In this document: piece after piece, positions 1-64,000 of the stretch
Layout of the letters: the number at the start of each line of letters is the position of its first letter
Position numbering within the stretch: the stretch's first letter is position 1
Virus genome (UHGV): UHGV-0064883
DNA: 64,000 nucleotides
Reading direction: 5' to 3' (one strand)
Source: a virus
Made by a program: the position numbers and the translations under genes
Notes under the pieces: generated by a model
Database searches by the model: none
Seen by the model: the letters and a program-made list of their open reading frames with translations, nothing else
What the model was told of the DNA's origin: nothing

Positions 1-515
1 TCCCTGGCCCAAATCGGCGGGAAGACAGCCGTGGACGACCCTCACCACTACTCCCCCGGAACGATCGAATACGGAAAAGTAGTATTAAACCTCGCCTGCC
101 TGACAGCCGTCCTTCTGGAAACGTGGGAAGCCCAGCGTTCATTGAGCGGAGGGGAAAAATCCAAAGACCGGAAACCGGACGACGCGGAATCCGCAGCAGG
201 CCCATTCGGAGCTTGACCCGTACCCCCCCCGCATACAATACCGCATAGCCTACACCTCGACATGATATATGCTTTCGGCGCAGGACAACGAAAGCCTCCG
301 GTGGAGGCTGATTCAGATGAATGTAATCGTCGTCTGGTTTTACCTCCTGCGGCTCCGGGATTCCGGAATCTGGAACAAACACCTGCAGCAGAAGCTGGAC
401 GACACGGAACTCGTCTTTTTAATCATCAAATGGTACATGTGGTACATGCCCGTTCTGTTCCCCGCCTGATTGCGGGTGGCGAGATGAGATAAAATGATGG
501 GCCGCGCGGAAAAAA

Positions 516-551
516 CGTGTAAAACGTGTAAAACATGTAAAATATGTGCAG
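516..551. repeat. Four tandem 9-bp units (CGTGTAAAA x2, CATGTAAAA, TATGTGCAG) inside the duplicated unit; second copy at 2185-2220
   Basis: Read directly from the sequence. An adjacent GGTACATGT/GGTACATGC pair lies at 440-458. Confidence 0.8.
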
Positions 552-655
552 TGCATGTATGCAGGGGGGACATATCGCGCGCAGGCGCGGATGCGTAAAG
601 GCATGCGGCCCTACCCCCCCCTATGAAAGTAAATAAATAAAGAAAAAAATCGGAA

Positions 656-1411
656 ATGCACGCCTATTTGCTCTACACACCGGGGGAAATGCTGGAAGGC
701 GAAGACGAACTTACCGCACTGGGCTACCATGTCCATCCTTTTTTGGGCAATAATGATACGTCCGGCCTCCGGAACAAAGTCAAACACATTCCCAGCCTGG
801 GGCATTCCGCGTCCTATTTATCAGACGGACTGGGCTACAACTGGTGCGGCCACGTCCATGCGCTCCGCGCCAACTTTGCAACCATGCTGGAAACTTACAT
901 GGATGCGGACGACCTTACTATATATGGAGAGTCGGACTGCGTGCCCGCGCCTTATCCCCCTGTGTCCGCCGACGATATTTCCTGTGTTTGTCAAGAAGCG
1001 GTTTCCCGGCATCCTGAAATCGGCATCATCCGTCTGTACCGCCGCGCCACACTATTTAACGAGCCTACCTGGTGGAACCATGCGCCCCTTGAGATTGTCC
1101 CGCTGAAAAAGGCGGCCAGAATCTCCAACATTCCTTTTACGAAATATTACTGTCAAACCCACGCCCTGATTATCCGCAGGCACGTCCGCCAAACGGTCAT
1201 CGACGCCATGCGGGATTATTATTTGCCCATTGACGTGCTCCTATCTTATTTGTCCCAGATTGGGACCGTGCCCGTGTGGCACACCAGCATCAACCTAATG
1301 CTTCAACGCCCCCACAGCACGGGAAAGAGGCTGGCGGACTGGCAGCGCAAACATTCTGTTCCGGCAGCGGACTATTGGCGCGACAGGCCCGGACTGACTG
1401 GAAAAAGGTAG
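656..1411 (+). CDS. Hypothetical protein (251 aa), possibly a divergent GT25-like glycosyltransferase; repeat copy A
   Basis: ATG-initiated ORF. GYNWCGHVHALRANFA...DADDLTIYGESD loosely resembles the G-AWGC-SH-AL...(I/L)EDD core of the two GT25 paralogues at 37411 and 38486. The resemblance is weak. Confidence 0.55.
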   Translation: MHAYLLYTPGEMLEGEDELTALGYHVHPFLGNNDTSGLRNKVKHIPSLGHSASYLSDGLGYNWCGHVHALRANFATMLETYMDADDLTIYGESDCVPAPYPPVSADDISCVCQEAVSRHPEIGIIRLYRRATLFNEPTWWNHAPLEIVPLKKAARISNIPFTKYYCQTHALIIRRHVRQTVIDAMRDYYLPIDVLLSYLSQIGTVPVWHTSINLMLQRPHSTGKRLADWQRKHSVPAADYWRDRPGLTGKR

Positions 1412-1420
1412 GTGCACAAA

Positions 1421-1437
1421 TTTGCAATCATTGCAAA
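1421..1437. promoter_or_regulatory. 17-bp palindrome TTTGCAATCATTGCAAA (copy in repeat A)
   Basis: Perfect inverted repeat 10 nt after the stop at 1411. Confidence 0.8.
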
Positions 1438-2324
1438 TTTTCCTTTTCCCCTCTTTTTTACTCTTCCCGCCTGTCCCGATTGCCGGAATCCCCCAGTAGT
1501 GAGTTCCGCGCCTGCTGGGTTTTCAAAAATTCTTTCCAGTAGTGCTCATACGGCCTGTTCGGCTGCGACCGGATAATTTCTCTGCAAATCCGCGCATTTT
1601 TCAGCAGGCTTTCCATGCCGGAAATCATTGCGGTGTCTGGATGCTCTTCTGTCATATCTGCGGGAGATTTCCCTGGCCCAAATCGGCGGGAAGACAGCCG
1701 TGGACGACCCTCACCACTACTCCCCCGGAACGATCGAATACGGAAAAGTAGTATTAAACCTCGCCTGCCTGACAGCCGTCCTTCTGGAAACGTGGGAAGC
1801 CCAGCGTTCATTGAGCGGAGGGGAAAAATCCAAAGACCGGAAACCGGACGACGCGGAATCCGCAGCAGGCCCATTCGGAGCTTGACCCGTACCCCCCCCG
1901 CATACAATACCGCATAGCCTACACCTCGACATGATATATGCTTTCGGCGCAGGACAACGAAAGCCTCCGGTGGAGGCTGATTCAGATGAATGTAATCGTC
2001 GTCTGGTTTTACCTCCTGCGGCTCCGGGATTCCGGAATCTGGAACAAACACCTGCAGCAGAAGCTGGACGACACGGAACTCGTCTTTTTAATCATCAAAT
2101 GGTACATGTGGTACATGCCCGTTCTGTTCCCCGCCTGATTGCGGGTGGCGAGATGAGATAAAATGATGGGCCGCGCGGAAAAAACGTGTAAAACGTGTAA
2201 AACATGTAAAATATGTGCAGTGCATGTATGCAGGGGGGACATATCGCGCGCAGGCGCGGATGCGTAAAGGCATGCGGCCCTACCCCCCCCTATGAAAGTA
2301 AATAAATAAAGAAAAAAATCGGAA

Positions 2325-3080
2325 ATGCACGCCTATTTGCTCTACACACCGGGGGAAATGCTGGAAGGCGAAGACGAACTTACCGCACTGGGCTACCATG
2401 TCCATCCTTTTTTGGGCAATAATGATACGTCCGGCCTCCGGAACAAAGTCAAACACATTCCCAGCCTGGGGCATTCCGCGTCCTATTTATCAGACGGACT
2501 GGGCTACAACTGGTGCGGCCACGTCCATGCGCTCCGCGCCAACTTTGCAACCATGCTGGAAACTTACATGGATGCGGACGACCTTACTATATATGGAGAG
2601 TCGGACTGCGTGCCCGCGCCTTATCCCCCTGTGTCCGCCGACGATATTTCCTGTGTTTGTCAAGAAGCGGTTTCCCGGCATCCTGAAATCGGCATCATCC
2701 GTCTGTACCGCCGCGCCACACTATTTAACGAGCCTACCTGGTGGAACCATGCGCCCCTTGAGATTGTCCCGCTGAAAAAGGCGGCCAGAATCTCCAACAT
2801 TCCTTTTACGAAATATTACTGTCAAACCCACGCCCTGATTATCCGCAGGCACGTCCGCCAAACGGTCATCGACGCCATGCGGGATTATTATTTGCCCATT
2901 GACGTGCTCCTATCTTATTTGTCCCAGATTGGGACCGTGCCCGTGTGGCACACCAGCATCAACCTAATGCTTCAACGCCCCCACAGCACGGGAAAGAGGC
3001 TGGCGGACTGGCAGCGCAAACATTCTGTTCCGGCAGCGGACTATTGGCGCGACAGGCCCGGACTGACTGGAAAAAGGTAG
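2325..3080 (+). CDS. Identical second copy of the 251-aa protein; repeat copy B
   Basis: Identical translation to 656..1411. Confidence 0.55.
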   Translation: MHAYLLYTPGEMLEGEDELTALGYHVHPFLGNNDTSGLRNKVKHIPSLGHSASYLSDGLGYNWCGHVHALRANFATMLETYMDADDLTIYGESDCVPAPYPPVSADDISCVCQEAVSRHPEIGIIRLYRRATLFNEPTWWNHAPLEIVPLKKAARISNIPFTKYYCQTHALIIRRHVRQTVIDAMRDYYLPIDVLLSYLSQIGTVPVWHTSINLMLQRPHSTGKRLADWQRKHSVPAADYWRDRPGLTGKR

Positions 3081-3089
3081 GTGCACAAA

Positions 3090-3106
3090 TTTGCAATCAT
3101 TGCAAA
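3090..3106. promoter_or_regulatory. 17-bp palindrome TTTGCAATCATTGCAAA (copy in repeat B)
   Basis: Identical to 1421-1437. Confidence 0.8.
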
Positions 3107-3126
3107 TTTTCCTTTTCCCCTCTTTT

Positions 3127-3324
3127 TTACTCTTCCCGCCTGTCCCGATTGCCGGAATCCCCCAGTAGTGAGTTCCGCGCCTGCTGGGTTTTCAAAAATT
3201 CTTTCCAGTAGTGCTCATACGGCCTGTTCGGCTGCGACCGGATAATTTCTCTGCAAATCCGCGCATTTTTCAGCAGGCTTTCCATGCCGGAAATCATTGC
3301 GGTGTCTGGATGCTCTTCTGTCAT
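3127..3324 (-). CDS. Small hypothetical protein (65 aa) from an ATG at 3324; same sequence in copy A at 1458..1655
   Basis: Coding-like codon usage, MTEEHPDTAMISGMESLLKNARICREIIRSQPNRPYEHYWKEFLK... It is convergent with the 251-aa gene across the palindrome at 3090. Confidence 0.3.
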   Translation of the reverse strand: MTEEHPDTAMISGMESLLKNARICREIIRSQPNRPYEHYWKEFLKTQQARNSLLGDSGNRDRREE

Positions 3325-3380
3325 ATCTGCGGGAGATTTTAATAAAAAAAGTTCATTTAAGAAAGATTTTTTCTCACTTT

Positions 3381-3416
3381 TTTCTTGCAATTCTAATCAT
3401 TGAATGATAAATTGAC
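3381..3416 (+). promoter_or_regulatory. Promoter-like box TTCTTGCAAT-N20-TAAATTGA
   Basis: Matches the TTG/N19-20/TAnnTT consensus seen about 10 times in the window. Followed by the leader AAAACCGAATTAGAAAGACCAAAACAATG, which is identical to the leader at 53686-53715. Confidence 0.55.
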
Positions 3417-3485
3417 TTTGTTGACGGGAGGTAAGGGACCAACCGAAAGCACAAAACAAAAAACCGAATTAGAAAGACCAAAACA

Positions 3486-3743
3486 ATGAACGCTGATAAA
3501 ACCTACAATGTAAGAGAAATCTTCACCACGAATTACTACGAAATCGTTGTCGCCGGAGAAGCGGTGAAGAATTATGATGAAGAAGGAAGAACTTACAACT
3601 TTTATTGCCCGGTGTGGGAAGCCCACGGCACGAGACATGGATTTGTCAGCGGCAATGTCTCCGAAGAGGATAAAGATTTTGATGATGTAAGAATCATCCT
3701 CGAAAAAGCGGAAGAATACAACTTGGTTGTAGGTTGGGACTAA
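3486..3743 (+). CDS. Small hypothetical protein (85 aa)
   Basis: ATG ORF behind the conserved promoter/leader cassette. Confidence 0.6.
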   Translation: MNADKTYNVREIFTTNYYEIVVAGEAVKNYDEEGRTYNFYCPVWEAHGTRHGFVSGNVSEEDKDFDDVRIILEKAEEYNLVVGWD

Positions 3744-3797
3744 AACAGCAAACGCCATTACGCTGAATAAATCAAAAACTGGAAAGGACAAAAGACA

Positions 3798-4121
3798 ATG
3801 AGCGCAGACAAAATCATCATCACGGAAGACGGCGAAGAAATCAATCTGACTACTCTTGAACGCGAGTTCGGCAGCTATCAGTTTGAGGGCAAGACCTACT
3901 ATGCCACGCGTCAAATGGAGTTTACCAACCGCGAGTTCCTGGGATGTTTCGAGGAAGCGGAAGAAGGAGAAGAATACGTCTCCGAATATTCCGCCCCCGG
4001 ATATGACGAAAACGGAAACCCCGTGGAAATCTTCATGATGTTCACGGAAATAAAAGGCGAAGAGGTGGACCCGGAAAACCTTAACCGGTTCCAGGACGCC
4101 GACCGCGTTGAAGTCCGCTAA
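3798..4121 (+). CDS. Small acidic hypothetical protein (107 aa)
   Basis: ORF with a GGAAAGGA purine-rich stretch upstream. Confidence 0.55.
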   Translation: MSADKIIITEDGEEINLTTLEREFGSYQFEGKTYYATRQMEFTNREFLGCFEEAEEGEEYVSEYSAPGYDENGNPVEIFMMFTEIKGEEVDPENLNRFQDADRVEVR

Positions 4122-4150
4122 TTATTTTACACCACAAAAACTACTCCGAT

Positions 4151-4726
4151 ATGAACATTCTCATTTCCGTCGAAACCTTTGAATCCATCGCCGCTTCCGT
4201 TCTGGAAGCCATACGCCCCATTACGGAATGGAGCTACCAGGGAACGCCCCAGTATTACGCTGATGACATTTCCTTTTTCGCCTATGATTCCAGATTGGAC
4301 GATGCCGAGCTTTCCACCGAGGCGGATTCCCTCGCCATCTACTTTGACACGGCGGGCGTAAAGGAATCTGTTGTTGACCGGATTTACAGCGCCATTGTTG
4401 ATGAGTTTTCCCGCCGTGGAATCCGTCTGACCCGTTCCGGGGATATCGACGGCGGCAGTCAGGGACTGTTGTACGATGTCAGCCTCATGGCCGCCCGGAA
4501 AGTGCCGAAAACGGTCGGGGAGTTCGTCAGCTGGGTGCAGGCGGATTATCGCCTTCCCGATAAGCCCGCCGCCGTGAAAAAGGCGGCCGAACTGATGAAA
4601 GTAAAAGAAATAACCGTATGGGAATGGATGAAAGGAGCGCGGCAGGTATCTCCCTCCATGCTCCTGCTTATGGAATTTATCGCTTCGATATATGCCCCGG
4701 CGGAGCGTCCCGGTATTTCCGACTGA
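4151..4726 (+). CDS. Hypothetical protein (191 aa)
   Basis: ORF followed by the hairpin terminator at 4751. Confidence 0.55.
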   Translation: MNILISVETFESIAASVLEAIRPITEWSYQGTPQYYADDISFFAYDSRLDDAELSTEADSLAIYFDTAGVKESVVDRIYSAIVDEFSRRGIRLTRSGDIDGGSQGLLYDVSLMAARKVPKTVGEFVSWVQADYRLPDKPAAVKKAAELMKVKEITVWEWMKGARQVSPSMLLLMEFIASIYAPAERPGISD

Positions 4727-4750
4727 AACGGAAATAATTCAGCCGCCCCC

Positions 4751-4795
4751 GATATGAGGGCGGCTGATTAAAGCCTTTTTGCTTATCTGGATGCC
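4751..4795. terminator. Possible bidirectional intrinsic terminator between convergent genes
   Basis: Stem CAGCCGCCC/GGGCGGCTG with a 9-nt loop, then ..GCCTTTTTGC. Confidence 0.5.
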
Positions 4796-5007
4796 GCCGC
4801 CGCACCGATGCCCATCAGGACGACGGCAATAAAGTAGATAAGGGCAATGCCGATGTTGATGATAAATATTGCCATTATCATGTTGGATATTTTACTGCAC
4901 ACCCGTATCAGCTGGTCAAGTCTGCTGACAAGAAGATAGGTGTCCTGCGGTTGTAGTCTGATGTTAGGTTCCATGTTGTCTATGGGTGGGGGTTGTCTGT
5001 CCGGCAA
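4783..5007 (-). CDS. Possible small membrane protein (up to 74 aa; start uncertain)
   Basis: Minus-strand ORF with a hydrophobic segment IMAIFIINIGIALIYFIAVVLMGIGAAAA. Confidence 0.25.
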   Translation of the reverse strand: MPDRQPPPIDNMEPNIRLQPQDTYLLVSRLDQLIRVCSKISNMIMAIFIINIGIALIYFIAVVLMGIGAAAASR

Positions 5008-5132
5008 ACGGTTCGCCGGGGTAGCTCTATGTGCTGGCCGGCTGCGTTATTTGTCAACCATATTCCACATTTCTTCCCCCGTATCGGCATGTTTTTTCTT
5101 TCTTTTCCGCCCGGAAGCCCTATGTTGGCGGC

Positions 5133-5540
5133 ATGATTAGTCTTCTCGGCATTTTTGATGCTCCGCCGGATTGGAGCAAGGGCACTATTTACTGCATTGG
5201 GCAAAAATCCGATAGTTGGAGCAAGCCCGATTCCTACCGCCTTTCCGACATCCCGGAACAGCACCGGGAAGCGCTCGCGTCCATTGTCAAAGGATTCACC
5301 ATGTTGAGCGACGAGTGGTACTGCACGCAGTTCTGGGCTGCATTCTCCTACCGCATGGAGACAGTGGAATCGGAATCCGGGGAACAGGAATCAACGCGCG
5401 TTCCCGGCATTGCCATCCGCATGGAGTGCCGGCATAAGGACACAGGGGCCTTGAGATTGCTGACCCCTAAAGACAATCCGGCCCTGTGGCTCACCGACAG
5501 CGCGTCAATGGCGTTGTACTCGGCTCTGTGCGACGATTGA
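5133..5540 (+). CDS. Hypothetical protein (135 aa from first ATG; the ORF opens with GTG at 5031)
   Basis: ORF track entry 5031..5540; first in-frame ATG at 5133. Confidence 0.45.
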   Translation: MISLLGIFDAPPDWSKGTIYCIGQKSDSWSKPDSYRLSDIPEQHREALASIVKGFTMLSDEWYCTQFWAAFSYRMETVESESGEQESTRVPGIAIRMECRHKDTGALRLLTPKDNPALWLTDSASMALYSALCDD

Positions 5541-5557
5541 TTACGTCTTTCTGCGAA

Positions 5558-5574
5558 TTTGCAATCATTGCAAA
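5558..5574. promoter_or_regulatory. 17-bp palindrome TTTGCAATCATTGCAAA followed by a T7 run
   Basis: 18 nt after the stop at 5540 and upstream of the sulfation operon. Confidence 0.8.
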
Positions 5575-5624
5575 TTTTTTTCGCACTCTCATGAGTGCGT
5601 GGATTGAAACTGCAACACCAGCCT

Positions 5625-6290
5625 ATGAGCGTTTTTACCTATCCGGTCGAGGGCCTTCGCCGCGTGCTGATTCCGCAGAAATGCGGCTGGACGCTAGCCT
5701 GGGATTCCCTCCCCCGCTGGAACGGTCGGGTGGTGATTGACTCCAATGACTACCCCGCGAAAAATCTGGACTGCATGTTTGTCAGGGAGCCGGTGGCCCG
5801 GTTCATGTCCGCTTTCCGGAACAAGATAGAGTTCGGGCCGCAGTCCTACCCCAAAAACGCCAACGGTCAGTTCAACGTCTGGTCCGGCATCCAATGGGTT
5901 GCCTGTGTGTGCGGCATCCCCCCGGACCTGGTGCAGAAGCAGGTTACTGTGTCCCTGATGCTGGACGTGTTGGAGGACATCATCAAAAAAAAACCGAGGG
6001 CGGCGCAATACAACCACGCCGTACTTGACCTGCACTGGTCCCCGCAGGTCTATCATGTGGCCCCCGGCCATATTCCGGAACTGCTCATTGACCCCCGGAA
6101 CGATTTTTCCGTCCTGGACAGATTAAAAATTGACTACTCTACGCACAATCACAATAATACCAGCCGTTATGGAGGCTACCAGCCTACACCGGAAGAGGTC
6201 GCACGCATCAAGGCCCTGTATGCCGAGGATGTAGCACTTTACGCCAGATACCAGCATGATTACGCCCTTCGCCAGTTACCCGCCCAGTGA
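5625..6290 (+). CDS. Sulfotransferase, PF03567-like (Sulfotransfer_2 family)
   Basis: IPQKCGWT matches the 5'-PSB PAPS-binding motif (P-K-x-G-x-T). MFVREPVARFMSAFRNK matches the 3'-PB motif (V-R-d-P-x-x-R-x-x-S-a-Y/F-r-n-K). Start taken at the first ATG, 5625; the ORF opens at GTG 5595. Confidence 0.7.
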   Translation: MSVFTYPVEGLRRVLIPQKCGWTLAWDSLPRWNGRVVIDSNDYPAKNLDCMFVREPVARFMSAFRNKIEFGPQSYPKNANGQFNVWSGIQWVACVCGIPPDLVQKQVTVSLMLDVLEDIIKKKPRAAQYNHAVLDLHWSPQVYHVAPGHIPELLIDPRNDFSVLDRLKIDYSTHNHNNTSRYGGYQPTPEEVARIKALYAEDVALYARYQHDYALRQLPAQ

Positions 6291-7107
6291 CGCCCCGGAG
6301 TTCATCAAATACTCCCACCACCTGATTGACCTCGCCTTGAGAAAAGCCCGGCGTCCGGCCATCCTCTGTTCCTACGGCAAGGATTCCGGCGTTGTCCTGC
6401 ATTTGCTCTCCCAGCACGTCGATTTATCCCGCATCGACGTTATTTACATTGATTCCACTTTTGAATTCCCGGCGTTTTACAAGCACATTGCCGGGATGAA
6501 AGCCTTTTTCGGCATCCGGCACGGCGGCCCTCATGACGTGCACTGCCAGAATAACCAGGCCATCCGTTCCGGCATGTCCTACGACAACACCCCGGTGCTC
6601 AAGTTGACGCAGACCCTGAAAACCGACGTATTGGTGCAGGTGCTGAAAGAGCGAAATATTGACTTTCTGTTCACCGGCATCCGGCGCGACGAAGAGGGTT
6701 CCCGTGCCAAGGAACGCTATTTCTCCTACCGGGAAGCCGACGGCACGTTTGACCCGGTAAGCAACCGCCCCGGATTCTATCCGCTGGACGGGCTGGATGT
6801 GCAGTCCCCCGGTTCCGGGCATTACCGCGTCAATATCCTTCTGGGCTGGTCGGAGCGGGACGTGTGGGAATACACGGAAAAGCACCTGCTTCCCGTCTGC
6901 CCGCTGTACCTTGCCAAAGACGGAAAGCGCTACCGCTCCCTTGGAGACGAGCCGGTGACTACTCCGGTGGATTCCGACGCTGACAGCATCGACAAAATCA
7001 TCAAGGAGCTGTACCATACCAGCGTGCCGGAACGGGCATGCCGGAAATCACAGGACAATTCCGCGCCGTACGCAATGGAGATGCTGCGGCGCAAGGGATT
7101 CTGCTAA
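6256..7107 (+). CDS. cysD: Sulfate adenylyltransferase subunit 2 (CysD; PAPS-reductase/PP-loop family)
   Basis: LCSYGKDSGVVLHLL (PP-loop SxGxDS), FTGIRRDEEGSRAKERYFSYRE, LGWSERDVWEYTEKHLLPVCPLY and RSLGDEPVTTPV align closely with the bacterial CysD blocks [49 protein letters not shown]...VPLY and RTLGCWPLTGAV. Confidence 0.85.
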   Translation: MITPFASYPPSDAPEFIKYSHHLIDLALRKARRPAILCSYGKDSGVVLHLLSQHVDLSRIDVIYIDSTFEFPAFYKHIAGMKAFFGIRHGGPHDVHCQNNQAIRSGMSYDNTPVLKLTQTLKTDVLVQVLKERNIDFLFTGIRRDEEGSRAKERYFSYREADGTFDPVSNRPGFYPLDGLDVQSPGSGHYRVNILLGWSERDVWEYTEKHLLPVCPLYLAKDGKRYRSLGDEPVTTPVDSDADSIDKIIKELYHTSVPERACRKSQDNSAPYAMEMLRRKGFC

Positions 7108-7137
7108 CAGTTCCATTTTTTCCTTTCCGCTCTTGCC

Positions 7138-7860
7138 ATGATACCGGATGACCCGTTCACCCAGCCGGAAAAAAAACCTGAAAAGCCGGGAGGCATCACG
7201 CAAATCTGGATAGGCGGAGAAGATAATATACCGCAGGAAATGCGGGAATGGATGTCCGGGGTGCGGGCCTACTGCAACCAGTTCAACCTTCCGTACCGCT
7301 GTTTGAACGGGAGGCAATGCAAGGCTCTGCTGGATGAGTTCGGCATCCCGTTCAATCCTACCGGGGGCATCATGAGCCTGACCGACATGGCGCGGGTGTG
7401 TGCCCTGAAAAAATGGGGCGGCTGGTATCTGGACACAGACGTAAAAATCCAGCGTCCGGCAGCCTTCCATGATTACTCGGTTTCTGTCTGCGAACAGGAG
7501 CCTTCTACTGTTTTTTACAATGCCATCACCTACGGCTGGATGTACAATCACGGAGTGCTTTATGCCTCCGGGGACGATTCCTGCCTGTTCCTGGATGCCA
7601 TGCTGGACGCGTGCCGGGAGACGTACAAGACAGTCCATGCTTCCGATTCCGGGTGGGGGCTGGAAAGCACCGTTCAGAATATGGTGCATCATGACCGCCA
7701 ATGGGTAGGCTGGCATCAAGGACTGCCAAAGGGCGTTTGCGATTGCGGCAATCCGTCCAGCATGATTAACCATGTGCTTTATGGGACCTGGTACAATAGC
7801 GCACACATGACTCCCGGCATCAAGGACGCGGAAACTTATTCAAAGGTTTCCGATTTGTAG
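7138..7860 (+). CDS. Glycosyltransferase, GT32-like (Och1/TcdA-type DXD sugar transferase)
   Basis: WIGGE...LTDMARVCALKKWGGWYLDTDV matches the GT32 signature (sD..R...L.k.GG.Y.D.D). Confidence 0.7.
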   Translation: MIPDDPFTQPEKKPEKPGGITQIWIGGEDNIPQEMREWMSGVRAYCNQFNLPYRCLNGRQCKALLDEFGIPFNPTGGIMSLTDMARVCALKKWGGWYLDTDVKIQRPAAFHDYSVSVCEQEPSTVFYNAITYGWMYNHGVLYASGDDSCLFLDAMLDACRETYKTVHASDSGWGLESTVQNMVHHDRQWVGWHQGLPKGVCDCGNPSSMINHVLYGTWYNSAHMTPGIKDAETYSKVSDL

Positions 7861-7909
7861 TCCGGAATAATTTTTGCAAAAAAGAAAAAACAATGGTAAT
7901 ACGTAGCGC

Positions 7910-8761
7910 ATGCCACGTGAAAAAATCATCATTGCCGTGTGCGGAATCCCTGACACGGGAAAAAGCACTTTTATCGCCAACGCCGCGAAACACCTGAACG
8001 GAATGGAGGTCCAGCCGGATGCCCTGTGCGTAGAGCAGCAGACCGGGAAAACCATTGCAACCTCATTCATCACCACCTGGGGCGAAGAGTGGCAGCGGGA
8101 CGGAAAAACCTGCGATTTGGTCTTTGTGGACTGCCCCGGCCATGTGCAGTTCCTTCCGGAGATTGTCGCGGGCTTGTCTGCGGCCCATGCCTACATTGTC
8201 ATCCATGACGCTTCCCGCATTGAGGCGAGCCAGGCATATGCCCGGATGCTGGAAGATGTCGCAGGCGTGCTTGGCGTGCCTCGGCTCGCCACCCTCTACA
8301 GCCATTGCGACAGCACCGGGGAATACTGCTACAACGTGGGTGTTGACAACCGGCTTCCGGGAATTGCCGAAAGGGTTATCCGGCGTGCCCTGGCGGGCGG
8401 CAAAGATAAGCTGGTTCATCCCACGGCATCCTGGCTTGGCTACATCCGGCAGGAGCCGTTCGATACGCCTGATGCCCGGCACAGGGTGTCCGTCATCTGG
8501 CTTCCCTGCGCTTCCCGGCTCACTCCGGTTTCCCTTCTCCGGGCAGAGCTTCCCGACCGAACGGTCGAACTCGGAGAGGCTGGCTCCGTTCTAGACCCCA
8601 TCCCCAGGGAAAGCGACTTCCAGACCGCCCCATTGATACGGCACATTTACCTGCAATTCCCTGTCCGGTATCTGGACCCCGTGCGCTTCCTGATTTGCGA
8701 CTCGGAGCTGGGAACGGTCGGAGTCGGAACAGTAACCCCGTGGGAAACCCAAATGTTATGA
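7910..8761 (+). CDS. CysN/EF-Tu-like GTPase (283 aa; truncated, divergent putative sulfate adenylyltransferase subunit 1)
   Basis: G1 CGIPDTGKST and G3 DCPGHVQF (DxPGH) match translation-factor/CysN GTPases. No canonical NKxD motif. Adjacent to cysD. Its stop overlaps the next start (ATGA). Confidence 0.55.
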   Translation: MPREKIIIAVCGIPDTGKSTFIANAAKHLNGMEVQPDALCVEQQTGKTIATSFITTWGEEWQRDGKTCDLVFVDCPGHVQFLPEIVAGLSAAHAYIVIHDASRIEASQAYARMLEDVAGVLGVPRLATLYSHCDSTGEYCYNVGVDNRLPGIAERVIRRALAGGKDKLVHPTASWLGYIRQEPFDTPDARHRVSVIWLPCASRLTPVSLLRAELPDRTVELGEAGSVLDPIPRESDFQTAPLIRHIYLQFPVRYLDPVRFLICDSELGTVGVGTVTPWETQML

Positions 8762-8979
8762 GCAACGTAGCTATCCCATACCAGCCCCACGACTGCCCCG
8801 TCTGCGGAAAGAACCTCTGCTACAGCGCCGGAAAGGACGGCTGCTATTATTCCTGCCCGGAATGCAGGTATTCCGTCCAGTCCGGTGCGACCCTGCAAGA
8901 AGCACAAAGGCATCTTTTCATCTTTGCGGCGGCAGTCCTCAAAAACCAGAACACGCAACACGACACCATCACCCAATGA
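8758..8979 (+). CDS. Small zinc-ribbon protein (73 aa)
   Basis: CPVCGKNLCYSAGKDGCYYSCPECRY contains two CxxC pairs. ATGA overlap with the upstream gene and with cysC downstream. Confidence 0.5.
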   Translation: MSNVAIPYQPHDCPVCGKNLCYSAGKDGCYYSCPECRYSVQSGATLQEAQRHLFIFAAAVLKNQNTQHDTITQ

Positions 8980-9479
8980 TTATTCTTCTCACCGGCGAAA
9001 GCGGCGTCGGAAAAACGTCTGTGGCAAAAACCCTGATGAACCGGCATCCGGGCATCCTTCTCGACGGCGACGACATGCGGGACGGATTGAACAGCGACCT
9101 TGGGTTTTCCGACCAGGACATCATGGAGAACATGCGCCGGGCGGCGCACATAGCCGTACTGCTGCATGACCAGCTTCCGGAAGACCGGCGCACGGTTTAC
9201 ATCACCTGCATTGCCCCGCTGCTGGCCGGAAGGAATCTGGTGCATGAGCTGTGCGGTTCCCGGTTGTGGGAGATTCGCATCCAGTATGATTACCGGGCTT
9301 CCGACGACGTAAAAGGGTTGTACAAGGCGGGAACCCCCATGCGGGCCTACGAAGAGTACCCCAGCGAAACGTTGCTGCTCCCCCGCCGGATAAACCGCGT
9401 GTACCGGTACTACAACGATACCGTGTGCGCTCTGGCCGCCAAAATAGAAAAGCTGTGGCCTGCGGACAAAACCGCTTGA
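8976..9479 (+). CDS. cysC: Adenylylsulfate (APS) kinase CysC
   Basis: ILLTGESGVGKTSVAKTL (P-loop), LLDGDDMRDGLNSDLGFSDQDIMENMRRAAHIA and KGLYKAGTPMRAYEEYP match the APS-kinase motifs TGLSGSGKST, LDGDNvRhGLnkDLgFsdeDR.ENiRR and KGLYkkAr.g....FTGi. Confidence 0.9.
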   Translation: MIILLTGESGVGKTSVAKTLMNRHPGILLDGDDMRDGLNSDLGFSDQDIMENMRRAAHIAVLLHDQLPEDRRTVYITCIAPLLAGRNLVHELCGSRLWEIRIQYDYRASDDVKGLYKAGTPMRAYEEYPSETLLLPRRINRVYRYYNDTVCALAAKIEKLWPADKTA

Positions 9480-9547
9480 CAAAGGCGTATCCGTCCCTGT
9501 ACATTACCCCTGTTTTGGAGCATTCCTGACAGGATGTTTCTAGGTTT

Positions 9548-9588
9548 CTCCCTTCCCTTGGCGCTCTAAGGGGAGGGAGTTTTTTTTG
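9548..9588 (+). terminator. Rho-independent terminator closing the sulfation operon
   Basis: Stem CTCCCTTCCC...GGGGAGGGAG followed by T8. Confidence 0.85.
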
Positions 9589-9615
9589 CGCTGATGTCCG
9601 TATCTTCCGCCCCAA

Positions 9616-9632
9616 TTTGCAATGATTGCAAA
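9616..9632. promoter_or_regulatory. 17-bp palindrome, centre-G variant TTTGCAATGATTGCAAA, followed by T7
   Basis: Read directly from the sequence. Confidence 0.8.
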
Positions 9633-9654
9633 TTTTTTTCGGCAATCCTGAATT

Positions 9655-9724
9655 TTTATCTTGCAATTTTTAAAAAGAAAGGTATGATGAAGGCATCAAA
9701 GGGAGGAAAAAGCGAATCTCCCTT
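9655..9724 (+). promoter_or_regulatory. Promoter-like box ATCTTGCAAT-N19-TATGATGA plus leader hairpin CATCAAAGGGAG-GAAAAAGCGAAT-CTCCCT
   Basis: Same cassette architecture as at 51501, 53611, 62631 and 63491. Confidence 0.55.
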
Positions 9725-9757
9725 TTAAAGAAAAAACTGAAACATACCTGCACTACA

Positions 9758-9928
9758 ATGGAAAAAAGCAATAAAAAGTATCGAGTAAAAAACGTTGCGG
9801 ATTCTTACGCCATTATGGACGCGTCCCAAAAGGTACTGGTCGTATTTTCCTCTGCCGCTCTGGGCAAGGATAAAGCCAAGGTTCTGGCGAAATCATACTG
9901 CGACATGCTGAACACTCTCCTGGATTAG
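9758..9928 (+). CDS. Small hypothetical protein (56 aa; below the ORF-track size cutoff)
   Basis: ATG ORF MEKSNKKYRVKNVADSYAIMDASQKVLVVFSSAALGKDKAKVLAKSYCDMLNTLLD directly behind the conserved promoter/leader cassette. Confidence 0.45.
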   Translation: MEKSNKKYRVKNVADSYAIMDASQKVLVVFSSAALGKDKAKVLAKSYCDMLNTLLD

Positions 9929-9981
9929 TAACGTGATTGCCTGCGGGGGCGCAGTAATAGGCGCCTCCGCTCTTCTCCACT

Positions 9982-9990
9982 CCCCCCCCC
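9982..9990. repeat. C9 homopolymer 7 nt upstream of the ATG at 9997
   Basis: tccccccccctaaaaaatg. Confidence 0.9.
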
Positions 9991-9996
9991 TAAAAA

Positions 9997-10638
9997 ATGA
10001 AACGTAAGCTTGGTCCGGTAGCGTTCATACTGGAAACGACACGCGCCTATCAACGGATAAGAAATACCATTTCCAGCCTATGTCTTGAGGGTACGCCCGT
10101 TTACCATAAGCGCAGTAAAAAAGGCTATTGCGTCCTTGCGGGTATTCCGCGGATAGGAGGAACATTCGACTTGCACCTGTACCGGTATGACACCGAGAAA
10201 AAAGGGGAAGAAGTTAAAAGTCTCTACAATATAACCCCGGAGCAATTTGACCTCTACGGCTACCAGTACGTGGAATTGACCTCTGCAAAATCTCCAACAA
10301 TAAGTTTTTCCAAGCTGCCTGTCCCCGGAAGGGAAGTGGACCCGGAAGGAAGGAGTAGATTTGCCTGCACCCGGCTTAAAGAATGGTCCAACCCGTGGTC
10401 AGAGTTCAAATGCTACCCCCAGGAAATCTGCTGGATGTATCTGGACGAGAGCAAAGACCCGGACGATGATACGGAGGTAAGTGTAGGCTATCCGTGGAAC
10501 GCTACTTCCAGGCATCCTCGCTACCCGTTCCAGAGGATGAAATGGTCCACTTTTGTCATACAGTACCGTATATTTTATGAATTTCACGGCCTCATAGACG
10601 GCCCGCATCCAACCTGTGAATACCCTGTAAACGAATGA
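9997..10638 (+). CDS. Hypothetical protein (213 aa)
   Basis: ORF. ATGA overlap with the next gene. Confidence 0.55.
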   Translation: MKRKLGPVAFILETTRAYQRIRNTISSLCLEGTPVYHKRSKKGYCVLAGIPRIGGTFDLHLYRYDTEKKGEEVKSLYNITPEQFDLYGYQYVELTSAKSPTISFSKLPVPGREVDPEGRSRFACTRLKEWSNPWSEFKCYPQEICWMYLDESKDPDDDTEVSVGYPWNATSRHPRYPFQRMKWSTFVIQYRIFYEFHGLIDGPHPTCEYPVNE

Positions 10639-11780
10639 AGACAACCACTGCAACGAAAGACTGCCTGACAATGGCAGCCAATAAACTGACGCAATCCACC
10701 ACTCCGACACTATCAGCTAAAGAGGCGAAAGCGCTGGCTAAGGCGGGAGTCGTCCCGGAATTAAAATGGGGCGGCGATTCGTTCATGTATTTCCCCGGCA
10801 TCGATATTGACCCGGTAAACCTCCTGATGCCGCTGACCGCCGTGAACCCGGTGACGGCTCCCGGAGTGGAACCCAGGTACTGGCTGATGGGTGTGACAGT
10901 ACACGGAGGCTACGCTATGGCCACCGACGCTTCCTCTGCCGCCGCCATTTTCACCGGGACCGACATTGCGGAGGGGATATACTACAATTCCGAACGGTCG
11001 CGCTACCTTGACGCCTGCCCTCTGAGCACCCATTCCACTGGCGAAAGCGGCGTTCAAATCCATACCATGCTGAAAACGCACCTGGATAACTCCGCAAGAG
11101 CTAAAAAAATCGTACACCGGCTTTCCATGCGGCATCTGGCCCAAATGAAACAGCTGGCAACCTACAGCTACCGGGAGGAATCGGAACCGGAAAAAGTGAA
11201 GTTCCCCCTTGTGAGCATCCTCGACAGATATTACGATTCCCGGAGGCTGGCCACCATAGCCGACATTATTGCGTACAGCATTCCCGCCCACTGCCTTAAT
11301 TCCGGAAAGTACCGCATTTTCATGACCGCCGCCGATTCCACGGCCAACATTCCGCTGACATTCAAAGTGTGGGACGACACCCCGGAAGGAAAGCCCAAGC
11401 TCTTGTGTGTGGCGGCCGTCATGCCGCTGCTGGAATCCGGCAGGAAAAAAGGGGCGGCAGACCATATCGCATGGACGTTCCGGGAAAACCCGGAAGACAC
11501 GGCAAATGCCGTGGACCTGCCGGAACGGGGCATGGGAACGCCTGTTGCGTACCCGGTCCCGAATGGAAACGGCGCAATCTGCGTACAGATTCCGGAAGGG
11601 GCCTTCCTACATGCGGCTCCGGGCCAGTCCTGCACAATGGTGTACATGACCAGACCGCAGGCGCAGCTTGCCCTTGCTGCCCTGTCTGCCGCCTTGCAGG
11701 ATAAGCCCGCCATTGTCAACGGGAAGGAAAACGGGGACAATCCGGCCCCGCCAGCCCGCACACGGGTATCCCGCCGATAA
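10635..11780 (+). CDS. Hypothetical protein (381 aa)
   Basis: ORF. No recognisable motifs and no Walker box. Confidence 0.55.
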   Translation: MKTTTATKDCLTMAANKLTQSTTPTLSAKEAKALAKAGVVPELKWGGDSFMYFPGIDIDPVNLLMPLTAVNPVTAPGVEPRYWLMGVTVHGGYAMATDASSAAAIFTGTDIAEGIYYNSERSRYLDACPLSTHSTGESGVQIHTMLKTHLDNSARAKKIVHRLSMRHLAQMKQLATYSYREESEPEKVKFPLVSILDRYYDSRRLATIADIIAYSIPAHCLNSGKYRIFMTAADSTANIPLTFKVWDDTPEGKPKLLCVAAVMPLLESGRKKGAADHIAWTFRENPEDTANAVDLPERGMGTPVAYPVPNGNGAICVQIPEGAFLHAAPGQSCTMVYMTRPQAQLALAALSAALQDKPAIVNGKENGDNPAPPARTRVSRR

Positions 11781-11814
11781 TTGACTGTACCCGGATAAAA
11801 AAACCTTTTTGAAA

Positions 11815-11831
11815 TTTGCAATCATTGCAAA
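11815..11831. promoter_or_regulatory. 17-bp palindrome TTTGCAATCATTGCAAA
   Basis: 35 nt after the stop at 11780. Confidence 0.8.
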
Positions 11832-11873
11832 TTTCGGAACCAACAACACCAACCATAGCAACTCAATATTAAC

Positions 11874-12269
11874 ATGATTACAAAAGACACCTGCCGAACG
11901 CTGGAAAGCCTGCTGGAAGCATTGCCTTCCTCCAAGGACCGCCGCCGGGCCAATGTGTGGTATCAATCCGCCCTGTCCGCCGCAGCCACCATCCACCGGG
12001 AATGCCCCTATCTGGCTGTGCAGATAGCCATCGAGGATAAAAGGCCCGTGTGCCACATCAATGTGCTTAGCCTGAAACCCATGAACGAAGGATTGGCCAG
12101 AGACACCAAAACCGTAACGGAAACGGTCGGCTATCTGCAGATTGACCTGACTTGCCGCTTCCAGGTGACGGACCGGGGGCTGGATGATGACGAAGACCCG
12201 GAAGACCAGTACAACCAGGCCGAAGAACTGCTTGATTTTACCACCGACATCATTAACACGTATGCCTAA
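11874..12269 (+). CDS. Hypothetical protein (131 aa)
   Basis: ORF. Confidence 0.5.
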   Translation: MITKDTCRTLESLLEALPSSKDRRRANVWYQSALSAAATIHRECPYLAVQIAIEDKRPVCHINVLSLKPMNEGLARDTKTVTETVGYLQIDLTCRFQVTDRGLDDDEDPEDQYNQAEELLDFTTDIINTYA

Positions 12270-12828
12270 AAATCACTATAAACCGGGTACAGCGGTACTA
12301 GTCCGGGGAATTGTCGTAGGAGAATATAACCCTGATGATGGTAATGCTTCCGTTTCCGTAAGGCTTAATACCCATATGGATTATGGGCGTAATATACTGT
12401 TTTCCCCGGATAAGCTGGAAAAGGTTAAACCTGCTTCCACCAGGAGATTCCGGAAAGGGGACAAGGTACGCCTTATTTACAGAGGCCGAAAGGCCCCGGA
12501 AGGGTTGCGGTATGATAAAATCTACACTGTGACGGAGAATGAAACCGCATATGGCCTGTGCCGCCTTACTGATGGCGTTGCAAATTATTCCTGCCTGGAA
12601 TTAGTTGAAGCAGCTGAAGAATCCTACGACATTCCTTTCCATGAGGCGGTGCGCCTGATGGGCGAAGGAAAAATACTGGAACGGATACGCAATGGTAGTA
12701 CTCTTCAATACCGGCTGGTTGACGGGAATCCCCAATTTTCAAATGCCGACGTAGATGGAACCCCAGAATGGAGGTCCATAATATTTTGGGGAGACGACAT
12801 CAACGCCAAATGGAAAATTGTCGAATAA
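12262..12828 (+). CDS. Hypothetical protein (188 aa from the ATG at 12262)
   Basis: ORF. Its start overlaps the previous stop. Confidence 0.5.
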   Translation: MPKNHYKPGTAVLVRGIVVGEYNPDDGNASVSVRLNTHMDYGRNILFSPDKLEKVKPASTRRFRKGDKVRLIYRGRKAPEGLRYDKIYTVTENETAYGLCRLTDGVANYSCLELVEAAEESYDIPFHEAVRLMGEGKILERIRNGSTLQYRLVDGNPQFSNADVDGTPEWRSIIFWGDDINAKWKIVE

Positions 12829-12839
12829 CCCTGAATACA

Positions 12840-13190
12840 ATGGATAAAGAAAATTGCAAACTGGAAACAAAGATGCCTGCCGCTAATTCAGCCCCGGAAC
12901 GCCCCACACGGTATTTGCGCCCTATCGGGGACAAAGTGCTTGTCCGGCTGAAAGAGCGTGAATCCCGCATAGGCTCTATCATTATCCCCGATTCCGCCCA
13001 AAAGGAAAATTGCTGGGGGGAAATCGTGGCTCTGGGGACTGCCGTTGACGCGGATATCTGCCACCTGGACCTGCACGACGTTGTCTATATCAGCCCCGCG
13101 CAGGGCACTTATCTTGTTTCCGGACAAAAGGACTTGATTCTTATCGAAGCCGGGCGCATTATGGCCAAGCTGCTTCCTGACGAGGATTAA
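12840..13190 (+). CDS. groES: Co-chaperonin GroES/Hsp10 homologue (phage-encoded)
   Basis: LRPIGDKVLVRLKERESRIGSIIIPDSAQKENCWGEIVALGTAV...DVVYISPAQGTYLVSGQKDLILIEAGRIMAKL follows the GroES pattern LrPLgDRVLVk..e.e.ktaGGI.lPdsAkEKp..GeVvAvG... Confidence 0.8.
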   Translation: MDKENCKLETKMPAANSAPERPTRYLRPIGDKVLVRLKERESRIGSIIIPDSAQKENCWGEIVALGTAVDADICHLDLHDVVYISPAQGTYLVSGQKDLILIEAGRIMAKLLPDED

Positions 13191-13218
13191 AAAGCGGGTC
13201 TTAAGAAGAACAACAATA

Positions 13219-13266
13219 GGCCGTCCGTGGTTAAGTCTGTTTGACTAGTCACGGGCGGTCTTTTAT
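13219..13266 (+). terminator. Possible terminator hairpin after groES
   Basis: CCGTCCGTG..20-nt loop..CACGGGCGG (one mismatch), then TCTTTT. Confidence 0.35.
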
Positions 13267-13294
13267 ATTGGAGGCCGCATATAACCTCCGCAAC

Positions 13295-14311
13295 ATGACC
13301 AATACCGCCAGCGCCCCCAAGATTGCCGCCCTGATGTCGTCCTACAAGCGCCCGAACGACCTTGTGAAACAGATTCTGGCCCTGCTCCACCAGACCTACG
13401 ACTGCCATATTTTCGTTGCCGTGAAGGGCCTGTCCGAACGGGACATAGACACCTGCATCCGCCCGCTTTTCGCCAAAGAGATTGAGGCCGGAAAGCTCCA
13501 TCTGGCGTACTACTCTAATAAAAGCCAGTTCAACAACATTCTTGACTGCTACCGGGGCTTTGACATCGAGCAGTTTGACTTGTACTGCAAAATTGACGAC
13601 GACGACATCTATTTTCCGACTTACCTTGAGGACGTAGCCAAGGCCGCCGTCAGCACCAGAAAGACGAACGGGGACTACTGCGGTTCCTGGTTTTCCGGGG
13701 GCCAGTGCCTGATTGCCCAAAAGTCGAACCAGAACGGAGTATTCTTTGACCGGGTTCCGGCAAACAATTTCAACATGTTTGGAAATACCCTCTGCATGTC
13801 GCGGGAGGATATGCGGCAACTTTACGCTATTGAGGCTGACCCGTCCCTGCTCACCCCGGAACGCTACCCGTTCATGAATTCGTGGCATGTGGTGCTGGCC
13901 GGATTTGTCGAAGATGCGCTGATTTACCGCATCATCCAGGCTAACGGGGGCGTCAACCGCTATGACGTGCTGGCGGCAGGCAATCCGGATTCCTCCGTGC
14001 GTCCGCAGCTCATCACTACCGGCTACGGTTCGAGCGTCACCAGAGGCGGCCTGTACCAAAACGAGTTCTATCAGAAAAACGCCCGCCTCGGACAATTGGA
14101 ACAGGAATGGACCGTGTGCCTGTATCATCCGGACTGGGGCGGCAGGAACTACAGGACATTCCGCCTGTTCAACGGCAGGGCCACCGATTTGCACAACATT
14201 GACCATGCCGGTTATAAGGAATTTGACGGCAATACGCTGGTGCTCAAATGGGACAAATGGGGCACGGAAACTTTCGTCAAAAACTCCGAAGGCGTTTACT
14301 GTTTGAAATAG
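13295..14311 (+). CDS. Putative GT-A fold (GT2-like) glycosyltransferase (338 aa)
   Basis: N-terminal SSYKRPNDL...QTYD resembles the GT2 (P)TYNR...Q(T/S) motif. A DDDD (DXD-like) run follows about 90 aa later. Weak assignment. Confidence 0.45.
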   Translation: MTNTASAPKIAALMSSYKRPNDLVKQILALLHQTYDCHIFVAVKGLSERDIDTCIRPLFAKEIEAGKLHLAYYSNKSQFNNILDCYRGFDIEQFDLYCKIDDDDIYFPTYLEDVAKAAVSTRKTNGDYCGSWFSGGQCLIAQKSNQNGVFFDRVPANNFNMFGNTLCMSREDMRQLYAIEADPSLLTPERYPFMNSWHVVLAGFVEDALIYRIIQANGGVNRYDVLAAGNPDSSVRPQLITTGYGSSVTRGGLYQNEFYQKNARLGQLEQEWTVCLYHPDWGGRNYRTFRLFNGRATDLHNIDHAGYKEFDGNTLVLKWDKWGTETFVKNSEGVYCLK

Positions 14312-14392
14312 AATGGAGACGCAAACCATTGTTTTTCTTGTCCGGCCTGTCTCCGGCAGTATAGTCAAGCGTAAGAACAGCTTTATTTTTTC

Positions 14393-15781
14393 ATGAGATT
14401 TCTTCCCTCTCTTTTTAGGCGGAAAGGCCACGAACAGCGATTGTCCGTAGCATGGAACAGTCTGGATTCCCGCCAACGGTCGGTCCTCATGGAACTCGCG
14501 TCCTATCTCGGCAACGGCATTGACGGGGACCGGACAAACCTCCGGTATATTGACCTGGTGAACCATGTCCGGGTTGACCCTCTGGACAGCTATGAAAAGT
14601 ACATCAAAACAGGGACCGGCCAGGTATGGGCGACGTTTGTAGCCTGCAATCTGGTGGCTAATGTTTTGGTGTCAACTACGTTCCAGGTTGTCAAATCCGG
14701 CTCCGATACGCCCCTTGACAGCACACGCCACCCGCTGGCAAAGCTAATCGCGCAGCCGAATGAGTGGGACTCGTGGGAGGACTTAATCTATCAGTGGGTG
14801 TTCCACATCAAACTGACCGGCAACGCGTACTGGTTAAAAAACCAGGTCAACGGATACGGGCAGCCCCTGGAACTGATTCCCCTGCTTCCGCAGTACGTCA
14901 AAATCATTCCTGACCAGACTTCCAGAATCAAGGAATACCAATACCAGGTCAATGGCCTGTGCATTACATACGCCCCGGAAGAAATTATCCATTTCCGGAG
15001 GCCCCACCCCAATTCCTTCATCCTTGGTCTGGGAGATATTGAGCCGTCAAAGTCATTGTATGAATCCTTTATTACCGGGGACGAGCTTCAAAAGCGGGTG
15101 TACTCCAATGGGGCCGTCATCAGCGGCGTATTGAGCAATGATTCCGATTTGCTCTCACAGGAGGAATTTGACCATGCCGTGGAGAGCTTCCGCTCCAAAT
15201 ACGAGGGGAAGAAAAACGCGGGAAAAACGGCGTTCCTTTCCGGCAAATGGAACTATACCCGGCTCGGAATGACCAACAGCGAGCTTCAAAGCCTTGAGCG
15301 GGACAAAACCAGCGTTGAGCAGATATTCATCAATCACGGGGTTCCCCTTTCCGTTGCGGGCATCAAGGACGCGGCCAACTACGCCACATCCAAGCAGGAC
15401 GCTATCGCGTTCCGGAAACAGGCATGCCTTCCGCTGGCCGATATTCTTGTAGGCAAATTGAACTCGGAAAAAGGGCTGACACCCGCCTACCGGGATAAAA
15501 CCCTGAAAATCGACTATAACATGTCTGGCCTCGTGGACATTGAGCAGATGGTGAAGGAAAACCAGCCGTTGCTGGAATCCGGGGCGCTTACTCCGAACGA
15601 ACTCCGGGAAAAGTGCGGCCTGTCCAGAGTTGACGACCCTTATCTTGACCAGTATTTCATCAAGTCGAATCTGGTTCCTATGGAGCTGTCCGGGATGGGC
15701 ATGGGAGAGTCGCTGGAAGAAAGCGCCCGAACGGTCGTGACCGGATTCGCCAAATCCCGTTGCGGCGGCCACCCGCATTGA
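14393..15781 (+). CDS. Portal protein (HK97/SPP1-like; assigned by position and overall composition)
   Basis: 462-aa ORF immediately upstream of the head-morphogenesis gene. Size and position are typical of portal proteins. No motif was computed. Confidence 0.55.
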   Translation: MRFLPSLFRRKGHEQRLSVAWNSLDSRQRSVLMELASYLGNGIDGDRTNLRYIDLVNHVRVDPLDSYEKYIKTGTGQVWATFVACNLVANVLVSTTFQVVKSGSDTPLDSTRHPLAKLIAQPNEWDSWEDLIYQWVFHIKLTGNAYWLKNQVNGYGQPLELIPLLPQYVKIIPDQTSRIKEYQYQVNGLCITYAPEEIIHFRRPHPNSFILGLGDIEPSKSLYESFITGDELQKRVYSNGAVISGVLSNDSDLLSQEEFDHAVESFRSKYEGKKNAGKTAFLSGKWNYTRLGMTNSELQSLERDKTSVEQIFINHGVPLSVAGIKDAANYATSKQDAIAFRKQACLPLADILVGKLNSEKGLTPAYRDKTLKIDYNMSGLVDIEQMVKENQPLLESGALTPNELREKCGLSRVDDPYLDQYFIKSNLVPMELSGMGMGESLEESARTVVTGFAKSRCGGHPH

Positions 15782-15798
15782 ACGCGCGTCGTGAACTT

Positions 15799-16443
15799 AT
15801 GGATTGGGAAACGACAATAAAAACCCTGCGGATGGCCGTGGACTGCATTGGCCCCACCATCACCGCCCTTGGGGCCATTGCCCTTTTTTTCAAACGGGTG
15901 CGGAAATACCTTTATCTGGTATTCGTCCACAAGCCGGAAACGGATAAAAAACTTTACGCTAAAGTGGATGAAATCCTGAACCGGATAGGAAAGATTGAAT
16001 CCGAACTCCGCCTCAATGACGACTCTACCGTCAAAGATGCCGTTGCCCGGCTAGAAGCCTACAGGCGTTATTCCGCGACCAACTCCATGTCCCTAATTTT
16101 CGAGCTGGATAAAACCGGAAATATTGTGCTGGTCACGGACGCTTTATGCCAGCTGGTGGAAACGGTCAGGGCCGAAGACCTGAAAGGGCAGAACTGGCGG
16201 CAATTTGTTTACATTGAAGATGAACCCAGAGTGACGGCCAACCTGTGCACCGCCGTGAAAACAGGCTCGTCCACCCGGACGAAAGTCCGTATCATCAACA
16301 GCAACAACATATCCAGAGGCGACTGGTATGTCCGGCTTAATGCCGTTACCCGGCCTGACAATTCCGTCATCATGTATATCGGGCTTTTGTACCCGGCTGA
16401 CGAACTGGCCACCAGCATCTACACGGAAAACAACTGGAAATAG
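15799..16443 (+). CDS. Hypothetical protein with an N-terminal TM segment (214 aa)
   Basis: IGPTITALGAIALFF is hydrophobic. ORF. Confidence 0.45.
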   Translation: MDWETTIKTLRMAVDCIGPTITALGAIALFFKRVRKYLYLVFVHKPETDKKLYAKVDEILNRIGKIESELRLNDDSTVKDAVARLEAYRRYSATNSMSLIFELDKTGNIVLVTDALCQLVETVRAEDLKGQNWRQFVYIEDEPRVTANLCTAVKTGSSTRTKVRIINSNNISRGDWYVRLNAVTRPDNSVIMYIGLLYPADELATSIYTENNWK

Positions 16444-16466
16444 CGTTTTTTCCGTGGTATTGAAAA

Positions 16467-16483
16467 TTTGCAATCATTGCAAA
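16467..16483. promoter_or_regulatory. 17-bp palindrome TTTGCAATCATTGCAAA
   Basis: Between the stop at 16443 and the start at 16494. Confidence 0.8.
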
Positions 16484-16493
16484 AATACCCGCC

Positions 16494-18734
16494 ATGCCGC
16501 CCATACGCACCGCAACGTTCAGAAAAGCTTCCCCGGCCCTGCTTTTTAAATCCTACCGGCAATCCAAGGTTCCGGAAGGCGGCTGGACGCAGGAAAGCTT
16601 TTACACGGAAAACGGCGTTCGGCTGGTGCAGGACTGGGTGAAAATGAACCGCTCTGCGACGACAAAAAACGCGAGAATGCTTGCCCGGACGCTGAAAGCC
16701 CTGATTGAAAAAATACTCTACGAGATTGCCGACCGCATGGAAGGCATTGCGGAGTTGTCCGAAAAGAAGCGCCCGCACACGTACCAGCGAAAAACTACCG
16801 TGTTGTCCGGAGTATGGAGCAATATCATCAATGAGGTCCTGCACGATTTTTCCGGTGACGTGCAAGAGGCCGTTCAGCCCTACATGCAAAGCACGGCTGA
16901 TGACGTTGTGGACAAGGGGCGGCAACTGCTTGGGTCAACTGTGAACAGGACGGACACCACAACAATCAACAATTCCGTGCGTCAGGCCGCCAGGGAGATA
17001 ACCAGCGTGCCGAACACCATCCGGGACCGGATTAACCGCATCATCCAGCGTGAGTATGACAAGGGGTCCTCGGTGTTCGACACGATTGCCGCCGTGCGCC
17101 GACAAACCCCCTCATTGGCCGCTGGCCGCATTGCCACAATCGTCCGTACCGAACTTGGACGGGCTGCGGACATTGCCAACATCCAGGCGGCTATGGAAGG
17201 GACCTGCACGCACATGTCGGTTATCGGGTGCGAAACCATTGAACGCACCTACACCTACCGTGGCTTGCCGACATGCAACATTCAAAACGTTCCCATCAAC
17301 GAATGCATGAACGTCCGGTTCCATCCGAACCATACCGGGTGCTGGGTTCCTTCGGCATTCAGACAGTCGGACGGTTCAATCCCGGAACTGGACCCCCGCA
17401 GCAATTCCGGCCACGGGACTTTTGAGGAACAGCGGGAAAACCCGGAAGGGAACAGCGCCCCGTTCCTGAATCCAAGACCGGCCCCCGGCCCGGAAATGGA
17501 AAACCCGGTAACATTGGCCCCCACGCCGGAACCGCCTCCGGCCCCTATAGACATTCTTCCCCAGGGGTCATTGTCGCCAGTGCTGCCGACCACTCCGGAA
17601 AACTGCGGGGCGCCGGTTATCGGAAGACCGCTTCCGTCTGGGAAGCCGCCTAAAAATGTGCTTGATTTTGACATGCTTCCGGCGACCTACCAGGACACGG
17701 AAGAAGTGCGCAATGCCGTCAAGGTGATTCGCAATCACGCCAGTTCCGCGACAAGGTTTAACGCGAATGATGAGGACATTTACAACTTTTTCCGAACGGT
17801 CGGAGTTCTCCCGGATGCTATGGAATCCCTCTTGTTGCAGGACATCCCCATCAATCTGGCGGACACCACCGAACTGGTCATCCGCGCAGGGCGAACCTTT
17901 GACTGCATTGGAAGCGTAGGCGGAAAGCAGTCATTTTTGTACCGGCGCACCATATGCGTGGATGAACAGGGCAAATTGTACATCCACCACAACAGCTTTG
18001 AATTGTGGGCGCAATATCAGGGGAACGGGTACGCGAGAAAATTGCTGCAAAACCAGATTAACTTTTACGACGCTATCGGGGCCGAATATATCACACTGGC
18101 GGCCAACATTGACGTTGGAGCCTACGCGTGGGCCAGATACGGATTTTACCTGACTGACAGCGGCGCGGAAATGCTGACAAGGCAGCTGAAACGGAACTGG
18201 AACAGGATAATCACCAAAGACCTTGCCCCGGCCAACCCGTCAGACCGGGAAGCGTTCGATGCGTCGGTAGTCCGGCTGGAACGGATTGTAAACAAAGACC
18301 CGATGGACTCCAAGGACCTTTGGGCCATTGCGTCCGAACAGGTCAAAGTGCGTACCCCCGGAGGCCAGGAACGGAAACTGGGCTATCATGTGCTGACCGG
18401 AACCTTCTACGATGCCCAGCTGGATTTGAACAATCCGGAACAGTACGCGCGGCTGGTGTCGTACATCAGCCACAATCCTACGATTACCAAGGGGCGGGAG
18501 CTGTACTCCCTTGTTGACGGGCATCAGCAGGATGCCATGCTTCATGCGGAGTTCCTTTCCAGCGTATGGGGGAATTTCCGTGCCGACTTTGCCGGAGTGG
18601 AACAGGCCATACGTTCCGGATGCCCGGAAGATGAGGCGTTGTGGCTTTATGCGTCCCCGGAATCCGTGGCGCTCATGGCCCCGCAACTGCCGCAGGAATT
18701 GTACACCCGCTATCTGGCCCTTCTAAACCGATGA
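16494..18734 (+). CDS. Head morphogenesis protein (Mu F / SPP1 gp7 family) with a roughly 400-aa C-terminal extension
   Basis: RIATIVRTELGRAADIANIQAAMEGTCTHMSVIGCETIERTYTYRGLPTCNIQNVPINECMNVRFHPNHTGCWVP is the classic Phage_Mu_F signature. The C-terminal part contains QYQGNGYARKLL...AEYITLAA, which resembles GNAT motif A. Confidence 0.75.
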   Translation: MPPIRTATFRKASPALLFKSYRQSKVPEGGWTQESFYTENGVRLVQDWVKMNRSATTKNARMLARTLKALIEKILYEIADRMEGIAELSEKKRPHTYQRKTTVLSGVWSNIINEVLHDFSGDVQEAVQPYMQSTADDVVDKGRQLLGSTVNRTDTTTINNSVRQAAREITSVPNTIRDRINRIIQREYDKGSSVFDTIAAVRRQTPSLAAGRIATIVRTELGRAADIANIQAAMEGTCTHMSVIGCETIERTYTYRGLPTCNIQNVPINECMNVRFHPNHTGCWVPSAFRQSDGSIPELDPRSNSGHGTFEEQRENPEGNSAPFLNPRPAPGPEMENPVTLAPTPEPPPAPIDILPQGSLSPVLPTTPENCGAPVIGRPLPSGKPPKNVLDFDMLPATYQDTEEVRNAVKVIRNHASSATRFNANDEDIYNFFRTVGVLPDAMESLLLQDIPINLADTTELVIRAGRTFDCIGSVGGKQSFLYRRTICVDEQGKLYIHHNSFELWAQYQGNGYARKLLQNQINFYDAIGAEYITLAANIDVGAYAWARYGFYLTDSGAEMLTRQLKRNWNRIITKDLAPANPSDREAFDASVVRLERIVNKDPMDSKDLWAIASEQVKVRTPGGQERKLGYHVLTGTFYDAQLDLNNPEQYARLVSYISHNPTITKGRELYSLVDGHQQDAMLHAEFLSSVWGNFRADFAGVEQAIRSGCPEDEALWLYASPESVALMAPQLPQELYTRYLALLNR

Positions 18735-19448
18735 ACTTTGTCTGGCTCAACAACCAATTCGGCAACCAGATATGGCAGATTGCCGTGGCAACGTTTTTTT
18801 TTTGGAAGAGGGAACTTTGCCGCGATAACCTCCTATGCCGTGCCGCTGAAAGGAATTGGCTTCCATGCATTTCTGCATGTGCCTTGTTTTCCGTTCAACC
18901 GGGAGACAAGCGCCTTAGCGCCGCAAACGGTTTACGTCAAAAGAGGAACGCCCCTGCCTCCCGGCACGAACTCTATCATTGACGGGCAGTTGCAGGACGT
19001 AGCCTGGCTGCGCGGATTGAATATCCAGCAACTATTGACGTTTGATGGCATCGATAACGATTTTCGCATTGTCCATGTCCGGGGCGGCGATTTTTTTACC
19101 AGCAAGCCGCACAGGCCCTACGTCAAGAACCGGGACTGGTATCTTAAAGCCATTGACGCTGTGCCCGATATGCGGAAGCACCTGGATAAAACAATATTGC
19201 TTACGAACGACAAAAAATACGCGGGGAAAATCCTTCCCGAATTTCCCATACTGGACGTGCCGCCTTTGACTGCGTTCCGGTTGATGATGGGCTGCCGCTC
19301 TTTGGTCATATCCGCATCAACCTTTAGCTGGTGGGCAGGGTATCTTAACCCTTCGGCACAGATTGCCTGCCCTTCCCGGTGGTGCGGCGCCGGGGAAGAT
19401 TCGGAAAAATACTACGGGCACAATCGCCTGATGTTCATACCCGATTAG
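18731..19448 (+). pseudogene. GT11 alpha-1,2-fucosyltransferase-like gene interrupted by a +1 frameshift inside a T10 tract (18794-18803); possibly phase-variable
   Basis: N-terminal frame gives MNFVWLNNQFGNQIWQIAVATFFF (GT11 motif I, GGLGNQMFQYAfA). C-terminal frame 18738..19448 gives IVHVRGGDFF (HxRRGDY) and ISASTFSWWAGYL (motif III, STFSWWAAYL). Deleting one T would restore a roughly 239-aa ORF. The start overlaps the upstream stop (ATGA). Confidence 0.7.
18794..18803. repeat. T10 homopolymer that splits the GT11 reading frame
   Basis: acg tttttttttt gg. Frame 2 runs upstream and frame 0 downstream. Confidence 0.9.
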
Positions 19449-19464
19449 CCGAAAGCCCGGCAAA

Positions 19465-19481
19465 TTTGCAATGATTGCAAA
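19465..19481. promoter_or_regulatory. 17-bp palindrome, centre-G variant TTTGCAATGATTGCAAA
   Basis: 17 nt after the stop at 19448. Confidence 0.8.
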
Positions 19482-19660
19482 TTCGTTTGTATGGACTGAA
19501 AATGATTATATAGACTTGTTCCTTGCTTCCGTCTTTTGGCGTTTGCCCTATGGTCAGATAGTTCCCTCCCGCGAGGGCCGGGAACCCTGAAAACTTCCTG
19601 TGGTTTTCAGGAGCATCACCATCAAGCAGGACAAAAACCAAATAGAAAGACAGCACAAAA

Positions 19661-20578
19661 ATGTACGGCACTAGCCCTATGTTTACCATGCCCGTGTCCT
19701 CCGTTGACTCCGGGCGCAGCAATGATAACTACGGAAACTGGAACAATCCGTTTGTGTACCTCGTCTGGATGTGGGCGTTCTCCATGTTCGGCGGCAATGG
19801 CCTGTGGGGCAACAGGAACGGAGTGGGAACCGTAGAAACCCAAGCGATTACCGCGTCTCAGGTCGATGACATCAGGGCGCAGGTAGCCGCTATCCGTCAA
19901 GGGATTGAATGCGGCGACGCAAACATCATGCGGGCCGTTGACCAGCTCGCCGATACCGCACGCGCCAACCAGATTAAAATTGACGGGGGCTTCACTGCCG
20001 TCAACCAAAACCTGTGTTCCGGCTTCGGCTCCGTCAACTCCAACATCTGCGACGCTAAGACGGCTGTTCTTGGCGCCCTTTGCAACATCGAGCACAACCT
20101 CGCCATGCAGGGATGCCAGTTCGCTAACCAAATGCAGCAGTGCTGCTGCGAACTCAAGACCGCTATCGGCGATGTCGAATGCAGCATAGAAAAAGGCCTC
20201 CTGAATCAGACGATTCAGCTCAACCAGGGGCTGTACGGCGTCAACCAGAACATTCAGCAGACTGGCACGCAAATTGCCAATGGCATTTCCAACCTCGGAT
20301 TTACCATTCAGCAGCAGTTCTGCAACACGAACAGCCTGATTGAAGCGAACACGAGAGCCGTGCAGGCGGAAGGCGCCATGACCCGTCAGCTGCTGGTTGA
20401 CCAGGTGAAGGATGCCGAAATCTCCCGGCTTCGCGGCATCGTCGCAGAAAACAGCCAGCAAAGGCAGACTACGGAACTGTTTGCCGCCCAGCAGGCCCAG
20501 ACGGCTACTCTGCTGCCCCTGTTGCAGCAGATTATCAACAACACGACGAAGACCACCAGCTCCACGGCGACTGCCTAA
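19661..20578 (+). CDS. Hypothetical Q/N-rich, Cys-containing protein (305 aa), possibly structural
   Basis: ORF preceded by the A-rich leader CAAAAACCAAATAGAAAGACAGCACAAAAATG, which resembles the conserved leader. Confidence 0.55.
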   Translation: MYGTSPMFTMPVSSVDSGRSNDNYGNWNNPFVYLVWMWAFSMFGGNGLWGNRNGVGTVETQAITASQVDDIRAQVAAIRQGIECGDANIMRAVDQLADTARANQIKIDGGFTAVNQNLCSGFGSVNSNICDAKTAVLGALCNIEHNLAMQGCQFANQMQQCCCELKTAIGDVECSIEKGLLNQTIQLNQGLYGVNQNIQQTGTQIANGISNLGFTIQQQFCNTNSLIEANTRAVQAEGAMTRQLLVDQVKDAEISRLRGIVAENSQQRQTTELFAAQQAQTATLLPLLQQIINNTTKTTSSTATA

Positions 20579-20591
20579 TCGTCAATTCAGG

Positions 20592-20624
20592 CTTCCCGCC
20601 TTTTACCGGGCGGGGGCCTTTTTG
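20592..20624 (+). terminator. Intrinsic terminator-like hairpin
   Basis: CCCGCC-TTTTACC-GGCGGG then CCTTTTTG. Confidence 0.5.
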
Positions 20625-20679
20625 AATCCTGGGGCGTTACCGCCCCTAAACATCAAGCCAGAAAGGAGAATTGACGATA

Positions 20680-21321
20680 ATGTTCGGAAATATGATGCCC
20701 GGAATGCCGGGCGCAAATCCCGCCGCAGGAGGTATGGGAATGCCTCCCATGTTTCCAGGCATGCCGGGCATGGGTTCCGCCATGCCTACTCAGGCGGAGG
20801 TGCAGGCTCATATTGAGCGGCATATCCAAGAAACGATGGTCCGAATGCTCGAAGAACCGACTCCGGAAGTGGAAACCGCCATACTAAAGGCGTGCAAGAA
20901 ACTTCTCCGCAAGCACGGCTTCCTGGAATCGGACGCGATACGCAGCAAGCACCACCGAGAGGAAGCAGATAAGGAGGAACACATCCATGACCCGTTTTCT
21001 GCGGACAACGAAGAGGCGGAAGACGAACACCGCTGCCATGCCTGGGATAAAAACCCTATGGGGCGGCTGTTCCTGCTCGTCGATGAACTACAGGAGCTGG
21101 CCTACAAGGGCCACGGTCCGCAGGTCATCGAAAAACGCTTCCGGGAAGCATGCTCGGACGACGTGTGCGACGAAGAACTTAAAGTGATGGGCCGTCTGGT
21201 CATGGCTGACGGGTTCAGAAAGCATGCGTCGGCGCTCGGAATGACCAAGGAAGCCTTCAAAAAGCATCTTGCGTCCATTGCCGACAAAATCAAACGCGAA
21301 AGCATGGACGACGAAGACTGA
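20680..21321 (+). CDS. Hypothetical G/M/P-rich acidic protein (213 aa), possibly a scaffolding protein
   Basis: AAGGAG upstream. Position between the head-morphogenesis and protease genes. Confidence 0.5.
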   Translation: MFGNMMPGMPGANPAAGGMGMPPMFPGMPGMGSAMPTQAEVQAHIERHIQETMVRMLEEPTPEVETAILKACKKLLRKHGFLESDAIRSKHHREEADKEEHIHDPFSADNEEAEDEHRCHAWDKNPMGRLFLLVDELQELAYKGHGPQVIEKRFREACSDDVCDEELKVMGRLVMADGFRKHASALGMTKEAFKKHLASIADKIKRESMDDED

Positions 21322-21425
21322 CGGCTTTTTATATTGGTTATTGCGAGGTTGCGGGCTTGATTGGCTGGATGCCGTCAGGCCCGCAATTTTATTGACTTAA
21401 CCCCGCGTTGTGCTATCCCGAAACC

Positions 21426-21869
21426 ATGTCTGTTACTACTATTTGCAGTACGACGGCAGCCGCCGTAATTGGCGCTCTGGCCATTTCATCCTGTTCCCAG
21501 GTGTGGGATGTGACAGCCCAGCGGCAGGCGAAAGAGGCCGTCATTTCTATCACCGTATCGTCCAGGGTGCGGAATGACCCGAATCCCCCGCAGCGGGAAG
21601 TTGCGTACAAGACCGTGGCGGCGGTGTTGAGTGAATGCATTGATTCCGGGAACACCGATTCCGCTACGCTGAAATCCGGCATTTACTCTGCTCTGGATAA
21701 AGTGTTTTCCGCTAAACTGGCCGATAAAATCACCGGGGAAATCATGGATATGATTATCGACCTGGCAGGTTCCGCTAAGGACCCGGACAAGCTGCTTGCT
21801 GCAGAAAAGCTGGTGCTGGACAGCATCAAAGCCGGGCTTGACATGTCGGAAACGGTCGTAGTACAGTAA
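21426..21869 (+). CDS. Predicted lipoprotein (147 aa)
   Basis: MSVTTICSTTAAAVIGALAISSC has a signal peptide and a lipobox-like ISSC. Confidence 0.45.
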   Translation: MSVTTICSTTAAAVIGALAISSCSQVWDVTAQRQAKEAVISITVSSRVRNDPNPPQREVAYKTVAAVLSECIDSGNTDSATLKSGIYSALDKVFSAKLADKITGEIMDMIIDLAGSAKDPDKLLAAEKLVLDSIKAGLDMSETVVVQ

Positions 21870-21925
21870 GGGCCGTCCTGACAGACGCACAGGATAAAGC
21901 CCAGTTGAAATCATGAGAGAGATGG

Positions 21926-21976
21926 CAGCCTGTCGGGGGAGTGGCGTGTAAAATCCTCCGACAGGTTGCTTTTTTC
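21926..21976 (+). terminator. Intrinsic terminator
   Basis: CAGCCTGTCGG...CCGACAGGTTG stem, one mismatch, followed by T6. Confidence 0.6.
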
Positions 21977-22014
21977 TTGTTGACCTTCATATCACCGCCT
22001 CGCAATATTCCGGT

Positions 22015-22830
22015 ATGCCGTTTGTTCGTGTTGTGAAAAAAGTTCCGGCCCGCCTGGCGCCCATAGTAAAAAAAACGGTTGACCCGCTAACCGGAAAAGT
22101 CGTCTTCTGGAAAACCCCGGAAGGCAAAACGTTGGCGGGAAAAGTAGCCTCGGTTCACGGCGGCACGGCTTCGGTGCAACTGGCCGCCCCCTGCGGGAAA
22201 AAAGAGCTTATGCTCTCGGATGCTACCGTCACCCTTCCTGCGGACCTTCTGGGAACGGTTGACCTTCCCGTGCATTCCGGTACTGCCAAGGCATGGGAGC
22301 AGTCATCGTTTTTCAAAAAGTTCGTCGCCATCACGGAAAAGGACGAGGGCACGGAACGGGTTAAAGACTACCTTAACGTCACCATTGAGGGCTACGGCTC
22401 CACGTTTGAAAACTTTACCAAAGCCGACCGCGCCGGGGATAAGATTCTTCCTTCCGCGTTCGATGAGACGCTGGACGATTTCCGGCGCAATCCGGTGATG
22501 CTCCGGGACCACTGGATGGACACCGACCACACGATAGGCAAGTGGACCTCTGTGGAGACAGATGCCAAGGGCCTCCGTATGGTAGGGCAGCTTTCCAACG
22601 CTGACGACGTGCGGGATGTCCGGTTTAAGATTGCCGAGGGCATATTGACTACCCTGTCCATTGGCGGCCTCTTTCTTTATCAGGACGACAGTTCCACCAT
22701 CGAAAAGATTTACCTGTATGAAACATCCGTGGTTGTCGTGCCATGCAATCCGGACGCGACCTTTGCCGTGCGCTCGCTGGACATTGACACAGTTACCAAG
22801 GCATTTGATTTCAGGAGATTTTTTTCATAA
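22015..22830 (+). CDS. Prohead serine protease (HK97 gp4 / S78 family)
   Basis: GYGSTFENFTKADRAGDKILPSAFDETL...LRDHWMDTDHTIGKW...KIAEGILTTLSIGG fits the HK97 prohead protease pattern G.AsvF...D..gD.i.pGAF..tL...H......iG. Confidence 0.75.
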   Translation: MPFVRVVKKVPARLAPIVKKTVDPLTGKVVFWKTPEGKTLAGKVASVHGGTASVQLAAPCGKKELMLSDATVTLPADLLGTVDLPVHSGTAKAWEQSSFFKKFVAITEKDEGTERVKDYLNVTIEGYGSTFENFTKADRAGDKILPSAFDETLDDFRRNPVMLRDHWMDTDHTIGKWTSVETDAKGLRMVGQLSNADDVRDVRFKIAEGILTTLSIGGLFLYQDDSSTIEKIYLYETSVVVVPCNPDATFAVRSLDIDTVTKAFDFRRFFS

Positions 22831-23048
22831 TCAGCTTTCTTGCTCCGGATTGTCAGCCGGAATGTGAGGATAAACAAGGGAAACGCAAAGGACCGGAACG
22901 CCGGGAGGCGCCCCGCAATCCTTTGAGCATTTTCCGCTTCGTACATAGGAATATTGACGGGATGTACCCGCTTCCTGCTCCGCTCTGCCGGTCCGGGAGG
23001 CGGGTTTTCCTTTACTGGGATTGCCCGCGCCGATACTATGGCGGGGCA

Positions 23049-23498
23049 ATGATTGATAGAACTCAAGCTAGAAAAGACCCACAGGCATTCATACGTGCCA
23101 TTGATTCCATGCATGATGCCCTGGAAACCGCCACCAGAAGTTTGCGCCGTGGGGCGCAGGTGTTCCGGTTTTCCGACTCCAAGGGAAACTACCCCCGCAT
23201 TGATGACCTCTCCGCCGCCGAACGGTCGGAGTTCCAGAAGAAACTTGCTGCCGTGTCGGATGCCTTGCAGGATTTATACGCCTTTTTCGGATTTCCGGAA
23301 GACGTGCCTCCGGTGAAAACCGTCCTGCACCATATTCTGGATAGCACGCCGGATGCTGTTGCCGTCCCAAAAGTAATGGAGCCTGCACCCTGTGCCAAAC
23401 CGCCAACGCAAGCGCAGAAATCATGCCCGCTGGCAATCGCTACGCAGGCCGAGCAGGACAAACAGCGTATGGAAATTATCAAAGTAGAGGTGGACTAA
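23049..23498 (+). CDS. Hypothetical protein (149 aa)
   Basis: ORF from the first ATG; the upstream extension starts at 22923. Confidence 0.45.
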   Translation: MIDRTQARKDPQAFIRAIDSMHDALETATRSLRRGAQVFRFSDSKGNYPRIDDLSAAERSEFQKKLAAVSDALQDLYAFFGFPEDVPPVKTVLHHILDSTPDAVAVPKVMEPAPCAKPPTQAQKSCPLAIATQAEQDKQRMEIIKVEVD

Positions 23499-23501
23499 AA
23501 A

Positions 23502-23518
23502 TTTGCAATCATTGCAAA
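23502..23518. promoter_or_regulatory. 17-bp palindrome TTTGCAATCATTGCAAA upstream of the capsid gene
   Basis: 4 nt after the stop at 23498. Confidence 0.8.
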
Positions 23519-23676
23519 TTTTATTGACGGCCTACTGCCCCTTTGTTAGTCAAACGTTAAGCACATGCGTATTTTTTACATGCAGCGCGTCCAGAAATCC
23601 GCGAAAGTACGGCGGCTGTCTGTGAGGAATGATTGCAGCATTTTCGCTTAACAGTCTAACCGCTACAAAAAAAACA

Positions 23677-25335
23677 ATGTTGACCGAAGAACAGAAAAAG
23701 CGCCTTGCCGCTCTCCATATTAAGGATGCCGCAGCCCTCACCGAACAGGAACAGAAGGAACTTGCCGCGCTGACCACTATGGCCGAAGTGGACGGGTTGT
23801 CCATTGACGACGCCTTTATGGCACAGTATGGCCCTACCGAAGACCGCCCCCTGACCGGCGACGAGCTGAAAAAGCACATTTCCGACGCCGTAACCGAGGG
23901 CCTGAAACACTACTCCGGGAATATGGACGTGTCCAAGCTGGCCGAGGAAATCACGAAAAGCCTGAACATTCCGGACACCGGGAAGGGGATTGCCCCCGAA
24001 GACCTGAAATCCGCGGTGGCTTCCGCCCTCAGCGCAGAAGCTATCATTGAGAGCTTGCAAAGCAAGCTGCCCACCGTACCGGGCGAGGACCAAATCAAGA
24101 AACTAGTGGAAGAAGTTGTGAACGCTAACCTGCGCAACCAGTCCAAGAACTTTTACCCCGTTGATGAAGACATCAACGTGCCGCTTTCCGGCCACAAGGG
24201 CAACCTGTCCGTGGCAGAATACCAGCTTCTGAACATCTGCAAGATGACCGGCAAGGTTATCGACGCGAAAAACGTTCCCACGGACATCAATGACGGCATC
24301 CCCGAATCCGTCCGGAAGTCCGCTGAACAGGCCGGGGCCAAGTTCGTTCAGTCGCTGAGGATGGGCCGGAAGGATGTGTTCACCACCGGCGACGGGCACA
24401 TCTTCCCGTCTGACCTGTCCAGCACTCTGCTTTACAGGCTGTATCTTGAGTCCCAGTTGGCCGCCGCACTGATTTCCCAGGAAATCCCGATGCCGACCGA
24501 CCCGTACACGCTGCCTATTGCCACTACCCGCATCAAGTACCGCAAAGGTTCCGAAGCCCCGGCTACTACGACTGCGGATAAAATCGGTCTGTCCGACGTT
24601 ACGCTGAAAACGGCGAAACTTATCGGCATCACCGATTTCTCCTATGAAGCGGCCGAAGATTCCATCATTCCGGTGCTTCCCATGCTCATGGATGACCTGG
24701 CCAAAGGTGCGGTGGAATCCCTGGAAAACGCCATCATCAATGGCGACACGGCGACAACCCACCAGGACAAGGACACCACGGCAGCCGACGATGCCGCCAA
24801 GCTGTTTGACGGCCTCCGCAAGTTCGCCTTGGCGCAAGCTTCCTGCAAGGTTGACATGGCAACCGGCGGCATCTCCGCCGCGTCCATTCTCAAAATGAAA
24901 GCCTCTATGGGCAAATACGGCCTGCGCCCCTCCGACCTGCTTCTGGTCGTGTCCGCCTCCGGCTACAACACCATGCTTGGGCTGGATGAGACGCTGACCG
25001 TGGACAAGGCGGGGCCGGGGGTCGCAAGAATCCTTACTGGCGTTGTGCCGTCCATCTACAACATCCCGATTATTGTGTCGGAAGCCATCAAGGCCACCAA
25101 CACCTCCGGCGTTGTGGATGCCACGGACACCAACAACATCAAGGATTCCCTGCTTCTGCTCTACAAGCCGTCGCTGATTCTCGGTTCCCGACGAGGTTTC
25201 ACCGTGGAATCCGAAGTGGACAAGAAGCGCCAGGTCAACAGCCTGATTGCTTCCTTCCGCAGGGACTTCAAGCTTAAGGAGCCGCTTTCCAGTGCGCCTA
25301 CGGTCATTCTCGGCTACGGTGCGCCCATCCTGTAA
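23677..25335 (+). CDS. Major capsid protein, HK97 fold, with an N-terminal coiled-coil (delta-like) region
   Basis: 552-aa ORF with an N-terminal MLTEEQKKRLAALHIKDAAALTEQEQKELAAL coiled coil. The C-terminal region has the alternating hydrophobic/G-rich blocks typical of Phage_capsid proteins (LKMKASMGKYGLRPSDLLLVVSASGYNTML...IVSEAI...LLLLYKPSLILGSRRGFTVE). A strong terminator follows. Confidence 0.8.
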   Translation: MLTEEQKKRLAALHIKDAAALTEQEQKELAALTTMAEVDGLSIDDAFMAQYGPTEDRPLTGDELKKHISDAVTEGLKHYSGNMDVSKLAEEITKSLNIPDTGKGIAPEDLKSAVASALSAEAIIESLQSKLPTVPGEDQIKKLVEEVVNANLRNQSKNFYPVDEDINVPLSGHKGNLSVAEYQLLNICKMTGKVIDAKNVPTDINDGIPESVRKSAEQAGAKFVQSLRMGRKDVFTTGDGHIFPSDLSSTLLYRLYLESQLAAALISQEIPMPTDPYTLPIATTRIKYRKGSEAPATTTADKIGLSDVTLKTAKLIGITDFSYEAAEDSIIPVLPMLMDDLAKGAVESLENAIINGDTATTHQDKDTTAADDAAKLFDGLRKFALAQASCKVDMATGGISAASILKMKASMGKYGLRPSDLLLVVSASGYNTMLGLDETLTVDKAGPGVARILTGVVPSIYNIPIIVSEAIKATNTSGVVDATDTNNIKDSLLLLYKPSLILGSRRGFTVESEVDKKRQVNSLIASFRRDFKLKEPLSSAPTVILGYGAPIL

Positions 25336-25384
25336 ATCTGTGTGACCCCATAGATTACTTGTAATTTGTATTTTAGCCGGGAGG

Positions 25385-25425
25385 CATACATTGTATGCTT
25401 TCCGGCTTTTTCTTTGATTTTCAAT
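25385..25425 (+). terminator. Nested-hairpin intrinsic terminator after the capsid gene
   Basis: AGCCGGGA-(GCATAC-ATT-GTATGC)-TTTCCGGCT followed by TTTTTCTTT. Confidence 0.7.
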
Positions 25426-25446
25426 TTTTTCCATCTCACCCACCGC

Positions 25447-25782
25447 ATGAATTCACAGCAAATCAAGTTTTGGGCGCAACAGCACCCGGCGCTGGTCTGC
25501 GCCAATTTCATTGCCGACGCTTACGGCCTCGGCGCGGAAGAACTCAACCTGCTGACGGAAAAGCTTGACCGGAAAAGCCAGCTCGGAAAGCCGAAAAAAG
25601 TGCTAATCCGGACATTGCAGCTTTTGAAATACCCGTCAATGGACGTAGCCCAGGCTTTTGACACCACGCCTAAGTACATCACTTTGATATGGGGCAAGGT
25701 GCGGAAAGACCCGGAACTGGAACTGGTGGCGAACCGCATTTACCAGAAAACGATGCAAACGATTAACCGTGTGAAACCGTAA
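25447..25782 (+). CDS. Hypothetical protein (111 aa)
   Basis: ORF from an internal ATG. Confidence 0.45.
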   Translation: MNSQQIKFWAQQHPALVCANFIADAYGLGAEELNLLTEKLDRKSQLGKPKKVLIRTLQLLKYPSMDVAQAFDTTPKYITLIWGKVRKDPELELVANRIYQKTMQTINRVKP

Positions 25783-25837
25783 TTGCCGGAAAAAGGTTTA
25801 TCTTGTATTTTGGCTATTTTTTTTTACCGTTGCAGTC

Positions 25838-26419
25838 ATGAGAAATGCTACCTACCTAGGCCCCACAAAAAATATCGGCCGGTTTGGAATCTTACGAAAA
25901 AAGGACGTCGTATCCTTGTACGAGTACGAAATCGAATCCATTGCCGGAACTAAGATTTTCCAGGTATCTGAATTGAGTTTTGGCGATTCCGTCCCTGAAA
26001 ACGTCCAGCCGCTGGGAACCCCCGCTTACGACCTCCGCACCGTCCCCTGGAACCACCCCCATTTGTTTAAGTGGCTGAAACGCCGTGGACACCAGACGTT
26101 GAAAAACATTGCCTGCGCCATAGAAAGCCTGGGCATCCAGTTGACTTTGGATAGCCGGAAATCGGCCCTGTCCATAGCTGATGCTGTTTATGCGGCTGCC
26201 AAATATTTCAACTGGACGGCATTGACTGTTTCCGCCGTGAAAAGCCTGCCGTCCACCGTGGACCGGGCAACGCCTGAAACTCCGCAAACGGTCGAACCGG
26301 AAACAGAGCCGGAACCGGAAATGCAGGAAGAAGAGGAAAATGAAGAAAGCGGCGAAGCGGAAAAATCCTCCGCAATGTTCGGAGGGCAGGACGCGCAAAC
26401 AAGACACAGAAGCCGGTGA
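25838..26419 (+). CDS. Hypothetical protein with an acidic C-terminus (193 aa)
   Basis: ORF. T9 run at 25817-25825 just upstream. Confidence 0.5.
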   Translation: MRNATYLGPTKNIGRFGILRKKDVVSLYEYEIESIAGTKIFQVSELSFGDSVPENVQPLGTPAYDLRTVPWNHPHLFKWLKRRGHQTLKNIACAIESLGIQLTLDSRKSALSIADAVYAAAKYFNWTALTVSAVKSLPSTVDRATPETPQTVEPETEPEPEMQEEEENEESGEAEKSSAMFGGQDAQTRHRSR

Positions 26420-26423
26420 AGCA

Positions 26424-26615
26424 ATGACAGGAAATACCCATGATTTGAATGTCGCCAGTTTCCGCAGGCTTGCTTTGGACAGCGGCCATTCCGGTTCGGC
26501 TCTGGATACGATGGTAAAATCTTACGCCGCCGCGTCGTCTTCCGCCAAGCGTTGCATGGTGCAGGCGCTGATTCATATCCGCTCGCAGAAAAACAAGGCC
26601 CCGCAAACCAAATAA
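26424..26615 (+). CDS. Small hypothetical protein (63 aa)
   Basis: ATG 4 nt after the upstream stop. Confidence 0.4.
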   Translation: MTGNTHDLNVASFRRLALDSGHSGSALDTMVKSYAAASSSAKRCMVQALIHIRSQKNKAPQTK

Positions 26616-26627
26616 TCTGTTTCAGTC

Positions 26628-27209
26628 ATGATCACTCCATTGCCTTATTGCACGCTCAGCGAAGTGCAGGCGGAAATTCGTAACTACGATGCCAACATCA
26701 ACGATAAGCTGATTTCAGCCATTGAGCGGGCTACGGCATACATCGACGAGTACTGCCGGAAAACCTATCAGCCTGTTGACCGGGTGTCGGTCCCTTTCCG
26801 CGTGCCGTCCCCCTGTGTTGCCGGAAAATCCATACTGCTTCCGTTCCCGGTCCGGGAACTGTTGAGCATTGAGGACGGGGACCAGCACGGAGAAGCCCTC
26901 ACCCCGCAAACGGTCGAATGGTACTCCGGTTCCACCCGCATTATTGCCCCAAGAAACCTTGTCAACCCGGTCAACATCTATGGCACGTTCGGCGGGGAAT
27001 CCTCCAACAACGCGCAGGAGCCTCCCTTGGATTTGCCCGCCGGAATACGGCGTGCCGCCGTGTTGATTGCCGCCGCCTTTTCCGGAGAGTACAACCGCGA
27101 GCGCATTGACATCAATGGCGAGCGGCAAAACGTCCTCGAAACCTGGATTCCTAAAGAGGCCAAGGAGCTTCTGAACCGCTACGCCAGGACCCCCGCATCA
27201 TATATTTGA
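26628..27209 (+). CDS. Head-tail connector (gp6/gp15-like DNA-packaging/head-completion protein)
   Basis: N-terminal CTLSEVQAEIRNYDANINDKLISAIERATAYIDEYCRKTY resembles the Phage_connect_1 consensus (L.evK.hLRid.ddeD.li..li.aA...ie.yt.r). Confidence 0.55.
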   Translation: MITPLPYCTLSEVQAEIRNYDANINDKLISAIERATAYIDEYCRKTYQPVDRVSVPFRVPSPCVAGKSILLPFPVRELLSIEDGDQHGEALTPQTVEWYSGSTRIIAPRNLVNPVNIYGTFGGESSNNAQEPPLDLPAGIRRAAVLIAAAFSGEYNRERIDINGERQNVLETWIPKEAKELLNRYARTPASYI

Positions 27210-27214
27210 CGTTC

Positions 27215-27841
27215 ATGGGCTGGATGCGCTGTAGATATGCTTCGGGCAATTTCAGCCGGGCGCTTTCCCGCATGGAAAAAGCCCTGTCGCCCCAGCGGCT
27301 GGACAAGGAGGTTGCCAAGAAGTGCGCGGATATTGTCAAGGCAAGGCTGGTGCGTCGCACCCCGAAACGCTGGACGGGCCAGCTTCGCCGCAACTGGCGC
27401 ACGGTGCAGTGGTCCACCGGAATATGGGTGGTGGAAAACCCGTCCCCGGTTATGTCGTATCTGGAACATGGCACCAGGCCGCATGGCGCTCGCGGATTCC
27501 GGCACACCAGCACCGGGAAGCGCGTCAGAAAAAAATTGTTCATACCCCTGAACCGTCAAACCGCTATGGCCTATTCAGCCCAGGGCGGCACATTGGAATC
27601 AAAGCGCGAACTGTTCCGGAACGGTCGATTTATCACGACAACCAGAAGAAACCGCCGGGGAATCAGACAACAGCGCACCACGCAAAAGAAACTCATATAC
27701 GGAAAAGACTATATACTGGCAAAACGGGTGAAGGGCATCCGGGCAAAGCATATTGTGGAAGGCATGCGGCCATTTGCCCGGAAGCTTCTCCGGATTGAAA
27801 TGCGCCGGTATCTCCGGAAGGCGGTTTTGGGCCGCATGTAA
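27215..27841 (+). CDS. HK97 gp10-like head-tail joining protein
   Basis: RTPKRWTGQLRRNWRTVQ....YLEHGTRPHGARGF resembles the gp10-family motif (r.tP..tG.Lr.s.........Ya..vE.G). Confidence 0.45.
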   Translation: MGWMRCRYASGNFSRALSRMEKALSPQRLDKEVAKKCADIVKARLVRRTPKRWTGQLRRNWRTVQWSTGIWVVENPSPVMSYLEHGTRPHGARGFRHTSTGKRVRKKLFIPLNRQTAMAYSAQGGTLESKRELFRNGRFITTTRRNRRGIRQQRTTQKKLIYGKDYILAKRVKGIRAKHIVEGMRPFARKLLRIEMRRYLRKAVLGRM

Positions 27842-27892
27842 ACCCGTCTTTTTTTTGTTTTGCCACGAACCGTTGCAGGCTATTTTAACCTT

Positions 27893-28492
27893 ATGAGCAC
27901 TCAACCCATTGATACGTCAAAACTGCCTATGGCCCTGGCGCCGCTTTACGTTTTGCTGAACCGTCTGACCGGGCACACGGATAAGGGGCGCATGCTTTAC
28001 GGCCTGCGCCTGGAACTCTTCCCGGCAATGGCCAGGGTGCAGGGAAGAAAAGATTACCCGGTGCTTCGGATGCTGGTTCCAGCCCTTGGTTGCAGGCCCT
28101 CCGACGCGGGTTCCGGGTACCGGGCGGCAAAAAACCGGGACACGGAAGAATCTTCCTGCCTTACCCCGATGGACAGCCTGCTCACCGTGACATTCCAGTT
28201 GGAGACCTCCGCTGATTCCGGCTGGTTCGGCCCGGAAGTCCCCAGGGGCCGCGACCGTTGCGCGCTGGGGCATCTCGACTGGCAATGCTTGATTATGGAC
28301 GCAATGGAGACGGACTGGACCCGTGGAGACAATTTCATCGACATGCGTCTTTGCAAGACATTGCAATCACCGTTTTCCATTGAGCTGACCGACGACCCAA
28401 GCCCCAACGAATCCAGTATTGCGTCATTGATTGTCGTCAACATGTCCCAGTCGTTCCTTCCGCGCGGTTCCCGGTATAGTACGCTTGTATAG
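27893..28492 (+). CDS. Hypothetical protein (199 aa), possible tail component
   Basis: ORF in the head-tail region. Confidence 0.4.
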   Translation: MSTQPIDTSKLPMALAPLYVLLNRLTGHTDKGRMLYGLRLELFPAMARVQGRKDYPVLRMLVPALGCRPSDAGSGYRAAKNRDTEESSCLTPMDSLLTVTFQLETSADSGWFGPEVPRGRDRCALGHLDWQCLIMDAMETDWTRGDNFIDMRLCKTLQSPFSIELTDDPSPNESSIASLIVVNMSQSFLPRGSRYSTLV

Positions 28493-28567
28493 CTTTATTT
28501 TTATTGACCCGCTATACAGCACCTAGCAAACTCTCACACAAACGGAGGAACCTTTTTTCACATTGCT

Positions 28568-28939
28568 ATGGCCGAAAGCAAATACAAACAATTTGGAGAC
28601 GAGCTTACTTGGGGCGTACCCAAAGACGAAATGAGCTTGGTAACGCAGACTGTTACGTTTACGCAAAAATCCGACAAAAAGGAAGTGCGGGACCATGAAG
28701 GGGAAATCCGCACTGTTACTTATTACAACCAATCCGCGGATGTCACCATCGAAGGCTATGGCGACGCTTCCGCAAGCGTTGCTACCCGCATGACGATGCA
28801 AAACACGTTCCAGTCCGCCATGTCCGGGGCCTTGCTTATTGACCAGTGCCAGGTGTCCCTGTCAAATGAGGACCACATCAAGTCATCCATCACGGCAGTG
28901 CTCTATCCGAACATTGCCGCATCGGGTTCAGAATTGTAA
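28568..28939 (+). CDS. Hypothetical protein (123 aa), possible tail tube protein
   Basis: ORF followed by a GCGCCCTT...AAGGGCGC hairpin. Position upstream of the chaperone-like genes and the tape measure protein. Confidence 0.35.
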   Translation: MAESKYKQFGDELTWGVPKDEMSLVTQTVTFTQKSDKKEVRDHEGEIRTVTYYNQSADVTIEGYGDASASVATRMTMQNTFQSAMSGALLIDQCQVSLSNEDHIKSSITAVLYPNIAASGSEL

Positions 28940-29007
28940 GCGAATTTTCACGCTTTGAAAATTGACGCGCCCTTGCTGTTTTTTTACAGTAAGGGCGCAT
29001 TGCCGTT

Positions 29008-29514
29008 ATGACCGATACCCCGAACTCGTCCCCTCCCGCCGCGTTTGCTTTTGAGCAGGCGCAATTAGATGCCATGCGCCTTAATGGCCAGCACTTCGTC
29101 TACACAAAAGATACGGAAATCGCCGCCATGCTGGCGATATGCGGATATCGGCTGAAAAGCCCGAAAAACGATTATGTCATGGAGACCAAGGCGGGTAAAA
29201 AAGTGTATGCCTGGACATTTTATGATGACGTTATCGACATCAATCTTCCCCCCCCGTATAAAACGGCGTCGCTGAAAGCCGTTATGCAGCTTATTGCCAA
29301 GCACGGGGAAGCAGGGTTTGCTTCCGAATTTCCCGACTGCATGCTTTCCCCGCTGCTCCTGCTGCGGACCACCCGGAACAAGTTCCAGCAAAAGCTTGAT
29401 GCCTGTGACCACACTTACGTTGTCTTCCTTGCCGGGGCTACGGGCAGATACTGCTACCCCAAAAATTCCCCCAGGGCAAAGCTCTTCCGGGAAAAAGGCA
29501 TCCCGCAATTATAA
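29008..29514 (+). CDS. Hypothetical protein (168 aa), possible tail assembly chaperone; carries an in-frame C8 tract at 29248-29255 encoding PPP
   Basis: ORF. Position upstream of the tape measure protein. Confidence 0.45.
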   Translation: MTDTPNSSPPAAFAFEQAQLDAMRLNGQHFVYTKDTEIAAMLAICGYRLKSPKNDYVMETKAGKKVYAWTFYDDVIDINLPPPYKTASLKAVMQLIAKHGEAGFASEFPDCMLSPLLLLRTTRNKFQQKLDACDHTYVVFLAGATGRYCYPKNSPRAKLFREKGIPQL

Positions 29515-29533
29515 CTTTGATTCTTCCCGCGAA

Positions 29534-29550
29534 TTTGCAATCATTGCAAA
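29534..29550. promoter_or_regulatory. 17-bp palindrome TTTGCAATCATTGCAAA
   Basis: 20 nt after the stop at 29514. Confidence 0.8.
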
Positions 29551-29576
29551 TCGTCCATCCAACCGCACAATCTACT

Positions 29577-30152
29577 ATGGCCGCACAATCATCATCTGAT
29601 ATTGCTTCACTTGCCGCGCAGCTGGCGGCAGCCCCGCTTCCGGGAGACGGAGGAAAAGCCTCCGCCATTTCCGAACCTTCCCGCATGCTTCCGCAGGAAA
29701 AATATGACCATGACCTGTCGGAATTGTTTCTCACGGAGGGCACGACGGATATCGCCGGATATAAAGTCGCTTCTCCTACCCTGGCTTCATTTATGCTGCT
29801 GGAATTGCTCGGAAACAGTTTCGTCATGGTTGAAAATCTTGGCCAGATTCCGGCAAACCTGTTCACGTTCACTACCGTTCAGGCATTGGCCGTCCTGCGT
29901 TTCAAGGACACCTACAAACTGGTGAAAATGATTGCCGAAGACCGGGACGCTTTTGACCGTCTGGTGCTGCGCATGGCCGAAGAGCTTCCGGCATCAACCC
30001 CCGTACTGGACATAGCCGTTGCTATCGTTGAATTGATGAACAACGGAAAACGGTCGAGCGCCAAGGAATCCCCCAACCCGAAAAAGCGTCAGGCCCCGGC
30101 AAAAGGAAAAAAAGCGTCAAGCCGCCGTGGTGGTTTATCACAGCCAGCATAG
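29577..30152 (+). CDS. Hypothetical acidic protein (191 aa), possible tail assembly chaperone
   Basis: Start at the first ATG of ORF 29517..30152. Lies immediately upstream of the tape measure protein. Confidence 0.45.
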   Translation: MAAQSSSDIASLAAQLAAAPLPGDGGKASAISEPSRMLPQEKYDHDLSELFLTEGTTDIAGYKVASPTLASFMLLELLGNSFVMVENLGQIPANLFTFTTVQALAVLRFKDTYKLVKMIAEDRDAFDRLVLRMAEELPASTPVLDIAVAIVELMNNGKRSSAKESPNPKKRQAPAKGKKASSRRGGLSQPA

Positions 30153-30345
30153 CGGCGAAACAGAGCGGAACAACGTTCCACTATTGCCTTTACCGGATGC
30201 CCGCTATGGAGGCGTTTGCCCATGAGCATGTATGGATGCTGATGCAGGGCATTGAGTGTTATCTTCCATTTTACGAGTCTTCATAAATCCATACACACAC
30301 ATTCTGGGTTGATTTACATCAACCCTTTTTTATCCTTTATCGTAT

Positions 30346-33300
30346 ATGGCCCAGGCGAATCAACAGGCGGAGCGTATTATTTTTGACGCGGAAATTTCTT
30401 CCGCGCAGTCAAACCTGGCAAAACTGCGCACGGAATTAAATCTGATAGTGGCGGCGGCGGCAAAGACCAATGCCGCCCTTTCACGGATTAACCTGTCTGG
30501 GATGTTTGGCGGGGCCGGGGCGTCAGGAAAAGGGCTTTCCGGAATGGCGGGCGGCGTAAACGCGTCAAAGACATTTGCCGCAGCGCAGAATGCCGCCACC
30601 ATGTCAACAAACAGGCTGACCACAGCTATGCGGGCCGGGGTAGGCACGGCTGGAGCCTACAGCAGGGCATTGGCCGGGGCCGCCGCATCAGCCGGGCTAT
30701 TGTCCGGAAGCCGTATCGGCCAGACAATCAATACGGCGAGAGCGCCTATGCGCGGGGCCAAAGCGGAATCTGACGGGCTGCGTTCCAGCTTTTCCGGCGT
30801 AGGGCTTGCGGCTACAGGGGCCGCCGTGGCGGTGCTGGGCTTTGCTACCAAGCTCACGGGCATCATCCGGGAATCTTCGGAAGCCGCATCCAACATGCAG
30901 CAGCTGAATACTGTTTTTGGTGTATTGCTGCAAAGCCAGTCCAAAGGCTCTGCACTTCTCGAAGAGGTCACGCAGTTTGCCGCTGCCACGCCTATGAAGG
31001 TTCCGGAATTGGCCAATGCTACGCGAGTTTTGCTGGCCTACGGCGAAAGCTCCACGACTGTCATGAGCACTCTCCGGAGGCTGGGCGATATTGCGGCCGG
31101 TACGGGACAGCGCATTGATGAAATCGCCACCCTTATCGGTAAGGCGCGGCAGGCTGGCCGCCTGTACGGTGACGACCTGAACCGCCTGAATGACCGCGGC
31201 ATTCCTCTTACTGCTACATTGGCGAAAAATTTCGGCATCACCAGCATGGAAGTCCGAAAGCTGGTGGAGCAGGGGCGGGTAGGGTTTTCCGCGCTGGAAG
31301 ACGCTATTAACGAAGTAACCAACGAGGGCGGCCTTTTTTACGGCATGCTGGAAAAGCAGTCCAAAAACTATGGCGGCGTGATGTCCACGTTGGAAGATAA
31401 TATTACTCTGGCGAAAAAAGCATTTGGCGCACCTATCAATAACGCCCTGACGCCTATCCTGCAGGATGCCATTGAAATGCTCAAGGAAATGAAGCCCCAG
31501 TTTACCGAGCTGGGTGAGGCAATGGCCCCAGTAGTCGCCAGTTTGGTCACGGCGTTCAAAGACCTTGTCGTCTGGATTGGCGAAAACGGGAAGCAGGTTT
31601 TGGACCTTGTGCAGACCTACGGCCCCCTTGTGGCTAAGGCTCTGGCATTGGCGGCAGCAGTCAAAGCCGCCCAAATGGTGTTTGGCGCTCTTGGCGCCAT
31701 TATCCGGGGGATTACCGGAACCTTAAGCGGGTTTACGTCAATAATCACCACAGCCGCTTCGGCGGTGATAAACCTGGGTTCCACCCTTGACCGTCTTGCG
31801 GCTAAATATGCAACTGCCGGAGTGGCGGCCAGGACCGCAGGGGCACAAATAGCCGCCTCTTCCGCAATGATGGGGGCTGCTTCCGCAGGTGCTGCCGCCG
31901 CAGGGGCTGGCAGAGCTGGTGGAGTTGTCGGGGCCGGAATTGCCGCCGCAGGAGCCGCTGCACCAGCCATAGGGTCGGCGATACGCGGTCTTTCCACCGG
32001 CTCAAAAGTGTGGTCAGTGGTAAAGGGTGTAGGAGGCAAGCTGGGAGGAATACTTGGCCCTCTTACCGCACTGCATGTTTTAGGTAAAGTTTCTGATGGC
32101 CTGTTTTCCGGCGACGCTCCATTGTCCTGGGGAGCCAAGCTTAATTATGGGATAGCCGGCGCTCTTGGCCTGGCAAGCTTCATCCCCAAAATCGGATGGA
32201 TTACCGGCCCCCTGGGCGAGTGGTTTGCGTCAATGGGCGACGACATCAAGGAGGCGGACACGGCGAAATACATGCAGGGCCAGTATTCACAGGCGCTTAA
32301 ATCCGCCCCCGGCAAGGGCCTTAAAAACGTTTACCGGAAACAGCTGCTCAATTTGTTCCAGTCGGAAGAATCCGGGACGCGGGGCGACCGGACGGTTTCC
32401 TCCGTGCAGGAAGAACTGCGGCAGGAAATCTCAAGGCAGACTGCAATACTTGATAAACAACTCCGCGATAACACGGCTATTTCCGACGGGCAAAAAGCTT
32501 TGCTCAAGCGCCGCCTTGAATACCTCCGGAGCATTGACGACGCCACCATATCGCGGTGGACGGAACAGCTGCTTGACGAGACGAAGAACGCGGCTGGACG
32601 GGCCAAGTATGATGCGGTCATCGCCGCCGAGCAGGAAGCCGCCAGACGGGCGAATGAGGAACGGAGAGCCGCCGAACGTTATGGTCAGGTCAAGGACAAC
32701 CGCGTTAAATTACAGGAAGCGGAAATCAGGTACGCGTCCGGAATAGACCAGCAGATGTTCTGGTGGCGCAGGCGGCGGACGGCATTGCAGGAAGCGCAGC
32801 CTGACGTTCAAGCGCTGCTGACCGGCCCGGACACCGGAGCTTACATGACGGAAAAGCTTGGAGCCGATTTCCGCATCCGGGGGACCGAAGACATTAAAAA
32901 AGTGCTGGATGCGGCAGGGGAATCCGAAGACACGGTAATTTTTGCCAGCGAAAATGTGCTGAACCTCCAAAAAGCCTACGAGAAAATTCTCGACTACGAA
33001 AAAGAAGAGAAAAAACTCCGGGATTCCAAGCAGGAATACGACAGGCAGGAGGAAGAGCGGACGCGAAGCCTCAACGTGCTTAAACAGAAACTCTATCTTG
33101 ACCAGGCTTACGCCGCAGGGCTTATCAACGCGGAACAGCGAACACAGTATGAAGACCAGCTCAAGGCTATTGACGCGGCAAAATCTTTCATGGATGCCGG
33201 CATGGACCGGGAGGAAGCCATGCAGATGGGCGTGGCTTCGGTGGAAGCCGAACGGAGGGCGGCGGGGCAGGCCGCCATTGACAACGCGGCGGAAACCTAT

Positions 33301-33534
33301 AAATCCGCCGCTACGGGAACCCTTGCACGACAGGGCTGGGTGGATGTTATTTCACTGGGCTGGCGCAAGGATTCCGCCGGGGCGTATCTGGACCCGAACC
33401 GTTATGACGAACAGACCACCGGCCCCTATCAGGACGAGGACACGGATTTGTTGAAAAAAATCAACGATACGCTGGAAGCCATTCAGGCGAATACCAACCC
33501 CGACCTGAAAAAGTCCTCGGTTGTGTGGGGATAA
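30346..33534 (+). CDS. Tail tape measure protein (1062 aa)
   Basis: Length, an Ala/Gly-rich coiled-coil/TM-like central region, and the conserved TMP block GITSMEVRKLVEQGRVGFSALEDAINEVTNEGGLFYGMLEKQSKNYGGVMSTLED. Confidence 0.85.
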   Translation: MAQANQQAERIIFDAEISSAQSNLAKLRTELNLIVAAAAKTNAALSRINLSGMFGGAGASGKGLSGMAGGVNASKTFAAAQNAATMSTNRLTTAMRAGVGTAGAYSRALAGAAASAGLLSGSRIGQTINTARAPMRGAKAESDGLRSSFSGVGLAATGAAVAVLGFATKLTGIIRESSEAASNMQQLNTVFGVLLQSQSKGSALLEEVTQFAAATPMKVPELANATRVLLAYGESSTTVMSTLRRLGDIAAGTGQRIDEIATLIGKARQAGRLYGDDLNRLNDRGIPLTATLAKNFGITSMEVRKLVEQGRVGFSALEDAINEVTNEGGLFYGMLEKQSKNYGGVMSTLEDNITLAKKAFGAPINNALTPILQDAIEMLKEMKPQFTELGEAMAPVVASLVTAFKDLVVWIGENGKQVLDLVQTYGPLVAKALALAAAVKAAQMVFGALGAIIRGITGTLSGFTSIITTAASAVINLGSTLDRLAAKYATAGVAARTAGAQIAASSAMMGAASAGAAAAGAGRAGGVVGAGIAAAGAAAPAIGSAIRGLSTGSKVWSVVKGVGGKLGGILGPLTALHVLGKVSDGLFSGDAPLSWGAKLNYGIAGALGLASFIPKIGWITGPLGEWFASMGDDIKEADTAKYMQGQYSQALKSAPGKGLKNVYRKQLLNLFQSEESGTRGDRTVSSVQEELRQEISRQTAILDKQLRDNTAISDGQKALLKRRLEYLRSIDDATISRWTEQLLDETKNAAGRAKYDAVIAAEQEAARRANEERRAAERYGQVKDNRVKLQEAEIRYASGIDQQMFWWRRRRTALQEAQPDVQALLTGPDTGAYMTEKLGADFRIRGTEDIKKVLDAAGESEDTVIFASENVLNLQKAYEKILDYEKEEKKLRDSKQEYDRQEEERTRSLNVLKQKLYLDQAYAAGLINAEQRTQYEDQLKAIDAAKSFMDAGMDREEAMQMGVASVEAERRAAGQAAIDNAAETYKSAATGTLARQGWVDVISLGWRKDSAGAYLDPNRYDEQTTGPYQDEDTDLLKKINDTLEAIQANTNPDLKKSSVVWG

Positions 33535-33548
33535 TGTGATATTAGAAA

Positions 33549-33565
33549 TTTGCAATCATTGCAAA
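33549..33565. promoter_or_regulatory. 17-bp palindrome TTTGCAATCATTGCAAA
   Basis: 15 nt after the TMP stop. Confidence 0.8.
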
Positions 33566-33574
33566 TCAGGAATT

Positions 33575-34375
33575 ATGGCTATTTCACACAACGGACCGCG
33601 GGAACCCATTGAACAGCCCGGAACGATGACCGTCGAACGAGTGTCGGAAGACGGCGTAGTCCGGTTTGAAAAATCAGCAACCAGAGTGTTTGAGGTTCCG
33701 AAGGATATGGCGGCGGCCTTCATGCTGACCCCCCCGGCAACCCCCATGCCGGGAACAATCTTTTTGGAATCAAGGTGTGAAGAAGAAAATGCGGAGTGGT
33801 CCAAGGTGACATTCACCTACGGCGAAGACCCGGACGATTCATCCGGAAGCGGCGGAGACGATTCCGTGCGCCGAACGGTCAACGTCACTACCTCTTTAGT
33901 AGATATCCCTATCCAATGTTCGCCAAAGTACATTGACATTTCCGGGGATTCCCCAAAATCGAAAATTCCTGATGACGATTTAAAACTTCTAGCCTATGCC
34001 ATGTCCGGGCAGTTCAAAGACCCCCGGAACAACACCTATATTAAGGACAGCCTTACGTCGGACATGGCTCGTGAGATTTTCGACTACCTGACGCTCGGAA
34101 TCACCCACTTTGCCTATCCGCAGACCGTGATACGCATCTCTTACCCAAAGTCCAAAGTAGGTTCCGGCCAGCAATTCGGCGTTCCCACTAAAACACCCGG
34201 AAAAAAGGGAGATGCCATTCCAGTAAAACTTCCGGAAGACAGCAAAATTGATTTCACATTGATTTCCCGGTCTATCAACTACGACGGGAAATACCACACG
34301 ACAGACGAGGAATACCAGTCATCGTCCCCGTTGGGCTGGAAAAATGACCGGAAATTCTGGGGGGAAGGAGAATAA
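33575..34375 (+). CDS. Tail protein (266 aa; hypothetical, distal-tail position)
   Basis: ORF between the tape measure protein and the tail fibre. Confidence 0.5.
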   Translation: MAISHNGPREPIEQPGTMTVERVSEDGVVRFEKSATRVFEVPKDMAAAFMLTPPATPMPGTIFLESRCEEENAEWSKVTFTYGEDPDDSSGSGGDDSVRRTVNVTTSLVDIPIQCSPKYIDISGDSPKSKIPDDDLKLLAYAMSGQFKDPRNNTYIKDSLTSDMAREIFDYLTLGITHFAYPQTVIRISYPKSKVGSGQQFGVPTKTPGKKGDAIPVKLPEDSKIDFTLISRSINYDGKYHTTDEEYQSSSPLGWKNDRKFWGEGE

Positions 34376-34389
34376 ACCTGTAAAATATT

Positions 34390-36870
34390 ATGGCATTACG
34401 GCGAGTACGAAGAGGGGAACCCCTGCGTATTGGACAGATTAACCAGTACGCCGAACTTCTTGGGCAGATGGCCGGGGGCGGAAAACTTTTCCGGGCTAAC
34501 AGGACCGGCTACCAGATGGACCGGGACCTGAACCCCCTGTTCCCGTTTGAGTTGATGGCCCTGGATGCCCAGTCAAGCACCGGGGAAGCTACAAAAGGCG
34601 TGCCGCTGGCGAAATCCAAGGATTTAATTGCGTTTCTCCACCCCGGTTCCGTCACGTTTATCGGACTGGACGGCGCAGCCTCACAGGTGTTCCCGGTCAT
34701 CAAAGACCCGAAATACGCCCCTACGGATTCCCCCGGCGGAGGAAACGAGGATGGAGCCGCCGTCAATACCTGGCCCCGCCCCGGTATTCAAATTGAGCTT
34801 GATACGGTATATGGCATTCATCTGTTCGCTAAATTGGAGCGAGTGACGATGCAGATAGGCCGTGACCGGATAATTCAGGTGTCGGTCAAGAAATGGTGTC
34901 GTGACCGCACCCCGTTCATCGGCACGGAGGACGAAATGGACAGCTCCGCTTCGGACGATGAAGATATTATCCGGACGTTCATTCCATTGTTCCGGCCCAT
35001 TGAAGACAGCGCAATCGAAGGAAATGTTTATGTGGAAAACCTGCATGAAAGCGATTTAATTCTTCCGGACATTCCGCTTGAAGGCGGGTCATCATCTTCC
35101 TCAGCGTCCTCTTCATCCAGCAGCTCCAGTAGTTCGAGCGGCGGAGTATCATTCAGCAGTTCAAGCAGCTCATCATCATCAAAATCAGAGGGTTCGGAAT
35201 CCGCATCTTTTTCCTCGTCTTCGTCGTCGGCAGGCCCCTACATTGACCCTACATTGATTTCCGTGCCGGCGCGGGAACCCAATTCGGAATTCGGCGGCAT
35301 CTACCGCACCCTGAAAGGCTTTAATTTTCCGCCCAGCGATGACAAGCCGGGCATGGCCTACATCATCATTTTCAGCCCTGTCGAATCTTGCGATTGGGTA
35401 AACTTTTCCACAGCCGGATTGGTGGTAACCAAGACGGACAAACAATGGGAAGGCTATGTTGCCATTGACGACAACGGGAACTGGGATTGCAACGTCATCA
35501 TTGACGAATTCACCGACCCGGAACATACCGGTGTCCACCGCTACAAAGATTTCAAAGTCGGCTACCGGGCTAAAAAGCAGAACATAGCCGTAGATATTCT
35601 CATTGTTGACCAGGCGCCCCCGGAAGCGTCCTCTTCCTCGTCTTCGTCGTCTGTGAGTTCATCTTCGGAAGAAAAGTATTATTTCCGGTTTGTCCCTAAT
35701 AAAATTACGGTGGACAGCCAATTTCAGAAAGTACAGGGCTATATCCGCACCGACTCCCCCTACGGGTGGAAAATCCCGGAGGACTTTCCGGCGCAGTTCC
35801 CTTCCGGGAAATGGGTATCTATTTCCCCGCTGACCGGGAAAGACCACGATAATTTTGAGGTTACGTTCCAGAAAAACGAGGAAGGGACCACCCGCGACAA
35901 TCTGGTAACAGGGTACGCATTGACCTCGCACGGCACATTGATGCTGGAAGCAACCGACACCCTGAATGTCACCCAGACCCCGGAAGCCTCTTTATCCAGC
36001 AGTTCCAGTAGTTCGAGCAGTTCCTCTTCATCTTCCTCGTCTTCCTCATCTTCCTCTTCCGGCTCGTCAAGCTCGTCCCAGGCGGACTGGTTTGAAGTGT
36101 TCCCCACTTCTATGGCTTTTAGCGCGGACGGCAAGCCAAAAGATTCTAACAAGGTAAGGCTTCGCGGAACGGTCGGATGGCGGGCTGATACGCAAAAAGA
36201 CTGGTGTTCCATGTCCCCGTCATCAGGCCCAGCGCCAGGGGACGCGGGAACGGAAGCCGTGATAACCTGCCAGCCGAACAAGGAGGTAAACGGAAGAAGC
36301 ACACTGGTTGAAATTAGCGTCACCCTGAATGGGTCCCCGCAATATTACTACGTCAATGTTATCCAGGAAGGCAATCCTCCTGTTCCTTCGTCGGAAAGCG
36401 AATCTTCCTCATCCTCGGAAGCCTCTTCGGGGGCCAGTTCGGCTTCATCAAGCAAAACCGCCATTTTGCCGGTGCGCGGAAAGTTCCTCGGCATGATGTG
36501 CATGGAGTCCCCGGAAACCTGGTTTATCGACTTTGCCACTATCCACCTCCCGCTTGGGCTGATGTTGGTTGACCAGACGTTCATTGATGTTACCGAGCCG
36601 GGTTCCATAGCGGTTGTGTCCGCCATAGATGACCGGGGCCGCCCCGCAAGAGCATGGCTGCGGCTGGAAGGCGGGGAAAAGAAATATCTGACCCTGTATG
36701 CCCGTCCGCAGGGGTTGGGCCGGATATTCAGGCCGGACCGCATTACCGTCCAACTGATAGGGAGGCGCCTCGGACACCGGAGCAGGTTCCCGGAATTTTC
36801 AGAAGCGCAGTTCCGGGCGAACGAAGCGTTCTACGCCCAGGCGCACAGGGAGAAAACCCCGAAAGATTAA
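34390..36870 (+). CDS. Tail fibre / receptor-binding protein with BACON-like domains and four poly-serine linkers
   Basis: Ser tracts are encoded at about 35097-35235, 35626-35665, 35992-36085 and 36395-36455. KDWCSMSPSSGPAPGDAGTEAVITCQPNKEVNGRSTLVEISVTLNGSPQYYYVNVIQEG and GKWVSISPLTGKDHDNFEVTF resemble BACON (DWlsvsp.sG.g....vtv.a..N.....R.a.itv......vtvtQ.g). Confidence 0.6.
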   Translation: MALRRVRRGEPLRIGQINQYAELLGQMAGGGKLFRANRTGYQMDRDLNPLFPFELMALDAQSSTGEATKGVPLAKSKDLIAFLHPGSVTFIGLDGAASQVFPVIKDPKYAPTDSPGGGNEDGAAVNTWPRPGIQIELDTVYGIHLFAKLERVTMQIGRDRIIQVSVKKWCRDRTPFIGTEDEMDSSASDDEDIIRTFIPLFRPIEDSAIEGNVYVENLHESDLILPDIPLEGGSSSSSASSSSSSSSSSSGGVSFSSSSSSSSSKSEGSESASFSSSSSSAGPYIDPTLISVPAREPNSEFGGIYRTLKGFNFPPSDDKPGMAYIIIFSPVESCDWVNFSTAGLVVTKTDKQWEGYVAIDDNGNWDCNVIIDEFTDPEHTGVHRYKDFKVGYRAKKQNIAVDILIVDQAPPEASSSSSSSSVSSSSEEKYYFRFVPNKITVDSQFQKVQGYIRTDSPYGWKIPEDFPAQFPSGKWVSISPLTGKDHDNFEVTFQKNEEGTTRDNLVTGYALTSHGTLMLEATDTLNVTQTPEASLSSSSSSSSSSSSSSSSSSSSSSGSSSSSQADWFEVFPTSMAFSADGKPKDSNKVRLRGTVGWRADTQKDWCSMSPSSGPAPGDAGTEAVITCQPNKEVNGRSTLVEISVTLNGSPQYYYVNVIQEGNPPVPSSESESSSSSEASSGASSASSSKTAILPVRGKFLGMMCMESPETWFIDFATIHLPLGLMLVDQTFIDVTEPGSIAVVSAIDDRGRPARAWLRLEGGEKKYLTLYARPQGLGRIFRPDRITVQLIGRRLGHRSRFPEFSEAQFRANEAFYAQAHREKTPKD

Positions 36871-36898
36871 CCTTCCCTGCCTTCCGGGGGCCTCCGGC

Positions 36899-37267
36899 CT
36901 ATGCCCATATAACATTCCCCAGCCGGGAAATATCCACCGCCTTTTTCCCGGCGCGCATAGCCGCCCTCAGTTCCCCGTAGTTCCTGCGGATTTCGTGCGT
37001 TACTGGGTAATCCCGGAACACGTTGATATAATTCAGCCACCGTTCCTTTTGCGTGTACACCGCCGAATCTTTTATTATGTAGATTGTTGCGCTTTCATCA
37101 ATTTTCCTGTCCGGGAGGCACGTGCAGCAATACCACTGATACCACTCATGAATGAGGTACACTGTATTAAAGCCGCGCAGGGTCATGACAGCCGTATCAG
37201 CGATATATTTGGGGGCCAGATTAAAAAGCTGCTCTTTGGTCAGTTCAATTTTCTTTGGTGCTTTCAT
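36899..37267 (-). CDS. Hypothetical protein (122 aa), one of only two credible minus-strand genes
   Basis: ATG ORF. The minus strand carries a TTTTTATCTTGCAAT promoter-like box (plus coordinates 37306-37320), and it shares the palindrome at 37341. Confidence 0.5.
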   Translation of the reverse strand: MKAPKKIELTKEQLFNLAPKYIADTAVMTLRGFNTVYLIHEWYQWYCCTCLPDRKIDESATIYIIKDSAVYTQKERWLNYINVFRDYPVTHEIRRNYGELRAAMRAGKKAVDISRLGNVIWA

Positions 37268-37305
37268 TGTATCTTGATGCCTTCATCATAGCTATCTTTT
37301 TAAAA

Positions 37306-37320
37306 ATTGCAAGATAAAAA
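37306..37320 (-). promoter_or_regulatory. Minus-strand copy of the TTTTTATCTTGCAAT promoter-like box
   Basis: Plus strand reads ATTGCAAGATAAAAA. Confidence 0.5.
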
Positions 37321-37340
37321 TACACATTCCGCGAGAAAAA

Positions 37341-37357
37341 TTTGCAATCATTGCAAA
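37341..37357. promoter_or_regulatory. 17-bp palindrome TTTGCAATCATTGCAAA between divergent genes
   Basis: Read directly from the sequence. Confidence 0.8.
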
Positions 37358-37410
37358 TTTCAGAAATCAATGTTGCCCATGAAAATTCAGGCGGCTATAG
37401 TGTCAAAGAC

Positions 37411-38463
37411 ATGATAACCTTAAACCATCTCGGAATATCCCACGCGGTCATCATTGCCCTGCCGGAACGTGCCGAACATGTTTCCCGGCTGAAAAACTCC
37501 ATGATTGACGGAGGCATCGACCCGGAAAGCGGCGTTACCATACTCCCCGCCTGGAACGGTCGTGAGCTGCACCCCCCGAAAAGCTGGAAGGGGACCCGTG
37601 GCGCATGGGGCTGCGTACAGTCCCACATCCGGGCCTTGCGGCTCGCAGTCAAAAACAATTGGGAATCAGTGCTCATTTTGGAGGACGACGCCATATTTTG
37701 CCGCAATGCCGCCGTCAGACTGCAAACGTTGTTTGCCGCTCTGCCGAAAGACTGGCGGTTGCTCTACCTCGGAGGCTACCACCAGAACTGGCCGAAAGAA
37801 GTCCACGCGGATTACATTCTGGCTTCCGGCATGACGGCCACCCATGCCTACATCGTCAAACGGGAATCCGTGCCCTGGCTTATCAAGCACATCGCCTATT
37901 ATCCCGACTATGAACAACAGCAATGGGGTGTTGACCAGCAAATCCGGAACGCCGTCTATCGGGGCGACATCCTCCAATACGCCCCGCGCTGGAATATTGT
38001 GGGGCAACAGCGTCAGGAGTACAGCACCATTGCCCATTCTAGAGCCGGAAACCGGGAACGCTGGTGGGAACATTCGCAAAACGACCAGTTCCGCCTGCTT
38101 CCGCTTGTACTTCTCCAAGAGCCGTTAACCGTGGAAGACGTTGACGGGCTTGAGGAACTGGTGGACATCGCCCCGGAAAAAAGCGTTGAATCCCTCCTGG
38201 AAAAAACGGAAGACATGGCCGGCGCCATCATTGAAGCACTTTCCTACAGCGCACGGGGGGCGTTCAGCCACCGGCGCGTTCCCGCCCTGTATTACAGCGA
38301 CCGGAAAGCTGCGGACAGATGCGCCCGCCTGTGGTCTGCGGAATGCCTGTTTGCCGAAGCCGGTGATTCCGACCAAACCAGGGAACTACTCGTTACCACC
38401 CTGCGCCGCATTGTCGATTATGCGGAAAACCCGGATATGAACCCGGACATGGGCGAAAACTAA
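37411..38463 (+). CDS. Glycosyltransferase family 25 (LPS-type) paralogue 1
   Basis: HAVIIALPERAEHVSRL...GAWGCVQSHIRALRLAV...VLILEDDAIFCRNA...LLYLGGYHQN. Start at the ATG at 37411; the ORF track opens with TTG at 37342, inside the palindrome. Confidence 0.7.
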   Translation: MITLNHLGISHAVIIALPERAEHVSRLKNSMIDGGIDPESGVTILPAWNGRELHPPKSWKGTRGAWGCVQSHIRALRLAVKNNWESVLILEDDAIFCRNAAVRLQTLFAALPKDWRLLYLGGYHQNWPKEVHADYILASGMTATHAYIVKRESVPWLIKHIAYYPDYEQQQWGVDQQIRNAVYRGDILQYAPRWNIVGQQRQEYSTIAHSRAGNRERWWEHSQNDQFRLLPLVLLQEPLTVEDVDGLEELVDIAPEKSVESLLEKTEDMAGAIIEALSYSARGAFSHRRVPALYYSDRKAADRCARLWSAECLFAEAGDSDQTRELLVTTLRRIVDYAENPDMNPDMGEN

Positions 38464-38485
38464 TTCTTTTTCCACGCACATTACT

Positions 38486-39526
38486 ATGGATTATTTATTT
38501 CCGCATTATTTTGACCGTATTGTCGTCATCAATCTCGCCAAAAACCCCGAACGGTTCACCCGCATTGCCGACGAGCTGAAACATAAGTGCCTGGCCGGGC
38601 CGGATGATATTGTCAGGCATGAAGCCGTGCATGGGGATTCCATGCCGCACCCGGCATGGTACAGGGCCGGAAACGGAGCATGGGGGTGCTTATCCAGCCA
38701 CATTGAGGTGCTGGAAGATGCCTGGAATACCGGAAGCGAGCATACTCTGATTATTGAGGATGACACCGTATTCGCCGACGACCTTTTGACGCGGTTCCCG
38801 GAAATCATGAAAGAAGTTCCGAAGGAATACGGGCAGCTGTATCTTGGAGGCCAGCACCAGCAGGCCCCGGAAGCCCTGTCTGACACGTTGTGGCGCGGCA
38901 CGTCCATCAACCGGACGCACTGCTACGCCGTCACCCGGAAATTCATTCCGGAAATCCTCGCCCACATCATGGACTGGGACACCCACATCAAGGCTGCGGG
39001 AAACCCGCTCCATATCGACCACACGCTGGAAATCGGACACCAGCGCCGGTACTGGCCCGTGTTCTGCCCCCGGTTCTGGTTCGCCGGGCAGGGAGAAAAC
39101 CAATCCGACATCAACGGCAGGCCGCAGCGGGAAATGTGGTGGGAATATTCCGTGAAACAACAACACCTGGAACTTCCCCTGCTTGTGTTGCGGACCGTTG
39201 ACATGCCAAAACATATTAAAGACCTTGTGTTTGCCGGTTGGCCGACAGATTTGGACGCCCGTGGCGTGAACAAAAAAATTGAGGATGCCAAAAAAGACAA
39301 GGCCACCCTGCTTCGGGAAATAAGCTGGCTGGCTTATGTGGGATTCCAACACCACAGCCTTCCGGCGGTGTATCTTCCGGAGCCGGAACCTACCAGCGAG
39401 CTGCAACGCCTGTGGTCCGGGGAAGTCGTTGACACGGCCCGCATGGATGACGCGGACATTCACCGGATGCACCGCATTCTGGAATTCGCCAGCAACCCGG
39501 AGATGCTAAAGTATAGGTTCCGATAG
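38486..39526 (+). CDS. Glycosyltransferase family 25 paralogue 2
   Basis: RIVVINLAKNPERF...GAWGCLSSHIEVLEDA...TLIIEDDTVFADD...LYLGGQHQQ. The C-terminal 130 aa are paralogous to gene 37411. Confidence 0.7.
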   Translation: MDYLFPHYFDRIVVINLAKNPERFTRIADELKHKCLAGPDDIVRHEAVHGDSMPHPAWYRAGNGAWGCLSSHIEVLEDAWNTGSEHTLIIEDDTVFADDLLTRFPEIMKEVPKEYGQLYLGGQHQQAPEALSDTLWRGTSINRTHCYAVTRKFIPEILAHIMDWDTHIKAAGNPLHIDHTLEIGHQRRYWPVFCPRFWFAGQGENQSDINGRPQREMWWEYSVKQQHLELPLLVLRTVDMPKHIKDLVFAGWPTDLDARGVNKKIEDAKKDKATLLREISWLAYVGFQHHSLPAVYLPEPEPTSELQRLWSGEVVDTARMDDADIHRMHRILEFASNPEMLKYRFR

Positions 39527-39563
39527 GTTGACGGCTTTTCCGGGCGCAAGTATCATGGCAGGC

Positions 39564-40172
39564 ATGAAACGGTTACGTTTGATGCCTGTCTTTTTTGTGA
39601 TTGCCGGGTGCGCCCAGCAAAACCCGCAGCCGTCCATTACTACGCCCGTACCGGAGCCGGTTGTGGAAAAAACAGTCGTCCGGCCTGTAGCGTCGTCAAC
39701 GGTCGAATGCGCGGCTACTGTCCAGGAAGCGGCCAACGCCGTGCAGAACAGTATTGCGGCTATTGTCTCCACTCTGCAGCAGGCGGAGGCCGCCACACAG
39801 GAACCGCAAACCCCCGGATGGGCTGACATGTTGTCCGAGCTGGCAAAGCAGGCCGGAAACGCGGATAAGCAAACCGCCGTGCTGATAGACCGTTCCGACC
39901 GCCTGACCAAACAGGTGACCGCTTTATCCGGAACGTGCGAACAACTGGCGGAAGAACGGGACGCGGCAATCAAAACCGCGCAGGAATCCAGAGACGCAGC
40001 CTCGGCAATCAAGGCGGAAGCCGCAGAGGTAAAAGCTGATGCACAGGCCCGCCTGTCCTCCATGTCGGACGAGCGTTCCTGGTGGCGGAAATGCGCCCTT
40101 TACACCTGGGCAGGCATTGCGGTTTTTTGTTTGGCGTGGCTCGGAATCCGGCTGGCAAGGGCCGCCAGATAG
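39564..40172 (+). CDS. Spanin-like lipoprotein with coiled-coil and a C-terminal TM segment (unimolecular-spanin architecture)
   Basis: MKRLRLMPVFFVIAGC (signal plus lipobox IAGC), an A/E/Q-rich coiled-coil middle, and a C-terminal ALYTWAGIAVFCLAWLGIRLA. Confidence 0.45.
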   Translation: MKRLRLMPVFFVIAGCAQQNPQPSITTPVPEPVVEKTVVRPVASSTVECAATVQEAANAVQNSIAAIVSTLQQAEAATQEPQTPGWADMLSELAKQAGNADKQTAVLIDRSDRLTKQVTALSGTCEQLAEERDAAIKTAQESRDAASAIKAEAAEVKADAQARLSSMSDERSWWRKCALYTWAGIAVFCLAWLGIRLARAAR

Positions 40173-40189
40173 CGGGAAAATATTCTCAA

Positions 40190-40206
40190 TTTGCAATCAT
40201 TGCAAA
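40190..40206. promoter_or_regulatory. 17-bp palindrome TTTGCAATCATTGCAAA at the edge of the AT-rich region
   Basis: Read directly from the sequence. Confidence 0.8.
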
Positions 40207-40720
40207 CCGGAAAAACCGGTGATTCAAGGCCGTAATTCTACGGTCTTTTTTATTTGTCAATATTGTTTTTTACGTTTTTATAACTTATTGAGCATCATTT
40301 GGTTGCAAATAGTATGCACCAAGAAATTTCTAGTTTAGTTATTTGTCATTGAGTATTAGATACTTACAAATAATTTGCACTTTTATAAGTTCAGGGCATT
40401 TGCAGGCGTTTGAGTATCAATAAGTTATAAATGCACTAAATCCGGAAAAACGCGCTGAATCCGCAATGGGTGCAAATATAACCAGCTGATTATCATATCA
40501 TTGTGCATAACTTGCACTTGCGCGGAAGTGCATTTATTTTACAAACTACTGAAAATGAACAGGTTATAAAGACAACCAGAAGGGAAAAACGTCAATTTTT
40601 GTTTTTATAAGTCATTGAACTATATGAAATTATAAAAAATTTGCACTTTGGGAGTGCATTAATATATATATATATATAATGTTCGTTCCTCACATTAATA
40701 TATATCTATATTCTCCGTCC
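40207..40720. repeat. ORF-free AT-rich region with repeated TTATAA, (A)ATTTGCAC and TTGCAAAT elements and a (TA)8 run at about 40662-40680
   Basis: GC content is visibly far below the flanks. No ORF of 60 aa or more. Repeats counted by eye. Confidence 0.7.
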
Positions 40721-40721
40721 T

Positions 40722-40805
40722 TACCCTAAAGGGTAAGTACGGGGCCTGGGCTGTTCCGCCCAGGCACTCTGGGACAGGGTTGGAAGAGTAGCCCAGAGTG
40801 TGAAA
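40722..40805 (+). other. Three consecutive GC-rich hairpins (CTTACCCT-AAA-GGGTAAG; GCCTGGGC-TGTTCC-GCCCAGGC; CACTCTGGG-18 nt-CCCAGAGTG)
   Basis: Inverted repeats read directly. No tRNA cloverleaf or T-loop motif. Confidence 0.6.
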
Positions 40806-40848
40806 TTTCCACTACTGTTCCGGCCAGTTTCATGATACGGTTCCGGGG

Positions 40849-41199
40849 ATGAAAAACCTTCCGCAAATCGTCAAGGACAGTTGGCGCGATATTATCGCTT
40901 TTTTGCTCATTGGCATTTTTCTCTCCATTGGCGTGGAATACCTGATTCGCCTCTCGGTCATCATGGACGTTACCGGGGCAGCTTCCTTCATCGCCTTGCT
41001 GCAGGGCTTCACCAAGTTTGCCGGGGCCAATCTCTGCGCATGGCTGCTGGGAGCCAATGTGGCCTTCCCGTACATTTCCCGTTGGGCCAGATTCGACTTC
41101 AATGCGACCTGGCGCACGATGGAGGGGTTCCGGAAAGTCCAATGCTTCCTCGCGGTTGCCATCGGGGAATTGCTCATGGCCGCCATCTGCTTTGCCTGA
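40849..41199 (+). CDS. Holin-like membrane protein (116 aa, about 3 TM segments)
   Basis: Hydrophobic segments IIAFLLIGIFLSIGV, AASFIALLQGF and LAVAIGELLMAAICFA. Immediately upstream of the endolysin. Confidence 0.45.
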   Translation: MKNLPQIVKDSWRDIIAFLLIGIFLSIGVEYLIRLSVIMDVTGAASFIALLQGFTKFAGANLCAWLLGANVAFPYISRWARFDFNATWRTMEGFRKVQCFLAVAIGELLMAAICFA

Positions 41200-41207
41200 T
41201 ACGCCCC

Positions 41208-41900
41208 ATGAACGGTCGGAGTTTAATCGGTTTGGCCCTTGCGGCCCTGTCCGCGTTTTTCGCCTGCGGGGATATGCCGGCTTCCGGTCTGGTCCTAAGT
41301 GACCGGGCCGTAGATATGATTATCCGGTACGAGACCGGAGGGAAGGCGTACTACGTGAAAAAGCTCGTGCGGCCCACATGGCCCGGAGGGGACAGCGGGG
41401 TAACAATCGGCATCGGCTACGACCTGGGCTACTATTCGGTGGCGCAGATTCGTGCCGACTGGGCATCGCTTCCGGAAAAAGACCTCCGGTTGCTTTGCAC
41501 CGTGGCCGGGTTGAAGCGTCAGACGGCCCGCGCATCTGTGAGCCGGGTGCGGTCTGTCACCGTTCCGTGGGAGCTGGCGTTGGACGTGTACCGGAAAAAG
41601 ACGATTCCCGCCTATGCGTCCACGACTAAAACCGCGTTTCAGGGGCTGGCCTTAACTCATCCCCATGTGCAGGGTGCTATGGTGTCTTTGGTGTATAACC
41701 GGGGTGCTTCCATGTCGGGGGCCAGCCGGAAGGAGATGCGGGACTGCCGGGATGACATCAAGTCCGGGCAGGTGCGGCGGGTTCCTGCCCATATCCGGAG
41801 CATGAAACGGCTGTGGATTGGGAAGGGCCTGAACGGGCTGTTAATCCGGCGAGAAGAGGAAGCCTGTCTGGTTGAACTGGGGCTGAAAGAAAAAAATTGA
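41208..41900 (+). CDS. Endolysin, phage lysozyme (GH24-like) with an N-terminal signal/SAR-like segment
   Basis: MNGRSLIGLALAALSAFFACG, then IIRYETGGKAYY...GDSGVTIGIGYDLG (lysozyme E...D...TIGxG(H/Y)) and VSLVYNRGAS. Confidence 0.65.
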   Translation: MNGRSLIGLALAALSAFFACGDMPASGLVLSDRAVDMIIRYETGGKAYYVKKLVRPTWPGGDSGVTIGIGYDLGYYSVAQIRADWASLPEKDLRLLCTVAGLKRQTARASVSRVRSVTVPWELALDVYRKKTIPAYASTTKTAFQGLALTHPHVQGAMVSLVYNRGASMSGASRKEMRDCRDDIKSGQVRRVPAHIRSMKRLWIGKGLNGLLIRREEEACLVELGLKEKN

Positions 41901-41904
41901 TAAA

Positions 41905-41940
41905 ATGTCTTGCAATTTTTTTGTGTTGTGGGTATAGTTC
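41905..41940 (+). promoter_or_regulatory. Promoter-like box TGTCTTGCAAT-N20-TATAGTTC
   Basis: Consensus match. Overlaps the endolysin stop. Confidence 0.45.
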
Positions 41941-41944
41941 TCTC

Positions 41945-42154
41945 ATGCCTTACGATAAACATACGTTAGAACTTACTCTGGAAGAGCTTACGACGTTTGC
42001 CTCGAAGAATCCGAACTCTGATGCCGGATTCGTTGAAGCGTTGAATGTGGTTCGTGATTTTCAGCGTCAGGGAAAACCTGTGGTTATTCTCTGGCCCAGC
42101 CGGAAGCCGGTAGAGGTCCATGAGAGGGTCGAAAGGCGCCAAGAAGCGGAATAA
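41945..42154 (+). CDS. Small hypothetical protein (69 aa)
   Basis: ATG ORF downstream of the promoter-like box. Confidence 0.4.
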   Translation: MPYDKHTLELTLEELTTFASKNPNSDAGFVEALNVVRDFQRQGKPVVILWPSRKPVEVHERVERRQEAE

Positions 42155-42161
42155 TCGAAAA

Positions 42162-42178
42162 TTTGCAATCATTGCAAA
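42162..42178. promoter_or_regulatory. 17-bp palindrome TTTGCAATCATTGCAAA
   Basis: 8 nt after the stop at 42154. Confidence 0.8.
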
Positions 42179-42212
42179 TTTTCATAATCCATAGCTATCG
42201 AGGGATAACATC

Positions 42213-43886
42213 ATGACATCACAAGAAAAATACATTCAAAAATTGGACGACATGTTCGCCAGCGCGGTGAGTGTCGTATTTACGCCAAGCCGTGAACCGC
42301 GCAGAACTGTAGAGGCTGTCAAGGCAATGGGGGCGCGGGACAATGTGCCGGTGTTCGTCTGGAACGATGTGTACGGCTGGAAAGTCTTTACCGGACAGGA
42401 CCGCACCGTAGGAGTCCCGGTTGACGCGGATTCCCCGGTAGGCAATTTTTATCAGGCGTTGCGCCGCATCCTGGGATTTAAAATCGGGGAAAACACCAGT
42501 AACGCGTCTTCCCGATTTGATTATGAAAAAGGCGCGGCGTATATCGTCATGGAGGGCACTAGCCCGCATCTTGGTTTGCTTCCAATGACGACAACTCTTC
42601 TCAAGGATTACGCCTATTCCTTCCCGGAAACGCTCATGAGCCTTGTGTTGATTACGTCGGAATCCTACACCATTCCGGAAGAGCTGGCCCACGACATTCT
42701 GGTTGTGGATTTTGACCTGCCGACAAAAACCGACTTGCGCCACGCATGGGAAAGCACTGTAGCCAATCAGTACGAGTCCAAGAACCTTCCGATTCCCGAA
42801 ACCTATATTCCGGGGGACAGCGTGGATGCGCTGGTCAACGCGGCATCCGGCATGACGATTCTGGAAGCGGAAACTGCGTATTCGAGGGCTTTCACCCTTA
42901 ATGACCGCCTGTTCCCGGACATTCCCGTTGAAAATCTTCTCGCGCAGGTTCACCGCTCGAAGGAAGACATTGTGAAAAAGTCGCAGACGCTGGAAATGGT
43001 TAACCCCATTCCGGTTGATTCCATCGGCGGCCTGGAACTGCTGAAAGACTGGTTTATCACGCGGTCGGTATGTTTCAGCGAAGAGGCCCGCAAGGCGAAA
43101 GTTGATGCGCCTAAAGGCGTAGCCCTTATCGGGCCGCCAGGAACGGGTAAGTCGGTATGCTCCAAGGCGGTGGCATCCATTCTCAATCTTCCCCTCGTGC
43201 GGGTGGATTTGGGGCGGCTGTTCGGGTCTCTCGTCGGCCAGACGGAAGCCCGCACCCGGACCATGTTGAAGGAATTGGAAGCTATGGCCCCCTGCATTGT
43301 CTGGGTGGACGAAGTTGACAAGGCGGGCTTGTCTTCCGGGGCTAATGGAGATTCCGGCGTATCTTCCCGCCTGCTGGGTTCTCTGCTGACCCACATGTCG
43401 GAAAATGAGTCTGGCTTGTTCTGGATTTTCACCGCCAACCGGACGGAAAACCTTCCGTCGGAATTCTTGCGGAAGGGGCGGCTGGATGAAGTATTTTCCG
43501 TTCTGCCTCCGACTTGGGCCGAACGCCGCCAGATTTTCGACATCCACTTGAGCAAGCGCGGAATCAATATTGATGATATTGTTGACTTTGACCAGGTGCT
43601 GACGGAAAGCCGGGGATTCGTGTCTGCGGAAATTGAAGCCGCGTGCAAGGAGGCGAAAGTACTTTCTTTTTATCGCAATGTTCCGGTTACGAGCAGCCTT
43701 TTGCGGTCCACCCTTAAAGGCATCATTCCAATTTCGGAAGCGTACAAAGACCAGTTTGACGCTATGACCGAGTGGGCGCAGAATAACGCGAGGCCGTCTT
43801 CCGAGCAAGAGGTTGACGTTGATGCTTCCAGCCCGCTTCCGTCCAGCATTCCGGAATCGTTGCGTGCCCGCCGCCGCAGGCATTGA
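42213..43886 (+). CDS. AAA+ ATPase (557 aa)
   Basis: Walker A GPPGTGKS, Walker B VWVDEVDKA, sensor/arginine-finger region FTANRTENLPSEFLRKGRLDE. Confidence 0.7.
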   Translation: MTSQEKYIQKLDDMFASAVSVVFTPSREPRRTVEAVKAMGARDNVPVFVWNDVYGWKVFTGQDRTVGVPVDADSPVGNFYQALRRILGFKIGENTSNASSRFDYEKGAAYIVMEGTSPHLGLLPMTTTLLKDYAYSFPETLMSLVLITSESYTIPEELAHDILVVDFDLPTKTDLRHAWESTVANQYESKNLPIPETYIPGDSVDALVNAASGMTILEAETAYSRAFTLNDRLFPDIPVENLLAQVHRSKEDIVKKSQTLEMVNPIPVDSIGGLELLKDWFITRSVCFSEEARKAKVDAPKGVALIGPPGTGKSVCSKAVASILNLPLVRVDLGRLFGSLVGQTEARTRTMLKELEAMAPCIVWVDEVDKAGLSSGANGDSGVSSRLLGSLLTHMSENESGLFWIFTANRTENLPSEFLRKGRLDEVFSVLPPTWAERRQIFDIHLSKRGINIDDIVDFDQVLTESRGFVSAEIEAACKEAKVLSFYRNVPVTSSLLRSTLKGIIPISEAYKDQFDAMTEWAQNNARPSSEQEVDVDASSPLPSSIPESLRARRRRH

Positions 43887-43925
43887 TTAGCGTGGTGATT
43901 TTTTATCTCGCATTTTTTCAATATT

Positions 43926-43960
43926 TGTCTTGCAATTCTTAAATTAAAAGGGTATATTAT
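43926..43960 (+). promoter_or_regulatory. Promoter-like box TGTCTTGCAAT-N20-TATATTAT ending 5 nt before the ATG at 43965
   Basis: Consensus match. Implies a leaderless or near-leaderless transcript. Confidence 0.45.
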
Positions 43961-43964
43961 TGAC

Positions 43965-44606
43965 ATGAGCAATGATTTAAGCACTCTTGATACCGTCACC
44001 GGGGAAATGCAGACGCTGGTGAATGGGTATGTTAAAGTGATTTTATTCAAGGTTCAGCTTCCGGGGCCGGGAACTCTGTATAAGGAAGATGGCATTTTCC
44101 GCAACAACGTTCCGGGCGTGAACCGCATCGGGTTCCCTGGGTCTATCGCCTCCCTGCAAAATGGGAGGCCGGAAGTGTGCGGAACGGTTTTTTCCGGGAA
44201 GTACAGCCTGACCCCAGGTTCCTTCCTTAAAATTTTTGTCAAGGCGCATCGGCGCAGGTCATTCCCGGAATCGGCCAGCCTGTTCATCAGGATGCGCCCT
44301 TCGGCCGCCTTGCGGCGTATCACTGTTTCCTGCCCGGAAGACCCTAAAGCCACCATTTCCGAGTTCAGCATTACCGGACGCTTCGACCTGGTAAAACCCA
44401 TTGAGGCCATTGCCGCCGGGTGTAGAATCCCTGAGCAGTTCAAGCTTGGGTACGCTCCCACAGTGGTAAACCGTTTGATGCGGTTTAGCGTCCTGTCTCC
44501 GGAAACAGCCACCCGGACCGTAGTCCGCACGGCTTCCGGGGAAGAAAAAGAAGTCATTGTCGCCAAGAGGCGGCGGCGTTTGGGCGGGGTACGTTCCCAC
44601 TCCTGA
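43965..44606 (+). CDS. Hypothetical protein (213 aa)
   Basis: ORF. Confidence 0.5.
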   Translation: MSNDLSTLDTVTGEMQTLVNGYVKVILFKVQLPGPGTLYKEDGIFRNNVPGVNRIGFPGSIASLQNGRPEVCGTVFSGKYSLTPGSFLKIFVKAHRRRSFPESASLFIRMRPSAALRRITVSCPEDPKATISEFSITGRFDLVKPIEAIAAGCRIPEQFKLGYAPTVVNRLMRFSVLSPETATRTVVRTASGEEKEVIVAKRRRRLGGVRSHS

Positions 44607-44641
44607 AAAATCTCTCATTATTAACAACAAAAAAATAAACC

Positions 44642-45127
44642 ATGAGCCATACAACTAAAGTCAAATCCGTAGTCATCCGGGATGTCCGGGCTATCCGTGC
44701 CGCTGTGCAGGAACTCCAACGTGCGGGGCGAAAAATCGCCTTGAAGGAAAATGCCGTTCCCCGTATGTATTACAAAGACCAGTTCCAAAATAGCACTAAG
44801 CGTCAGACGGCGGAATACGTCATTGAGTGTCAGGGGATGTCCAACATTACCGGAAAACCGTGTGATGTGGGCCTTGTCAAGCAGGATGATGGAACGTTTG
44901 TGCCGTATCTTGATACGTGGGGAAACTACGTCAAAGAGCATTGCGGAAACCCGAAACTTACTGCCAAAGATGGCCTTACGGAGTCGGATATTGCCATTGC
45001 GGCTTTCTCCCAGGCGTATTCCAAGCACGCGGCCATTTTCGCGGCAACTGACCAGGGCTACACCGTGCAGGACTGCTACCTTGATTCCGCGGGCAATGTG
45101 CAGTTGACCGTAGCCACCGGATTCTAA
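44642..45127 (+). CDS. Hypothetical protein (161 aa), DUF1257-like
   Basis: ORF. Paired with a DUF2997-like small gene downstream; the two families commonly co-occur. Confidence 0.4.
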   Translation: MSHTTKVKSVVIRDVRAIRAAVQELQRAGRKIALKENAVPRMYYKDQFQNSTKRQTAEYVIECQGMSNITGKPCDVGLVKQDDGTFVPYLDTWGNYVKEHCGNPKLTAKDGLTESDIAIAAFSQAYSKHAAIFAATDQGYTVQDCYLDSAGNVQLTVATGF

Positions 45128-45135
45128 GCCTGAAA

Positions 45136-45152
45136 TTTGCAACGATTACAAA
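45136..45152. promoter_or_regulatory. Degenerate palindrome copy TTTGCAACGATTACAAA
   Basis: Two mismatches from the consensus. Confidence 0.5.
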
Positions 45153-45162
45153 AATCAACAAC

Positions 45163-45366
45163 ATGGAAACAATTCACATTACGATTGACCCGGCAGGCCG
45201 CCCGACTCTGAAAGGGGAAGGATTCACCGGCACAAAATGCAACGACCGCATGAAAGCTATCGAGGATAAGCTTGGAGCCGGAAAAGGAGCCACGCGGACC
45301 GACCACCCGGAAATGTACGCGCCGGAAGACACGACCAGCACGGAGCAGTCTATCCACATGTGGTAA
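45163..45366 (+). CDS. Small protein (67 aa), DUF2997-like
   Basis: METIHITIDPAGRPTLKGEGFTGTKCNDRMKAIEDKLG resembles M..I.I..DG.v.i.v.G..G..C...t..le..LG. Confidence 0.45.
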   Translation: METIHITIDPAGRPTLKGEGFTGTKCNDRMKAIEDKLGAGKGATRTDHPEMYAPEDTTSTEQSIHMW

Positions 45367-45388
45367 AAAATCAGCCCCTCTTATTATT

Positions 45389-45709
45389 ATGAGCCAGCAA
45401 ATTACTATCTATCCGGACGGCGGCATGGAATCGCTCAGGGTATCTTCCGGGAACGGGCTTGACCTGCGGATGTTCGGAACCGTGGAAGCCCGGCGTGTGT
45501 CTGACATTGTTTTTGACGATGCGGCGCAGAAGTGGAAAATTGACATACTTGGGCAGGGCCTGCTGACCTTTTCCGAGTGGGCCAACGTGGCGAAGAAGCC
45601 TTTACCATGCTTTGCGCGTCTGGCGGCGGACGGCGTGATTTTACTGGCGGAATATGAACAGGCGGTTGATGTCGAAGTGCAGTACTTTAACGCCCGGAGA
45701 ATCAAATGA
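45389..45709 (+). CDS. Hypothetical protein (106 aa)
   Basis: ORF from an internal ATG. Confidence 0.45.
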   Translation: MSQQITIYPDGGMESLRVSSGNGLDLRMFGTVEARRVSDIVFDDAAQKWKIDILGQGLLTFSEWANVAKKPLPCFARLAADGVILLAEYEQAVDVEVQYFNARRIK

Positions 45710-45716
45710 CCGAAAA

Positions 45717-45749
45717 AATCCCCCTGCCAGCAATAATCGCCGGCAGGGG
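45717..45749 (+). other. Strong 13-bp-stem hairpin TCCCCCTGCCAGC-AATAATC-GCCGGCAGGGGGA, not followed by a T-run
   Basis: Inverted repeat with one mismatch. Confidence 0.6.
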
Positions 45750-45793
45750 GATTGCAAGTTACTCTGAAAACACTATATCGTGCGCCGTGAATT

Positions 45794-46702
45794 GTGCCAA
45801 AATCTCATGTACAGTCAAGCGAAAATCAGGATTTTCACAAAATCTGGTGCTGGTTGTACCGAACGGTCCGCCCCGCAGTGGAAGCCGAATCCGCTACATT
45901 GTTTCCCGTGCTGGAATTCGTGTTCGACCGGACGCTAGCCTGCGGAAAAACCTGGGAAGTCATCAGGCTTTTTCAATTTTCGGAAAATCTGACGTTGCAC
46001 CGGAACACCATTTCCCGGAATATCAAGCGGCTGGTTGCTCTGGGGGTTATTTTTACCCGGAACCCGAAACATGGCCGAGCAATATATGCTATCAATCTAA
46101 ACTGGACTGACACCGATATGATGAAAATTCCAAAGCGGGGCCGGACGGAAGCCCCTGTCATTCCTCTTTCCGAAATAGGCCGCATGGCGGCGGAAAAAGC
46201 GGCGGAAGCCAAAAAGAAAAAGCAGCGCAAACTGTCGTTTGATGCGGTTTCCAGCTTATGGGCTTCCACCGTTGTGGACCTGCTGGGAAGGGAGGCGTTT
46301 ATTGCGCCGACGAAAACAAATTACATGGCGCTGTTTTCTTACGCCAAACGGTTTACCTCCGAGGGTAAAACCTTCTCCGATTTTAAGGATTTTTTAACTT
46401 GGGCGATTGGACGCTGGCAACTCATCATGCGAGATACCTTCCGCTGGACAAAAAACACCGCTCCGAAAGTGCCGTCCATTGGCTGGCTGGTAAAATTTTC
46501 TGCTCAATTTGAAGAAGCCTATCTGCTTTATCTTAACCCGGTCGCAGGAAAAAACCTTTCCGGCAATCCAGCCGTTAAACCGAAGAGCGCCCGACCCCGA
46601 ACGGTCGAACCGAAAATGCCAAAACCTAAACCCCAGCCCCCGAAGCTTTTGAGGCCGTCAGGCGGTGGCGCCGGAATTGAAGAGCTTCCCGAATGGCGAT
46701 AA
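45794..46702 (+). CDS. Putative replication initiation protein (winged-helix); start uncertain (GTG at 45794)
   Basis: TWEVIRLFQFSENLTLHRNTISRNIKRLVALGVIF looks like a wHTH. Basic P/K-rich C-terminus. Lies upstream of dnaB. Confidence 0.35.
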   Translation: MPKSHVQSSENQDFHKIWCWLYRTVRPAVEAESATLFPVLEFVFDRTLACGKTWEVIRLFQFSENLTLHRNTISRNIKRLVALGVIFTRNPKHGRAIYAINLNWTDTDMMKIPKRGRTEAPVIPLSEIGRMAAEKAAEAKKKKQRKLSFDAVSSLWASTVVDLLGREAFIAPTKTNYMALFSYAKRFTSEGKTFSDFKDFLTWAIGRWQLIMRDTFRWTKNTAPKVPSIGWLVKFSAQFEEAYLLYLNPVAGKNLSGNPAVKPKSARPRTVEPKMPKPKPQPPKLLRPSGGGAGIEELPEWR

Positions 46703-46744
46703 CCGTAACCCTAACCCTTTATCTCTCTTTTACTTTTTTCCGAC

Positions 46745-47308
46745 ATGAACAATGCGATTTCCTGTGATGAAGTGGCTGCCGCGTTGCAGCGCAACGGCAT
46801 TCCGAGAATGTTCACCCGCCCCGGATATTCCGGGCTTTCCGACATTAAAGGCCGGCAGGCCGTTAATACGCGGATGCTGCTGGTTGACCGGGTGGCGGAT
46901 TGTTCCCCCGCCGCCCCGTTGGTGCTAGAATTGTCCGGAGACGGAAAAACCTCAATAGAGGTATTTTATGGGGCAATCCGGGTGTTGGTCCTCCGATATA
47001 GGTTTTCGGTGCTGGTGACTCACCTGGCAGACCTGTTGCCCCGGATTGATTCCTGTTTCGATTTTTTGAAGACTACCCAGCACCATGTGCTTGCTCTGTC
47101 CTCAATGGTGGAGGATGACCGGACGGCGGGCTACCTTTCCCGGCAGGAGCTGTACCGGTGTGAGCGTTTTGTCCAGGAGTGGCTAATGGCCGGAAAGCAT
47201 CTTGTTTTTACCGGGGCAAGGCCGCTGAAAGATTCGGAGATGTTCAGCCGGGGCTTTATCAATTTTTTGACCAGCCAGGATAATTACATTTTTGTTCCGG
47301 AGGATTGA
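46745..47308 (+). CDS. Hypothetical protein (187 aa), possible helicase-loading factor by position
   Basis: ORF between the initiator-like gene and dnaB. Confidence 0.4.
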   Translation: MNNAISCDEVAAALQRNGIPRMFTRPGYSGLSDIKGRQAVNTRMLLVDRVADCSPAAPLVLELSGDGKTSIEVFYGAIRVLVLRYRFSVLVTHLADLLPRIDSCFDFLKTTQHHVLALSSMVEDDRTAGYLSRQELYRCERFVQEWLMAGKHLVFTGARPLKDSEMFSRGFINFLTSQDNYIFVPED

Positions 47309-47311
47309 CGT

Positions 47312-48583
47312 ATGGCCGTAGGCATTGATTTTTTGCGCGCCGTCTGCGCCGAACAGAACGTGTCCCTGCTCCACCAGGTGGATGCTACCTACTTTCTCGA
47401 TGACGAGCGCCCTTTTTACCAGTTTGTCCGCAACCACTACGACAACTACCACTCATTGCCGGATGCGAGGGCGCAGGCCATAGGGAGGTTTACCTTTAGC
47501 ACGCCGTTGGTTAATAATGGGCAATACTGGTTTGCCACCCTCGTCAACCGGACGAGGTATAACGCTGTGCGGCGGTATTACTCTCAATTTCAGACGGCGA
47601 TAAAGACTTACGATTGGGAGCAGCTTTTAGGCATCACTTCGGCCATACAATCGTCGGTGATGGCCGTTGGAGCAAGTCAGGGATATACCAACATGCACCA
47701 GCAGGCCCAGGCGGTGTGGGAGGATTACCAGATTGCCAGACGGTCGTCCGACATGCGGGGAATACCTACTCCGTGGGCGACGCTGAATCAGGCAACCGGA
47801 GGCTGGGCAGGCGGCGATTTGGTGGTAATTGCCGGAAGGCCCGGTATGGGTAAATCCTGGTCGCTTCTCAAATGCATGGAGGCGGCTTTCACTGCCGGGA
47901 AAAAATGCGGGTTTGTCTCAATGGAAATGTCTCCGATTCAAATCGCCCGTCGCTGGATAGGGCTTCGCGCCGGCATCAATCCTAACTTGATTCGGCAGGG
48001 GACCATGACCACATATTCCGAGCGCAGGATGCGGGATTTAATCGCCCGGATGGCGGACGAGGAAGCCCTTCATATTTTGTCCGGGGACATGTCAAAAACA
48101 ACCGATAAAGTTGTGGGGATGATAGACCAGCTTCACCCGGACCTCATGTTTGTTGATGCGGTGTACTTGCTTTCCCCTTCCGGAATGCGGCTTGGGTATG
48201 TAAAAAGGTGGGAGGCATTGACGGAAGTTATCCGGGAATTGAAACAGTGCGCTATTAAAAACGGGATTCCGATTGTGATTACCGTCCAGCTCAACCGCAA
48301 CGTGAAAACAAACTCACGCCGGGAACTGGATTCCGGGGATATTTCCGGCTCTGATTCTATCCCTCAAGATGCGTCCATTTTGCTTGGCCAACGACATGGG
48401 CCGGGGCCTTTCGGCTACCGCTACCGCTACTACGATTTTATGAAAAACCGTGACGGCGAAACCCCTGATTTCATGACGAATTTTGTTTTCGACCCGCCTA
48501 ATTTTGATGAGGTTCCCATACCGGATGATGACGCTTCCGGGGAACCGGTAGAACCTGATGCTTCCACCGGATATACTTATTGA
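47312..48583 (+). CDS. dnaB: Replicative DNA helicase, DnaB family
   Basis: GDLVVIAGRPGMGKS (Walker A), SMEMS (H2 SxEMS), and a VITVQLNR-type arginine-finger region. Confidence 0.85.
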   Translation: MAVGIDFLRAVCAEQNVSLLHQVDATYFLDDERPFYQFVRNHYDNYHSLPDARAQAIGRFTFSTPLVNNGQYWFATLVNRTRYNAVRRYYSQFQTAIKTYDWEQLLGITSAIQSSVMAVGASQGYTNMHQQAQAVWEDYQIARRSSDMRGIPTPWATLNQATGGWAGGDLVVIAGRPGMGKSWSLLKCMEAAFTAGKKCGFVSMEMSPIQIARRWIGLRAGINPNLIRQGTMTTYSERRMRDLIARMADEEALHILSGDMSKTTDKVVGMIDQLHPDLMFVDAVYLLSPSGMRLGYVKRWEALTEVIRELKQCAIKNGIPIVITVQLNRNVKTNSRRELDSGDISGSDSIPQDASILLGQRHGPGPFGYRYRYYDFMKNRDGETPDFMTNFVFDPPNFDEVPIPDDDASGEPVEPDASTGYTY

Positions 48584-48611
48584 TTTCAACCCTCCATTTT
48601 ACGTTCCCACG

Positions 48612-51440
48612 ATGAAAAAAACCAATACCGCTAATTTAAACCTGCTGCTTCAAAATGACCGTAAAACGGTCAAGCCCCCGATTCTGGTAGTGTGCGAGCC
48701 TCCCGGAGAGCAGACTTTTTCGCAGGGCGGCGTTATGTCCCAATTTCACTTGAGCCGGTTTAATCGGATGTGCAATAATTGCGGCATTCCGCTTTCCATG
48801 CTGGAATTCATCACCCCATGCCCCCCGGTCCCGGAAGCCATTACCAAGCGGGAAAAAAAGGTGCTTGAATATTTGAGTCAGTATCGGAATGAATTCATTA
48901 CGGCTTTAAACCGGCTGCTTCCCGGAAAGCGTCTTGTGGTGTTTTTGGGCAAAAACGCGCTGAGGCAGTTCGCCGGGAAAAACGTTTCAATTAAGGAACT
49001 GCGCGGCTCGTTTGAGCGCATTGACCCTAAGCTGATGGCCGTTCCGGCATCCCTGCGTACCATAGCTATTTACGGCCCCGGACATTTTACCCGGTCACCG
49101 GAGGTGCTTCCGGTAGTGGAGGCGGACATGCGGCAGATTGGCAACCTTATTAAAAATAACTGGGATTATTCCTGCTTTCGCTCGTCTATCGAGAGCGGGG
49201 AGTACACCTGGTGTCGGGATTTATCGCCCCTGCTGGAAAACCCTCCGAAGTTTATCGGGCTTGACACGGAAACGCGGGGCCTGGATTACGCTATGGGGCG
49301 CAAAGCCATTTTGACTGTGCAGATAACTGTCAAGGATGGAAAAAGCCTTGTCATTCCATTGGACCCGGATTTTTACAATGACCGGGCGTTGCGTGATGAA
49401 ACGGTCGATTATGGGGAGGATTTAACCGCTGATGAGGTGTCCGGAATTATTGAACAACTGAAACAGCTACTATCCAATCCGGGCATCAAGGTTTTCGGAC
49501 ACAATCTCAAGTTCGACTTGCACCACCTGAAAAACTACGGGATAGAGGTCGCAAACTGGTTCGCAGATACAATGCAACTTTCTTACGTTGTCGATGACAA
49601 CATGCAGGAGCGAAACCTTGATGAATGTACCCGCCGCTGGGTTAAGCCGATGGCCGGATATGCTGATGAGTTTAACAAAAAGGTGGATAAAAGCCACATG
49701 GAGACCGTGCACCACCGGGAGTTTCTACGCTACGCCGGCGGCGATACTGATGCCGTGTTCCGACTTTACCGGGAGCTGGTTATCTTGGCGAAGCAGGACC
49801 GGCGAAACTGGAATTGCTTTTTGCGGGTGCAAATGCCCGCTTTGCGGGCGTTTTTGAAGATGGAGCACGTCGGCATGAATGTGGACCAGCAGTCATTGCG
49901 GTCTCTGGGTGATGAGCTGGACGTGATGGACGCCGAATTGGAGCAGGAACTTTCCGAAACGGTCAAGCGCGACATACCGGAGGCGGTGAAAGAATTGTTC
50001 GCGGAGGGGAAGCCGCTTGACTTTAATTCGTCTAAGTGCGTATCGCACTTGCTGTTCAGCCGTTCCGGGTATGGTCTCGCCCCAAAAGTGTTTACCCAGG
50101 GCAGTACCAAAGATGCGCCGGTTCCGTCCGTGTCTATAAAAACGCATCTTCCTTTCTTTTCCGATTCCTGCCCGTTTGTGGCCCGATATATCAAGTACAA
50201 GCAGCTTCAAATGCTTCGGAACACTTACGTCGGCAAACCGCGCCAGAGCAAAGAAACGCCTATCCTCCGTCTGAAAAATGGGAGCTATCCTGCGGTGTAC
50301 AAAAAAGCCCTTGAAGAGATGGACGCTCAAATCATGGCTAAAGTCCCCGCATTTACCAGGACAAGGGACGCAGGCGGGGAATGTCCCCCGAACGGTCGAA
50401 CCGTACTGGCCCAGGCAACAATACCCAAAGGAGTTGTGACGCTATACCGGGGCGGGCAGGCCACAATCACCACCGAGCAGCCCCCGTCCGGATTCTGGCA
50501 AAACATTTGCGCTGACGGGTCAATCCACGCCACCTTCCGGCTGGACAAGACCGTCACCGGACGCTCGTCCTGCCAAAACCCGAATTTGCAGAACATTCCC
50601 AAGCGGGGCCGGTTGGCGAAAATGTTCCGCCGGGTATTCACCGCCAGGCCGGGGAAAGTTATCATTGAATGCGACCTTTCCCAGGCTGAGCTGCGTATCG
50701 CGGCCTGGATGGCCAATGAGCGGCATATGATTGAGCTTTATCGGAATGGTGTGGACATCCACGCGGCTACAGCCGCCAAGGCGGCACAAATGACGTTGGA
50801 GCAGTTTCAGGCCCTTCCGCATGACCAGTACAAAAAACTCCGGCAAAACGGGAAGCCCGTCAATTTTGGATTTTTGTACGGAATGGGGTGGGATAAATTC
50901 ATGCGGTTCGCCCGGACGGACTACGGCGTGACGTTCACGCCGGAAGAGGCGCAGAATATGCGGAAACACTTTTTTGAGGCGTATCCGGCGTTGCAGGTGT
51001 GGCATAAAAACATGCGGGCATTCGTCCGCAAACATGGGTATGTGCGTGCCCTCCACGGAAGCTTGCGGCGTCTTCCGGGGATTTACTCAACCGATGAGGC
51101 GGTCGTCGCTGAATGTGAGCGGCAGGCCATTAACTCCCCGGTTCAAAAATTCGCGTCGGACATAGGGCTGATGGCCTTAGCTGAATTTTCCAAGCACGAT
51201 ACCCCGGATTATTACGGGATTTCTTTTATTCACGACGCAAACTACATTGAGGTCAACGCCGAGGCGGCGTATGAGGTCACTGGGTGGCTGAAATGGCAAA
51301 TGCAAAATATTCCGTTTTATGACTGGTTTGGCTTAGAACCTCCGCTTCCTATTATCGCCGATGCCGCAGTCGGTCCAAGTTTAGACAAGACGGAAGAGCA
51401 GGAAAATCAGGAAGTTATTGTGCCGCCGTGGGCAAAATAG
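48612..51440 (+). CDS. Family A DNA polymerase with 3'-5' exonuclease and an N-terminal UDG-family-4-like domain
   Basis: ILVVCEPPGEQT (UDG motif GEAPG..E-like). Exo I IGLDTETRGL, Exo II FGHNLKFDLHHL, Exo III YAGGDTDAVFRLY. Pol motif A IIECDLSQAELRIAAW, motif B KLRQNGKPVNFGFLYGMG, motif C FIHDANYIEV. Confidence 0.9.
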   Translation: MKKTNTANLNLLLQNDRKTVKPPILVVCEPPGEQTFSQGGVMSQFHLSRFNRMCNNCGIPLSMLEFITPCPPVPEAITKREKKVLEYLSQYRNEFITALNRLLPGKRLVVFLGKNALRQFAGKNVSIKELRGSFERIDPKLMAVPASLRTIAIYGPGHFTRSPEVLPVVEADMRQIGNLIKNNWDYSCFRSSIESGEYTWCRDLSPLLENPPKFIGLDTETRGLDYAMGRKAILTVQITVKDGKSLVIPLDPDFYNDRALRDETVDYGEDLTADEVSGIIEQLKQLLSNPGIKVFGHNLKFDLHHLKNYGIEVANWFADTMQLSYVVDDNMQERNLDECTRRWVKPMAGYADEFNKKVDKSHMETVHHREFLRYAGGDTDAVFRLYRELVILAKQDRRNWNCFLRVQMPALRAFLKMEHVGMNVDQQSLRSLGDELDVMDAELEQELSETVKRDIPEAVKELFAEGKPLDFNSSKCVSHLLFSRSGYGLAPKVFTQGSTKDAPVPSVSIKTHLPFFSDSCPFVARYIKYKQLQMLRNTYVGKPRQSKETPILRLKNGSYPAVYKKALEEMDAQIMAKVPAFTRTRDAGGECPPNGRTVLAQATIPKGVVTLYRGGQATITTEQPPSGFWQNICADGSIHATFRLDKTVTGRSSCQNPNLQNIPKRGRLAKMFRRVFTARPGKVIIECDLSQAELRIAAWMANERHMIELYRNGVDIHAATAAKAAQMTLEQFQALPHDQYKKLRQNGKPVNFGFLYGMGWDKFMRFARTDYGVTFTPEEAQNMRKHFFEAYPALQVWHKNMRAFVRKHGYVRALHGSLRRLPGIYSTDEAVVAECERQAINSPVQKFASDIGLMALAEFSKHDTPDYYGISFIHDANYIEVNAEAAYEVTGWLKWQMQNIPFYDWFGLEPPLPIIADAAVGPSLDKTEEQENQEVIVPPWAK

Positions 51441-51461
51441 CTGGTATTCTCTTCCTGTGAA

Positions 51462-51478
51462 TTTGCAATGATTGCAAA
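51462..51478. promoter_or_regulatory. 17-bp palindrome, centre-G variant, followed by T7
   Basis: 22 nt after the polymerase stop. Confidence 0.8.
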
Positions 51479-51500
51479 TTTTTTTCGTGAATTGAATACT

Positions 51501-51560
51501 TTTATCTTGCAATTTTCATTTTTTAGTGTTATAACAAACCCATCAAAGGGCGAAAGCCCT
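51501..51560 (+). promoter_or_regulatory. Promoter-like box TTTATCTTGCAAT-N20-TATAACAA plus leader hairpin CATCAAAGGGC-GAAA-GCCCT
   Basis: Cassette consensus. Confidence 0.55.
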
Positions 51561-51583
51561 GAATCAATAAAAACATCACCAAT

Positions 51584-52852
51584 ATGAGCAAGACCGAAAT
51601 TGATATTACCAAGCCGCTTAATCTGGCTGACCGCCAAGAACTCCGTTTTATCGGATATGCCACGCAGAATAACGACCCGAAGCTGTCTCCGGGGGATGTC
51701 ATCTATTTTCTGAAACAGGCGCGGGACGATAAAAACATCCCTGTTTATGACGTTGCCACTACCAAAAAGGGCAAGGTAGCCGTGGAAAGTCTTTACGCTG
51801 ACGAATTTGAAGTTGTGGATGCGGATTCCGCGCCGGAAGTCGCCCCGGTTGCGGCCCCTGCCAAAAAGAAAAAGACGGAACTCAAGAAGGTGGAGGAACC
51901 CGGCGAAGAGCAGCCCGCCCCCAAGGCTAAGAAGGCCAAAGCCGTCAAAGCGGAAGCTGCCCCTGCCAAGAAGACCAAGAAGGAAAAAGTGAAGGCCGAA
52001 GCCCCCGTGGAAGTGCAGGAGCCGCAGGAAGTCCAGGAACCTGCAGCTGAGGTTGAATCCGTTCCCGCCGTCCAGCCCGAAGCCGTCAAGGAGGTTGAAG
52101 ACATCAAGCCCGCCTCCACTCCGGAATTGGGAATGGATGCCGTAACCCTTAACTTGATTCAGGAACACGGCGGGAATGCCTGTGCCGCCGCCCTTGCCAT
52201 TGCCAAGGATTCTGAGGCTAAGCGATTCCTTCTTGGCGGCGTGCTGCTGTACATTCAAAAAACAAAAGTTTATGAAGAAGAAAAGGATTCTGCCGGAGTT
52301 CCACGCTTCACCGGGCAAAAGGGCTTTGCCATGTTTTGCGAGCAATACATCGGGCTTTCCTACTCTTCCGCAAAATTGTACCAGCGCATCTATGCTAATT
52401 TTACCAGCATGGGCCTCGGTGTTGAGGATTTTCGGAGAGTGGGTACGGCTAAGGCCCGTGAAATTGTGCAAATGATTGAGCTGGATTTTTCCAAGGCTGA
52501 TGTCGAAGAGGCTATTCATATCGGCGAAACGAAAACGCACGAAGAACTGCACTCCCATGTGAGCTCGAAAATGCAGGATGCTGAAATTGAGGGGCATGGA
52601 CTGCGTGATAAAGTCAAATGCACGCTCTACAAATTCGAGGTGTTTGCCGACCAGGAAGACATCATCAACGCCGCCATCCGGCTGGCAATGGACAACGGGG
52701 ACATCAAGGACACCGATCAGAACGCCCTTGGACGCGCGTTTGTTTCCATTTGCTCCGACTATTTGCAGGCATATAGCAAAGTGGCGCAGCCGACGGTGGA
52801 CGAAACTGAAGAATTTCAGGAATCTGTAGCCCAGGAATCCGTCAATGCCTGA
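51584..52852 (+). CDS. Hypothetical protein with a histone-H1-like K/A/P/E-rich central linker (422 aa)
   Basis: PAKKKKTELKKVEEPGEEQPAPKAKKAKAVKAEAAPAKKTKKEKVKAEAP low-complexity region. Confidence 0.5.
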   Translation: MSKTEIDITKPLNLADRQELRFIGYATQNNDPKLSPGDVIYFLKQARDDKNIPVYDVATTKKGKVAVESLYADEFEVVDADSAPEVAPVAAPAKKKKTELKKVEEPGEEQPAPKAKKAKAVKAEAAPAKKTKKEKVKAEAPVEVQEPQEVQEPAAEVESVPAVQPEAVKEVEDIKPASTPELGMDAVTLNLIQEHGGNACAAALAIAKDSEAKRFLLGGVLLYIQKTKVYEEEKDSAGVPRFTGQKGFAMFCEQYIGLSYSSAKLYQRIYANFTSMGLGVEDFRRVGTAKAREIVQMIELDFSKADVEEAIHIGETKTHEELHSHVSSKMQDAEIEGHGLRDKVKCTLYKFEVFADQEDIINAAIRLAMDNGDIKDTDQNALGRAFVSICSDYLQAYSKVAQPTVDETEEFQESVAQESVNA

Positions 52853-53561
52853 CATTTCCAGATTTCGGTCTGAACTGGCTCGTTTCTTTTCGGAGGACGG
52901 GCCAGGCTCCCAGCCTACCTTCCCTGATGCCTGCGAGGGCGACTTGTGCCTATGGACGGACGGGTCAGCTCTTGGAGACGCAAGGCAACTGGGAACTGGC
53001 GGAGGTTCCGCTTTTGCAGTGACAATAGTAGCCGGAGGCGTGGAGCATTATGTAGCCTCCTACGCGGAGCGCCTGGAGCCACAATCGGATTCCGATTGCG
53101 GGGTGACGGTAAACTACGCGGAAATCAAGGCTATCCATAACGGGCTTTCCTACCTCCAAAAATTGGACGGGGCCGAGGACAAGACCATCCATGTGTTTTC
53201 CGATTCCGCTTACGCCGTTTCCGTCCTGTCCAAATGGGTCCATCGCTGGGAACGGTCGGAGCGTACTTTGGAATCCGTAGCAAAATCCGGCTGGTTGTGC
53301 GCCGACGGGTGGCCTGTGGCTAACGCCCGGCTGATAAAAGATACGCACCGGCTGAGAGTGGAATTTTTCCGGGTTGTGTATCATAAGATCGCCGGGCATT
53401 CTGGGTACTTTTTTAACGAGCATGCCGACCATCTGGCATCCATCGCCAGAAACGGTCAGCTTTCTGACGCGCTGGTTGCGGATTATAATTGGCAGGGCCA
53501 GCGAATAAAATCGGTGCGCTTTGATTACGCAACCGGAAAAGTGGTGCTGGAAGAGTATTAG
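52845..53561 (+). CDS. rnhA: Ribonuclease HI
   Basis: LWTDGSALGD...GGGSAFAV, VNYAEIKAIHNGL, HVFSDSAYAVSVLSKWVHRW, HKIAGHSGYFFNEHADHLA (RNase H D-E-D-D signature GH.G...NE.AD.LA). Confidence 0.8.
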   Translation: MPDISRFRSELARFFSEDGPGSQPTFPDACEGDLCLWTDGSALGDARQLGTGGGSAFAVTIVAGGVEHYVASYAERLEPQSDSDCGVTVNYAEIKAIHNGLSYLQKLDGAEDKTIHVFSDSAYAVSVLSKWVHRWERSERTLESVAKSGWLCADGWPVANARLIKDTHRLRVEFFRVVYHKIAGHSGYFFNEHADHLASIARNGQLSDALVADYNWQGQRIKSVRFDYATGKVVLEEY

Positions 53562-53570
53562 CGTTTTCAA

Positions 53571-53587
53571 TTTGCAACGATTGCAAA
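53571..53587. promoter_or_regulatory. 17-bp palindrome, centre-CG variant TTTGCAACGATTGCAAA, followed by T7
   Basis: Read directly from the sequence. Confidence 0.75.
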
Positions 53588-53610
53588 TTTTTTTCTCAAA
53601 AAGATTCTTT

Positions 53611-53671
53611 TTTCTCTTGCAATTCATCAAAAATAATGCTAACTTATATTCATCAAAGGGAGGGAATCCCT
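53611..53671 (+). promoter_or_regulatory. Promoter-like box TTTCTCTTGCAAT-N20-TAACTTAT plus leader hairpin CATCAAAGGGAGGGAATCCCT
   Basis: Cassette consensus. The leader 53686-53715 is identical to 3459-3488. Confidence 0.55.
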
Positions 53672-53712
53672 AAGAGAAAAAACCTAAAAACCGAATTAGA
53701 AAGACCAAAACA

Positions 53713-54042
53713 ATGATTATCTCCATGAACCCTTACGATAACTGGAAGATTGAAGTTAGCGAATTTTCCCATCTCAATCTGGGCATCGAAGGTGATTCCA
53801 CAACGCTTGAAGATGAATCCGATGTTGCCTGGCTTCAAAATAAAATAGAATCCCGGCTGGAAACGTTGGGAGACCAGATTGACGCGAACCCCGGAGATAA
53901 AACTCTGGAAGGCGACATGGAAGAGTTGGAAGAAGCGCTGGAAGACCTTGCTGCCGCCCGCGAAGAGCAGGAAGCCTACGAAATTAGGGAAGCCGAAGAA
54001 TTTCTTCAGGAACGATATGAAGAATGCTGCTACGCTTATTGA
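53713..54042 (+). CDS. Small acidic hypothetical protein (109 aa)
   Basis: ATG ORF behind the cassette. Confidence 0.55.
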   Translation: MIISMNPYDNWKIEVSEFSHLNLGIEGDSTTLEDESDVAWLQNKIESRLETLGDQIDANPGDKTLEGDMEELEEALEDLAAAREEQEAYEIREAEEFLQERYEECCYAY

Positions 54043-54080
54043 TTAAATCTTATTTAACTCATTAAAAAACCTACTAAAAA

Positions 54081-54530
54081 ATGAAAAAGAACACATACGT
54101 AAGAACACGCCGTCAGGAGCCGCTGAATTCCGAAGTGAAGCAGCCGACCTCCAAGGAACTGGAAGACATCGCTACGCTGGCCCGACAGTTTTATCAGCAG
54201 AACAAGATTAAAAATGCTGCTTCGACCAAGGAGCGTTCCATACGGTCCCGGCTGCTTTCCCTGTGCGTGGAAGCCGGGGTGAAGTCCCAGGAAGTGGACT
54301 GCATCACCGAAGATGGAACCAAGCTCGTGCTGTCTGTCACTGTGGCCCCAGGGCAGAAAAGCGTTATTGACCTGGACACGCTGAAACGGCTCATTCCTGC
54401 AGAACTGTACGAAAAATGCCTGTCCGCCACCCAGTCGAAAGTGGAGGAAGTGGCCGGAAAGAGCATTGCACTGGCCGCGAGGCGCGTAGTGTCCACGGAA
54501 ATGAACGTGTCCGTGTCCACGAAAAAGTAA
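54081..54530 (+). CDS. Hypothetical protein (149 aa)
   Basis: ORF. Confidence 0.5.
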   Translation: MKKNTYVRTRRQEPLNSEVKQPTSKELEDIATLARQFYQQNKIKNAASTKERSIRSRLLSLCVEAGVKSQEVDCITEDGTKLVLSVTVAPGQKSVIDLDTLKRLIPAELYEKCLSATQSKVEEVAGKSIALAARRVVSTEMNVSVSTKK

Positions 54531-54550
54531 CTTTGGTTGGGCAAAAGGGC

Positions 54551-55570
54551 ATGAAGGAATCAAGCATTCGGGAAATCCTGGCCGAACTGGGCATAGATGC
54601 GGCCCATCTGTCTCCCACCGGCTGGCTAATCTGTTCATGCCCTTTTGCCCAGGCCACGCATCAATACGGGACTGACCGCAGGCCGTCTTTCGGCGTCAAG
54701 GTGGATTTGGAATCCCCCTCAGCGTATAAATGTTTCACATGCCACGAGCACGGACTGTTCACCGGGCTTCCCATCCGGCTGGGCACGCTGCTGGGCGACC
54801 CCGGCATGTATAAGCAGGTCCGCAATCGGGCCGTGTTTCTGGAATCCGCCACCCTCCCTGACTTTGATGAGGGAGTGGCCGCCCAAACGGTCGAATCTTT
54901 GAGAGTGCTTGACGTGGCAATGCTTGATATTTATCCGTCGCCAATGGATTCGGAGGCCCCACGGAAATACCTGCTTGAGCGCGGCGTTTCAGAGCATGCC
55001 GCCCTCGTCATGGATTTACGGTTTGACTCAAAAGAAAACCGAATTCTTTTCCCGCTGTTTTCCAGAGACCGGGAACTGCTTGGATTTTCGGGCCGGTCTA
55101 TCCTGTCCCCGCTTCCGGACGACACGCCAAAGATAAAGACCTACGCCGGAGTGAAAACCGACCGCTGCCTGCTGGGTATTCATCTGATTCCGCATCAGCC
55201 GGACGGCAAACCCATATTTGTTGTTGAGGGCCTGTTTGCGTACGCGCATTTAATCTCCATTGGCGCCCGCAGATTCTGCCACCCGGTGGCCACCCTCGGA
55301 TGCCACCTTTCATTTCCGCAGCGGGATATGCTGGCAATGCTGGGGCGGCCTGTGTTTCTTTGCTACGACGGTGACGTTGCGGGCACAATAGGATTGTTCG
55401 GAAAATGGAACCGGCAGGCTAAAAAGTTTATGGGTGACGGGGCGGTGGACAGATTGAAAGACCATGTGCCCACGTTTGTCTGCAAGTACCCGGTGGGGCG
55501 TTCCGACCCTGATGATTTGAGGTTGTCGGACGTAACGCAGATGCTCGACAAGTGGAACACGGGCTATTGA
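54551..55570 (+). CDS. DNA primase (zinc-binding region plus TOPRIM domain)
   Basis: CSCPFAQATH...CFTCHEH is a Cys/His cluster. IFVVEGLFAYAHLIS is the TOPRIM E-G motif. FLCYDGDVAGT is the DxD motif. Start at the ATG at 54551; the ORF track extends upstream to 54416. Confidence 0.7.
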   Translation: MKESSIREILAELGIDAAHLSPTGWLICSCPFAQATHQYGTDRRPSFGVKVDLESPSAYKCFTCHEHGLFTGLPIRLGTLLGDPGMYKQVRNRAVFLESATLPDFDEGVAAQTVESLRVLDVAMLDIYPSPMDSEAPRKYLLERGVSEHAALVMDLRFDSKENRILFPLFSRDRELLGFSGRSILSPLPDDTPKIKTYAGVKTDRCLLGIHLIPHQPDGKPIFVVEGLFAYAHLISIGARRFCHPVATLGCHLSFPQRDMLAMLGRPVFLCYDGDVAGTIGLFGKWNRQAKKFMGDGAVDRLKDHVPTFVCKYPVGRSDPDDLRLSDVTQMLDKWNTGY

Positions 55571-55630
55571 TAGCCACTTCTAGCCTTTTTCTTTTATAGG
55601 ACGTTATAACTTTTAATTTTTTTACTCTTT

Positions 55631-55665
55631 TTTCTTGCAATAAAAAAATATCATGCTTAATATTT
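55631..55665 (+). promoter_or_regulatory. Promoter-like box TTTCTTGCAAT-N20-TAATATTT
   Basis: Consensus match. Confidence 0.45.
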
Positions 55666-55731
55666 CATTGTTCCCATCATGGAACATCAGTAAAAAAACA
55701 ATACTCCCATTGGAGACATTAAAAAAATAAT

Positions 55732-56757
55732 ATGAATACAAACCAACCATCACAGAGCGCAAGGCGCGGTAAATCCGCATTGGAGCAGGCCGCAAAAAGT
55801 CAGCAGCAGCAATTCAGCCGGCAGCGCATGCCGTTCAGGTTTTTCCTCCCCAAAGGCGGCGAGGCTAAAATCGTCATTCTTGATTATGCTTTTGCCACCG
55901 ACGACGGAACCGGAAACGGGCTTGTCATCAAGGAGCATAATTTGAAAAAGCCTGACGGGACGTTCGGGGATTTTCAGCCCTGCACTTCGGAGCGCGGGCA
56001 TTGTGATATTTGCGAAACCTATAAGAAAGAATTCGCCCCGTATTACGCCGTAGTCATGTCCATTATTGACTGGCGGCCGTACACCAACAAAAACGGGGAG
56101 ACCGTCCAAGGCTCCAAAAAGTTGCTGGTCATTAAAATGTGGCAGCGCGACAAGTGGTACGAGCTTCAAGAAGTCGCGTTCGCGCAGAACGGCAAGCGCG
56201 GCATGCGGGGCATGACCCTCCGGATGAAACGGAGTATGGACGCGAAGAGCAGCAGCATTGGCGAGCCTGTGGCGTTTACTTCCCCCGCATCAATGGCCGG
56301 GCGCATGTGCGGATTCATGTCGGAGGAAGCTATGTTGATACGATTTGGCGGGCAGGATATTGTTGGACGCGACGGCAAGGTCTATCAGAAGGCCGGAGAC
56401 GGCATCAAGCCGTTCAACTACGACGAGCTTTTCCCGGAACCGGAACCCATCAATGAATTTTCCAACTCCAATTCCCGGTCTTCCGGTGATGCGGATTTTG
56501 GTGACGATGAAGACTTCGGTCAGGATTTGCAGGACGGTAACAGCGCGTCCGGAGATTTCGACCCGGAAGATTTCCGCCCCTCGGCAGACCAGGACGGCGG
56601 GGAAGATTACCTTAACGCCGACGCGGATTTTGCCGGTGATGAAGATTTTGAGCAGGAGCCTCCCGCCCGCACCAGAGGACGCCGCGTGCCTGACCCGGAA
56701 GAACCGGGGCAGCCGGGCCAAAGCCAGGATGATTTTGATGATGACATTCCCATGTAG
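55732..56757 (+). CDS. Putative single-stranded DNA-binding protein with an acidic C-terminal tail ending DDDIPM
   Basis: The C-terminus DFDDDIPM mimics the bacterial SSB tail DDDIPF. A long D/E/G-rich acidic region precedes it. Position inside the replication module. Confidence 0.5.
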   Translation: MNTNQPSQSARRGKSALEQAAKSQQQQFSRQRMPFRFFLPKGGEAKIVILDYAFATDDGTGNGLVIKEHNLKKPDGTFGDFQPCTSERGHCDICETYKKEFAPYYAVVMSIIDWRPYTNKNGETVQGSKKLLVIKMWQRDKWYELQEVAFAQNGKRGMRGMTLRMKRSMDAKSSSIGEPVAFTSPASMAGRMCGFMSEEAMLIRFGGQDIVGRDGKVYQKAGDGIKPFNYDELFPEPEPINEFSNSNSRSSGDADFGDDEDFGQDLQDGNSASGDFDPEDFRPSADQDGGEDYLNADADFAGDEDFEQEPPARTRGRRVPDPEEPGQPGQSQDDFDDDIPM

Positions 56758-56784
56758 TTGCAACCATTAACTTACCTGCCGGAA

Positions 56785-58209
56785 ATGGACGCTATTTTAT
56801 CTCAACTTTGCTGGATTCCAAAAATGCGGTTAACGCCGACACAGGAAGCGGAATTGATTTCCGACCTGACTATTTACCCACGGCTTTCCGGGTTTTCGGA
56901 TGATGCAGCTCTGAAAAAGATTCAAACGTTCATTTCCGGCAAAACTTATATCGGCGTGCCGTGCTTTTACGGGCGGCAGTGGTGCGAGAAGCACCGCATT
57001 GCCATTAAGGATGACACGTCTTCCGGGTTTAACATTTCCCGGTACATCCGCAAGTTGCCCGACCCGCATCATCCGTCCGCTTCCCAGGGGCAGGAAGAAT
57101 TCTTTTCTTCCCTTCTGGAAACGGTCAAATCCAACAATACCGTTTTGGCCGAAGCCCCCACTGGAAGCGGAAAAACCGTGACGGCATTGAATGCCATTGG
57201 TCGCCTGGGGCGTTCCGCGCTGATAGTCGTCCCGAACGGTCCATTGATGGAACAATGGAAAAAAGAGGCTATCCGGCATCTTGGATTGACCGAGGATGAA
57301 GTCGGCGTGATTGGCGGGGGTAAATCCGTTTGGAAGGACAAGCCGGTGGTGGTGGCTATCATTCACAATATTTGCATGGCCTCCATGCCGGATGCGTTTT
57401 ACCGGGCGTTTGGTATTACGGTATGGGATGAGGCCCATGTTGTGGGTGCGGAGTGGTTTAGTTTGTCCACGCAGCACCTGCGCTCAAAATACCGGATTGC
57501 CATTACCGCCACCCCAAACCGTTCCGATGGGTGCATGCGAATTGTTACGGACGCATTCGGCCCCGTTGCCGTAAGGCATAGCGGGAACGCGGTTCCGCTG
57601 ATTTATGCCCCGTTGAGTTACAATCTCCCGGCTAAACTGCGGGCCTGGGCTGACCGTGCCCAGGGTAAAGAGATGTCCAGAGTGCTAAAGGCCTTGACCG
57701 CTGACTTGCCGCGTAATATTAAAATCGGGAGGCTGGCGGTTGCCGGATATAAAAAAAACCGTAACATACTGCTGATTTCCGACCGCATTTCCCACTTGGA
57801 GGCCATGCAGGATATTTTAGTTCATCTCGGCATTCCGTCCGAACACATAGGCATGTTTTCCGGGGCGGTAAAGGGCGACAAGGACGCATCCGGGAAAAAA
57901 AAGTTGACCAAAAAACAAAAACTGGATGATGTGGTCAAAAATCCTAAATACCGGGTGATTCTGGCGACCTACGCAATGATGAAACTCGGAATTGATATCC
58001 CCCGGCTCGACATGGGAATTGACATCAGTCCGAAGAGTGAGGCCGTGCAGACTGTGGGGCGCATCAGGAGGCCGTTCCCGAACAAGCCGACCCCAGTCTG
58101 GTTTACGGTTGTCGATTCCAGCCGGAAATTCCAGGCCCTGTACCGCAGCCGGGAACGGGAACTGCTGTCGAAGGGCAGCGTAGAAATAAGACCGATTAAA
58201 ACTTTATGA
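56785..58209 (+). CDS. Superfamily-2 (DEAD/DEAH-box) DNA helicase
   Basis: Motif I AEAPTGSGKTV, II VWDEAHVV, III ITATPNRSDG, V LATYAMMKLGIDIP, VI VQTVGRIRR. Confidence 0.8.
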   Translation: MDAILSQLCWIPKMRLTPTQEAELISDLTIYPRLSGFSDDAALKKIQTFISGKTYIGVPCFYGRQWCEKHRIAIKDDTSSGFNISRYIRKLPDPHHPSASQGQEEFFSSLLETVKSNNTVLAEAPTGSGKTVTALNAIGRLGRSALIVVPNGPLMEQWKKEAIRHLGLTEDEVGVIGGGKSVWKDKPVVVAIIHNICMASMPDAFYRAFGITVWDEAHVVGAEWFSLSTQHLRSKYRIAITATPNRSDGCMRIVTDAFGPVAVRHSGNAVPLIYAPLSYNLPAKLRAWADRAQGKEMSRVLKALTADLPRNIKIGRLAVAGYKKNRNILLISDRISHLEAMQDILVHLGIPSEHIGMFSGAVKGDKDASGKKKLTKKQKLDDVVKNPKYRVILATYAMMKLGIDIPRLDMGIDISPKSEAVQTVGRIRRPFPNKPTPVWFTVVDSSRKFQALYRSRERELLSKGSVEIRPIKTL

Positions 58210-58751
58210 CATTAAGTGACACTAACAAAACTGCTGTTGAGGCCGGAGCCGGGAATGATTCTGCCCGGATTCCTGGCCGCAAAAAAAAATACGAGACAAA
58301 GCGTGAAATGCAGATAGCGAAAAACCGCTACCACAAAACGCTGACCTACAAAGTCAAAAACCGGGCGCGGTATCATGTGGATTCCGACTACCGGGAATCG
58401 GTACGATTGCAAAACCGGAAAGCAAATGAGCGGAAGAAACGCATCATGCTGGCGCAGGCAGTCGTCCGGGGAGGGAAGTACCTGCGTGCGGTGATGAACG
58501 AACCGCCCATTGTCGTTGCTGGGGAAGAGCTGATAACAAGAAAAAGATTTTTGGAGTTAATCAGCCGGTCATATCCAACCCTGGTACGGTGGAGGGCACA
58601 CAGAAAATTTACCGTGGAGGAAGTGCACATTTCCGTGGTCCGGAACGGTCGAGTTGTCCCCCGTCTGGAACAGATAGCCTACCGGAAAAAAGATTTAATC
58701 CAATTCATCGATGCCAACCGCGAGTATGTCGGACTGACGAAAACGAGCTAA
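58206..58751 (+). CDS. Hypothetical basic protein (181 aa)
   Basis: ORF. ATGA overlap with the helicase. Confidence 0.5.
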   Translation: MTLSDTNKTAVEAGAGNDSARIPGRKKKYETKREMQIAKNRYHKTLTYKVKNRARYHVDSDYRESVRLQNRKANERKKRIMLAQAVVRGGKYLRAVMNEPPIVVAGEELITRKRFLELISRSYPTLVRWRAHRKFTVEEVHISVVRNGRVVPRLEQIAYRKKDLIQFIDANREYVGLTKTS

Positions 58752-58762
58752 CTCTTTTCCAA

Positions 58763-58779
58763 TTTGCAACGATTGCAAA
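58763..58779. promoter_or_regulatory. 17-bp palindrome, centre-CG variant, followed by T7
   Basis: 12 nt after the stop at 58751. Confidence 0.75.
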
Positions 58780-58813
58780 TTTTTTTCGCAAAAACCAGAA
58801 ACAGAAATAAACC

Positions 58814-59191
58814 ATGAGTCAAGAAACATCCAATCGTTCCAGAGCGTTGCCCCCGCAGGGAGGTTCCGCTATCGTAGAAACCGCCGTCACGCAGAACCGC
58901 GTTCCGGTAACGGGCGGTGCGCATTCCATGCCGCTGAATCCGTTGTACAATGATAACCGCCCGTCAAATAATCCGGCGTATGTGGCCGTTGGCGCGTCCC
59001 TGACGCTTCCGGGGCGGCAAATGTATTCATCCGTGAAAATTATGGCCACAGTCACCCTTCCGGCTTTTCCGGACGATGAATCCATTCAGGCTGCGGCGCA
59101 GGCCGCCGGAAATATGGCGGAAACGTTTTTATACGAAGAAGCCGACCGTTTTAAAGACTTTCTTCCGGAAGAAGGGAGGGGGCGTTGCTGA
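58814..59191 (+). CDS. Hypothetical protein (125 aa)
   Basis: ORF. Confidence 0.5.
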   Translation: MSQETSNRSRALPPQGGSAIVETAVTQNRVPVTGGAHSMPLNPLYNDNRPSNNPAYVAVGASLTLPGRQMYSSVKIMATVTLPAFPDDESIQAAAQAAGNMAETFLYEEADRFKDFLPEEGRGRC

Positions 59192-60417
59192 TGGCCGGGG
59201 AATCGCCAAAACGGTCGAGGTCGCAAAAAGCATCCGCCCCGGCGGGGCTGGCCGAACTGCGTGCCGACCTCGTGAAAGGCGGGCGCGGGCGGGCTATGGA
59301 CGGCAGCCGCATCGGCGTAGATGACTGGATGATTCCCACGGGAATCTTCCACTTGGATTACGCTTTTTTGGGCGGCATCCAGGAAGGCCAGGTGACGATG
59401 TTCCTGGGGCTTCCGTCCGCGCATAAAACGACTATCGCCCTGAAAACCATTGCCGGGCTGCACCGGAAATACCCGGATAAATGGGCGGTGCTTGTGGATG
59501 CGGAAGACAACTACGACCAGAAATATTCACAGGATTTGGGCATTGATACCGACCGCCTGGAAGTCATCAAACCCTTTGACGGGCCTACCGCCGTTGATGC
59601 GCTGGAAGCCGCATTGCGCGTCCCGGAAGTAGGGCTTGTCGTGCTGGATTCCATCCCTGCCTGTTCCGGAATGCAGGTGCTTACCAAATCGGCGGAGGAT
59701 GCCAGCGTGTCGGAATTGGCGACAATCATGAGCCGGATGGCGAGTAAAATCACTTCGACGCTTGTGACGGAAAAAGAAAAAGGGCATCTGGTGTCCGTTA
59801 TTCTTTTAAATCAGTTCCGGTCTAAAATCGGCGTCATGTTCGGGAATCCGCTGACCAGCCCCGGAGGTTATTTTATCAACCACCTGGCGACGAGAAAAAT
59901 CGTGTTCCGGTCAAAGCCCATCCTCCAAAGCACCAGCCTGGATGAAAAAGCGGAAGGAGTGGCCCAGATTTCTTTCACGGTGGAAAAATCAAAGTTCGGC
60001 GGCCCTGTCCGGGCTGGGGAATTTTTCATGTCGCATCTTCCGCAGGGCTACCCGGTGATGAACCCGTCGGCAACCAAGGAAAGCACCCGCATCTGCGTCA
60101 ACCGCCCCTATTTACAGGGGGAGGTGATTGAAGAGCCGCAGGTAGTCCAGCTGGCCGTGAAATACGGGCTGCTTTCCGGCGCGGGGGCCAACATGTCTTG
60201 TCCGCTTGTCTCCCAGGAAAAGATGTCCAAGACGCAATGGATGCTGTGGCTTAGGGACCACCCGGAAGAATCGGCTGTGCTCAAGGCAAACCTTGTCGCT
60301 CTGTACCGGGCGTACTCCAACCGCCAAACGGTTCCGGTTGACGGGTATCTGCTCGGAGTCGGAAAAGATAAGATTCTGCCGGAGGAAAGCCTCCGGAAGA
60401 TTATCGCCAACATGTGA
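59191..60417 (+). CDS. RecA-family recombinase
   Basis: MIPTGIFHLDYAFLGGIQEG, LVVLDSIPAC, ILLNQFRSKIGVMFGNPLTSPGGYFINHLATRKIVFR match the RecA core (iPTG...LD.alGGG, vvvDSvaaL, fiNQiR.kiGvmfGnPeTTtGGnAlkFYasvRl). The Walker A is a degenerate GLPSAHKTT. Confidence 0.8.
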   Translation: MAGESPKRSRSQKASAPAGLAELRADLVKGGRGRAMDGSRIGVDDWMIPTGIFHLDYAFLGGIQEGQVTMFLGLPSAHKTTIALKTIAGLHRKYPDKWAVLVDAEDNYDQKYSQDLGIDTDRLEVIKPFDGPTAVDALEAALRVPEVGLVVLDSIPACSGMQVLTKSAEDASVSELATIMSRMASKITSTLVTEKEKGHLVSVILLNQFRSKIGVMFGNPLTSPGGYFINHLATRKIVFRSKPILQSTSLDEKAEGVAQISFTVEKSKFGGPVRAGEFFMSHLPQGYPVMNPSATKESTRICVNRPYLQGEVIEEPQVVQLAVKYGLLSGAGANMSCPLVSQEKMSKTQWMLWLRDHPEESAVLKANLVALYRAYSNRQTVPVDGYLLGVGKDKILPEESLRKIIANM

Positions 60418-60420
60418 GGT

Positions 60421-60428
60421 GGGGGGGG
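60421..60428. repeat. G8 homopolymer ending 2 nt before the ATG at 60430
   Basis: gaggtggggggggtatg. Confidence 0.9.
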
Positions 60429-60429
60429 T

Positions 60430-60789
60430 ATGAAACAACCAAAACGTTTAGGGGTTTTGACACAGAGCCGGGCCTATAACCACGCCCCGGTACAGGAGCG
60501 GGAAGCCGCGAAAAGGCTTGGCGGGCGTACCACCCCGGCATCTGGCTCCCTCCTGGAAAAAGGTGATGTGCGCGTTTCCGGCATTCTTCGTTTGGAGTGC
60601 AAGGCCACTTCAAAAAAATCGTTTTCCGTCACCAGGGACATGGTGCGGAAAATCACGGAAGCCGGGGAACTTTCCGGGGAACTGCCCGCCATTGAAATTG
60701 AGTTTCTTCCCCTGGCCGGGCAATTTCACGGGAGGGTTGCCGTTGTCCCGGCATACGTCCTGAATCAACTTGTTACCGGAGAAAAATAA
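60430..60789 (+). CDS. Hjc-like (archaeal-type PD-(D/E)xK) Holliday-junction resolvase
   Basis: QEREAAKRLGGRTTPASGS...GDV...LECKAT fits the Hjc motifs (ERe.....G....r...SG....Di.......iEvKs). Confidence 0.5.
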   Translation: MKQPKRLGVLTQSRAYNHAPVQEREAAKRLGGRTTPASGSLLEKGDVRVSGILRLECKATSKKSFSVTRDMVRKITEAGELSGELPAIEIEFLPLAGQFHGRVAVVPAYVLNQLVTGEK

Positions 60790-60790
60790 C

Positions 60791-61747
60791 ATGGATAAGC
60801 AACAATTACTCCGCCGCCTTGGCTGGGAGCGTTCCCAGCCCCGGATAACTATATCGGAAGCGGCGCATCCGACACAGGGGCCGTCATCATCATTGGGGAG
60901 GGTTGACCTCCTCTCGGCGATTTCCGGAACGGTCGAACTTGAATCGCTGTCCGATATTTTAAACCGGGCCAGCAGGCAGCTTCACGAATCTGAAAGGGTG
61001 CATGCGGACTGCCTGCACGTATCAAGTCTGATAGGCGATTATTTATGCCCCCGCCGGATTTGGCTCGCAAGGCATCACCATCTCACGGCTGTCAGCCGAG
61101 TCAGCCCCGCGATGAAAATTGTGTGGGACATGGGCCGGGCATGCGAAAAAACCGTCCGCGATTTGCTGATTGCCGGAATGGGCCGGTCAAGAGTCCTCGG
61201 AAAGTGGTCATGTGCGTGCGGAAAGACGTCGCACGTCGGGCAGGGTCAGGAAATTCATTGCAACATCTGTGATACCGACTGCGCTATTTATGGCGAAGCC
61301 GATCTGTACTATTCGCCGCTAAAGATTTTCGGGCATTCCGATTTTATTTATCTGGACGAAAACCGGAACGTCAATGTCGTGGAGATTAAATCCATCAATA
61401 AATCCGACTGGCTTGCATTATCAGAGCCGAAGCGTGACCACGTTGCCCAGGTCTCCATGTATTACTTTATGCTACGGGAGTCGATGGGGCAGGAGCGCAT
61501 GTATCCGGGTGCGCAGATTATTTATGTGTGCAAGGATTACATTACGCGGCAAATGCCGTGGAAGTGCTACACCGTCCCGCAGGGAACCTGTGAAGCCGCA
61601 TCCGAAGAGGTTTTACGCACGGCAACCGCAGTCCAGAGCGGATACGCCCCCGCCTGCCCGCCCCGGCTGTTGTGCTGCACGTCGCCGGATTGCCTCACGT
61701 CCCGAAATTGTATTGCATGCGCCGTCTGTTTTATGCACAATGATTAA
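60791..61747 (+). CDS. PD-(D/E)xK nuclease of the Cas4/RecB-like type with a C-terminal Cys cluster
   Basis: HSDFIYLDENRNVNVVEIKS (D...D...EIK) and ACPPRLLCCTSPDCLTSRNCIACAVC. Confidence 0.5.
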   Translation: MDKQQLLRRLGWERSQPRITISEAAHPTQGPSSSLGRVDLLSAISGTVELESLSDILNRASRQLHESERVHADCLHVSSLIGDYLCPRRIWLARHHHLTAVSRVSPAMKIVWDMGRACEKTVRDLLIAGMGRSRVLGKWSCACGKTSHVGQGQEIHCNICDTDCAIYGEADLYYSPLKIFGHSDFIYLDENRNVNVVEIKSINKSDWLALSEPKRDHVAQVSMYYFMLRESMGQERMYPGAQIIYVCKDYITRQMPWKCYTVPQGTCEAASEEVLRTATAVQSGYAPACPPRLLCCTSPDCLTSRNCIACAVCFMHND

Positions 61748-61771
61748 ACATCAAAGATAGATAGACGATTT

Positions 61772-61999
61772 ATGTTTTTGCAACCAATATCCCCCGCCGT
61801 AGTCCGGACTTGCCGGATGTACGGAGTTCCTGAGGCCCTTGCCCCGATATGCCGAAATTTGACGAAGACGGGAATCAAAAAATTAGGAAGAGCGTATAAG
61901 GATTATACCGTCAAATGCGGGGCTGACCCGGCCCACGCTGATGCCAGCAACTGGGGCGGAACCGTCATGCGAATCTTACGTGATTATCGGAAAAAATGA
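61772..61999 (+). CDS. Small hypothetical protein (75 aa)
   Basis: ORF. ATGA overlap with ruvC. Confidence 0.4.
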   Translation: MFLQPISPAVVRTCRMYGVPEALAPICRNLTKTGIKKLGRAYKDYTVKCGADPAHADASNWGGTVMRILRDYRKK

Positions 62000-62565
62000 A
62001 CATCCTCGGCATTGACCCGTCCCTGACTGCCACCGGGCTTTATTTGCGGGAAACCGGGCTTATGGCCGCCCCGGAATCCACGCTGATTGCCCCAAAAAAT
62101 TTGAGGGACATGGAGCGGCTGTGTTTTATCCGCGACTTCCTTCTCGGATTCATCAACAGAGACCGGGCGTTTTTTCCCGAATTGGCGGTCATTGAAGGGT
62201 ACGCAATGGGGGCGAAAACCCATACGCACGACCTCGGAGAAGCCGGAGCCATGCTGAAAACTGCGGTTTACGAGGCGGGAATTGACCTGCTGATAGTCCC
62301 GCCCGCCACGCTGAAAAAGTTCATCACGGGAAGCGGGAACAGCAAAAAACAAGTGATGATGGTGGAAGCGCTTTCTCGGTATCATGTTAAAATCACCGAT
62401 GATAATATTTGTGATGCGTTCTGCCTGACACACTTTGGGGAAGCCTGGTACGCGGCTAATGCTTTTGGCCGTACAGCGGGAGGAATCGGCATCACAAAAA
62501 GCCAGTATGCCTGCCTGTCCGCTGCCCGGCTGGTTCCTGGCCGCAAACGGTCGTCTCGGAGATAA
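61996..62565 (+). CDS. ruvC: RuvC-family Holliday-junction resolvase
   Basis: MNILGIDPSLTATGLYL, LAVIEGYAMG, KKFITGSGNSKKQVMMVEAL, DDNICDAFCLTHFG fit RuvC catalytic motifs (ILGIDPG...TG; E..f; K..vtG.G.A.K.QV; DaaDAlAvA). Confidence 0.85.
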   Translation: MNILGIDPSLTATGLYLRETGLMAAPESTLIAPKNLRDMERLCFIRDFLLGFINRDRAFFPELAVIEGYAMGAKTHTHDLGEAGAMLKTAVYEAGIDLLIVPPATLKKFITGSGNSKKQVMMVEALSRYHVKITDDNICDAFCLTHFGEAWYAANAFGRTAGGIGITKSQYACLSAARLVPGRKRSSRR

Positions 62566-62592
62566 CCGGCTGCCGGTTTTTCCTTTTTTCAA

Positions 62593-62609
62593 TTTGCAAT
62601 CATTGCAAA
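62593..62609. promoter_or_regulatory. 17-bp palindrome TTTGCAATCATTGCAAA followed by T7
   Basis: Read directly from the sequence. Confidence 0.8.
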
Positions 62610-62630
62610 TTTTTTTCGCTGACTGTGTAA

Positions 62631-62694
62631 TTTTATCTTGCAATTTCTAAAAAATAATGCTAAATTGCATTCATCAAAGGGAGGGAAACCTCCC
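62631..62694 (+). promoter_or_regulatory. Promoter-like box TTTTATCTTGCAAT-N20-TAAATTGC plus leader hairpin CATCAAAGGGAGGGAAACCTCCC
   Basis: Cassette consensus. Confidence 0.55.
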
Positions 62695-62730
62695 AAGAAT
62701 AAAAAACCTAAAAACCTGAAAGACAAGATT

Positions 62731-62943
62731 ATGAATAACAAAGAAACATTCTATCTGGTTGAAGTTTACCACCTCGGAACCGCTGTTGGCAGCCTTATTT
62801 CCCTTGACCATGTGCACCGCTGCAAGTCCCTGGAATCTGCGAAAGATTTCGGTTCCATCATGAAAGAAAAAAATGGGTGGTTTGAAGTAACGGAAATCAC
62901 TTCCGAAGGCCGTTCCATTGTGTTTGATTCCCGCAACAACTAA
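62731..62943 (+). CDS. Small hypothetical protein (70 aa)
   Basis: ATG ORF behind the cassette. Confidence 0.5.
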   Translation: MNNKETFYLVEVYHLGTAVGSLISLDHVHRCKSLESAKDFGSIMKEKNGWFEVTEITSEGRSIVFDSRNN

Positions 62944-63187
62944 CCCGTCAAGACAATGAAAGTACAAGCTAAAATTATCACCGAACAGGAGTACAAATGG
63001 TACGGGGGTTGCCCCTCAAGATGCGGAACACGGAATGGGAAAATCGGTATAAAGAAAACGGCATTAAGTTTGAAACCCGCGTGAATATCTAAAATCCTCA
63101 AGCCCCTCTTTGGAGGGGCAAGACCCCTCCACCGCAACCAGAAAAACTTTTCAGCAGTAAAAATTTTCGGTGGTACTAATTAGGTTC

Positions 63188-63233
63188 TGCCCCTTTTCCG
63201 GCCTTTCGTTGCTGGGAAGGGGGCAGTTTTTTT
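63188..63233 (+). terminator. Rho-independent terminator
   Basis: CTGCCCCTTT...AAGGGGGCAG stem plus T7. Confidence 0.7.
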
Positions 63234-63399
63234 GCGTCAATTTGTAGTGGTATTTTTAATTTTAGCGCACAAATAACTATATATTGCGGCTATTTTCGTA
63301 AACGGTTGACTTTAAGAAAAATAAACTCTTGAACCGGTTTGACGGCAAGTTAAGATGCCGGAGGTTAAACACTAGTTTGGCTGTCTTCTATCTTTTCGA

Positions 63400-63440
63400 C
63401 CCCTAATTCGGAGTGATGCCCGGATTAGGGGCCTTTTTTT
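63400..63440 (+). terminator. Rho-independent terminator
   Basis: CCCCTAAT-16 nt-ATTAGGGG plus T7. Confidence 0.75.
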
Positions 63441-63445
63441 CTCCA

Positions 63446-63462
63446 TTTGCAATGATTGCAAA
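63446..63462. promoter_or_regulatory. 17-bp palindrome, centre-G variant, followed by T7
   Basis: Read directly from the sequence. Confidence 0.8.
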
Positions 63463-63490
63463 TTTTTTTCTCAAAAAAGATTCTTTTTTC

Positions 63491-63547
63491 TCTTGCAATT
63501 TCTAAAAAAGAATGATAAATTACATTCATCAAAGGGAGGGAATCCCT
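63491..63547 (+). promoter_or_regulatory. Promoter-like box TCTTGCAAT-N20-TAAATTAC plus leader hairpin CATCAAAGGGAGGGAATCCCT
   Basis: Cassette consensus. Confidence 0.55.
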
Positions 63548-63589
63548 GAGAGAGAAAAACAAAAAACCTAAAAAACCTGTTAGACTAAA

Positions 63590-63859
63590 ATGAATACCGT
63601 AACCGAAACTGAAATCAAGTTAGGCTCCAAGATTAAACCGACCTGGAAGCTTTCCAAAGTGCGTGCAATTGTTGGAAAGGAAACCGAAAAGGCAATCCGC
63701 ATTGACCTCGACTACAGCAGCAGGTCTGAATATCATTGGCTTCCGAAAAGCCTCATTGCGGCTATCGAAGAAAAAGAGGACGGAACATGGGCCGGGGATT
63801 CTTACATTACTCTTCCCACCTGGTTCTGCATCGAAAATGGCTTTGTAACCGAACAATAA
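63590..63859 (+). CDS. Small hypothetical protein (89 aa)
   Basis: ATG ORF behind the cassette. Confidence 0.55.
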   Translation: MNTVTETEIKLGSKIKPTWKLSKVRAIVGKETEKAIRIDLDYSSRSEYHWLPKSLIAAIEEKEDGTWAGDSYITLPTWFCIENGFVTEQ

Positions 63860-63866
63860 AACGCGT

Positions 63867-64000
63867 ATGAAATTCTTTCTGTCTTTCGTTTCCGAAGCAA
63901 TGGGCGTTGCCGTGATTGGGTACATGGCCGTGTGCGCCTACTGGCTTTTGTTCTGTTACCTGGCAACCGACCAGGAATTTAATTCAACCCTTTATCCTCC
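63867..64000 (+). CDS. Membrane protein, 5' partial (runs off the window end)
   Basis: MKFFLSFVSEAMGVAVIGYMAVCAYWLLFCYLA is hydrophobic. No stop before the window end. Confidence 0.4.
   Translation, partial: MKFFLSFVSEAMGVAVIGYMAVCAYWLLFCYLATDQEFNSTLYP

What the first reader, a model, noticed from the sequence alone, without database searches (positions are those of the whole stretch)
5558..9590. Phage-borne PAPS synthesis plus sulfotransferase operon (sulfotransferase-CysD-GT32-CysN-like-ZnR-CysC)
One unit, bounded by the palindrome at 5558 and the terminator at 9548-9588, encodes six things. They are a Sulfotransfer_2-type enzyme with 5'-PSB and 3'-PB motifs, a clear CysD, a GT32 DXD glycosyltransferase, a truncated CysN/EF-Tu-like GTPase, a CxxC zinc-ribbon protein and a clear APS kinase. 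CysD(N) plus CysC make PAPS from sulfate, and a sulfotransferase consumes PAPS. That is every step needed to add sulfate esters to a glycan or other acceptor, carried by a virus. Single cysC or PAPS-reductase genes are known in phages; a complete activation pathway coupled to a sulfotransferase and a glycosyltransferase is, to my knowledge, not an established phage module. It could sulfate a host surface polysaccharide, or a glycan built on the virion by the phage glycosyltransferases.
Basis: partly seen in the sequence, partly recalled or inferred. Interest (0 to 1): 0.9.

Follow-up and report, generated by a model that had tools for sequence, protein, structure and literature searches.

The report
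Gut phage sulfate-activation and sulfotransferase cassette
A human-gut tailed phage carries one operon that should make the activated sulfate donor PAPS and use it through its own sulfotransferase, most likely to sulfate a sugar chain, an ability not described for phages as far as I could find.

Summary
Window 5558-9590 is one + strand unit of six genes: a Sulfotransfer_2 enzyme, a CysD-type ATP sulfurylase subunit, a GT32-like DXD protein, a short EF-Tu/CysN-like GTPase, a six-cysteine zinc ribbon and an APS kinase. A strong terminator closes it. The "palindrome" at 5558 is not special to the unit: it is one of 19 copies of a phage-wide intergenic motif.

The core (sulfotransferase, CysD, short GTPase, APS kinase) recurs in at least four other lineages at 25-33% sulfotransferase identity and GC 0.31-0.61. 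All six genes are under purifying selection. No PAPS reductase is present, so this is sulfation, not sulfur assimilation.

In every lineage the cassette sits beside carbohydrate genes (GT32, GT11-like, a CMP-sugar synthetase-like gene). The closest bacterial CysD/short-GTPase pair lies in an Akkermansiaceae glycan locus. A glycan acceptor is therefore the best reading, but it is inferred, not shown.

Weak points:
- The GT32 call sits exactly at Pfam's cut-off and its structure model failed.
- The GTPase lacks the NKxD guanine motif and most of CysN domains II/III.
- The host and the acceptor are unknown.

Verdict: a new variant of a known kind (bacterial PAPS-plus-sulfotransferase clusters). 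Interest 0.7.

The parts
5558..5581 (+). Copy of the phage-wide palindromic intergenic motif TTTGCAATCATTGCAAA plus a T-run, 44 nt upstream of the sulfotransferase start. Probable promoter or operator of the unit.
   Evidence: 19 copies in the window against 0.05 expected, nearly all just upstream of genes.
5625..6290 (+). Sulfotransferase, 221 aa, Sulfotransfer_2 type. It has a 5'-PSB Lys19 (IPQKCGWT), a 3'-PB Arg54...Ser62 (VREPVARFMSAF) and an invariant His137 in HWSPQ. It is soluble.
5985..5993 (+). A9 homopolymer inside the sulfotransferase gene. An A8 variant in four related contigs shifts the frame and truncates the enzyme to 165 aa.
6256..7107 (+). CysD-type ATP sulfurylase small subunit, 283 aa. 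It carries the PP-loop (SYGKDS), the RRDEEGSRAKER motif and the CysD-type C-terminal tail ending GFC.
   Evidence: NCBIfam CysD subfamily E 1.2e-49, but 169 bits against a cut-off of 195. PDB 1zun_A E 1.6e-28 in two stretches covering residues 20-282. 50-57% identical to the cassette CysDs of other lineages and 33-41% to ordinary bacterial CysD. dN/dS 0.05.
7138..7860 (+). GT32-like putative glycosyltransferase, 240 aa, with QIWIGG and WYLDTDV (DXD) motifs. Specific to this phage lineage.
   Evidence: PF04488 23.0 bits, equal to the cut-off. Only two homologues among 5.8 billion clusters. AlphaFold failed, pLDDT 38. dN/dS 0.18. A clear GT32 sits next to the cassette in lineage L146.
7910..8761 (+). 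Short EF-Tu/CysN-like GTPase, 283 aa. G1 (GIPDTGKS), switch I Thr and G3 (DCPGH) are kept. G4 NKxD is replaced by SHCD. Only a remnant of the EF-Tu/CysN C-terminal beta-domain remains (RFLICDSELGTVGVGTV). Presumed partner of CysD.
   Evidence: Pfam GTP_EFTU E 3.2e-12. 22% identical to the E. coli CysN G domain. A profile against PDB hits LepA, EF-Tu and TetM G domains at E 1e-7. Alignment with five other short GTPases and CysN. A gene of this type lies immediately downstream of CysD in every locus that has both except this window, where the GT32-like gene sits between them. dN/dS 0.18.
8758..8979 (+). Zinc-ribbon protein, 73 aa, six conserved Cys. It overlaps both neighbouring genes by 4 nt (ATGA). 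Specific to this phage lineage; role unknown.
   Evidence: dN/dS 0.30.
8976..9479 (+). APS kinase (CysC), 167 aa, with P-loop GESGVGKT, LDGDDMRDGLNSDLGFS and KGLYK motifs.
   Evidence: Pfam APS_kinase E 3.4e-19. 39% identical to E. coli CysC over 125 aa. dN/dS 0.08.
9548..9587 (+). Intrinsic terminator closing the unit: 14-bp stem with 8 G-C pairs, 4-nt loop, T8.
9616..9639 (+). Next copy of the palindromic motif, opening the following unit.
37342..39526 (+). Two paralogous GT25-family glycosyltransferase genes (37342-38463 and 38486-39526) lying between the tail genes and the lysis gene. Possible partners in building the glycan; the link to the cassette is inferred only.
   Evidence: Pfam Glyco_transf_25 E 1.3e-8 and 5.7e-7. 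PHROG glucosyltransferase families. They are paralogues, E 9e-30.

Best explanation
The unit is a self-contained sulfation pathway carried by a tailed phage of the human gut.

1. The CysD-type subunit, helped by the short EF-Tu-like NTPase next to it, adenylylates sulfate to APS.
2. The APS kinase converts APS to PAPS.
3. The soluble Sulfotransfer_2 enzyme that heads the operon transfers the sulfate to a hydroxyl group of an acceptor in the infected cell's cytoplasm.

The acceptor is most likely a carbohydrate. It could be a lipid-linked or nucleotide-linked precursor of a host surface glycan, or a glycan built on phage proteins. In this lineage the GT32-like enzyme inside the operon, and perhaps the two GT25 enzymes elsewhere in the genome, would build or extend it.

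The phage brings its own PAPS supply because the host probably makes little or none.

Shown: the gene content, the family and fold assignments, conservation of the core, purifying selection, the absence of a PAPS reductase, and the repeated neighbourhood of carbohydrate genes.

Inferred: the enzyme activities, the CysD-NTPase partnership, the nucleotide used by the NTPase, the acceptor, and the benefit to the phage.
For: - **Family and fold assignments:**
- **One transcription unit:** overlapping genes and a terminator.
- **Same six genes in close relatives:** 82-92 kb human-gut contigs.
- **Conserved core:** ST-CysD-short GTPase-CysC is found in four further lineages with 25-33% ST identity and GC 0.31-0.61, namely L014/L138, L151, L146/L147 and L148-150. 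A reduced form, ST-ST-CysC, occurs in L019/L154.
- **Purifying selection:** dN/dS 0.05-0.30 for the five genes measured. The ST gene was not measured because the comparison strain carries a frameshift.
- **No PAPS-reductase paralogue in the window**.
- **Carbohydrate genes beside the cassette:**
  - GT32-like gene inside it here; a clear GT32 directly downstream in L146.
  - GT11-like genes near it in L138 and L019/L154.
  - A CMP-sugar synthetase-like gene and a BACON-domain protein flanking it in L151.
- **Closest bacterial pair:** the nearest bacterial CysD (58%) and short GTPase (43%) sit in an Akkermansiaceae chromosomal locus. Its order is sulfatase, GT4, a GT31/GT11 fusion, sulfotransferase, CysD, short GTPase, GH31.
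- **Structural neighbours of the ST:** the best is a carbohydrate sulfotransferase, HS 6-OST.
Against: - No activity has been measured.
- The GTPase lacks NKxD and most of CysN domains II/III, so it may not couple GTP hydrolysis as CysN does.
- CysD scores below NCBIfam's curated cut-off (169 against 195 bits).
- The GT32 assignment is borderline.
- The glycan link rests on gene neighbourhood. Two of the supporting glycosyltransferase hits are themselves weak: GT11 in L138 scores 23.4 against a cut-off of 23.9 bits, and the Akkermansiaceae sulfotransferase has E 1e-3.
- No sulfate transporter and no PAP phosphatase was seen.
- In four related contigs the sulfotransferase is frameshifted while the PAPS genes stay intact.
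Confidence: 0.6

Rival explanations
1. The pathway is real, but the acceptor is not a glycan. The sulfotransferase would sulfate a small molecule (a sterol or phenol, as the Bacteroides BT_0416 cluster does), a peptide or protein tyrosine (as RaxST does), or a nucleic-acid base or sugar of the phage.
For: The fold search cannot tell acceptors apart. The enzyme is small (221 aa) and soluble, with no obvious glycan-binding domain. Gut Bacteroides have a PAPS-synthesis plus sulfotransferase cluster that makes cholesterol sulfate (PMC9417993). The GT32 call is weak.
Against: Carbohydrate-active genes recur next to the cassette in independent lineages and in the bacterial homologous locus. The best sequence and structure neighbour is a carbohydrate sulfotransferase. 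No base-hydroxymethylase or other DNA-hypermodification gene was found among the window ORFs scanned, though not every ORF was scanned.
Confidence: 0.22
2. The genes are ordinary auxiliary metabolic genes. They would boost the host's assimilatory sulfate reduction and so cysteine supply during infection, which is how viral cysD, cysN and cysC are usually read.
For: Kieft et al. list viral cysD, cysN, cysC and cysH as assimilatory-pathway genes, and report that human-associated samples hold most viral cysD and cysH.
Against: There is no PAPS reductase or sulfite reductase in the window or in 10 kb of upstream flank in relatives. A sulfotransferase heads the operon and is the most constant partner of the APS kinase: L019/L154 keep two sulfotransferases and CysC but no CysD or GTPase.
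Confidence: 0.06
3. The CysD-like protein and the short NTPase are not an ATP sulfurylase. The pair would adenylylate or otherwise activate something else, and the sulfotransferase and kinase would depend on host APS or PAPS, or act on another substrate.
For: The NTPase has lost NKxD and most of domains II/III and is no closer to CysN than to LepA or EF-Tu. CysD is below the curated NCBIfam cut-off. The PAPS_reduct superfamily holds many non-sulfurylase enzymes, and generic phage PAPS-reductase-like proteins are common.
Against: The best matches are specifically CysD, at E 1e-49 against 7e-19 for PAPS reductase. They include the CysD-only C-terminal tail. The pair is linked to an APS kinase in five phage or phage-like lineages. 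The NTPase keeps the EF-Tu/CysN C-terminal motif.
Confidence: 0.1

Closest known systems
Rhizobial nodPQ-nodH (Nod-factor sulfation)
   Same: It has a dedicated second copy of CysD (NodP) and CysN-CysC (NodQ) next to a PAPS-dependent sulfotransferase (NodH) that sulfates a carbohydrate. The logic matches: private PAPS supply plus transferase. This comparison rests on established knowledge; only lists papers that name these genes.
   Different: NodQ is a full-length CysN fused to CysC. Here the GTPase is cut down to a G domain plus a remnant, has no NKxD, and is a separate protein from CysC. The carrier is a phage, not a symbiosis plasmid. Orthology of the sulfotransferase with NodH was not tested.
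Bacteroides thetaiotaomicron BT_0411-BT_0416 (cholesterol sulfate cluster)
   Same: A human-gut bacterial cluster in which PAPS-synthesis genes sit beside a sulfotransferase (PMC9417993).
   Different: Its acceptor is a sterol. Its sulfotransferase was not compared with this one here. It is chromosomal and includes a proposed sulfate importer. No glycosyltransferase is reported in it.
Akkermansiaceae chromosomal locus (L045; L133, L135-L137, L139)
   Same: It holds the closest bacterial relatives found of the phage CysD (58%) and of the short GTPase (43%, also without NKxD). They sit beside a Sulfotransfer_2-like gene and glycosyltransferases.
   Different: No APS kinase lies within 7 kb. Its sulfotransferase is a different, longer branch (302-307 aa, not alignable beyond the 3'-PB motif). 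It is in a bacterial chromosome next to a sulfatase and a GH31 enzyme. It is uncharacterised, so it is a relative rather than a known system.
Viral cysC / cysD / cysN / cysH auxiliary metabolic genes (Kieft et al. 2021)
   Same: Sulfate-activation genes on virus genomes, with cysD noted as frequent in human-associated samples.
   Different: They are reported gene by gene and read as assimilatory sulfate reduction. That paper has no occurrence of the word sulfotransferase. Here the genes form one operon ending in sulfation, with no cysH.
Heparan sulfate 6-O- and 2-O-sulfotransferases (Sulfotransfer_2, PF03567)
   Different: 17% identity. The animal enzymes are membrane-anchored Golgi proteins with large acceptor clefts; the phage enzyme is a minimal 221-aa soluble protein.
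Phage-encoded glycosyltransferase systems that modify host surface glycans or virions (Gtr/Oac seroconversion; mycobacteriophage virion glycosylation)
   Same: Phage genes that chemically alter surface glycans or decorate virion proteins. Here the two GT25 genes sit at the end of the tail module. This comparison rests on my own knowledge of those systems.
   Different: None of those systems is known to include sulfation or synthesis of its own donor.

Membership tests
PAPS-dependent sulfotransferase, Sulfotransfer_2 (PF03567) | Profile match above Pfam's gathering score | tested here: met
   30.8 bits against a cut-off of 22, E 4.2e-7. Relatives in other lineages also match.
PAPS-dependent sulfotransferase, Sulfotransfer_2 (PF03567) | 5'-PSB lysine loop and 3'-PB Arg...Ser motif | tested here: met
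   IPQKCGWT (K19) is present. R54, P56 and S62 are invariant across nine family members at 27-84% identity to the window protein.
PAPS-dependent sulfotransferase, Sulfotransfer_2 (PF03567) | Sulfotransferase fold | tested here: met
PAPS-dependent sulfotransferase, Sulfotransfer_2 (PF03567) | Sulfate transfer from PAPS to a defined acceptor | not testable with these tools
   Needs an enzyme assay.
Heterodimeric GTP-coupled ATP sulfurylase CysD-CysN | CysD subunit: PP-loop fold with CysD-specific motifs and C-terminal tail | tested here: inconclusive
   The match is clearly CysD-like: NCBIfam subfamily E 1.2e-49 and 1zun_A E 1.6e-28 including the tail. However, the score of 169 bits is below the curated cut-off of 195.
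Heterodimeric GTP-coupled ATP sulfurylase CysD-CysN | CysN subunit: three-domain EF-Tu-like GTPase with G1-G4 motifs including NKxD | tested here: not met
   G1, switch I and G3 are kept. G4 is SHCD, and SHS in relatives. Domain II and most of domain III are missing; only the terminal RFLICD...GVG motif remains. The TIGR02034 CysN model gives E 0.0033, 16.5 bits against a cut-off of 336.
Heterodimeric GTP-coupled ATP sulfurylase CysD-CysN | The two genes adjacent and co-inherited | tested here: met
   The short GTPase gene immediately follows CysD in L014, L151, L146, L148 and the Akkermansiaceae locus. In the window it is separated only by the GT32-like gene.
APS kinase CysC (PF01583) | Profile match, P-loop and LDGD...GLxxDLGFS motifs | tested here: met
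   69.8 bits against a cut-off of 21.1. 39% identical to E. coli CysC with the motifs aligned. The NCBIfam equivalog cut-off is not reached (68.8 against 138.7 bits), partly because the protein is short (167 aa).
Glycosyltransferase family GT32 (PF04488 Gly_transf_sug) | Profile match above the gathering score, DXD motif | tested here: inconclusive
   23.0 bits, equal to the cut-off, over 29 residues around WYLDTDV. A QIWIGG motif lies upstream. PDB sequence hits to TcdA have E about 1.
Glycosyltransferase family GT32 (PF04488 Gly_transf_sug) | GT-A fold | tested here: inconclusive
   The AlphaFold model is unusable: pLDDT 38, built from only 3 sequences.
Viral auxiliary genes for assimilatory sulfate reduction | PAPS or APS is passed on to a reductase (CysH) and so to sulfite and sulfide | tested here: not met
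   The only PAPS_reduct-family gene in the window is the CysD-like one. None is called in the flanks of relatives. About 20-28 kb of the genome lies outside the window.

The most novel reading that the evidence does not exclude
Human-gut phages of several unrelated lineages, this one possibly infecting Akkermansia-like mucus dwellers, carry a portable and self-sufficient sulfation pathway built around a previously undescribed minimal CysD partner: an EF-Tu-derived NTPase that has lost guanine specificity. They would use it with fucosyl- or galactosyl-type transferases to make sulfated, mucin-like glycans on the infected cell or on the virion. That would be a phage-driven form of host-glycan mimicry or receptor masking.
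Probability: 0.3. Interest if true: 0.85.

Novelty: new variant of a known kind. Interest (0 to 1): 0.7.

Why it matters
- **A new chemistry for phages.** Sulfated glycans dominate the gut mucus layer, yet sulfate esters made by bacteria are rare, and I found none reported for phages. A phage that brings both the donor pathway and the transferase would add sulfation to the known ways phages remodel cell surfaces or virions. That bears on receptor masking, adherence to mucus and immune recognition.
- **A caution for metagenome surveys.** Viral cysD, cysN and cysC hits cannot be read automatically as sulfur assimilation.
- **A new enzyme form.** The cut-down CysD partner is a natural minimal version of the CysN coupling GTPase. 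It is a compact system for studying how nucleotide hydrolysis drives the unfavourable APS synthesis. It could also serve as a small PAPS-regeneration module for enzymatic sulfation.

Tried and rejected
**Searches that led nowhere.**
- blastn of the region against 50,697 phage records: no match.
- tblastn of CysD and CysC against the same records: only bacterial contaminants, bacterial-type CysC or small unverified faecal fragments.
- phmmer of the sulfotransferase against PDB sequences: nothing.
- Single-protein scans for P0018 and P0016 in viral contigs: nothing. The look-up of encoding contigs later found both.
- Word-index searches for the sulfotransferase, GTPase and GT32-like proteins returned only close relatives.

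**Structure work that failed or was blocked.**
- Prediction of the GT32-like protein failed at pLDDT 38, so its fold is unknown.
- The afdb50 fold library was not available.

**Host assignment.**
- No tRNA genes.
- The nearest cultured phage portal is under 28% identical.

**Readings considered and rejected.**
- The palindrome at 5558 as a boundary element of this cassette: it is a genome-wide motif.
- Recent capture from the host: the nearest bacterial CysD is only 58% identical.
- DNA hypermodification: no supporting gene was found, but it is not strictly excluded.

Full report
**What is in the sequence.** The window is a tailed phage. PHROG profiles identify a portal (14393-15781), major head protein (23629-25335), tape measure (30346-33534), DnaB helicase, family-A DNA polymerase, helicase and recombinase.

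Between 5558 and 9590 there are six + strand genes:
- sulfotransferase (ST) 5625-6290
- CysD-like 6256-7107, overlapping the ST by 35 nt
- GT32-like 7138-7860
- GTPase 7910-8761
- zinc ribbon 8758-8979
- APS kinase 8976-9479

The last three are joined by ATGA overlaps. A strong intrinsic terminator (9548-9579 plus T8) follows.

The palindrome at 5558 is real, but it is one of 19 copies of TTTGCAATSATTGCAAA (0.05 expected by chance). Nearly all lie just upstream of genes across the window, and one lies right after the terminator at 9616. It is therefore a phage-wide promoter- or operator-like motif that marks unit boundaries. It is not a feature of this cassette.

None of the six products has a predicted membrane segment.

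**Family assignments.**

*CysD.* The match is specific to CysD rather than to PAPS reductase: NCBIfam CysD E 1.2e-49 against 7e-19 for PAPS reductase. The score stays under the curated cut-off (169 against 195 bits). The alignment to P. syringae CysD (1zun_A, E 1.6e-28) includes the CysD-only C-terminal tail.

*APS kinase.* APS_kinase E 3.4e-19, and 39% identical to E. coli CysC with the P-loop and LDGD...DLGFS motifs aligned.

*GTPase.* It has an EF-Tu-type G domain (E 3.2e-12). A profile of it hits LepA, EF-Tu and TetM G domains at E 1e-7, so it is no closer to CysN than to these. Aligned with five homologues and E. coli CysN, it keeps G1, the switch I threonine, DCPGH, and the terminal RFLICD...GVGVG motif of EF-Tu/CysN domain III. 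It has SHCD in place of NKxD and lacks domain II and most of domain III. 'Truncated EF-Tu/CysN-like' is an accurate description. CysN orthology is not shown, and guanine specificity is doubtful.

*GT32-like protein.* This is the weakest call. PF04488 scores exactly at its cut-off over 29 residues around WYLDTDV. There is a QIWIGG motif upstream. Almost no homologues exist, and the structure model failed.

*Zinc ribbon.* Six invariant cysteines.

**Are these real, working genes?** Between the window and an 83-96% related strain (L006), dN/dS is 0.05 for CysD, 0.18 for the GT32-like gene, 0.18 for the GTPase, 0.30 for the zinc ribbon and 0.08 for CysC. The portal gene gives 0.03. The same six-gene unit is present in all close relatives, on 77-92 kb contigs from human-gut metagenomes and in IMG/VR.

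**How widespread is the module?** The sulfotransferase family is tiny. Only 16 of 1.84 billion representative proteins match at E of 0.001 or better. Following the distant members to their contigs shows the core again and again.

| Lineage | Gene content |
|---|---|
| L014/L138 (GC 0.31, 100-173 kb viral contigs) | ST-CysD-short GTPase-CysC |
| L151 | ST-CysD-short GTPase-CysC |
| L146/L147 (GC 0.61) | ST-CysD-short GTPase-CysC |
| L148-L150 | two STs, with CysD-GTPase-CysC on the other strand |
| L019/L154 | ST-ST-CysC, without CysD or GTPase |

Cassette CysDs are 50-72% identical to each other and 33-41% to ordinary bacterial CysDs. They form their own branch, always paired with the short GTPase.

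The conserved core is therefore four genes. GT32 and the zinc ribbon are additions of the window's lineage.

Deposited phage genomes hold no true counterpart. IMG/VR holds this CysD type only in two lineages.

**Sulfation, not assimilation.** No second PAPS_reduct-family gene (CysH) exists in the window or in the flanks of relatives. The sulfotransferase is the most constant partner of the APS kinase. This argues against the usual reading of viral cysD, cysN and cysC as assimilatory auxiliary genes. That reading comes from Kieft et al. (10.1101/2021.01.05.425418), a paper in which the word sulfotransferase does not occur.

**What is sulfated?** This step is inferred. In each context the cassette lies beside carbohydrate genes.
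- Here: the GT32-like gene inside the operon, and two GT25 paralogues after a BACON-domain tail protein.
- L146: a clear GT32 directly downstream, with Gb3_synth E 1.1e-5 and Gly_transf_sug 25.2 bits.
- L138 and L019/L154: GT11-like genes nearby.
- L151: a cytidylyltransferase-like (CMP-sugar synthetase) gene and a BACON protein on the flanks.

The closest bacterial relatives found of the phage CysD (58%) and short GTPase (43%) lie on an Akkermansiaceae MAG contig and on human-gut contigs of up to 336 kb. That locus reads sulfatase, GT4, a GT31/GT11 fusion, Sulfotransfer_2-like gene, CysD, short GTPase, GH31.

Together with the carbohydrate-sulfotransferase structural neighbours, a glycan acceptor is the best reading. 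All enzymes are soluble, so the acceptor should be reached on the cytoplasmic side. Candidates are a lipid-linked or nucleotide-linked precursor, an LOS core, or phage proteins before assembly. Small-molecule, tyrosine or nucleic-acid acceptors are not excluded.

**Host.** Unknown. The evidence gives only hints.
- The contigs come from human gut samples.
- There are no tRNA genes and no close cultured relative.
- Genes lack Shine-Dalgarno sequences.
That comparison set was not designed for this purpose.
- The BACON domain would equally fit a Bacteroidota host.

**Comparison with known systems.** The logic matches several bacterial clusters that pair a private PAPS supply with a sulfotransferase:
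- nodPQ-nodH
- raxPQ-raxST
- the Bacteroides BT_0411-0416 cholesterol-sulfate cluster (PMC9417993)

It differs in three ways: a phage carries it, it uses a cut-down NTPase in place of CysN, and it is associated with glycosyltransferases.

'Sulfotransferase family' proteins are annotated in cyanophages and giant viruses, and they resemble the model weakly. A phage sulfotransferase alone is therefore not new.

Five full-text searches found no description of a phage PAPS-plus-sulfotransferase cassette. The library lacks most subscription journals.

**Verdict.** It is a new variant of a known kind, with interest 0.7. I put roughly 0.8 on 'makes PAPS and sulfates something' and 0.6 on the full statement with a glycan acceptor.

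Noticed in passing
window 1421, 3090, 5558, 9616, 11815, 16467, 19465, 23502, 29534, 33549, 37341, 40190, 42162, 45136, 51462, 53571, 58763, 62593, 63446: There are 19 copies of the 17-nt palindrome TTTGCAATSATTGCAAA, often followed by T7-CG, nearly all just upstream of genes (0.05 expected by chance). Five copies are followed about 25 nt later by a conserved TTTTATCTTGCAATTT...TAnnTT stretch. This looks like a phage-specific promoter or operator, or the site of a phage-encoded regulator. It could form a 7-bp hairpin with a 3-nt loop.
   Followed up: partly
window 1-1669 and 1670-3338: An exact tandem duplication of 1,669 bp with no mismatch, which includes a 251-aa ORF twice (656-1411 and 2325-3080). 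Close relatives (L001) carry this gene once. It is either an assembly artefact or a very recent duplication.
   Followed up: partly
window 5985-5993 (A9) and 7169-7176 (A8); L006-L009: There are homopolymer A tracts inside the sulfotransferase and GT32-like genes. Four related contigs from one study series carry A8 instead of A9 in the sulfotransferase. This truncates it to 165 aa, yet the downstream codons stay conserved. Possible explanations are slipped-strand on/off switching, transcriptional slippage, or a sequencing error.
   Followed up: partly
L136 1-14477 (human-gut contig of 336 kb); also L045, L133, L135, L137, L139: This Akkermansiaceae-type chromosomal locus reads sulfatase, GT4, a 749-aa GT31/methyltransferase-like/GT11 fusion, Sulfotransfer_2-like gene, CysD, short GTPase without NKxD, and a 1306-aa GH31 with F5/8 type C and dockerin domains. 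No APS kinase lies within 7 kb. It suggests that these bacteria make a sulfated, fucosylated glycan.
   Followed up: partly
window 34390-39526: An 826-aa tail-region protein with a BACON carbohydrate-binding domain is followed by two paralogous GT25 glycosyltransferase genes, just before the lysis gene (40881-41900).
   Followed up: partly
window, 30 gene starts sampled: Almost no Shine-Dalgarno sequences precede the genes: 3 weak matches in 30. The Akkermansiaceae loci look the same. This is a hint about the host's mode of translation initiation.
   Followed up: partly
L019 7998-9705; L154 7332-9049: A reduced cassette in another phage lineage has two tandem sulfotransferase paralogues plus an APS kinase, with no CysD or GTPase. 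A GT11-like gene lies 2 kb upstream, and a possible third sulfotransferase-like ORF is on the other strand. These phages would need APS from the host. L154 also has a 1060-aa protein with intein and LAGLIDADG domains.
   Followed up: no
L001 5917-6465 and equivalents in L002, L003, L006, L009: Relatives carry a 182-aa gene with a weak low-molecular-weight phosphatase (LMWPc) hit about 3.5 kb upstream of the cassette. In the window the corresponding stretch is occupied by the tandem duplication, so the gene does not appear intact there.
   Followed up: no

What the first reader, a model, noticed from the sequence alone, without database searches (positions are those of the whole stretch)
18731..19448. 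GT11 fucosyltransferase split by a T10 tract: a candidate phase-variable gene in a phage
The N-terminal GT11 motif I lies in one frame (GNQIWQIAVATFFF). The HxRRGDY-like and STFSWWAxYL motifs lie in the +1 frame. The two join exactly at a run of 10 T at 18794-18803. Deleting one T, or adding two, yields an intact roughly 239-aa fucosyltransferase. Homopolymer slippage switching of fucosyltransferases is well known in Helicobacter futA/B/C. If real, the phage population would be heterogeneous for fucosylation. It could also be a sequencing or assembly error, or a dead gene.
Basis: partly seen in the sequence, partly recalled or inferred. Interest (0 to 1): 0.8.

Follow-up and report, generated by a model that had tools for sequence, protein, structure and literature searches.

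The report
Slippery T-run switches phage fucosyltransferase gene
A common human-gut phage carries a sugar-adding (GT11 fucosyltransferase-type) gene that a run of T's switches off in this copy (10 T's instead of 9); wild relatives show the same one-base slip arising repeatedly, so it looks like a natural on/off switch of a kind only recently shown in lab phages.

Summary
An ATG at 18731 opens a GT11-type gene. T10 at 18794-18803 throws it out of frame, and T9 restores a 238-aa protein.

The gene passes Pfam GT11, has a fucosyltransferase-like predicted fold, and has invariant residues (G11, N12) upstream of the tract.

The window is a 92-kb human-gut phage contig with portal, protease, capsid, PolA and a BACON-domain protein.

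Among about 160 related contigs, T9 (ON) is the majority state and T10 (OFF) occurs in about 8-10%. T10 sits on at least five gene haplotypes, each with a matching T9 twin: identical DNA for one, identical protein for the rest. Its nearest neighbours over 6.5 kb are T9 genomes. One T10 lineage is identical in two unrelated sequencing projects.

This rules out assembly error and a decaying pseudogene. It fits a slippage-prone contingency locus. The phage's sulfotransferase gene shows the same behaviour at an A9 tract (A8 and A10 forms).

Not shown: heterogeneity within one population, reversion, enzyme activity, or any benefit.

Closest precedents are the phage T2 agt A9 contingency locus (2025 preprint) and the H. 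pylori fut genes. It is a new member of a known kind, of moderate interest.

The parts
16467..16483 (.). 17-bp palindrome TTTGCAATCATTGCAAA just upstream of the 746-aa gene. It is the probable start boundary of the transcription unit that contains the GT11 gene.
   Evidence: 19 copies in the window against 0.05 expected, mostly between ORFs. Its function is inferred.
16494..18734 (+). 746-aa gene of the head-morphogenesis region, downstream of portal. It has no Pfam or NCBIfam family. Its stop overlaps the GT11 start (ATGA), which suggests translational coupling and late co-expression.
   Evidence: The overlap is read directly.
18731..18793 (+). GT11 codons 1-21 in frame A (MNFVWLNNQFGNQIWQIAVAT). 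This carries the N-terminal GNQxxQ motif, with G11 and N12 invariant and Q16 nearly so across 20 homologues.
   Evidence: Structure model: strand 2-6, helix 10-24.
18794..18803 (+). T10 homopolymer, the switch. T9 encodes F22-F24 in frame (ON). T10 shifts the frame (OFF).
18804..19448 (+). Remainder of the GT11 gene in the +1 frame (residues 25-238). It includes HVRGGDF and STFSWWAGYL and is intact, with no further lesion.
18731..18982 (+). The 83-aa truncated product expected from the T10 (OFF) allele: 24 native residues followed by 59 out-of-frame residues.
19091..19097 (+). Second, shorter T7 run inside the gene (GGDFFT). It differs (T6) only in three error-prone assemblies, and some haplotypes have a non-homopolymer sequence here. 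It is not a switch.
19465..19481 (.). Second copy of the 17-bp palindrome, 17 nt after the GT11 stop. It is the probable end boundary of the transcription unit.
5625..6290 (+). Sulfotransferase gene (PF03567) with an A9 tract at 5985-5993. It is in frame here, but A10 and A8 frameshift forms exist in wild relatives, so it is a second candidate switch in the same phage's glycan toolkit.

Best explanation
The T-run at codons 22-24 of a phage GT11 (fucosyltransferase-type) gene is a slippage-prone simple repeat that acts as a contingency locus. T9 is the in-frame ON state found in most genomes of this gut phage species.

DNA-polymerase slippage repeatedly adds one T. The resulting T10 allele terminates after 83 codons and loses the whole catalytic part, which is the OFF state. 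The window holds such an OFF allele.

Because the tract is the only lesion, a one-base contraction would restore the gene. Phage populations are therefore expected to be mixed for this glycan-modifying step.

Shown: the tract, the frames, family and fold, and recurrent, heritable T9/T10 polymorphism among near-identical wild genomes.

Inferred: reversibility, heterogeneity within a population, GDP-fucose use, the acceptor (virion or host surface glycan), and any selective advantage of OFF.
For: 1. Anatomy. T10 lies exactly at the junction of the two frames, and T9 gives 238 aa.

2. The N-terminal part is needed. G11 and N12 are invariant in 20 homologues, so downstream restarts (the 202-aa call) should be inactive.

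3. Census of relatives.
- Intact twins of the window and L003 haplotypes exist exactly in public data: P0042 on 22 contigs and P0041 on 65 contigs. The OFF calls P0027 and P0003 are on 5 and 4-6 contigs.
- Two more haplotypes have OFF forms, P0043 and P0044. Both are T10.
- T8, T6 and T12 products of the two main haplotypes are absent.

4. DNA level. L198, L204 and L205 (T9) are identical to L003 (T10) over all 717 nt apart from the tract.

5. T10 is polyphyletic. Over 6.5 kb the nearest neighbour of L003_T10 is L205_T9, with 6 SNPs and the tract as the only indel. The nearest neighbour of L005_T10 is L206_T9.

6. T10 is heritable and not random error.
- L005 (SRR35139608) and L007 (ERR13995111) are identical over 4,199 bp and both are T10.
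- T10 occurs in SPAdes contigs and Logan contigs.
- Other genes on those contigs are intact.

7. Across 35 loci of 6.5 kb, only one other frame-breaking 1-nt indel lies in coding sequence. The A8 run in the protease gene never varies.

8. Precedent. The phage T2 agt glucosyltransferase has an A9 tract that is a proven reversible contingency locus (10.1101/2025.10.21.683753). H. pylori futA, futB and futC switch at homopolymeric tracts (PMC2583950).
Against: - No reads were available, so heterogeneity within a population and the switching rate are unknown.
- Reversion from T10 to T9 is not demonstrated. The young, undecayed OFF alleles would look the same if they were short-lived dead ends.
- The tract is not enriched beyond codon-usage expectation, so nothing shows it was selected for mutability.
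- A 9-mer in another gene (the sulfotransferase) shows a similar frameshift frequency of about 7%. This could mean any 9-mer in a dispensable gene behaves this way.
- An unbiased scan of IMG/VR and JGI metagenomes found 0 T10 among 13 full-length loci.
- All OFF alleles are +1, which simple symmetric slippage does not predict.
Confidence: 0.62

Rival explanations
1. Recurrent dead-end loss of function. The T9 run is simply the most mutable site in a dispensable accessory gene. T10 alleles arise again and again, drift or hitch-hike to dominance in some guts, and are lost without reverting. This would be mutation-selection balance, not a switch that is used.
For: - OFF alleles are all young. They are identical to extant ON alleles with no secondary decay.
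- The tract is not over-represented against synonymous shuffles.
- Another dispensable-looking gene with a 9-mer shows the same behaviour.
- Other one-off lesions of the gene exist, such as the L008 frameshift and P0006.
Against: - OFF is the consensus, meaning the majority state, in about 8-10% of assemblies. At least one OFF lineage is shared between unrelated cohorts. That is hard to reach for a purely deleterious variant.
- A T10 run is mechanistically at least as slippery as T9, so reversion is expected, as measured for T2 agt.
Confidence: 0.22
2. RNA-level rescue. The T10 allele is not truly off. RNA-polymerase slippage on the U10/A10 run, or a +1 ribosomal slip on UUU UUU UUU UGG, yields a fraction of full-length enzyme. 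T10 would then be a low-expression state rather than a null. This can coexist with the DNA-level switch.
For: - Runs of 9 or more A or T are established transcriptional slippage sites in bacteria (PMC1088944). An A11 run restores the frame of tssM (PMC4256274).
- It would explain why only T10, the longer and more slippery tract, is seen among good-quality OFF alleles and never T8. The sulfotransferase, by contrast, shows both -1 and +1 forms.
Against: - The out-of-frame configuration is not conserved. T9 in frame is ancestral and the majority, and T10 is polyphyletic and young. This is therefore not a programmed recoding site.
- There is no stimulatory RNA structure downstream. The downstream sequence folds no better than shuffled sequence, with z = +1.7 to -1.2 depending on the stretch folded.
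- The +1-only pattern rests on about 5 independent events, P about 0.03.
- The slippage behaviour of the host RNA polymerase is unknown.
Confidence: 0.1
3. Sequencing or assembly artefact. The true genome is T9 and the extra T is a homopolymer error.
For: - Homopolymer errors do occur in public assemblies. Three Logan assemblies (ERR4563092, ERR4563839, ERR4563841) show T6 or T8 here plus other broken genes.
- The window's contig has only about 10x coverage.
- The sulfotransferase frameshift forms are all from Logan only.
Against: - T10 is reproduced in 12 or more contigs from SPAdes contigs and Logan contigs.
- Two contigs from unrelated projects are identical over 4.2 kb and both are T10, while the nearest T9 genome differs by 14 SNPs.
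- Other long runs on the same contigs are correct, and neighbouring genes are intact.
- From general knowledge of PCR behaviour at mononucleotide runs, not tested here: PCR stutter is biased towards contraction, whereas only +1 is seen.
Confidence: 0.04

Closest known systems
Phage T2 agt (alpha-glucosyltransferase) A9 contingency locus (Gomez, Barrick & Waters 2025, bioRxiv 10.1101/2025.10.21.683753)
   Same: - A 9-nt A/T homopolymer inside a phage glycosyltransferase gene.
- One-base frameshifts inactivate the gene, and the tract is the dominant mutational target.
- The tract class and length are the same (A9 and T9).
   Different: - T2 agt glucosylates phage DNA (5-hmC) and is unrelated in sequence to GT11.
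- Its reversibility and its trade-off (TgvAB against McrBC) were shown by experiment in the laboratory.
- Here the evidence is natural polymorphism across human-gut metagenomes. The substrate is unknown and is probably a glycan rather than DNA. Only +1 variants are seen.
Helicobacter pylori futA/futB/futC phase variation (for example PMC2583950); futC is the GT11 alpha-1,2-fucosyltransferase
   Same: - A fucosyltransferase-family gene is switched ON or OFF by the length of a homopolymer in the coding region near the 5' end.
- This gives population heterogeneity in fucosylated (Lewis-type) glycans in a human-associated microbe.
   Different: - These are bacterial chromosomal genes with long poly-C tracts (12-14) and very high switching rates.
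- Here the gene is in a virus, the tract is a short poly-T (9/10), the protein is a minimal 238-aa GT11 only about 25-30% identical to its nearest non-phage-clade homologues, and the glycan product is unknown.
Campylobacter phage poly-G tracts
   Same: Hypermutable homopolymers in phage genes create phenotypically mixed progeny.
   Different: Those are poly-G tracts in receptor-binding protein genes and change host range. This is a poly-T tract in an accessory glycan enzyme.
Prophage gtr O-antigen glycosyltransferase operons (P22, Salmonella; PMC2909390)
   Same: Phage-borne glycan-modifying genes whose expression is phase variable.
   Different: - The gtr switch is epigenetic (Dam/OxyR at the promoter), not a coding repeat.
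- The gtr enzymes are membrane GtrABC proteins of temperate phages.
- This phage shows no lysogeny genes in the window, and the gene sits in the late head-gene block.
Transcriptional-slippage rescue of interrupted genes (C. rodentium tssM A11, PMC4256274; 9A/9T survey, PMC1088944)
   Same: An A/T run of 9 or more at the frame junction. A fraction of transcripts could restore the frame.
   Different: In tssM the interrupted configuration is fixed and both products are needed. Here the interrupted form is a minority, recently derived allele.

Membership tests
Glycosyltransferase family 11 (Pfam PF01531; CAZy GT11 fucosyltransferases) | Profile match above the curated threshold | tested here: met
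   The T9-repaired protein scores 40.5 bits against a gathering cut-off of 23.9, over residues 109-209. It also matches phrog_2644 'glycosyltransferase' at 4.8e-13. All close and distant homologues carry PF01531. There was no NCBIfam hit.
Glycosyltransferase family 11 (Pfam PF01531; CAZy GT11 fucosyltransferases) | N-terminal G-N-Q-x-x-Q motif (motif I) | tested here: met
   The motif reads G11-N12-Q13-I-W-Q16. G11 and N12 are invariant and Q16 is at least 90% conserved in the 20-sequence alignment A1. It lies upstream of the T tract.
Glycosyltransferase family 11 (Pfam PF01531; CAZy GT11 fucosyltransferases) | HxRRGDY donor-binding motif | tested here: inconclusive
   The sequence here is H115-V-R-G-G-D-F. 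H, the first R, G and D are invariant in A1, but the second Arg of the classical motif is Gly throughout this subfamily.
Glycosyltransferase family 11 (Pfam PF01531; CAZy GT11 fucosyltransferases) | C-terminal STFSWW(A/G)xYL motif | tested here: met
   S196, F198, W200, W201 and L205 are invariant; T197 and S199 are at least 90% conserved.
Glycosyltransferase family 11 (Pfam PF01531; CAZy GT11 fucosyltransferases) | GT-B-type fucosyltransferase fold | tested here: met
Glycosyltransferase family 11 (Pfam PF01531; CAZy GT11 fucosyltransferases) | Transfers L-fucose from GDP-fucose (alpha-1,2 linkage) | not testable with these tools
   This needs an enzyme assay. GT11 also contains enzymes with other specificities, so 'fucosyltransferase' is a family-level inference.
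Contingency locus (simple-sequence-repeat phase variation) | Repeat inside the coding region whose length changes shift the frame | tested here: met
   T9 is in frame. T10, T8 and T11 are out of frame.
Contingency locus (simple-sequence-repeat phase variation) | Recurrent length polymorphism among otherwise near-identical genomes | tested here: met
   T10 occurs on at least 5 haplotypes, each with a T9 twin: identical DNA for the L003 haplotype, identical protein for the others. T10 genomes have T9 nearest neighbours. OFF makes up about 8-10% of about 160 contigs.
Contingency locus (simple-sequence-repeat phase variation) | Elevated, reversible switching within one population | not testable with these tools
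   This needs raw reads, amplicon sequencing or plaque-reversion assays. It is expected by analogy with the T2 agt A9 tract, which showed a read-level frequency of 7e-4 and reverted about 1000 times more often than a SNP mutant.
Contingency locus (simple-sequence-repeat phase variation) | Fitness trade-off between ON and OFF states | not testable with these tools
   There is no phenotype data. Indirect hints: OFF reaches consensus in some samples, and one OFF lineage is shared by two cohorts.
Programmed recoding site (transcriptional slippage or ribosomal frameshift) | The out-of-frame arrangement is conserved across relatives | tested here: not met
   The in-frame T9 is the majority in every clade, including the most divergent 5' flank (L185/L186). 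T10 is scattered and recent.
Programmed recoding site (transcriptional slippage or ribosomal frameshift) | Stimulatory RNA structure downstream of the slippery site (for ribosomal frameshifting) | tested here: not met
   The 45-100 nt around and after the tract fold no better than shuffled sequence, with z between +1.85 and -1.23.

The most novel reading that the evidence does not exclude
This widespread gut phage (resembling 'Flandersviridae', probably infecting Bacteroidales) builds a fucosylated and sulfated, mucin- or Lewis-like glycan on its virion or on the infected cell.

Its toolkit would be its own PAPS pathway (the activated-sulfate donor for sulfotransferases), a sulfotransferase, GT11, GT25 and GT32-like enzymes.

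At least two steps would be independently phase variable through coding homopolymers: fucosylation by T9/T10 and sulfation by A8/A9/A10. Progeny would then carry combinatorially different glycan coats, a viral counterpart of H. pylori Lewis-antigen variation.

The exclusive +1 (T10) OFF state would be a leaky, transcription-slippage-rescued low state rather than a null.
Probability: 0.15. Interest if true: 0.85.

Novelty: new member of a known kind. Interest (0 to 1): 0.55.

Why it matters
Phage contingency loci were demonstrated only in 2025, in laboratory coliphages and vibriophages. This case gives evidence from natural populations for the same mechanism. Dozens of independent human-gut metagenomes show it in an abundant uncultured phage, and the affected gene belongs to the family that Helicobacter phase-varies to mimic host Lewis antigens.

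It points to a testable idea: gut phages may hedge their bets on glycan decoration (fucose, sulfate), which could affect mucus adherence, host-range or defence evasion, and antibody recognition.

Practically, it warns annotators that this 'pseudogene' is a switchable allele. It also offers a defined site (18794-18803) for read-level surveys in existing metagenomes.

Tried and rejected
- **INPHARED phage search.** A distant DNA search with 3.1 kb around the gene found no match.
- **Wasted genome scan.** No host genome or prophage could therefore be identified.
- **T10-linked SNPs.** I first thought T10 was tied to two linked synonymous SNPs (GCA...AGA) and was a single stable lineage. Larger sampling showed T9 alleles with the same SNPs and T10 on other flanks, so I rejected this.
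- **dN/dS between T10 alleles.** pN/pS is 0.23, but it is uninformative because the divergence comes from mosaic recombination with ON alleles.
- **T6 and T8 alleles (L009-L011).** I discounted them because the same assemblies break other genes at homopolymers.
- **Crude ORF-length scan.** Testing all runs of 7 or more for other frameshifts was not discriminating.
- **Sequence search of PDB.** It gave only spurious hits.
- **Control with the A9-containing 181-aa ORF.** It showed no frameshift clusters, but the test is weak because N-terminal frameshift forms would be hidden inside the main cluster.
- **Alternative starts.** The TTG start at 18738 (236 aa) and the GTG start at 18840 (202 aa) were considered as functional products. 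I rejected them because they lack the invariant G11/N12 motif, and the 236-aa product is absent from public protein calls.
Full report
**1. What is in the sequence**

The finding's description is accurate.
- An ATG at 18731 overlaps the TGA stop of the upstream 746-aa ORF (ATGA).
- The first 24 codons read MNFVWLNNQFGNQIWQIAVATFFF.
- T10 occupies 18794-18803 and is the longest homopolymer in the window.
- With T10, the starting frame runs out of frame to a stop at 18982, giving 83 aa.
- The +1 frame continues through HVRGGDF and STFSWWAGYL to the stop at 19448.
- T9 gives an uninterrupted 238-aa protein and T12 gives 239 aa. T8 and T11 are out of frame.

**2. What the gene is**

The repaired protein belongs to GT11.
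- It passes Pfam PF01531 (Glyco_transf_11) at 40.5 bits against a cut-off of 23.9.
- It matches PHROG 2644, 'glycosyltransferase'.
- In an alignment of 20 homologues down to about 25% identity, G11, N12, H115-V-R-G-G-D120, S196, F198, W200-W201 and L205 are invariant.

The tract encodes F22-F24 at the end of the first helix. The invariant G11/N12 motif lies before it. Products that restart after the tract, such as the 202-aa gene call, should therefore be inactive.

Distant homologues have VKRFG at this position instead of FFF. The T-run is thus specific to this phage lineage and not required by the fold.

Fucose transfer itself is a family-level inference.

**3. Context**

The window equals positions 1-64000 of ena:ERZ1689905:NODE_30_length_92307_cov_9.89, from a human-gut metagenome.

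It is a phage.
- Structural genes: portal, S78 protease, HK97-like capsid and a BACON-domain protein.
- Replication genes: DnaB, PolA, helicase and RecA.
- There are no tRNAs.

The size (83-92 kb), the gene order and the BACON domain fit the 'Flandersviridae' gut phages of Bacteroides and Parabacteroides (PMC8008677). This is an inference. I could not test the host, because I wasted the only genome-contig scan on too short a pattern.

The GT11 gene sits in the late head-gene block and is translationally coupled to the 746-aa gene. The pair is bracketed by two copies of a 17-bp palindrome that occurs 19 times in the window against 0.05 expected.

The phage also encodes other glycan enzymes:
- a sulfotransferase;
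- CysD-like, CysN-like and APS-kinase genes, which together form a PAPS pathway (activated-sulfate donor);
- a GT32-like DXD protein;
- two GT25 proteins.

**4. The tract in relatives**

Flanking genes of related contigs are about 98% identical in DNA. The GT11 gene itself is a mosaic diversity hotspot, 7-10% divergent.

*Tract lengths read from DNA.*
- T9 in 37 distinct contigs.
- T10 in the window, L003-L007, L218 and L219.
- T8 and T6 only in three assemblies (ERR4563092, ERR4563839, ERR4563841) that also break other genes at homopolymers. I discount these.

*Exact-sequence look-ups in 15 billion proteins.*

| Haplotype | Intact 238-aa form (ON) | 202-aa call (OFF) |
|---|---|---|
| Window | P0042, 22 contigs | P0027, 5 contigs |
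| L003 | P0041, 65 contigs | P0003, 4-6 contigs |
| P0028 type | 14 contigs | P0043, 2-4 contigs |
| P0032 type | 8 contigs | P0044, 1 contig |
| Four others | 36 contigs in total | none |

- All OFF forms whose DNA I read are T10.
- T8, T6 and T12 products of the two main haplotypes are absent.
- Overall, OFF is 12-16 of about 160 contigs, or 8-10%.

*At DNA level.*
- L198, L204 and L205 (T9) are identical to L003 (T10) at all 717 positions except the tract.
- Over 6.5 kb the nearest neighbour of L003_T10 is L205_T9, with 6 SNPs and the tract as the only indel. The nearest neighbour of L005_T10 is L206_T9.
- T10 is therefore polyphyletic. At least five independent, recent T9-to-T10 events are the most economical reading.
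- T10 is also inherited. L005 (SRR35139608) and L007 (ERR13995111) are identical over 4,199 bp and both are T10, while their nearest T9 relative differs by 14 SNPs.

**5. Controls**

- In 35 loci of 6.5 kb, only one other frame-breaking single-base indel falls in coding sequence. The A8 run in the protease gene never varies.
- In 10-11 further relatives, coding runs are constant: A9 in the sulfotransferase, A8 in the GT32-like gene, plus A7 and T7 runs. Intergenic runs vary freely, for example the C9 at 9982, which is 7, 8 or 9.
- A database-wide search with the sulfotransferase found frameshift forms exactly at its A9 tract:
  - A10 (P0051, 26 member sequences);
  - A8 (P0052 with 23 members, and P0053 with 4);
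  - about 726 intact members, so about 7% are frameshifted.

  A second glycan gene of the same phage therefore behaves alike. Alternatively, any 9-mer in a dispensable gene does.
- A third A9 tract, in the 181-aa ORF at 58206-58751, showed no frameshift cluster, but this assay would miss N-terminal frameshift forms.
- Coding runs of 9 or more are neither enriched nor depleted: 3 observed against 2.65 expected.

**6. Mechanism**

The best-supported reading is a simple-repeat contingency locus. Replication slippage toggles the tract between T9 (ON) and T10 (OFF), and the window carries an OFF allele whose only lesion is the extra T.

- *Assembly error* is excluded for practical purposes by reproducibility across pipelines and cohorts.
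- *A decaying pseudogene* is excluded, because every OFF allele equals a living ON allele.
- *A programmed recoding site* is not supported. The out-of-frame state is not conserved, and no downstream RNA structure exists.
- *Transcriptional slippage* on U10 may nevertheless leak some full-length enzyme (PMC1088944, PMC4256274). That would fit the unexplained fact that good-quality OFF alleles are all +1.
- *Non-adaptive, recurrent loss of function* in a dispensable gene remains a serious rival. Reversion, heterogeneity within a population and a fitness trade-off all need reads or experiments.

**7. Comparison and novelty**

- The closest precedent is the A9 tract in the phage T2 agt glucosyltransferase gene. 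It was shown in 2025 to be a reversible contingency locus that trades TgvAB escape against McrBC sensitivity (10.1101/2025.10.21.683753).
- The closest family-level analogue is H. pylori futA, futB and futC, whose homopolymeric tracts switch Lewis-antigen fucosylation (PMC2583950).
- This case is a new member of that kind. It is a poly-T switch in a GT11 gene of an abundant uncultured gut phage, supported by natural-population data rather than laboratory selection.

**8. Verdict**

Interest is moderate (0.55). It would be higher if the glycan product and a combinatorial fucose/sulfate switch were demonstrated.

Noticed in passing
window 1421-63462 (19 sites, e.g. 5558, 9616, 16467, 19465, 23502, 37341): A 17-bp perfect palindrome, TTTGCAAT(C/G)ATTGCAAA, occurs 19 times against 0.05 expected. 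Most copies lie between ORFs (a few overlap a listed ORF end), and several are followed by a T-run. It is probably this phage's promoter, operator or terminator element, and it delimits transcription units.
   Followed up: partly
window 5625-9479: A sulfation module lies here: sulfotransferase (PF03567), CysD-like (PAPS_reduct domain), a GT32-like DXD protein, a CysN-like GTPase and APS kinase. This is a complete PAPS supply plus a transferase in a gut phage.
   Followed up: partly
window 5985-5993 (A9 in the sulfotransferase gene): The tract is in frame here and in 10 of 10 fetched relatives. Public protein data, however, hold A10 (P0051) and A8 (P0052, P0053) frameshift forms, about 7% of distinct sequences, all from Logan assemblies. 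This is a second candidate switch.
   Followed up: partly
window 37342-39526 and 34390-36870: Two adjacent GT25-family (LPS-type) glycosyltransferase genes lie next to an 826-aa BACON-domain protein in the tail/baseplate region.
   Followed up: no
window 656-1411 and 2325-3080: A 251-aa ORF is duplicated as a 1,669-bp direct repeat; each unit carries two C8 runs (223, 614 / 1892, 2283). Relatives carry one copy (L220, L222, L223) or two (L221), so copy number varies.
   Followed up: no
window 9982-9990 and ORF 9997-10638: A C9 run 7 nt upstream of an ATG varies between 7, 8 and 9 among relatives. The 213-aa ORF behind it is split into 145 + 60 aa in L223, L224 and L228, and is 206 aa in L227.
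   Followed up: partly
window 18731-19448 compared with its flanks: The GT11 gene is a diversity hotspot: 7-10% nucleotide divergence with a mosaic block at gene nt 200-330, against about 2% in the neighbouring genes. This suggests recombination or diversifying selection.
   Followed up: partly
L009, L010, L011 (ERR4563092, ERR4563839, ERR4563841): These Logan assemblies show T6 or T8 at the switch, T6 at the second T7 run, and a split 746-aa gene. This is a general homopolymer error profile, so they should not be used as evidence for tract variation.
   Followed up: yes
L008 (SRR1275441) and P0006 / L187-L188 (OLOW01 assembly): Other lesions of the same gene exist. One is a frameshift near codon 75 (GTPLPPG region) with T9 intact. 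The other is an allele whose N-terminal 90 residues are replaced or sit on a separate contig.
   Followed up: no
L224-L229 (contig ends at about window 5550): Six independent Logan contigs all end about 700 bp upstream of the CysD-like gene, at a copy of the palindrome. This is a recurrent assembly break point, caused either by a repeat or by a variable junction.
   Followed up: no
window 12840-13190 (equivalent to L001 4110-4460): The phage encodes a Cpn10/GroES homologue upstream of the portal gene.
   Followed up: no

Follow-up and report, generated by a model that had tools for sequence, protein, structure and literature searches.

A candidate pathway for glycosylating, and probably sulfating, the poly-serine linkers of a putative gut phage tail fiber

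A modular putative fiber gene at the end of the tail module

The window analyzed here is a 64-kb stretch of DNA from a phage that is common in the human gut and uncultured. Positions 34390-36870 of its plus strand encode an 826-aa modular putative fiber protein in which four poly-Ser linkers and a single unambiguous BACON domain can be recognized. The gene lies in the tail module, two genes past the tape measure gene. Because the tape measure and 284-aa genes (30346..34375) directly precede it, the fiber gene marks the distal end of this module. Linker-rich fibers and accessory genes both tend to cluster among distal tail genes, a bias that counts against the neighborhood statistics given below.

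30346-33534, plus strand: tape measure protein (PF20155, 76 bits)
33521-34375, plus strand: 284-aa protein, no family match in Pfam or PHROG
34390-36870, plus strand: fiber protein, made up of an N-terminal domain, three middle modules and CTD-X, with four poly-Ser linkers
35080-35241, plus strand: poly-Ser linker 1 (aa 231-284, 67% Ser)
35236-35619, plus strand: middle module A (aa 283-410), without family match, missing in variant P0004
35617-35676, plus strand: poly-Ser linker 2 (aa 410-429)
35659-35979, plus strand: middle module B (aa 424-530), sub-threshold BACON-like, missing in variants P0001-P0003
35980-36087, plus strand: poly-Ser linker 3 (aa 531-566, 78% Ser)
36085-36384, plus strand: BACON domain (aa 566-665)
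36382-36456, plus strand: poly-Ser linker 4 (aa 665-689), with a conserved K-TAILP motif at its end
36454-36870, plus strand: CTD-X, a C-terminal beta-sandwich of ~135 aa

An earlier sequence-only reading had described a tail-fiber gene with four poly-Ser linkers, and this description is confirmed: each of the four tracts is 60-78% Ser, and no other coding frame of the 64-kb window holds a comparable tract. All six Ser codons, TCN and AGY, are mixed in these tracts (entropy 2.47 bits in linker 1), which argues for selection at the protein level rather than a DNA repeat artifact. The BACON-like domains, proposed in the plural, are reduced to a single solid case. PF13004 scores 34.9 bits at aa 566-665 of the full protein, and the same segment scanned alone reaches 30.3 bits for BACON_2 (PF19190) and 28.9 bits for BACON (PF13004), all above threshold. 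Module B scores only 15.9 bits, below threshold, with a BLAST E of 0.002 against the true BACON domain, and a family search with the third module (aa 283-410) gave no match. Close variants of the fiber, 95-99% identical elsewhere, lack whole middle modules, and the breakpoints fall within the Ser tracts. The full protein has no match in PHROG.

CTD-X is always found at the extreme C-terminus of variable phage fiber proteins, usually preceded by a low-complexity linker and a K(x)TAIVP motif. A search of 1.84 billion proteins recovered 199 representatives (E <= 0.001), and one endosialidase domain occurs in the family. The AF2 model of CTD-X (pLDDT about 90) has no significant match among PDB folds, and it resembles BFVD proteins labeled as tail protein or tail fiber (E 4e-6 to 3e-3).

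Two GT25 paralogs downstream of the fiber gene

A minus-strand ORF and a palindrome, the latter a putative promoter/operator, separate the fiber gene from a palindrome-bracketed unit situated between the tail and lysis modules.

37342-37356, no strand: 15-bp palindrome TTGCAATCATTGCAA, lying ahead of GT25a, with another copy (40191-40205) at the far end of the unit
37411-38463, plus strand: GT25a (PF01755, 35.4 bits), a GT-A catalytic domain with a C-terminal extension of ~130 aa
38486-39526, plus strand: GT25b (PF01755, 30.0 bits), 346 aa
39528-40172, plus strand: lipoprotein carrying a transmembrane segment at its C-terminus, part of this unit

The palindrome occurs 19 times in the window, against 0.23 copies expected, and it also brackets the sulfation operon described below (at 5559 and 9617). 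The lipoprotein has a weak MbeD/MobD match, below cut-off, and may be a u-spanin-like or exclusion protein.

Both GT25 genes are intact and exceed the PF01755 cut-off of 24 bits, as expected from their initial annotation as two GT25 paralogs. The GT25a ORF opens at TTG 37342, but its likely start is ATG 37411, the position first assigned, which is in register with the N-termini of homologs. The two proteins are full-length paralogs (27% identity, E 4e-37), and the E91-D92-D93 (EDD) motif is invariant across 23 sequences. GT25a and GT25b are GT25-family glycosyltransferases, and members of such a family would be expected to transfer a hexose from a UDP-sugar to a defined acceptor.

Pfam names this family after LPS biosynthesis, and PHROGs files its nearest families under moron/host takeover. 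The closest solved relatives are of a different kind. The AF2 model of GT25b (pLDDT 90.9) has COLGALT1 and mimivirus R655 as its best PDB fold matches. A GT25 profile searched against PDB sequences gave E-values of 8e-15 for COLGALT1, 2e-12 for R655 and 0.002 for bacterial GT25, and the fold search orders these relatives in the same way, with bacterial oligosaccharide-type GT25 last. The profile is therefore ~12 orders of magnitude nearer to protein-directed than to oligosaccharide-directed GT25, with only the ~235 N-terminal residues of the phage enzymes aligning to COLGALT1 and R655. The C-terminal extension returned no match. As judged from sequence, the fiber and GT25 proteins carry no signal peptides, consistent with modification in the cytoplasm.

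A sulfation operon and other candidate glycosyltransferases

Genes for a sulfation pathway are encoded 28 kb from the GT25 genes, and a fucosyltransferase-like gene is located within the head module.

5595-9482, plus strand: sulfation operon, with palindromes at both ends, composed of the next five genes
5595-6290, plus strand: Sulfotransfer_2 (30.8 bits, above cut-off)
6256-7107, plus strand: CysD (PAPS_reduct, 102.3 bits, above cut-off)
7138-7860, plus strand: GT32-like (23.0 bits, cut-off 23)
7910-8761, plus strand: CysN-like GTPase (46.9 bits, above cut-off)
8862-9479, plus strand: APS kinase, CysC (69.8 bits, above cut-off)
18738-19448, plus strand: GT11-like fucosyltransferase (PF01531, 40.4 bits, cut-off 23.9)

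The CysN-like protein is short (283 aa) and consists of the GTPase domain alone. The operon had been read as containing a GT32. Its other genes are secure, but the GT32-like score, from the DXD region of Gly_transf_sug, equals the Pfam cut-off with no margin. By phmmer this gene connects transitively, via locus L101, to clear GT32-like genes that abut GT25 elsewhere. The proposed GT11 fucosyltransferase exceeds its profile threshold, but the match spans only profile positions 163-269 of 298, and its motif HVRGGDF replaces the second Arg of the GDP-fucose motif HxRRGD. One GT11 homolog lies near a GT25 gene, in L067.

Two other proposed glycosyltransferases were not confirmed. The ORF at 13241, corresponding to a GT2-like gene placed at 13295, has no Pfam or PHROG match, and among PDB sequences SpsA comes closest to it, with an E-value of 0.78. 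A 251-aa gene described as duplicated and GT25-like is indeed copied, since it lies within a 1,670-bp tandem repeat whose two units are identical (window 1-1670 = 1670-3339), but its product matches nothing in Pfam, PHROG, PDB or the GT25 profile. Four of the at least six glycosyltransferases originally counted therefore stand, one of them borderline.

Poly-Ser neighbors of GT25 genes

The neighborhood sample comprised 80 viral loci with this GT25 subfamily, forming 42 clusters at 70% identity. A poly-Ser protein is encoded at gene position -1 to -3 in 25 of these clusters, always upstream and on the same strand, and 12 of 18 clusters at 50% identity also have an upstream poly-Ser protein. Counted by gene, poly-Ser proteins make up 30/122 at -1 to -3 versus 3/628 elsewhere in the loci (Fisher p 3e-22), where all of these counts come from related loci that are not phylogenetically independent. 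Several of the clusters scored as negative contain sub-threshold Ser/Gly tracts.

The 73 poly-Ser neighbors fall into at least 25 sequence-unrelated families, and the C-terminal domain of the window protein occurs in only one of them. This diversity indicates that GT25 is linked to poly-Ser itself and not to one syntenic gene. The converse also holds in a small sample (n = 6): among fiber-family members, GT25 lies downstream in 2/2 with Ser linkers and in 0/4 with no linker or a collagen linker.

Sulfotransferases are repeatedly joined to these enzymes. GT25-Sulfotransfer_3 fusion proteins are encoded in L061, L068 and L034, the last from a phage related to the one in the window. The fusion in L079 is weaker (Sulfotransfer_3 E 3e-4, below cut-off), and in L087 the sulfotransferase part alone is recognized by Pfam, the GT25 part being detected with the profile built in this analysis. 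A Sulfotransfer_2-GT32 fusion is present in L018, and in 30 loci the GT25 gene has a GT32-like gene directly beside it. Through these neighborhoods and fusions, the sulfation operon of the window is probably linked to its GT25 module.

Bacterial GT25 homologs belong almost entirely to Verrucomicrobiota and Planctomycetota. A Verrucomicrobium carries a GT32-sulfotransferase-GT25-sulfotransferase-CysC cluster, and GT25 genes on PVC chromosomes are sometimes found beside giant RHS-repeat proteins with poly-Ser tracts, although only 5/35 bacterial GT25 loci have a poly-Ser neighbor. The phage is probably siphovirus-type with a PVC (Planctomycetota-Verrucomicrobiota-Chlamydiota) host, by inference Akkermansia.

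A proposed function and its alternatives

Gene content, folds and conserved associations are direct observations. We consider it somewhat better than an even bet (about 0.55) that the Ser-rich linkers receive O-glycans in the cytoplasm and that the glycan is probably sulfated afterwards. The proposal that GT25 enzymes act on the poly-Ser fiber, with sulfation in the same pathway, now has strong backing from neighborhoods, fusions and relatives, all of it in the form of association. Arguing against it are the ORF and palindrome that intervene between the fiber and GT25 genes of the window, and the 28-kb distance to the sulfation genes. The fiber would resemble beads on a string: poly-Ser would connect an attachment part at the N-terminus, swappable Ig-like/BACON modules and the conserved beta-sandwich at the C-terminus. 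GT25a and GT25b, soluble enzymes of GT-A fold in which the E-D-D metal/nucleotide-sugar motif is intact, would O-glycosylate linker Ser hydroxyls in the host cytoplasm, ahead of virion assembly, and may add different sugars or work in sequence. The GT32-like and GT11-like enzymes would probably extend the glycan, which the phage Sulfotransfer_2 could then sulfate using PAPS supplied by the phage CysD, CysN and CysC proteins. What accepts the glycan, which sugars it contains, what is sulfated and how the phage benefits are all inferred. The result may be a mucin-like brush on the fiber that is stiff, negatively charged and resistant to proteases. Mucin mimicry, mucus adhesion and immune masking as its purpose are speculation.

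It is possible, though unlikely, that the GT25, GT32, GT11, sulfotransferase and PAPS genes instead serve to remodel an envelope glycan of the infected host (LPS/LOS core, capsule or exopolysaccharide), either blocking superinfection or stopping progeny from re-adsorbing to debris, and that the poly-Ser tracts are unmodified linkers. The database labels for GT25 suit this explanation, as do the position of these genes between tail and lysis modules, which is a usual accessory-gene place, and the inclusion in their unit of a lipoprotein weakly like an entry-exclusion protein. Many bacterial homologs also have no poly-Ser neighbor, and some share a glycan-type cluster with GT32, sulfotransferase and CysC genes. 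Left unexplained are the poly-Ser proteins of at least 25 families directly upstream of GT25 and almost nowhere else, and the far closer resemblance to protein-directed GT25; this LPS/CPS alternative, raised at the outset, is thereby weakened. Lysogenic conversion is unlikely because a Pfam scan of ORFs revealed no integrase or lysogeny module in the 64 kb.

We regard as improbable an association without function, in which poly-Ser is the preferred fiber linker of PVC phages, GT25 is common tail-end cargo and the virion is unglycosylated. Fiber-family linkers vary widely and are often Gly-, Asp- or Glu-rich instead of Ser-rich, so poly-Ser may be just a flexible spacer, as in bacterial polysaccharide-degrading enzymes (PMC6821194), and 17/42 clusters have no clear poly-Ser neighbor. 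Yet other large tail genes in the loci lack poly-Ser (3/628 genes), and GT25 is absent from all four fiber-family loci without Ser linkers. Furthermore, the fusions and the tight GT25-GT32 pairing indicate a dedicated glycan pathway, and the pairing with poly-Ser recurs with bacterial RHS proteins.

Least probable is that GT25 modifies the fiber, or another phage or host protein, outside poly-Ser tracts that merely mark a flexible presenting region: by analogy with COLGALT1 and hydroxylysine, the site could be the invariant Lys/Thr of K(x)TAIVP, strongly conserved at the linker/CTD-X junction, or collagen-like repeats, which are present in 18/108 fiber-family members and in a protein adjoining the module in marine loci L007-L010, and many small poly-Ser proteins end in G-S-x-K-S; but a Pfam scan of window ORFs found no lysyl hydroxylase, Pfam found no collagen repeat in the window fiber, and most GT25-adjacent poly-Ser proteins lack both the motif and such repeats.

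Relation to known systems

The Gram-positive adhesins Fap1, GspB and PsrP have Ser-rich tracts that are O-glycosylated in the cytoplasm by adjacently encoded dedicated enzymes, yielding a stiff stalk that presents binding domains. Initiation by the GT4 pair GtfA/GtfB, export by SecA2/SecY2 (accessory Sec) and cell-wall anchoring complete these systems, and serine-rich repeat glycoproteins are not known to be viral or sulfated. The window module would work like this system (for Fap1, see PMC2952246) without being a member, since Pfam found no GtfA/GtfB pair, no SecA2/SecY2 genes and no cell-wall anchoring among the window ORFs scanned.

COLGALT1 (GLT25D1) and mimivirus R655, R699 and L230 are likewise GT25 enzymes with a repetitive, extended protein substrate, and mimivirus encodes both its collagen-like protein and the enzymes (PMC9546862, which describes the roles of COLGALT1 and R655). 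Their acceptor is hydroxylysine in Gly-X-Y, whereas the recurrent neighbor here is poly-Ser. Bacterial GT25 lipo-oligosaccharide beta-1,4-galactosyltransferases (Lgt/Lic2 type; PDB 8xlz, 8xc8 series) share the Pfam/CAZy family and GT-A fold. They are far more distant from the phage enzymes than COLGALT1 is, and their acceptor is an oligosaccharide. To our knowledge, they have no link to poly-Ser proteins.

A precedent comes from mycobacteriophages, whose glycosyltransferases have been proposed or shown to modify structural proteins of the same phage within the infected cell, altering recognition of the virion (Freeman et al. 2023, Cell Host Microbe 31:1216). Their hosts are Actinobacteria. According to citing papers, the acceptors are capsid proteins, and these papers report neither GT25 nor poly-Ser linkers, a GT32 partner, a sulfotransferase or a PAPS pathway. 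In crAss-like and other gut phages, BACON/Ig-like modules occur in tail and decoration proteins, where a role in binding cell-surface or mucus glycans has been suggested (de Jonge et al. 2019, PMC6949934). Those phages infect Bacteroidota. In the window phage, BACON is one exchangeable module among several. Serine linkers go unmentioned in that paper, where the sole occurrence of "glycosyl" refers to a BLAST match with a glycosyl hydrolase and not to a partner glycosyltransferase. Homopolymeric Ser tracts also join globular, carbohydrate-related domains in bacterial polysaccharide-degrading enzymes, where they are seen as linkers or a possible source of genome instability and have no dedicated adjacent glycosyltransferase (PMC6821194).

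Implications

We found no description of a poly-Ser fiber combined with GT25 and a sulfation module in cultured phages or the searched literature, within which sugar-coated, probably sulfated fibers have not been described before for phages. Because the same pairing, often with fused sulfotransferases, recurs in dozens of unrelated phages, such fibers are probably a feature of many phages besides the one examined here.

The Fibre Protein and Its Neighbors

The sequence-only reading of this phage drew attention to a tail-fibre gene with four poly-serine linkers and, directly downstream, two GT25 glycosyltransferase genes. Both components are borne out. The fibre protein is 826 aa long and carries four Ser-rich tracts (aa 231-284, 410-429, 531-566, and 665-689), and the two downstream genes encode full-length GT25 paralogs with 27% identity, for which the profile assignment holds. 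The region is arranged as follows:

34390-36870, plus strand: fibre gene
36899-37267, minus strand: 122-aa ORF; an AT-rich gap with a palindrome comes next
37411-38463, plus strand: GT25a, whose start agrees with the alignment
38486-39526, plus strand: GT25b
39528-40172, plus strand, abutting GT25b: protein with a lipoprotein signal (…FFVIAGC) and a C-terminal transmembrane segment

The fibre tracts use all six Ser codons, and no comparable Ser tract occurs in any other coding frame of the window. Of the BACON-like domains that had been proposed, a Pfam BACON search places aa 566-665 above the Pfam thresholds, and aa 424-530 (module B) falls short, resembling BACON at 15.9 bits, with E 0.002 to the BACON domain at aa 566-665. 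Module A (aa 283-410) has no match in family searches. Four near-identical fibre relatives (P0001-P0004; 95-99% identity elsewhere) lack the whole of module A or B, with breakpoints inside the Ser tracts. This means that the middle modules can be regarded as exchangeable cassettes with the tracts as their joints, and that poly-Ser-coding DNA appears to provide recombination joints for domain shuffling.

The structural model of the full-length fibre is poor (mean pLDDT 45) and is confident only for aa 690-826 and a short N-terminal helix. The last ~135 residues, here termed CTD-X, are predicted to form a beta-sandwich (pLDDT about 90), and a PDB fold search with the fibre model gave nothing significant, the best match being a pyocin fibre (E 0.011). 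About 199 representatives of CTD-X were found at E <= 0.001 among 1.84 billion proteins. The domain always lies at the extreme C-terminus, in proteins of 104-1,402 aa, and usually follows a low-complexity linker and a K(x)TAIVP motif. Collagen repeats are present in 18 of 108 family members, BACON domains in five, and an endosialidase domain in one. The product of 34390-36870 is best read as a putative distal fibre because CTD-X resembles BFVD proteins annotated as tail protein or tail fibre, because in a marine relative the module comes after a 1,675-aa tail-fibre gene, and because the gene follows that for the tape measure protein. PHROGs returned no match for the fibre, a 284-aa protein, a 251-aa protein, the ORF at 13241, or the lipoprotein.

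Assignment of the Glycosyltransferases

The predicted structure of GT25b (pLDDT 90.9) comprises a GT-A domain and an alpha/beta extension of ~130 aa, and E91-D92-D93 and other residues of the catalytic region are invariant in 23 homologs. Its best fold matches in the PDB are human COLGALT1 and mimivirus R655, followed by bacterial beta-1,4-galactosyltransferases. The GT25 family profile matches COLGALT1 at E 8e-15 and R655 at 2e-12, and bacterial GT25 proteins at only 0.002. The acceptor of COLGALT1 is hydroxylysine in collagen, and R655 putatively glycosylates viral collagen (PMC9546862). Thus, the profile scores, the order of fold matches, and the roles of these two enzymes place the phage subfamily nearer to protein-directed than to oligosaccharide-directed GT25 enzymes.

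Elsewhere in the window, a profile match supports the GT11-like gene, and the Sulfotransfer_2, CysD, CysN-like GTPase, and APS kinase genes of the sulfation operon (5595-9482) were confirmed. The proposed GT32 of that operon gives a borderline match and is best called GT32-like. Two further candidates were abandoned. The ORF at 13241, once considered GT2-like, found no support from any profile or in family and PDB sequence searches. The duplicated 251-aa protein, taken earlier for a GT25 relative, reaches only E 0.17 by BLAST and gives nothing with the GT25 profile at E 10, and Pfam, PHROGs, and PDB sequences lend no support. Its duplication belongs to a perfect 1,670-bp tandem repeat, in which window positions 1-1670 are identical to 1670-3339. 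Either a recent duplication or an artifact of assembly or terminal redundancy could account for the repeat.

GT25 Genes Track Poly-Serine Proteins

The close homologs of GT25b are few and all reside on phage-like contigs, and low-complexity proteins of the Ser, Gly, or collagen type closely precede GT25 in the first six contexts. An IMG/VR scan with the GT25 family alignment yielded 211 relatives, of which 80 loci were analyzed. With GT25 proteins grouped at 70% identity into 42 clusters, and poly-Ser defined as at least nine Ser in 12 residues, a poly-Ser protein is encoded at gene position -1 to -3 in 25 clusters, always on the same strand. Poly-Ser genes make up 30/122 genes at these positions versus 3/628 elsewhere (Fisher p 3e-22, phylogeny ignored). 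At 50% identity, 12 of 18 clusters retain such a neighbor. Several of the 17 clusters (of 42) without a clear poly-Ser neighbor have Ser/Gly tracts below threshold. In the window itself, the minus-strand ORF and a palindromic element stand between the fibre gene and GT25a. The sole family match of this ORF is a far sub-threshold one to a tail chaperone, and an accessory gene may have been inserted here.

After low-complexity masking, the 73 poly-Ser neighbors represent 25 or more unrelated families, with CTD-X in only one of them, and their Ser tracts mix TCN and AGY codons. Therefore, what the GT25 gene accompanies is poly-Ser as a feature rather than one particular gene. Many linkers of fibre-family members are not Ser-rich, and a small converse test (n=6) found a downstream GT25 gene in both members with Ser linkers and in none of four members with collagen linkers or no linker. 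At four viral loci (L007-L010), a missed ORF of 268-275 aa with about 90 consecutive Ser residues (9174-10001 in L007, 275 aa) fills the gap from a collagen-repeat fibre gene to the GT25 gene, where the public call is a minus-strand ORF. Gene callers may systematically overlook such homopolymeric Ser genes.

A Link to Sulfation

GT32-like genes adjoin the GT25 gene in 30 loci, mostly directly downstream, and Sulfotransfer_2 genes are present in 12. Pfam identifies fusions of GT25 to Sulfotransfer_3 in three loci (L034, L061, and L068), and the L034 phage has capsid, connector, lysin, and ATPase genes in common with that of the window. A weaker fusion of the same kind occurs in L079 (Sulfotransfer_3 E 3e-4, below cut-off), and in L087 Pfam detects the sulfotransferase alone, with the GT25 region recognized by a purpose-built GT25 profile. 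L018 encodes a Pfam-supported fusion of Sulfotransfer_2 to GT32/Caps_synth. In two Verrucomicrobium genomes, GT32, sulfotransferase, GT25, a second sulfotransferase, and CysC genes lie in one cluster.

These fusions and neighborhoods tie the distant sulfation operon of the window to the GT25 module. The link holds at the family level only, as BLAST of the window sulfotransferase, GT32-like, and CysD proteins against the other loci found no close homologs. Judged from these sequences, the glycan product is likely to be sulfated. The connection to GT11 is thin, since such a gene lies near GT25 in only one other locus.

Proposed Mechanism and Alternatives

We propose, with a probability of about 0.55 for the mechanism as a whole, that GT25a and GT25b O-glycosylate the Ser linkers of the fibre in the cytoplasm. 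The GT32-like and GT11-like enzymes would then extend the glycan, which would be sulfated with phage-made PAPS. The benefit would likely lie in linker stiffening, protease protection, and a charged glycan coat; roles in adhesion or mimicry are speculative.

Remodeling of the host envelope by these enzymes is unlikely. The family labels and the accessory-gene position of the enzymes would suit such a role, as would the unit that the GT25 genes share with the lipoprotein gene. This lipoprotein gene directly precedes holin- and lysozyme-like genes, its MbeD/MobD match is below cut-off, and it may encode either a unimolecular spanin or a lipoprotein for exclusion. However, envelope remodeling leaves unexplained both the tracking of poly-Ser by GT25 and its affinity to COLGALT1. 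A coincidence devoid of function, produced by linker preference and cargo position, is distinctly improbable. It is very unlikely that the sugars go to another site, for example collagen repeats or the conserved K(x)TAIVP residues Lys or Thr.

In its working, glycosylation of the Ser linkers would resemble the serine-rich-repeat glycoproteins of Gram-positive bacteria and the glycosylation of collagen in mimivirus, and it parallels mycobacteriophage virion glycosylation as citing papers summarize it. The phage module lies outside all three systems because its enzymes, acceptors, and sulfation arm differ. The full-text literature searched yielded no description of a phage poly-Ser/GT25/sulfotransferase module.

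Genome and Relatives of the Phage

Family searches of the ORFs indicate that the window is most of a large tailed-phage genome (64 kb, 53% G+C), with these main components:

Head genes: portal, prohead protease, HK97-type capsid protein, head-tail connectors
Tape measure gene: protein of 1,062 aa
After the tape measure gene: lysis block, then replication block with AAA ATPase, DnaB, PolA, RNase H, helicase, RecA, and RuvC
12768-13190: Cpn10/GroES-like co-chaperonin
13187-14566 (minus strand), overlapping 13241-14311 (plus strand): long ORFs just upstream of the portal gene, neither with a family match
15760-16443: protein with a weak PAS-like match, between portal and head-morphogenesis genes
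59185-60417: the phage's own RecA
15-bp palindromes: 1422, 3091, 5559, 9617, 11816, 16468, 19466, 23503, 29535, 33550, 37342, 40191, 42163, 45137, 51463, 53572, 58764, 62594, 63447

No tRNA gene was found and no large terminase was identified in the window. The perfect palindrome, TTGCAAT(C/G)ATTGCAA, occurs 19 times versus 0.23 expected, mostly in gaps that separate gene blocks. Copies at 5559 and 9617 flank the sulfation operon, and those at 37342 and 40191 flank the unit of GT25a, GT25b, and the lipoprotein gene. It probably serves across the phage genome as a promoter/operator or a boundary mark between units, bound by some dimeric protein.

Three IMG/VR contigs are 97-99% identical to the window, one of them 83.6 kb long. 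Another of the three carries a 7000000401-series IMG sample identifier, which we take to denote Human Microbiome Project gut data. Clusters at 90% contain 408 member sequences for the portal and 361 for GT25b, on contigs of up to 89 kb, and from the latter cluster the phage appears widespread. None of 50,697 reference phage genomes is a relative. DNA and protein searches of that collection with the fibre region, fibre protein, GT25b, a marine GT25, and a marine fibre gave one match only, an unannotated 484-kb uncultured phage at 27-30% identity. The module was found in no cultured phage of the collection, which hence offers no cultured model.

Hosts and Bacterial Homologs

Bacterial genome loci with this GT25 subfamily belong to Verrucomicrobiota or Planctomycetota in 30 of 35 cases, including Luteolibacter, Verrucomicrobium, Haloferula, an Akkermansia MAG, and Opitutae. 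Akkermansia would be the obvious candidate host for a human-gut phage with 53% G+C. The expectation that the poly-Ser association holds in bacterial genomes too was given up, as it is weak there (5/35 loci).

In Verrucomicrobiota and Planctomycetota chromosomes, giant RHS-repeat proteins with poly-Ser tracts (1,291-2,162 aa) are encoded beside GT25 at L110 (9048-15383), L115 (566-6652), L120 (462-6950, where a GT2-methyltransferase gene is also present), and L113 (12846-16720). An RHS protein also adjoins the GT25 gene of the Akkermansia MAG, and at L097 (4327-6045) the RHS-repeat neighbor has 572 aa and no tract above threshold. Because RHS poly-Ser proteins adjoin GT25 in bacterial chromosomes, a cellular origin is suggested for a system acting on secreted Ser-tract proteins. 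Through the chromosomal pairing, bacterial cells may glycosylate the poly-Ser of toxins that they secrete.

A more far-reaching idea, which we hold to be rather improbable, is that phages of glycan-foraging Planctomycetota-Verrucomicrobiota-Chlamydiota bacteria make sulfated, possibly fucosylated, mucin-like O-glycoprotein fibres that mimic the food of their hosts. The pathway (GT25, GT32, GT11, sulfotransferase, and PAPS synthesis) would be self-encoded and would derive its enzymes from host machinery for glycosylating secreted RHS-type proteins at their poly-Ser tracts. The food would be mucin for Akkermansia and fucoidan-like sulfated polysaccharides for marine and freshwater Verrucomicrobiota and Planctomycetota. 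The virion would be caught by the glycan-binding surface machinery of the host, adsorption to this bait replacing a conventional receptor-binding protein, or would be kept in the feeding niche of mucus or particle.

Significance

The order of poly-Ser protein, GT25, and GT32, with or without a sulfotransferase, is a simple, searchable signature. We place it in gut, freshwater, and marine samples, on no fewer than 211 contigs of uncultured viruses. If glycosylation of the Ser linkers is correct, this would be the first glycosylation system of phage structural proteins outside actinobacteriophages, and the first sulfated one. The compact enzymes might glycosylate simple (Ser)n tags and so find use in glyco-engineering. 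The same mechanism would give a function to homopolymeric Ser tracts, which gene callers sometimes miss, and a reason for a complete PAPS pathway in a phage. It would also bear on how gut phages deal with mucus, proteases, and antibodies.
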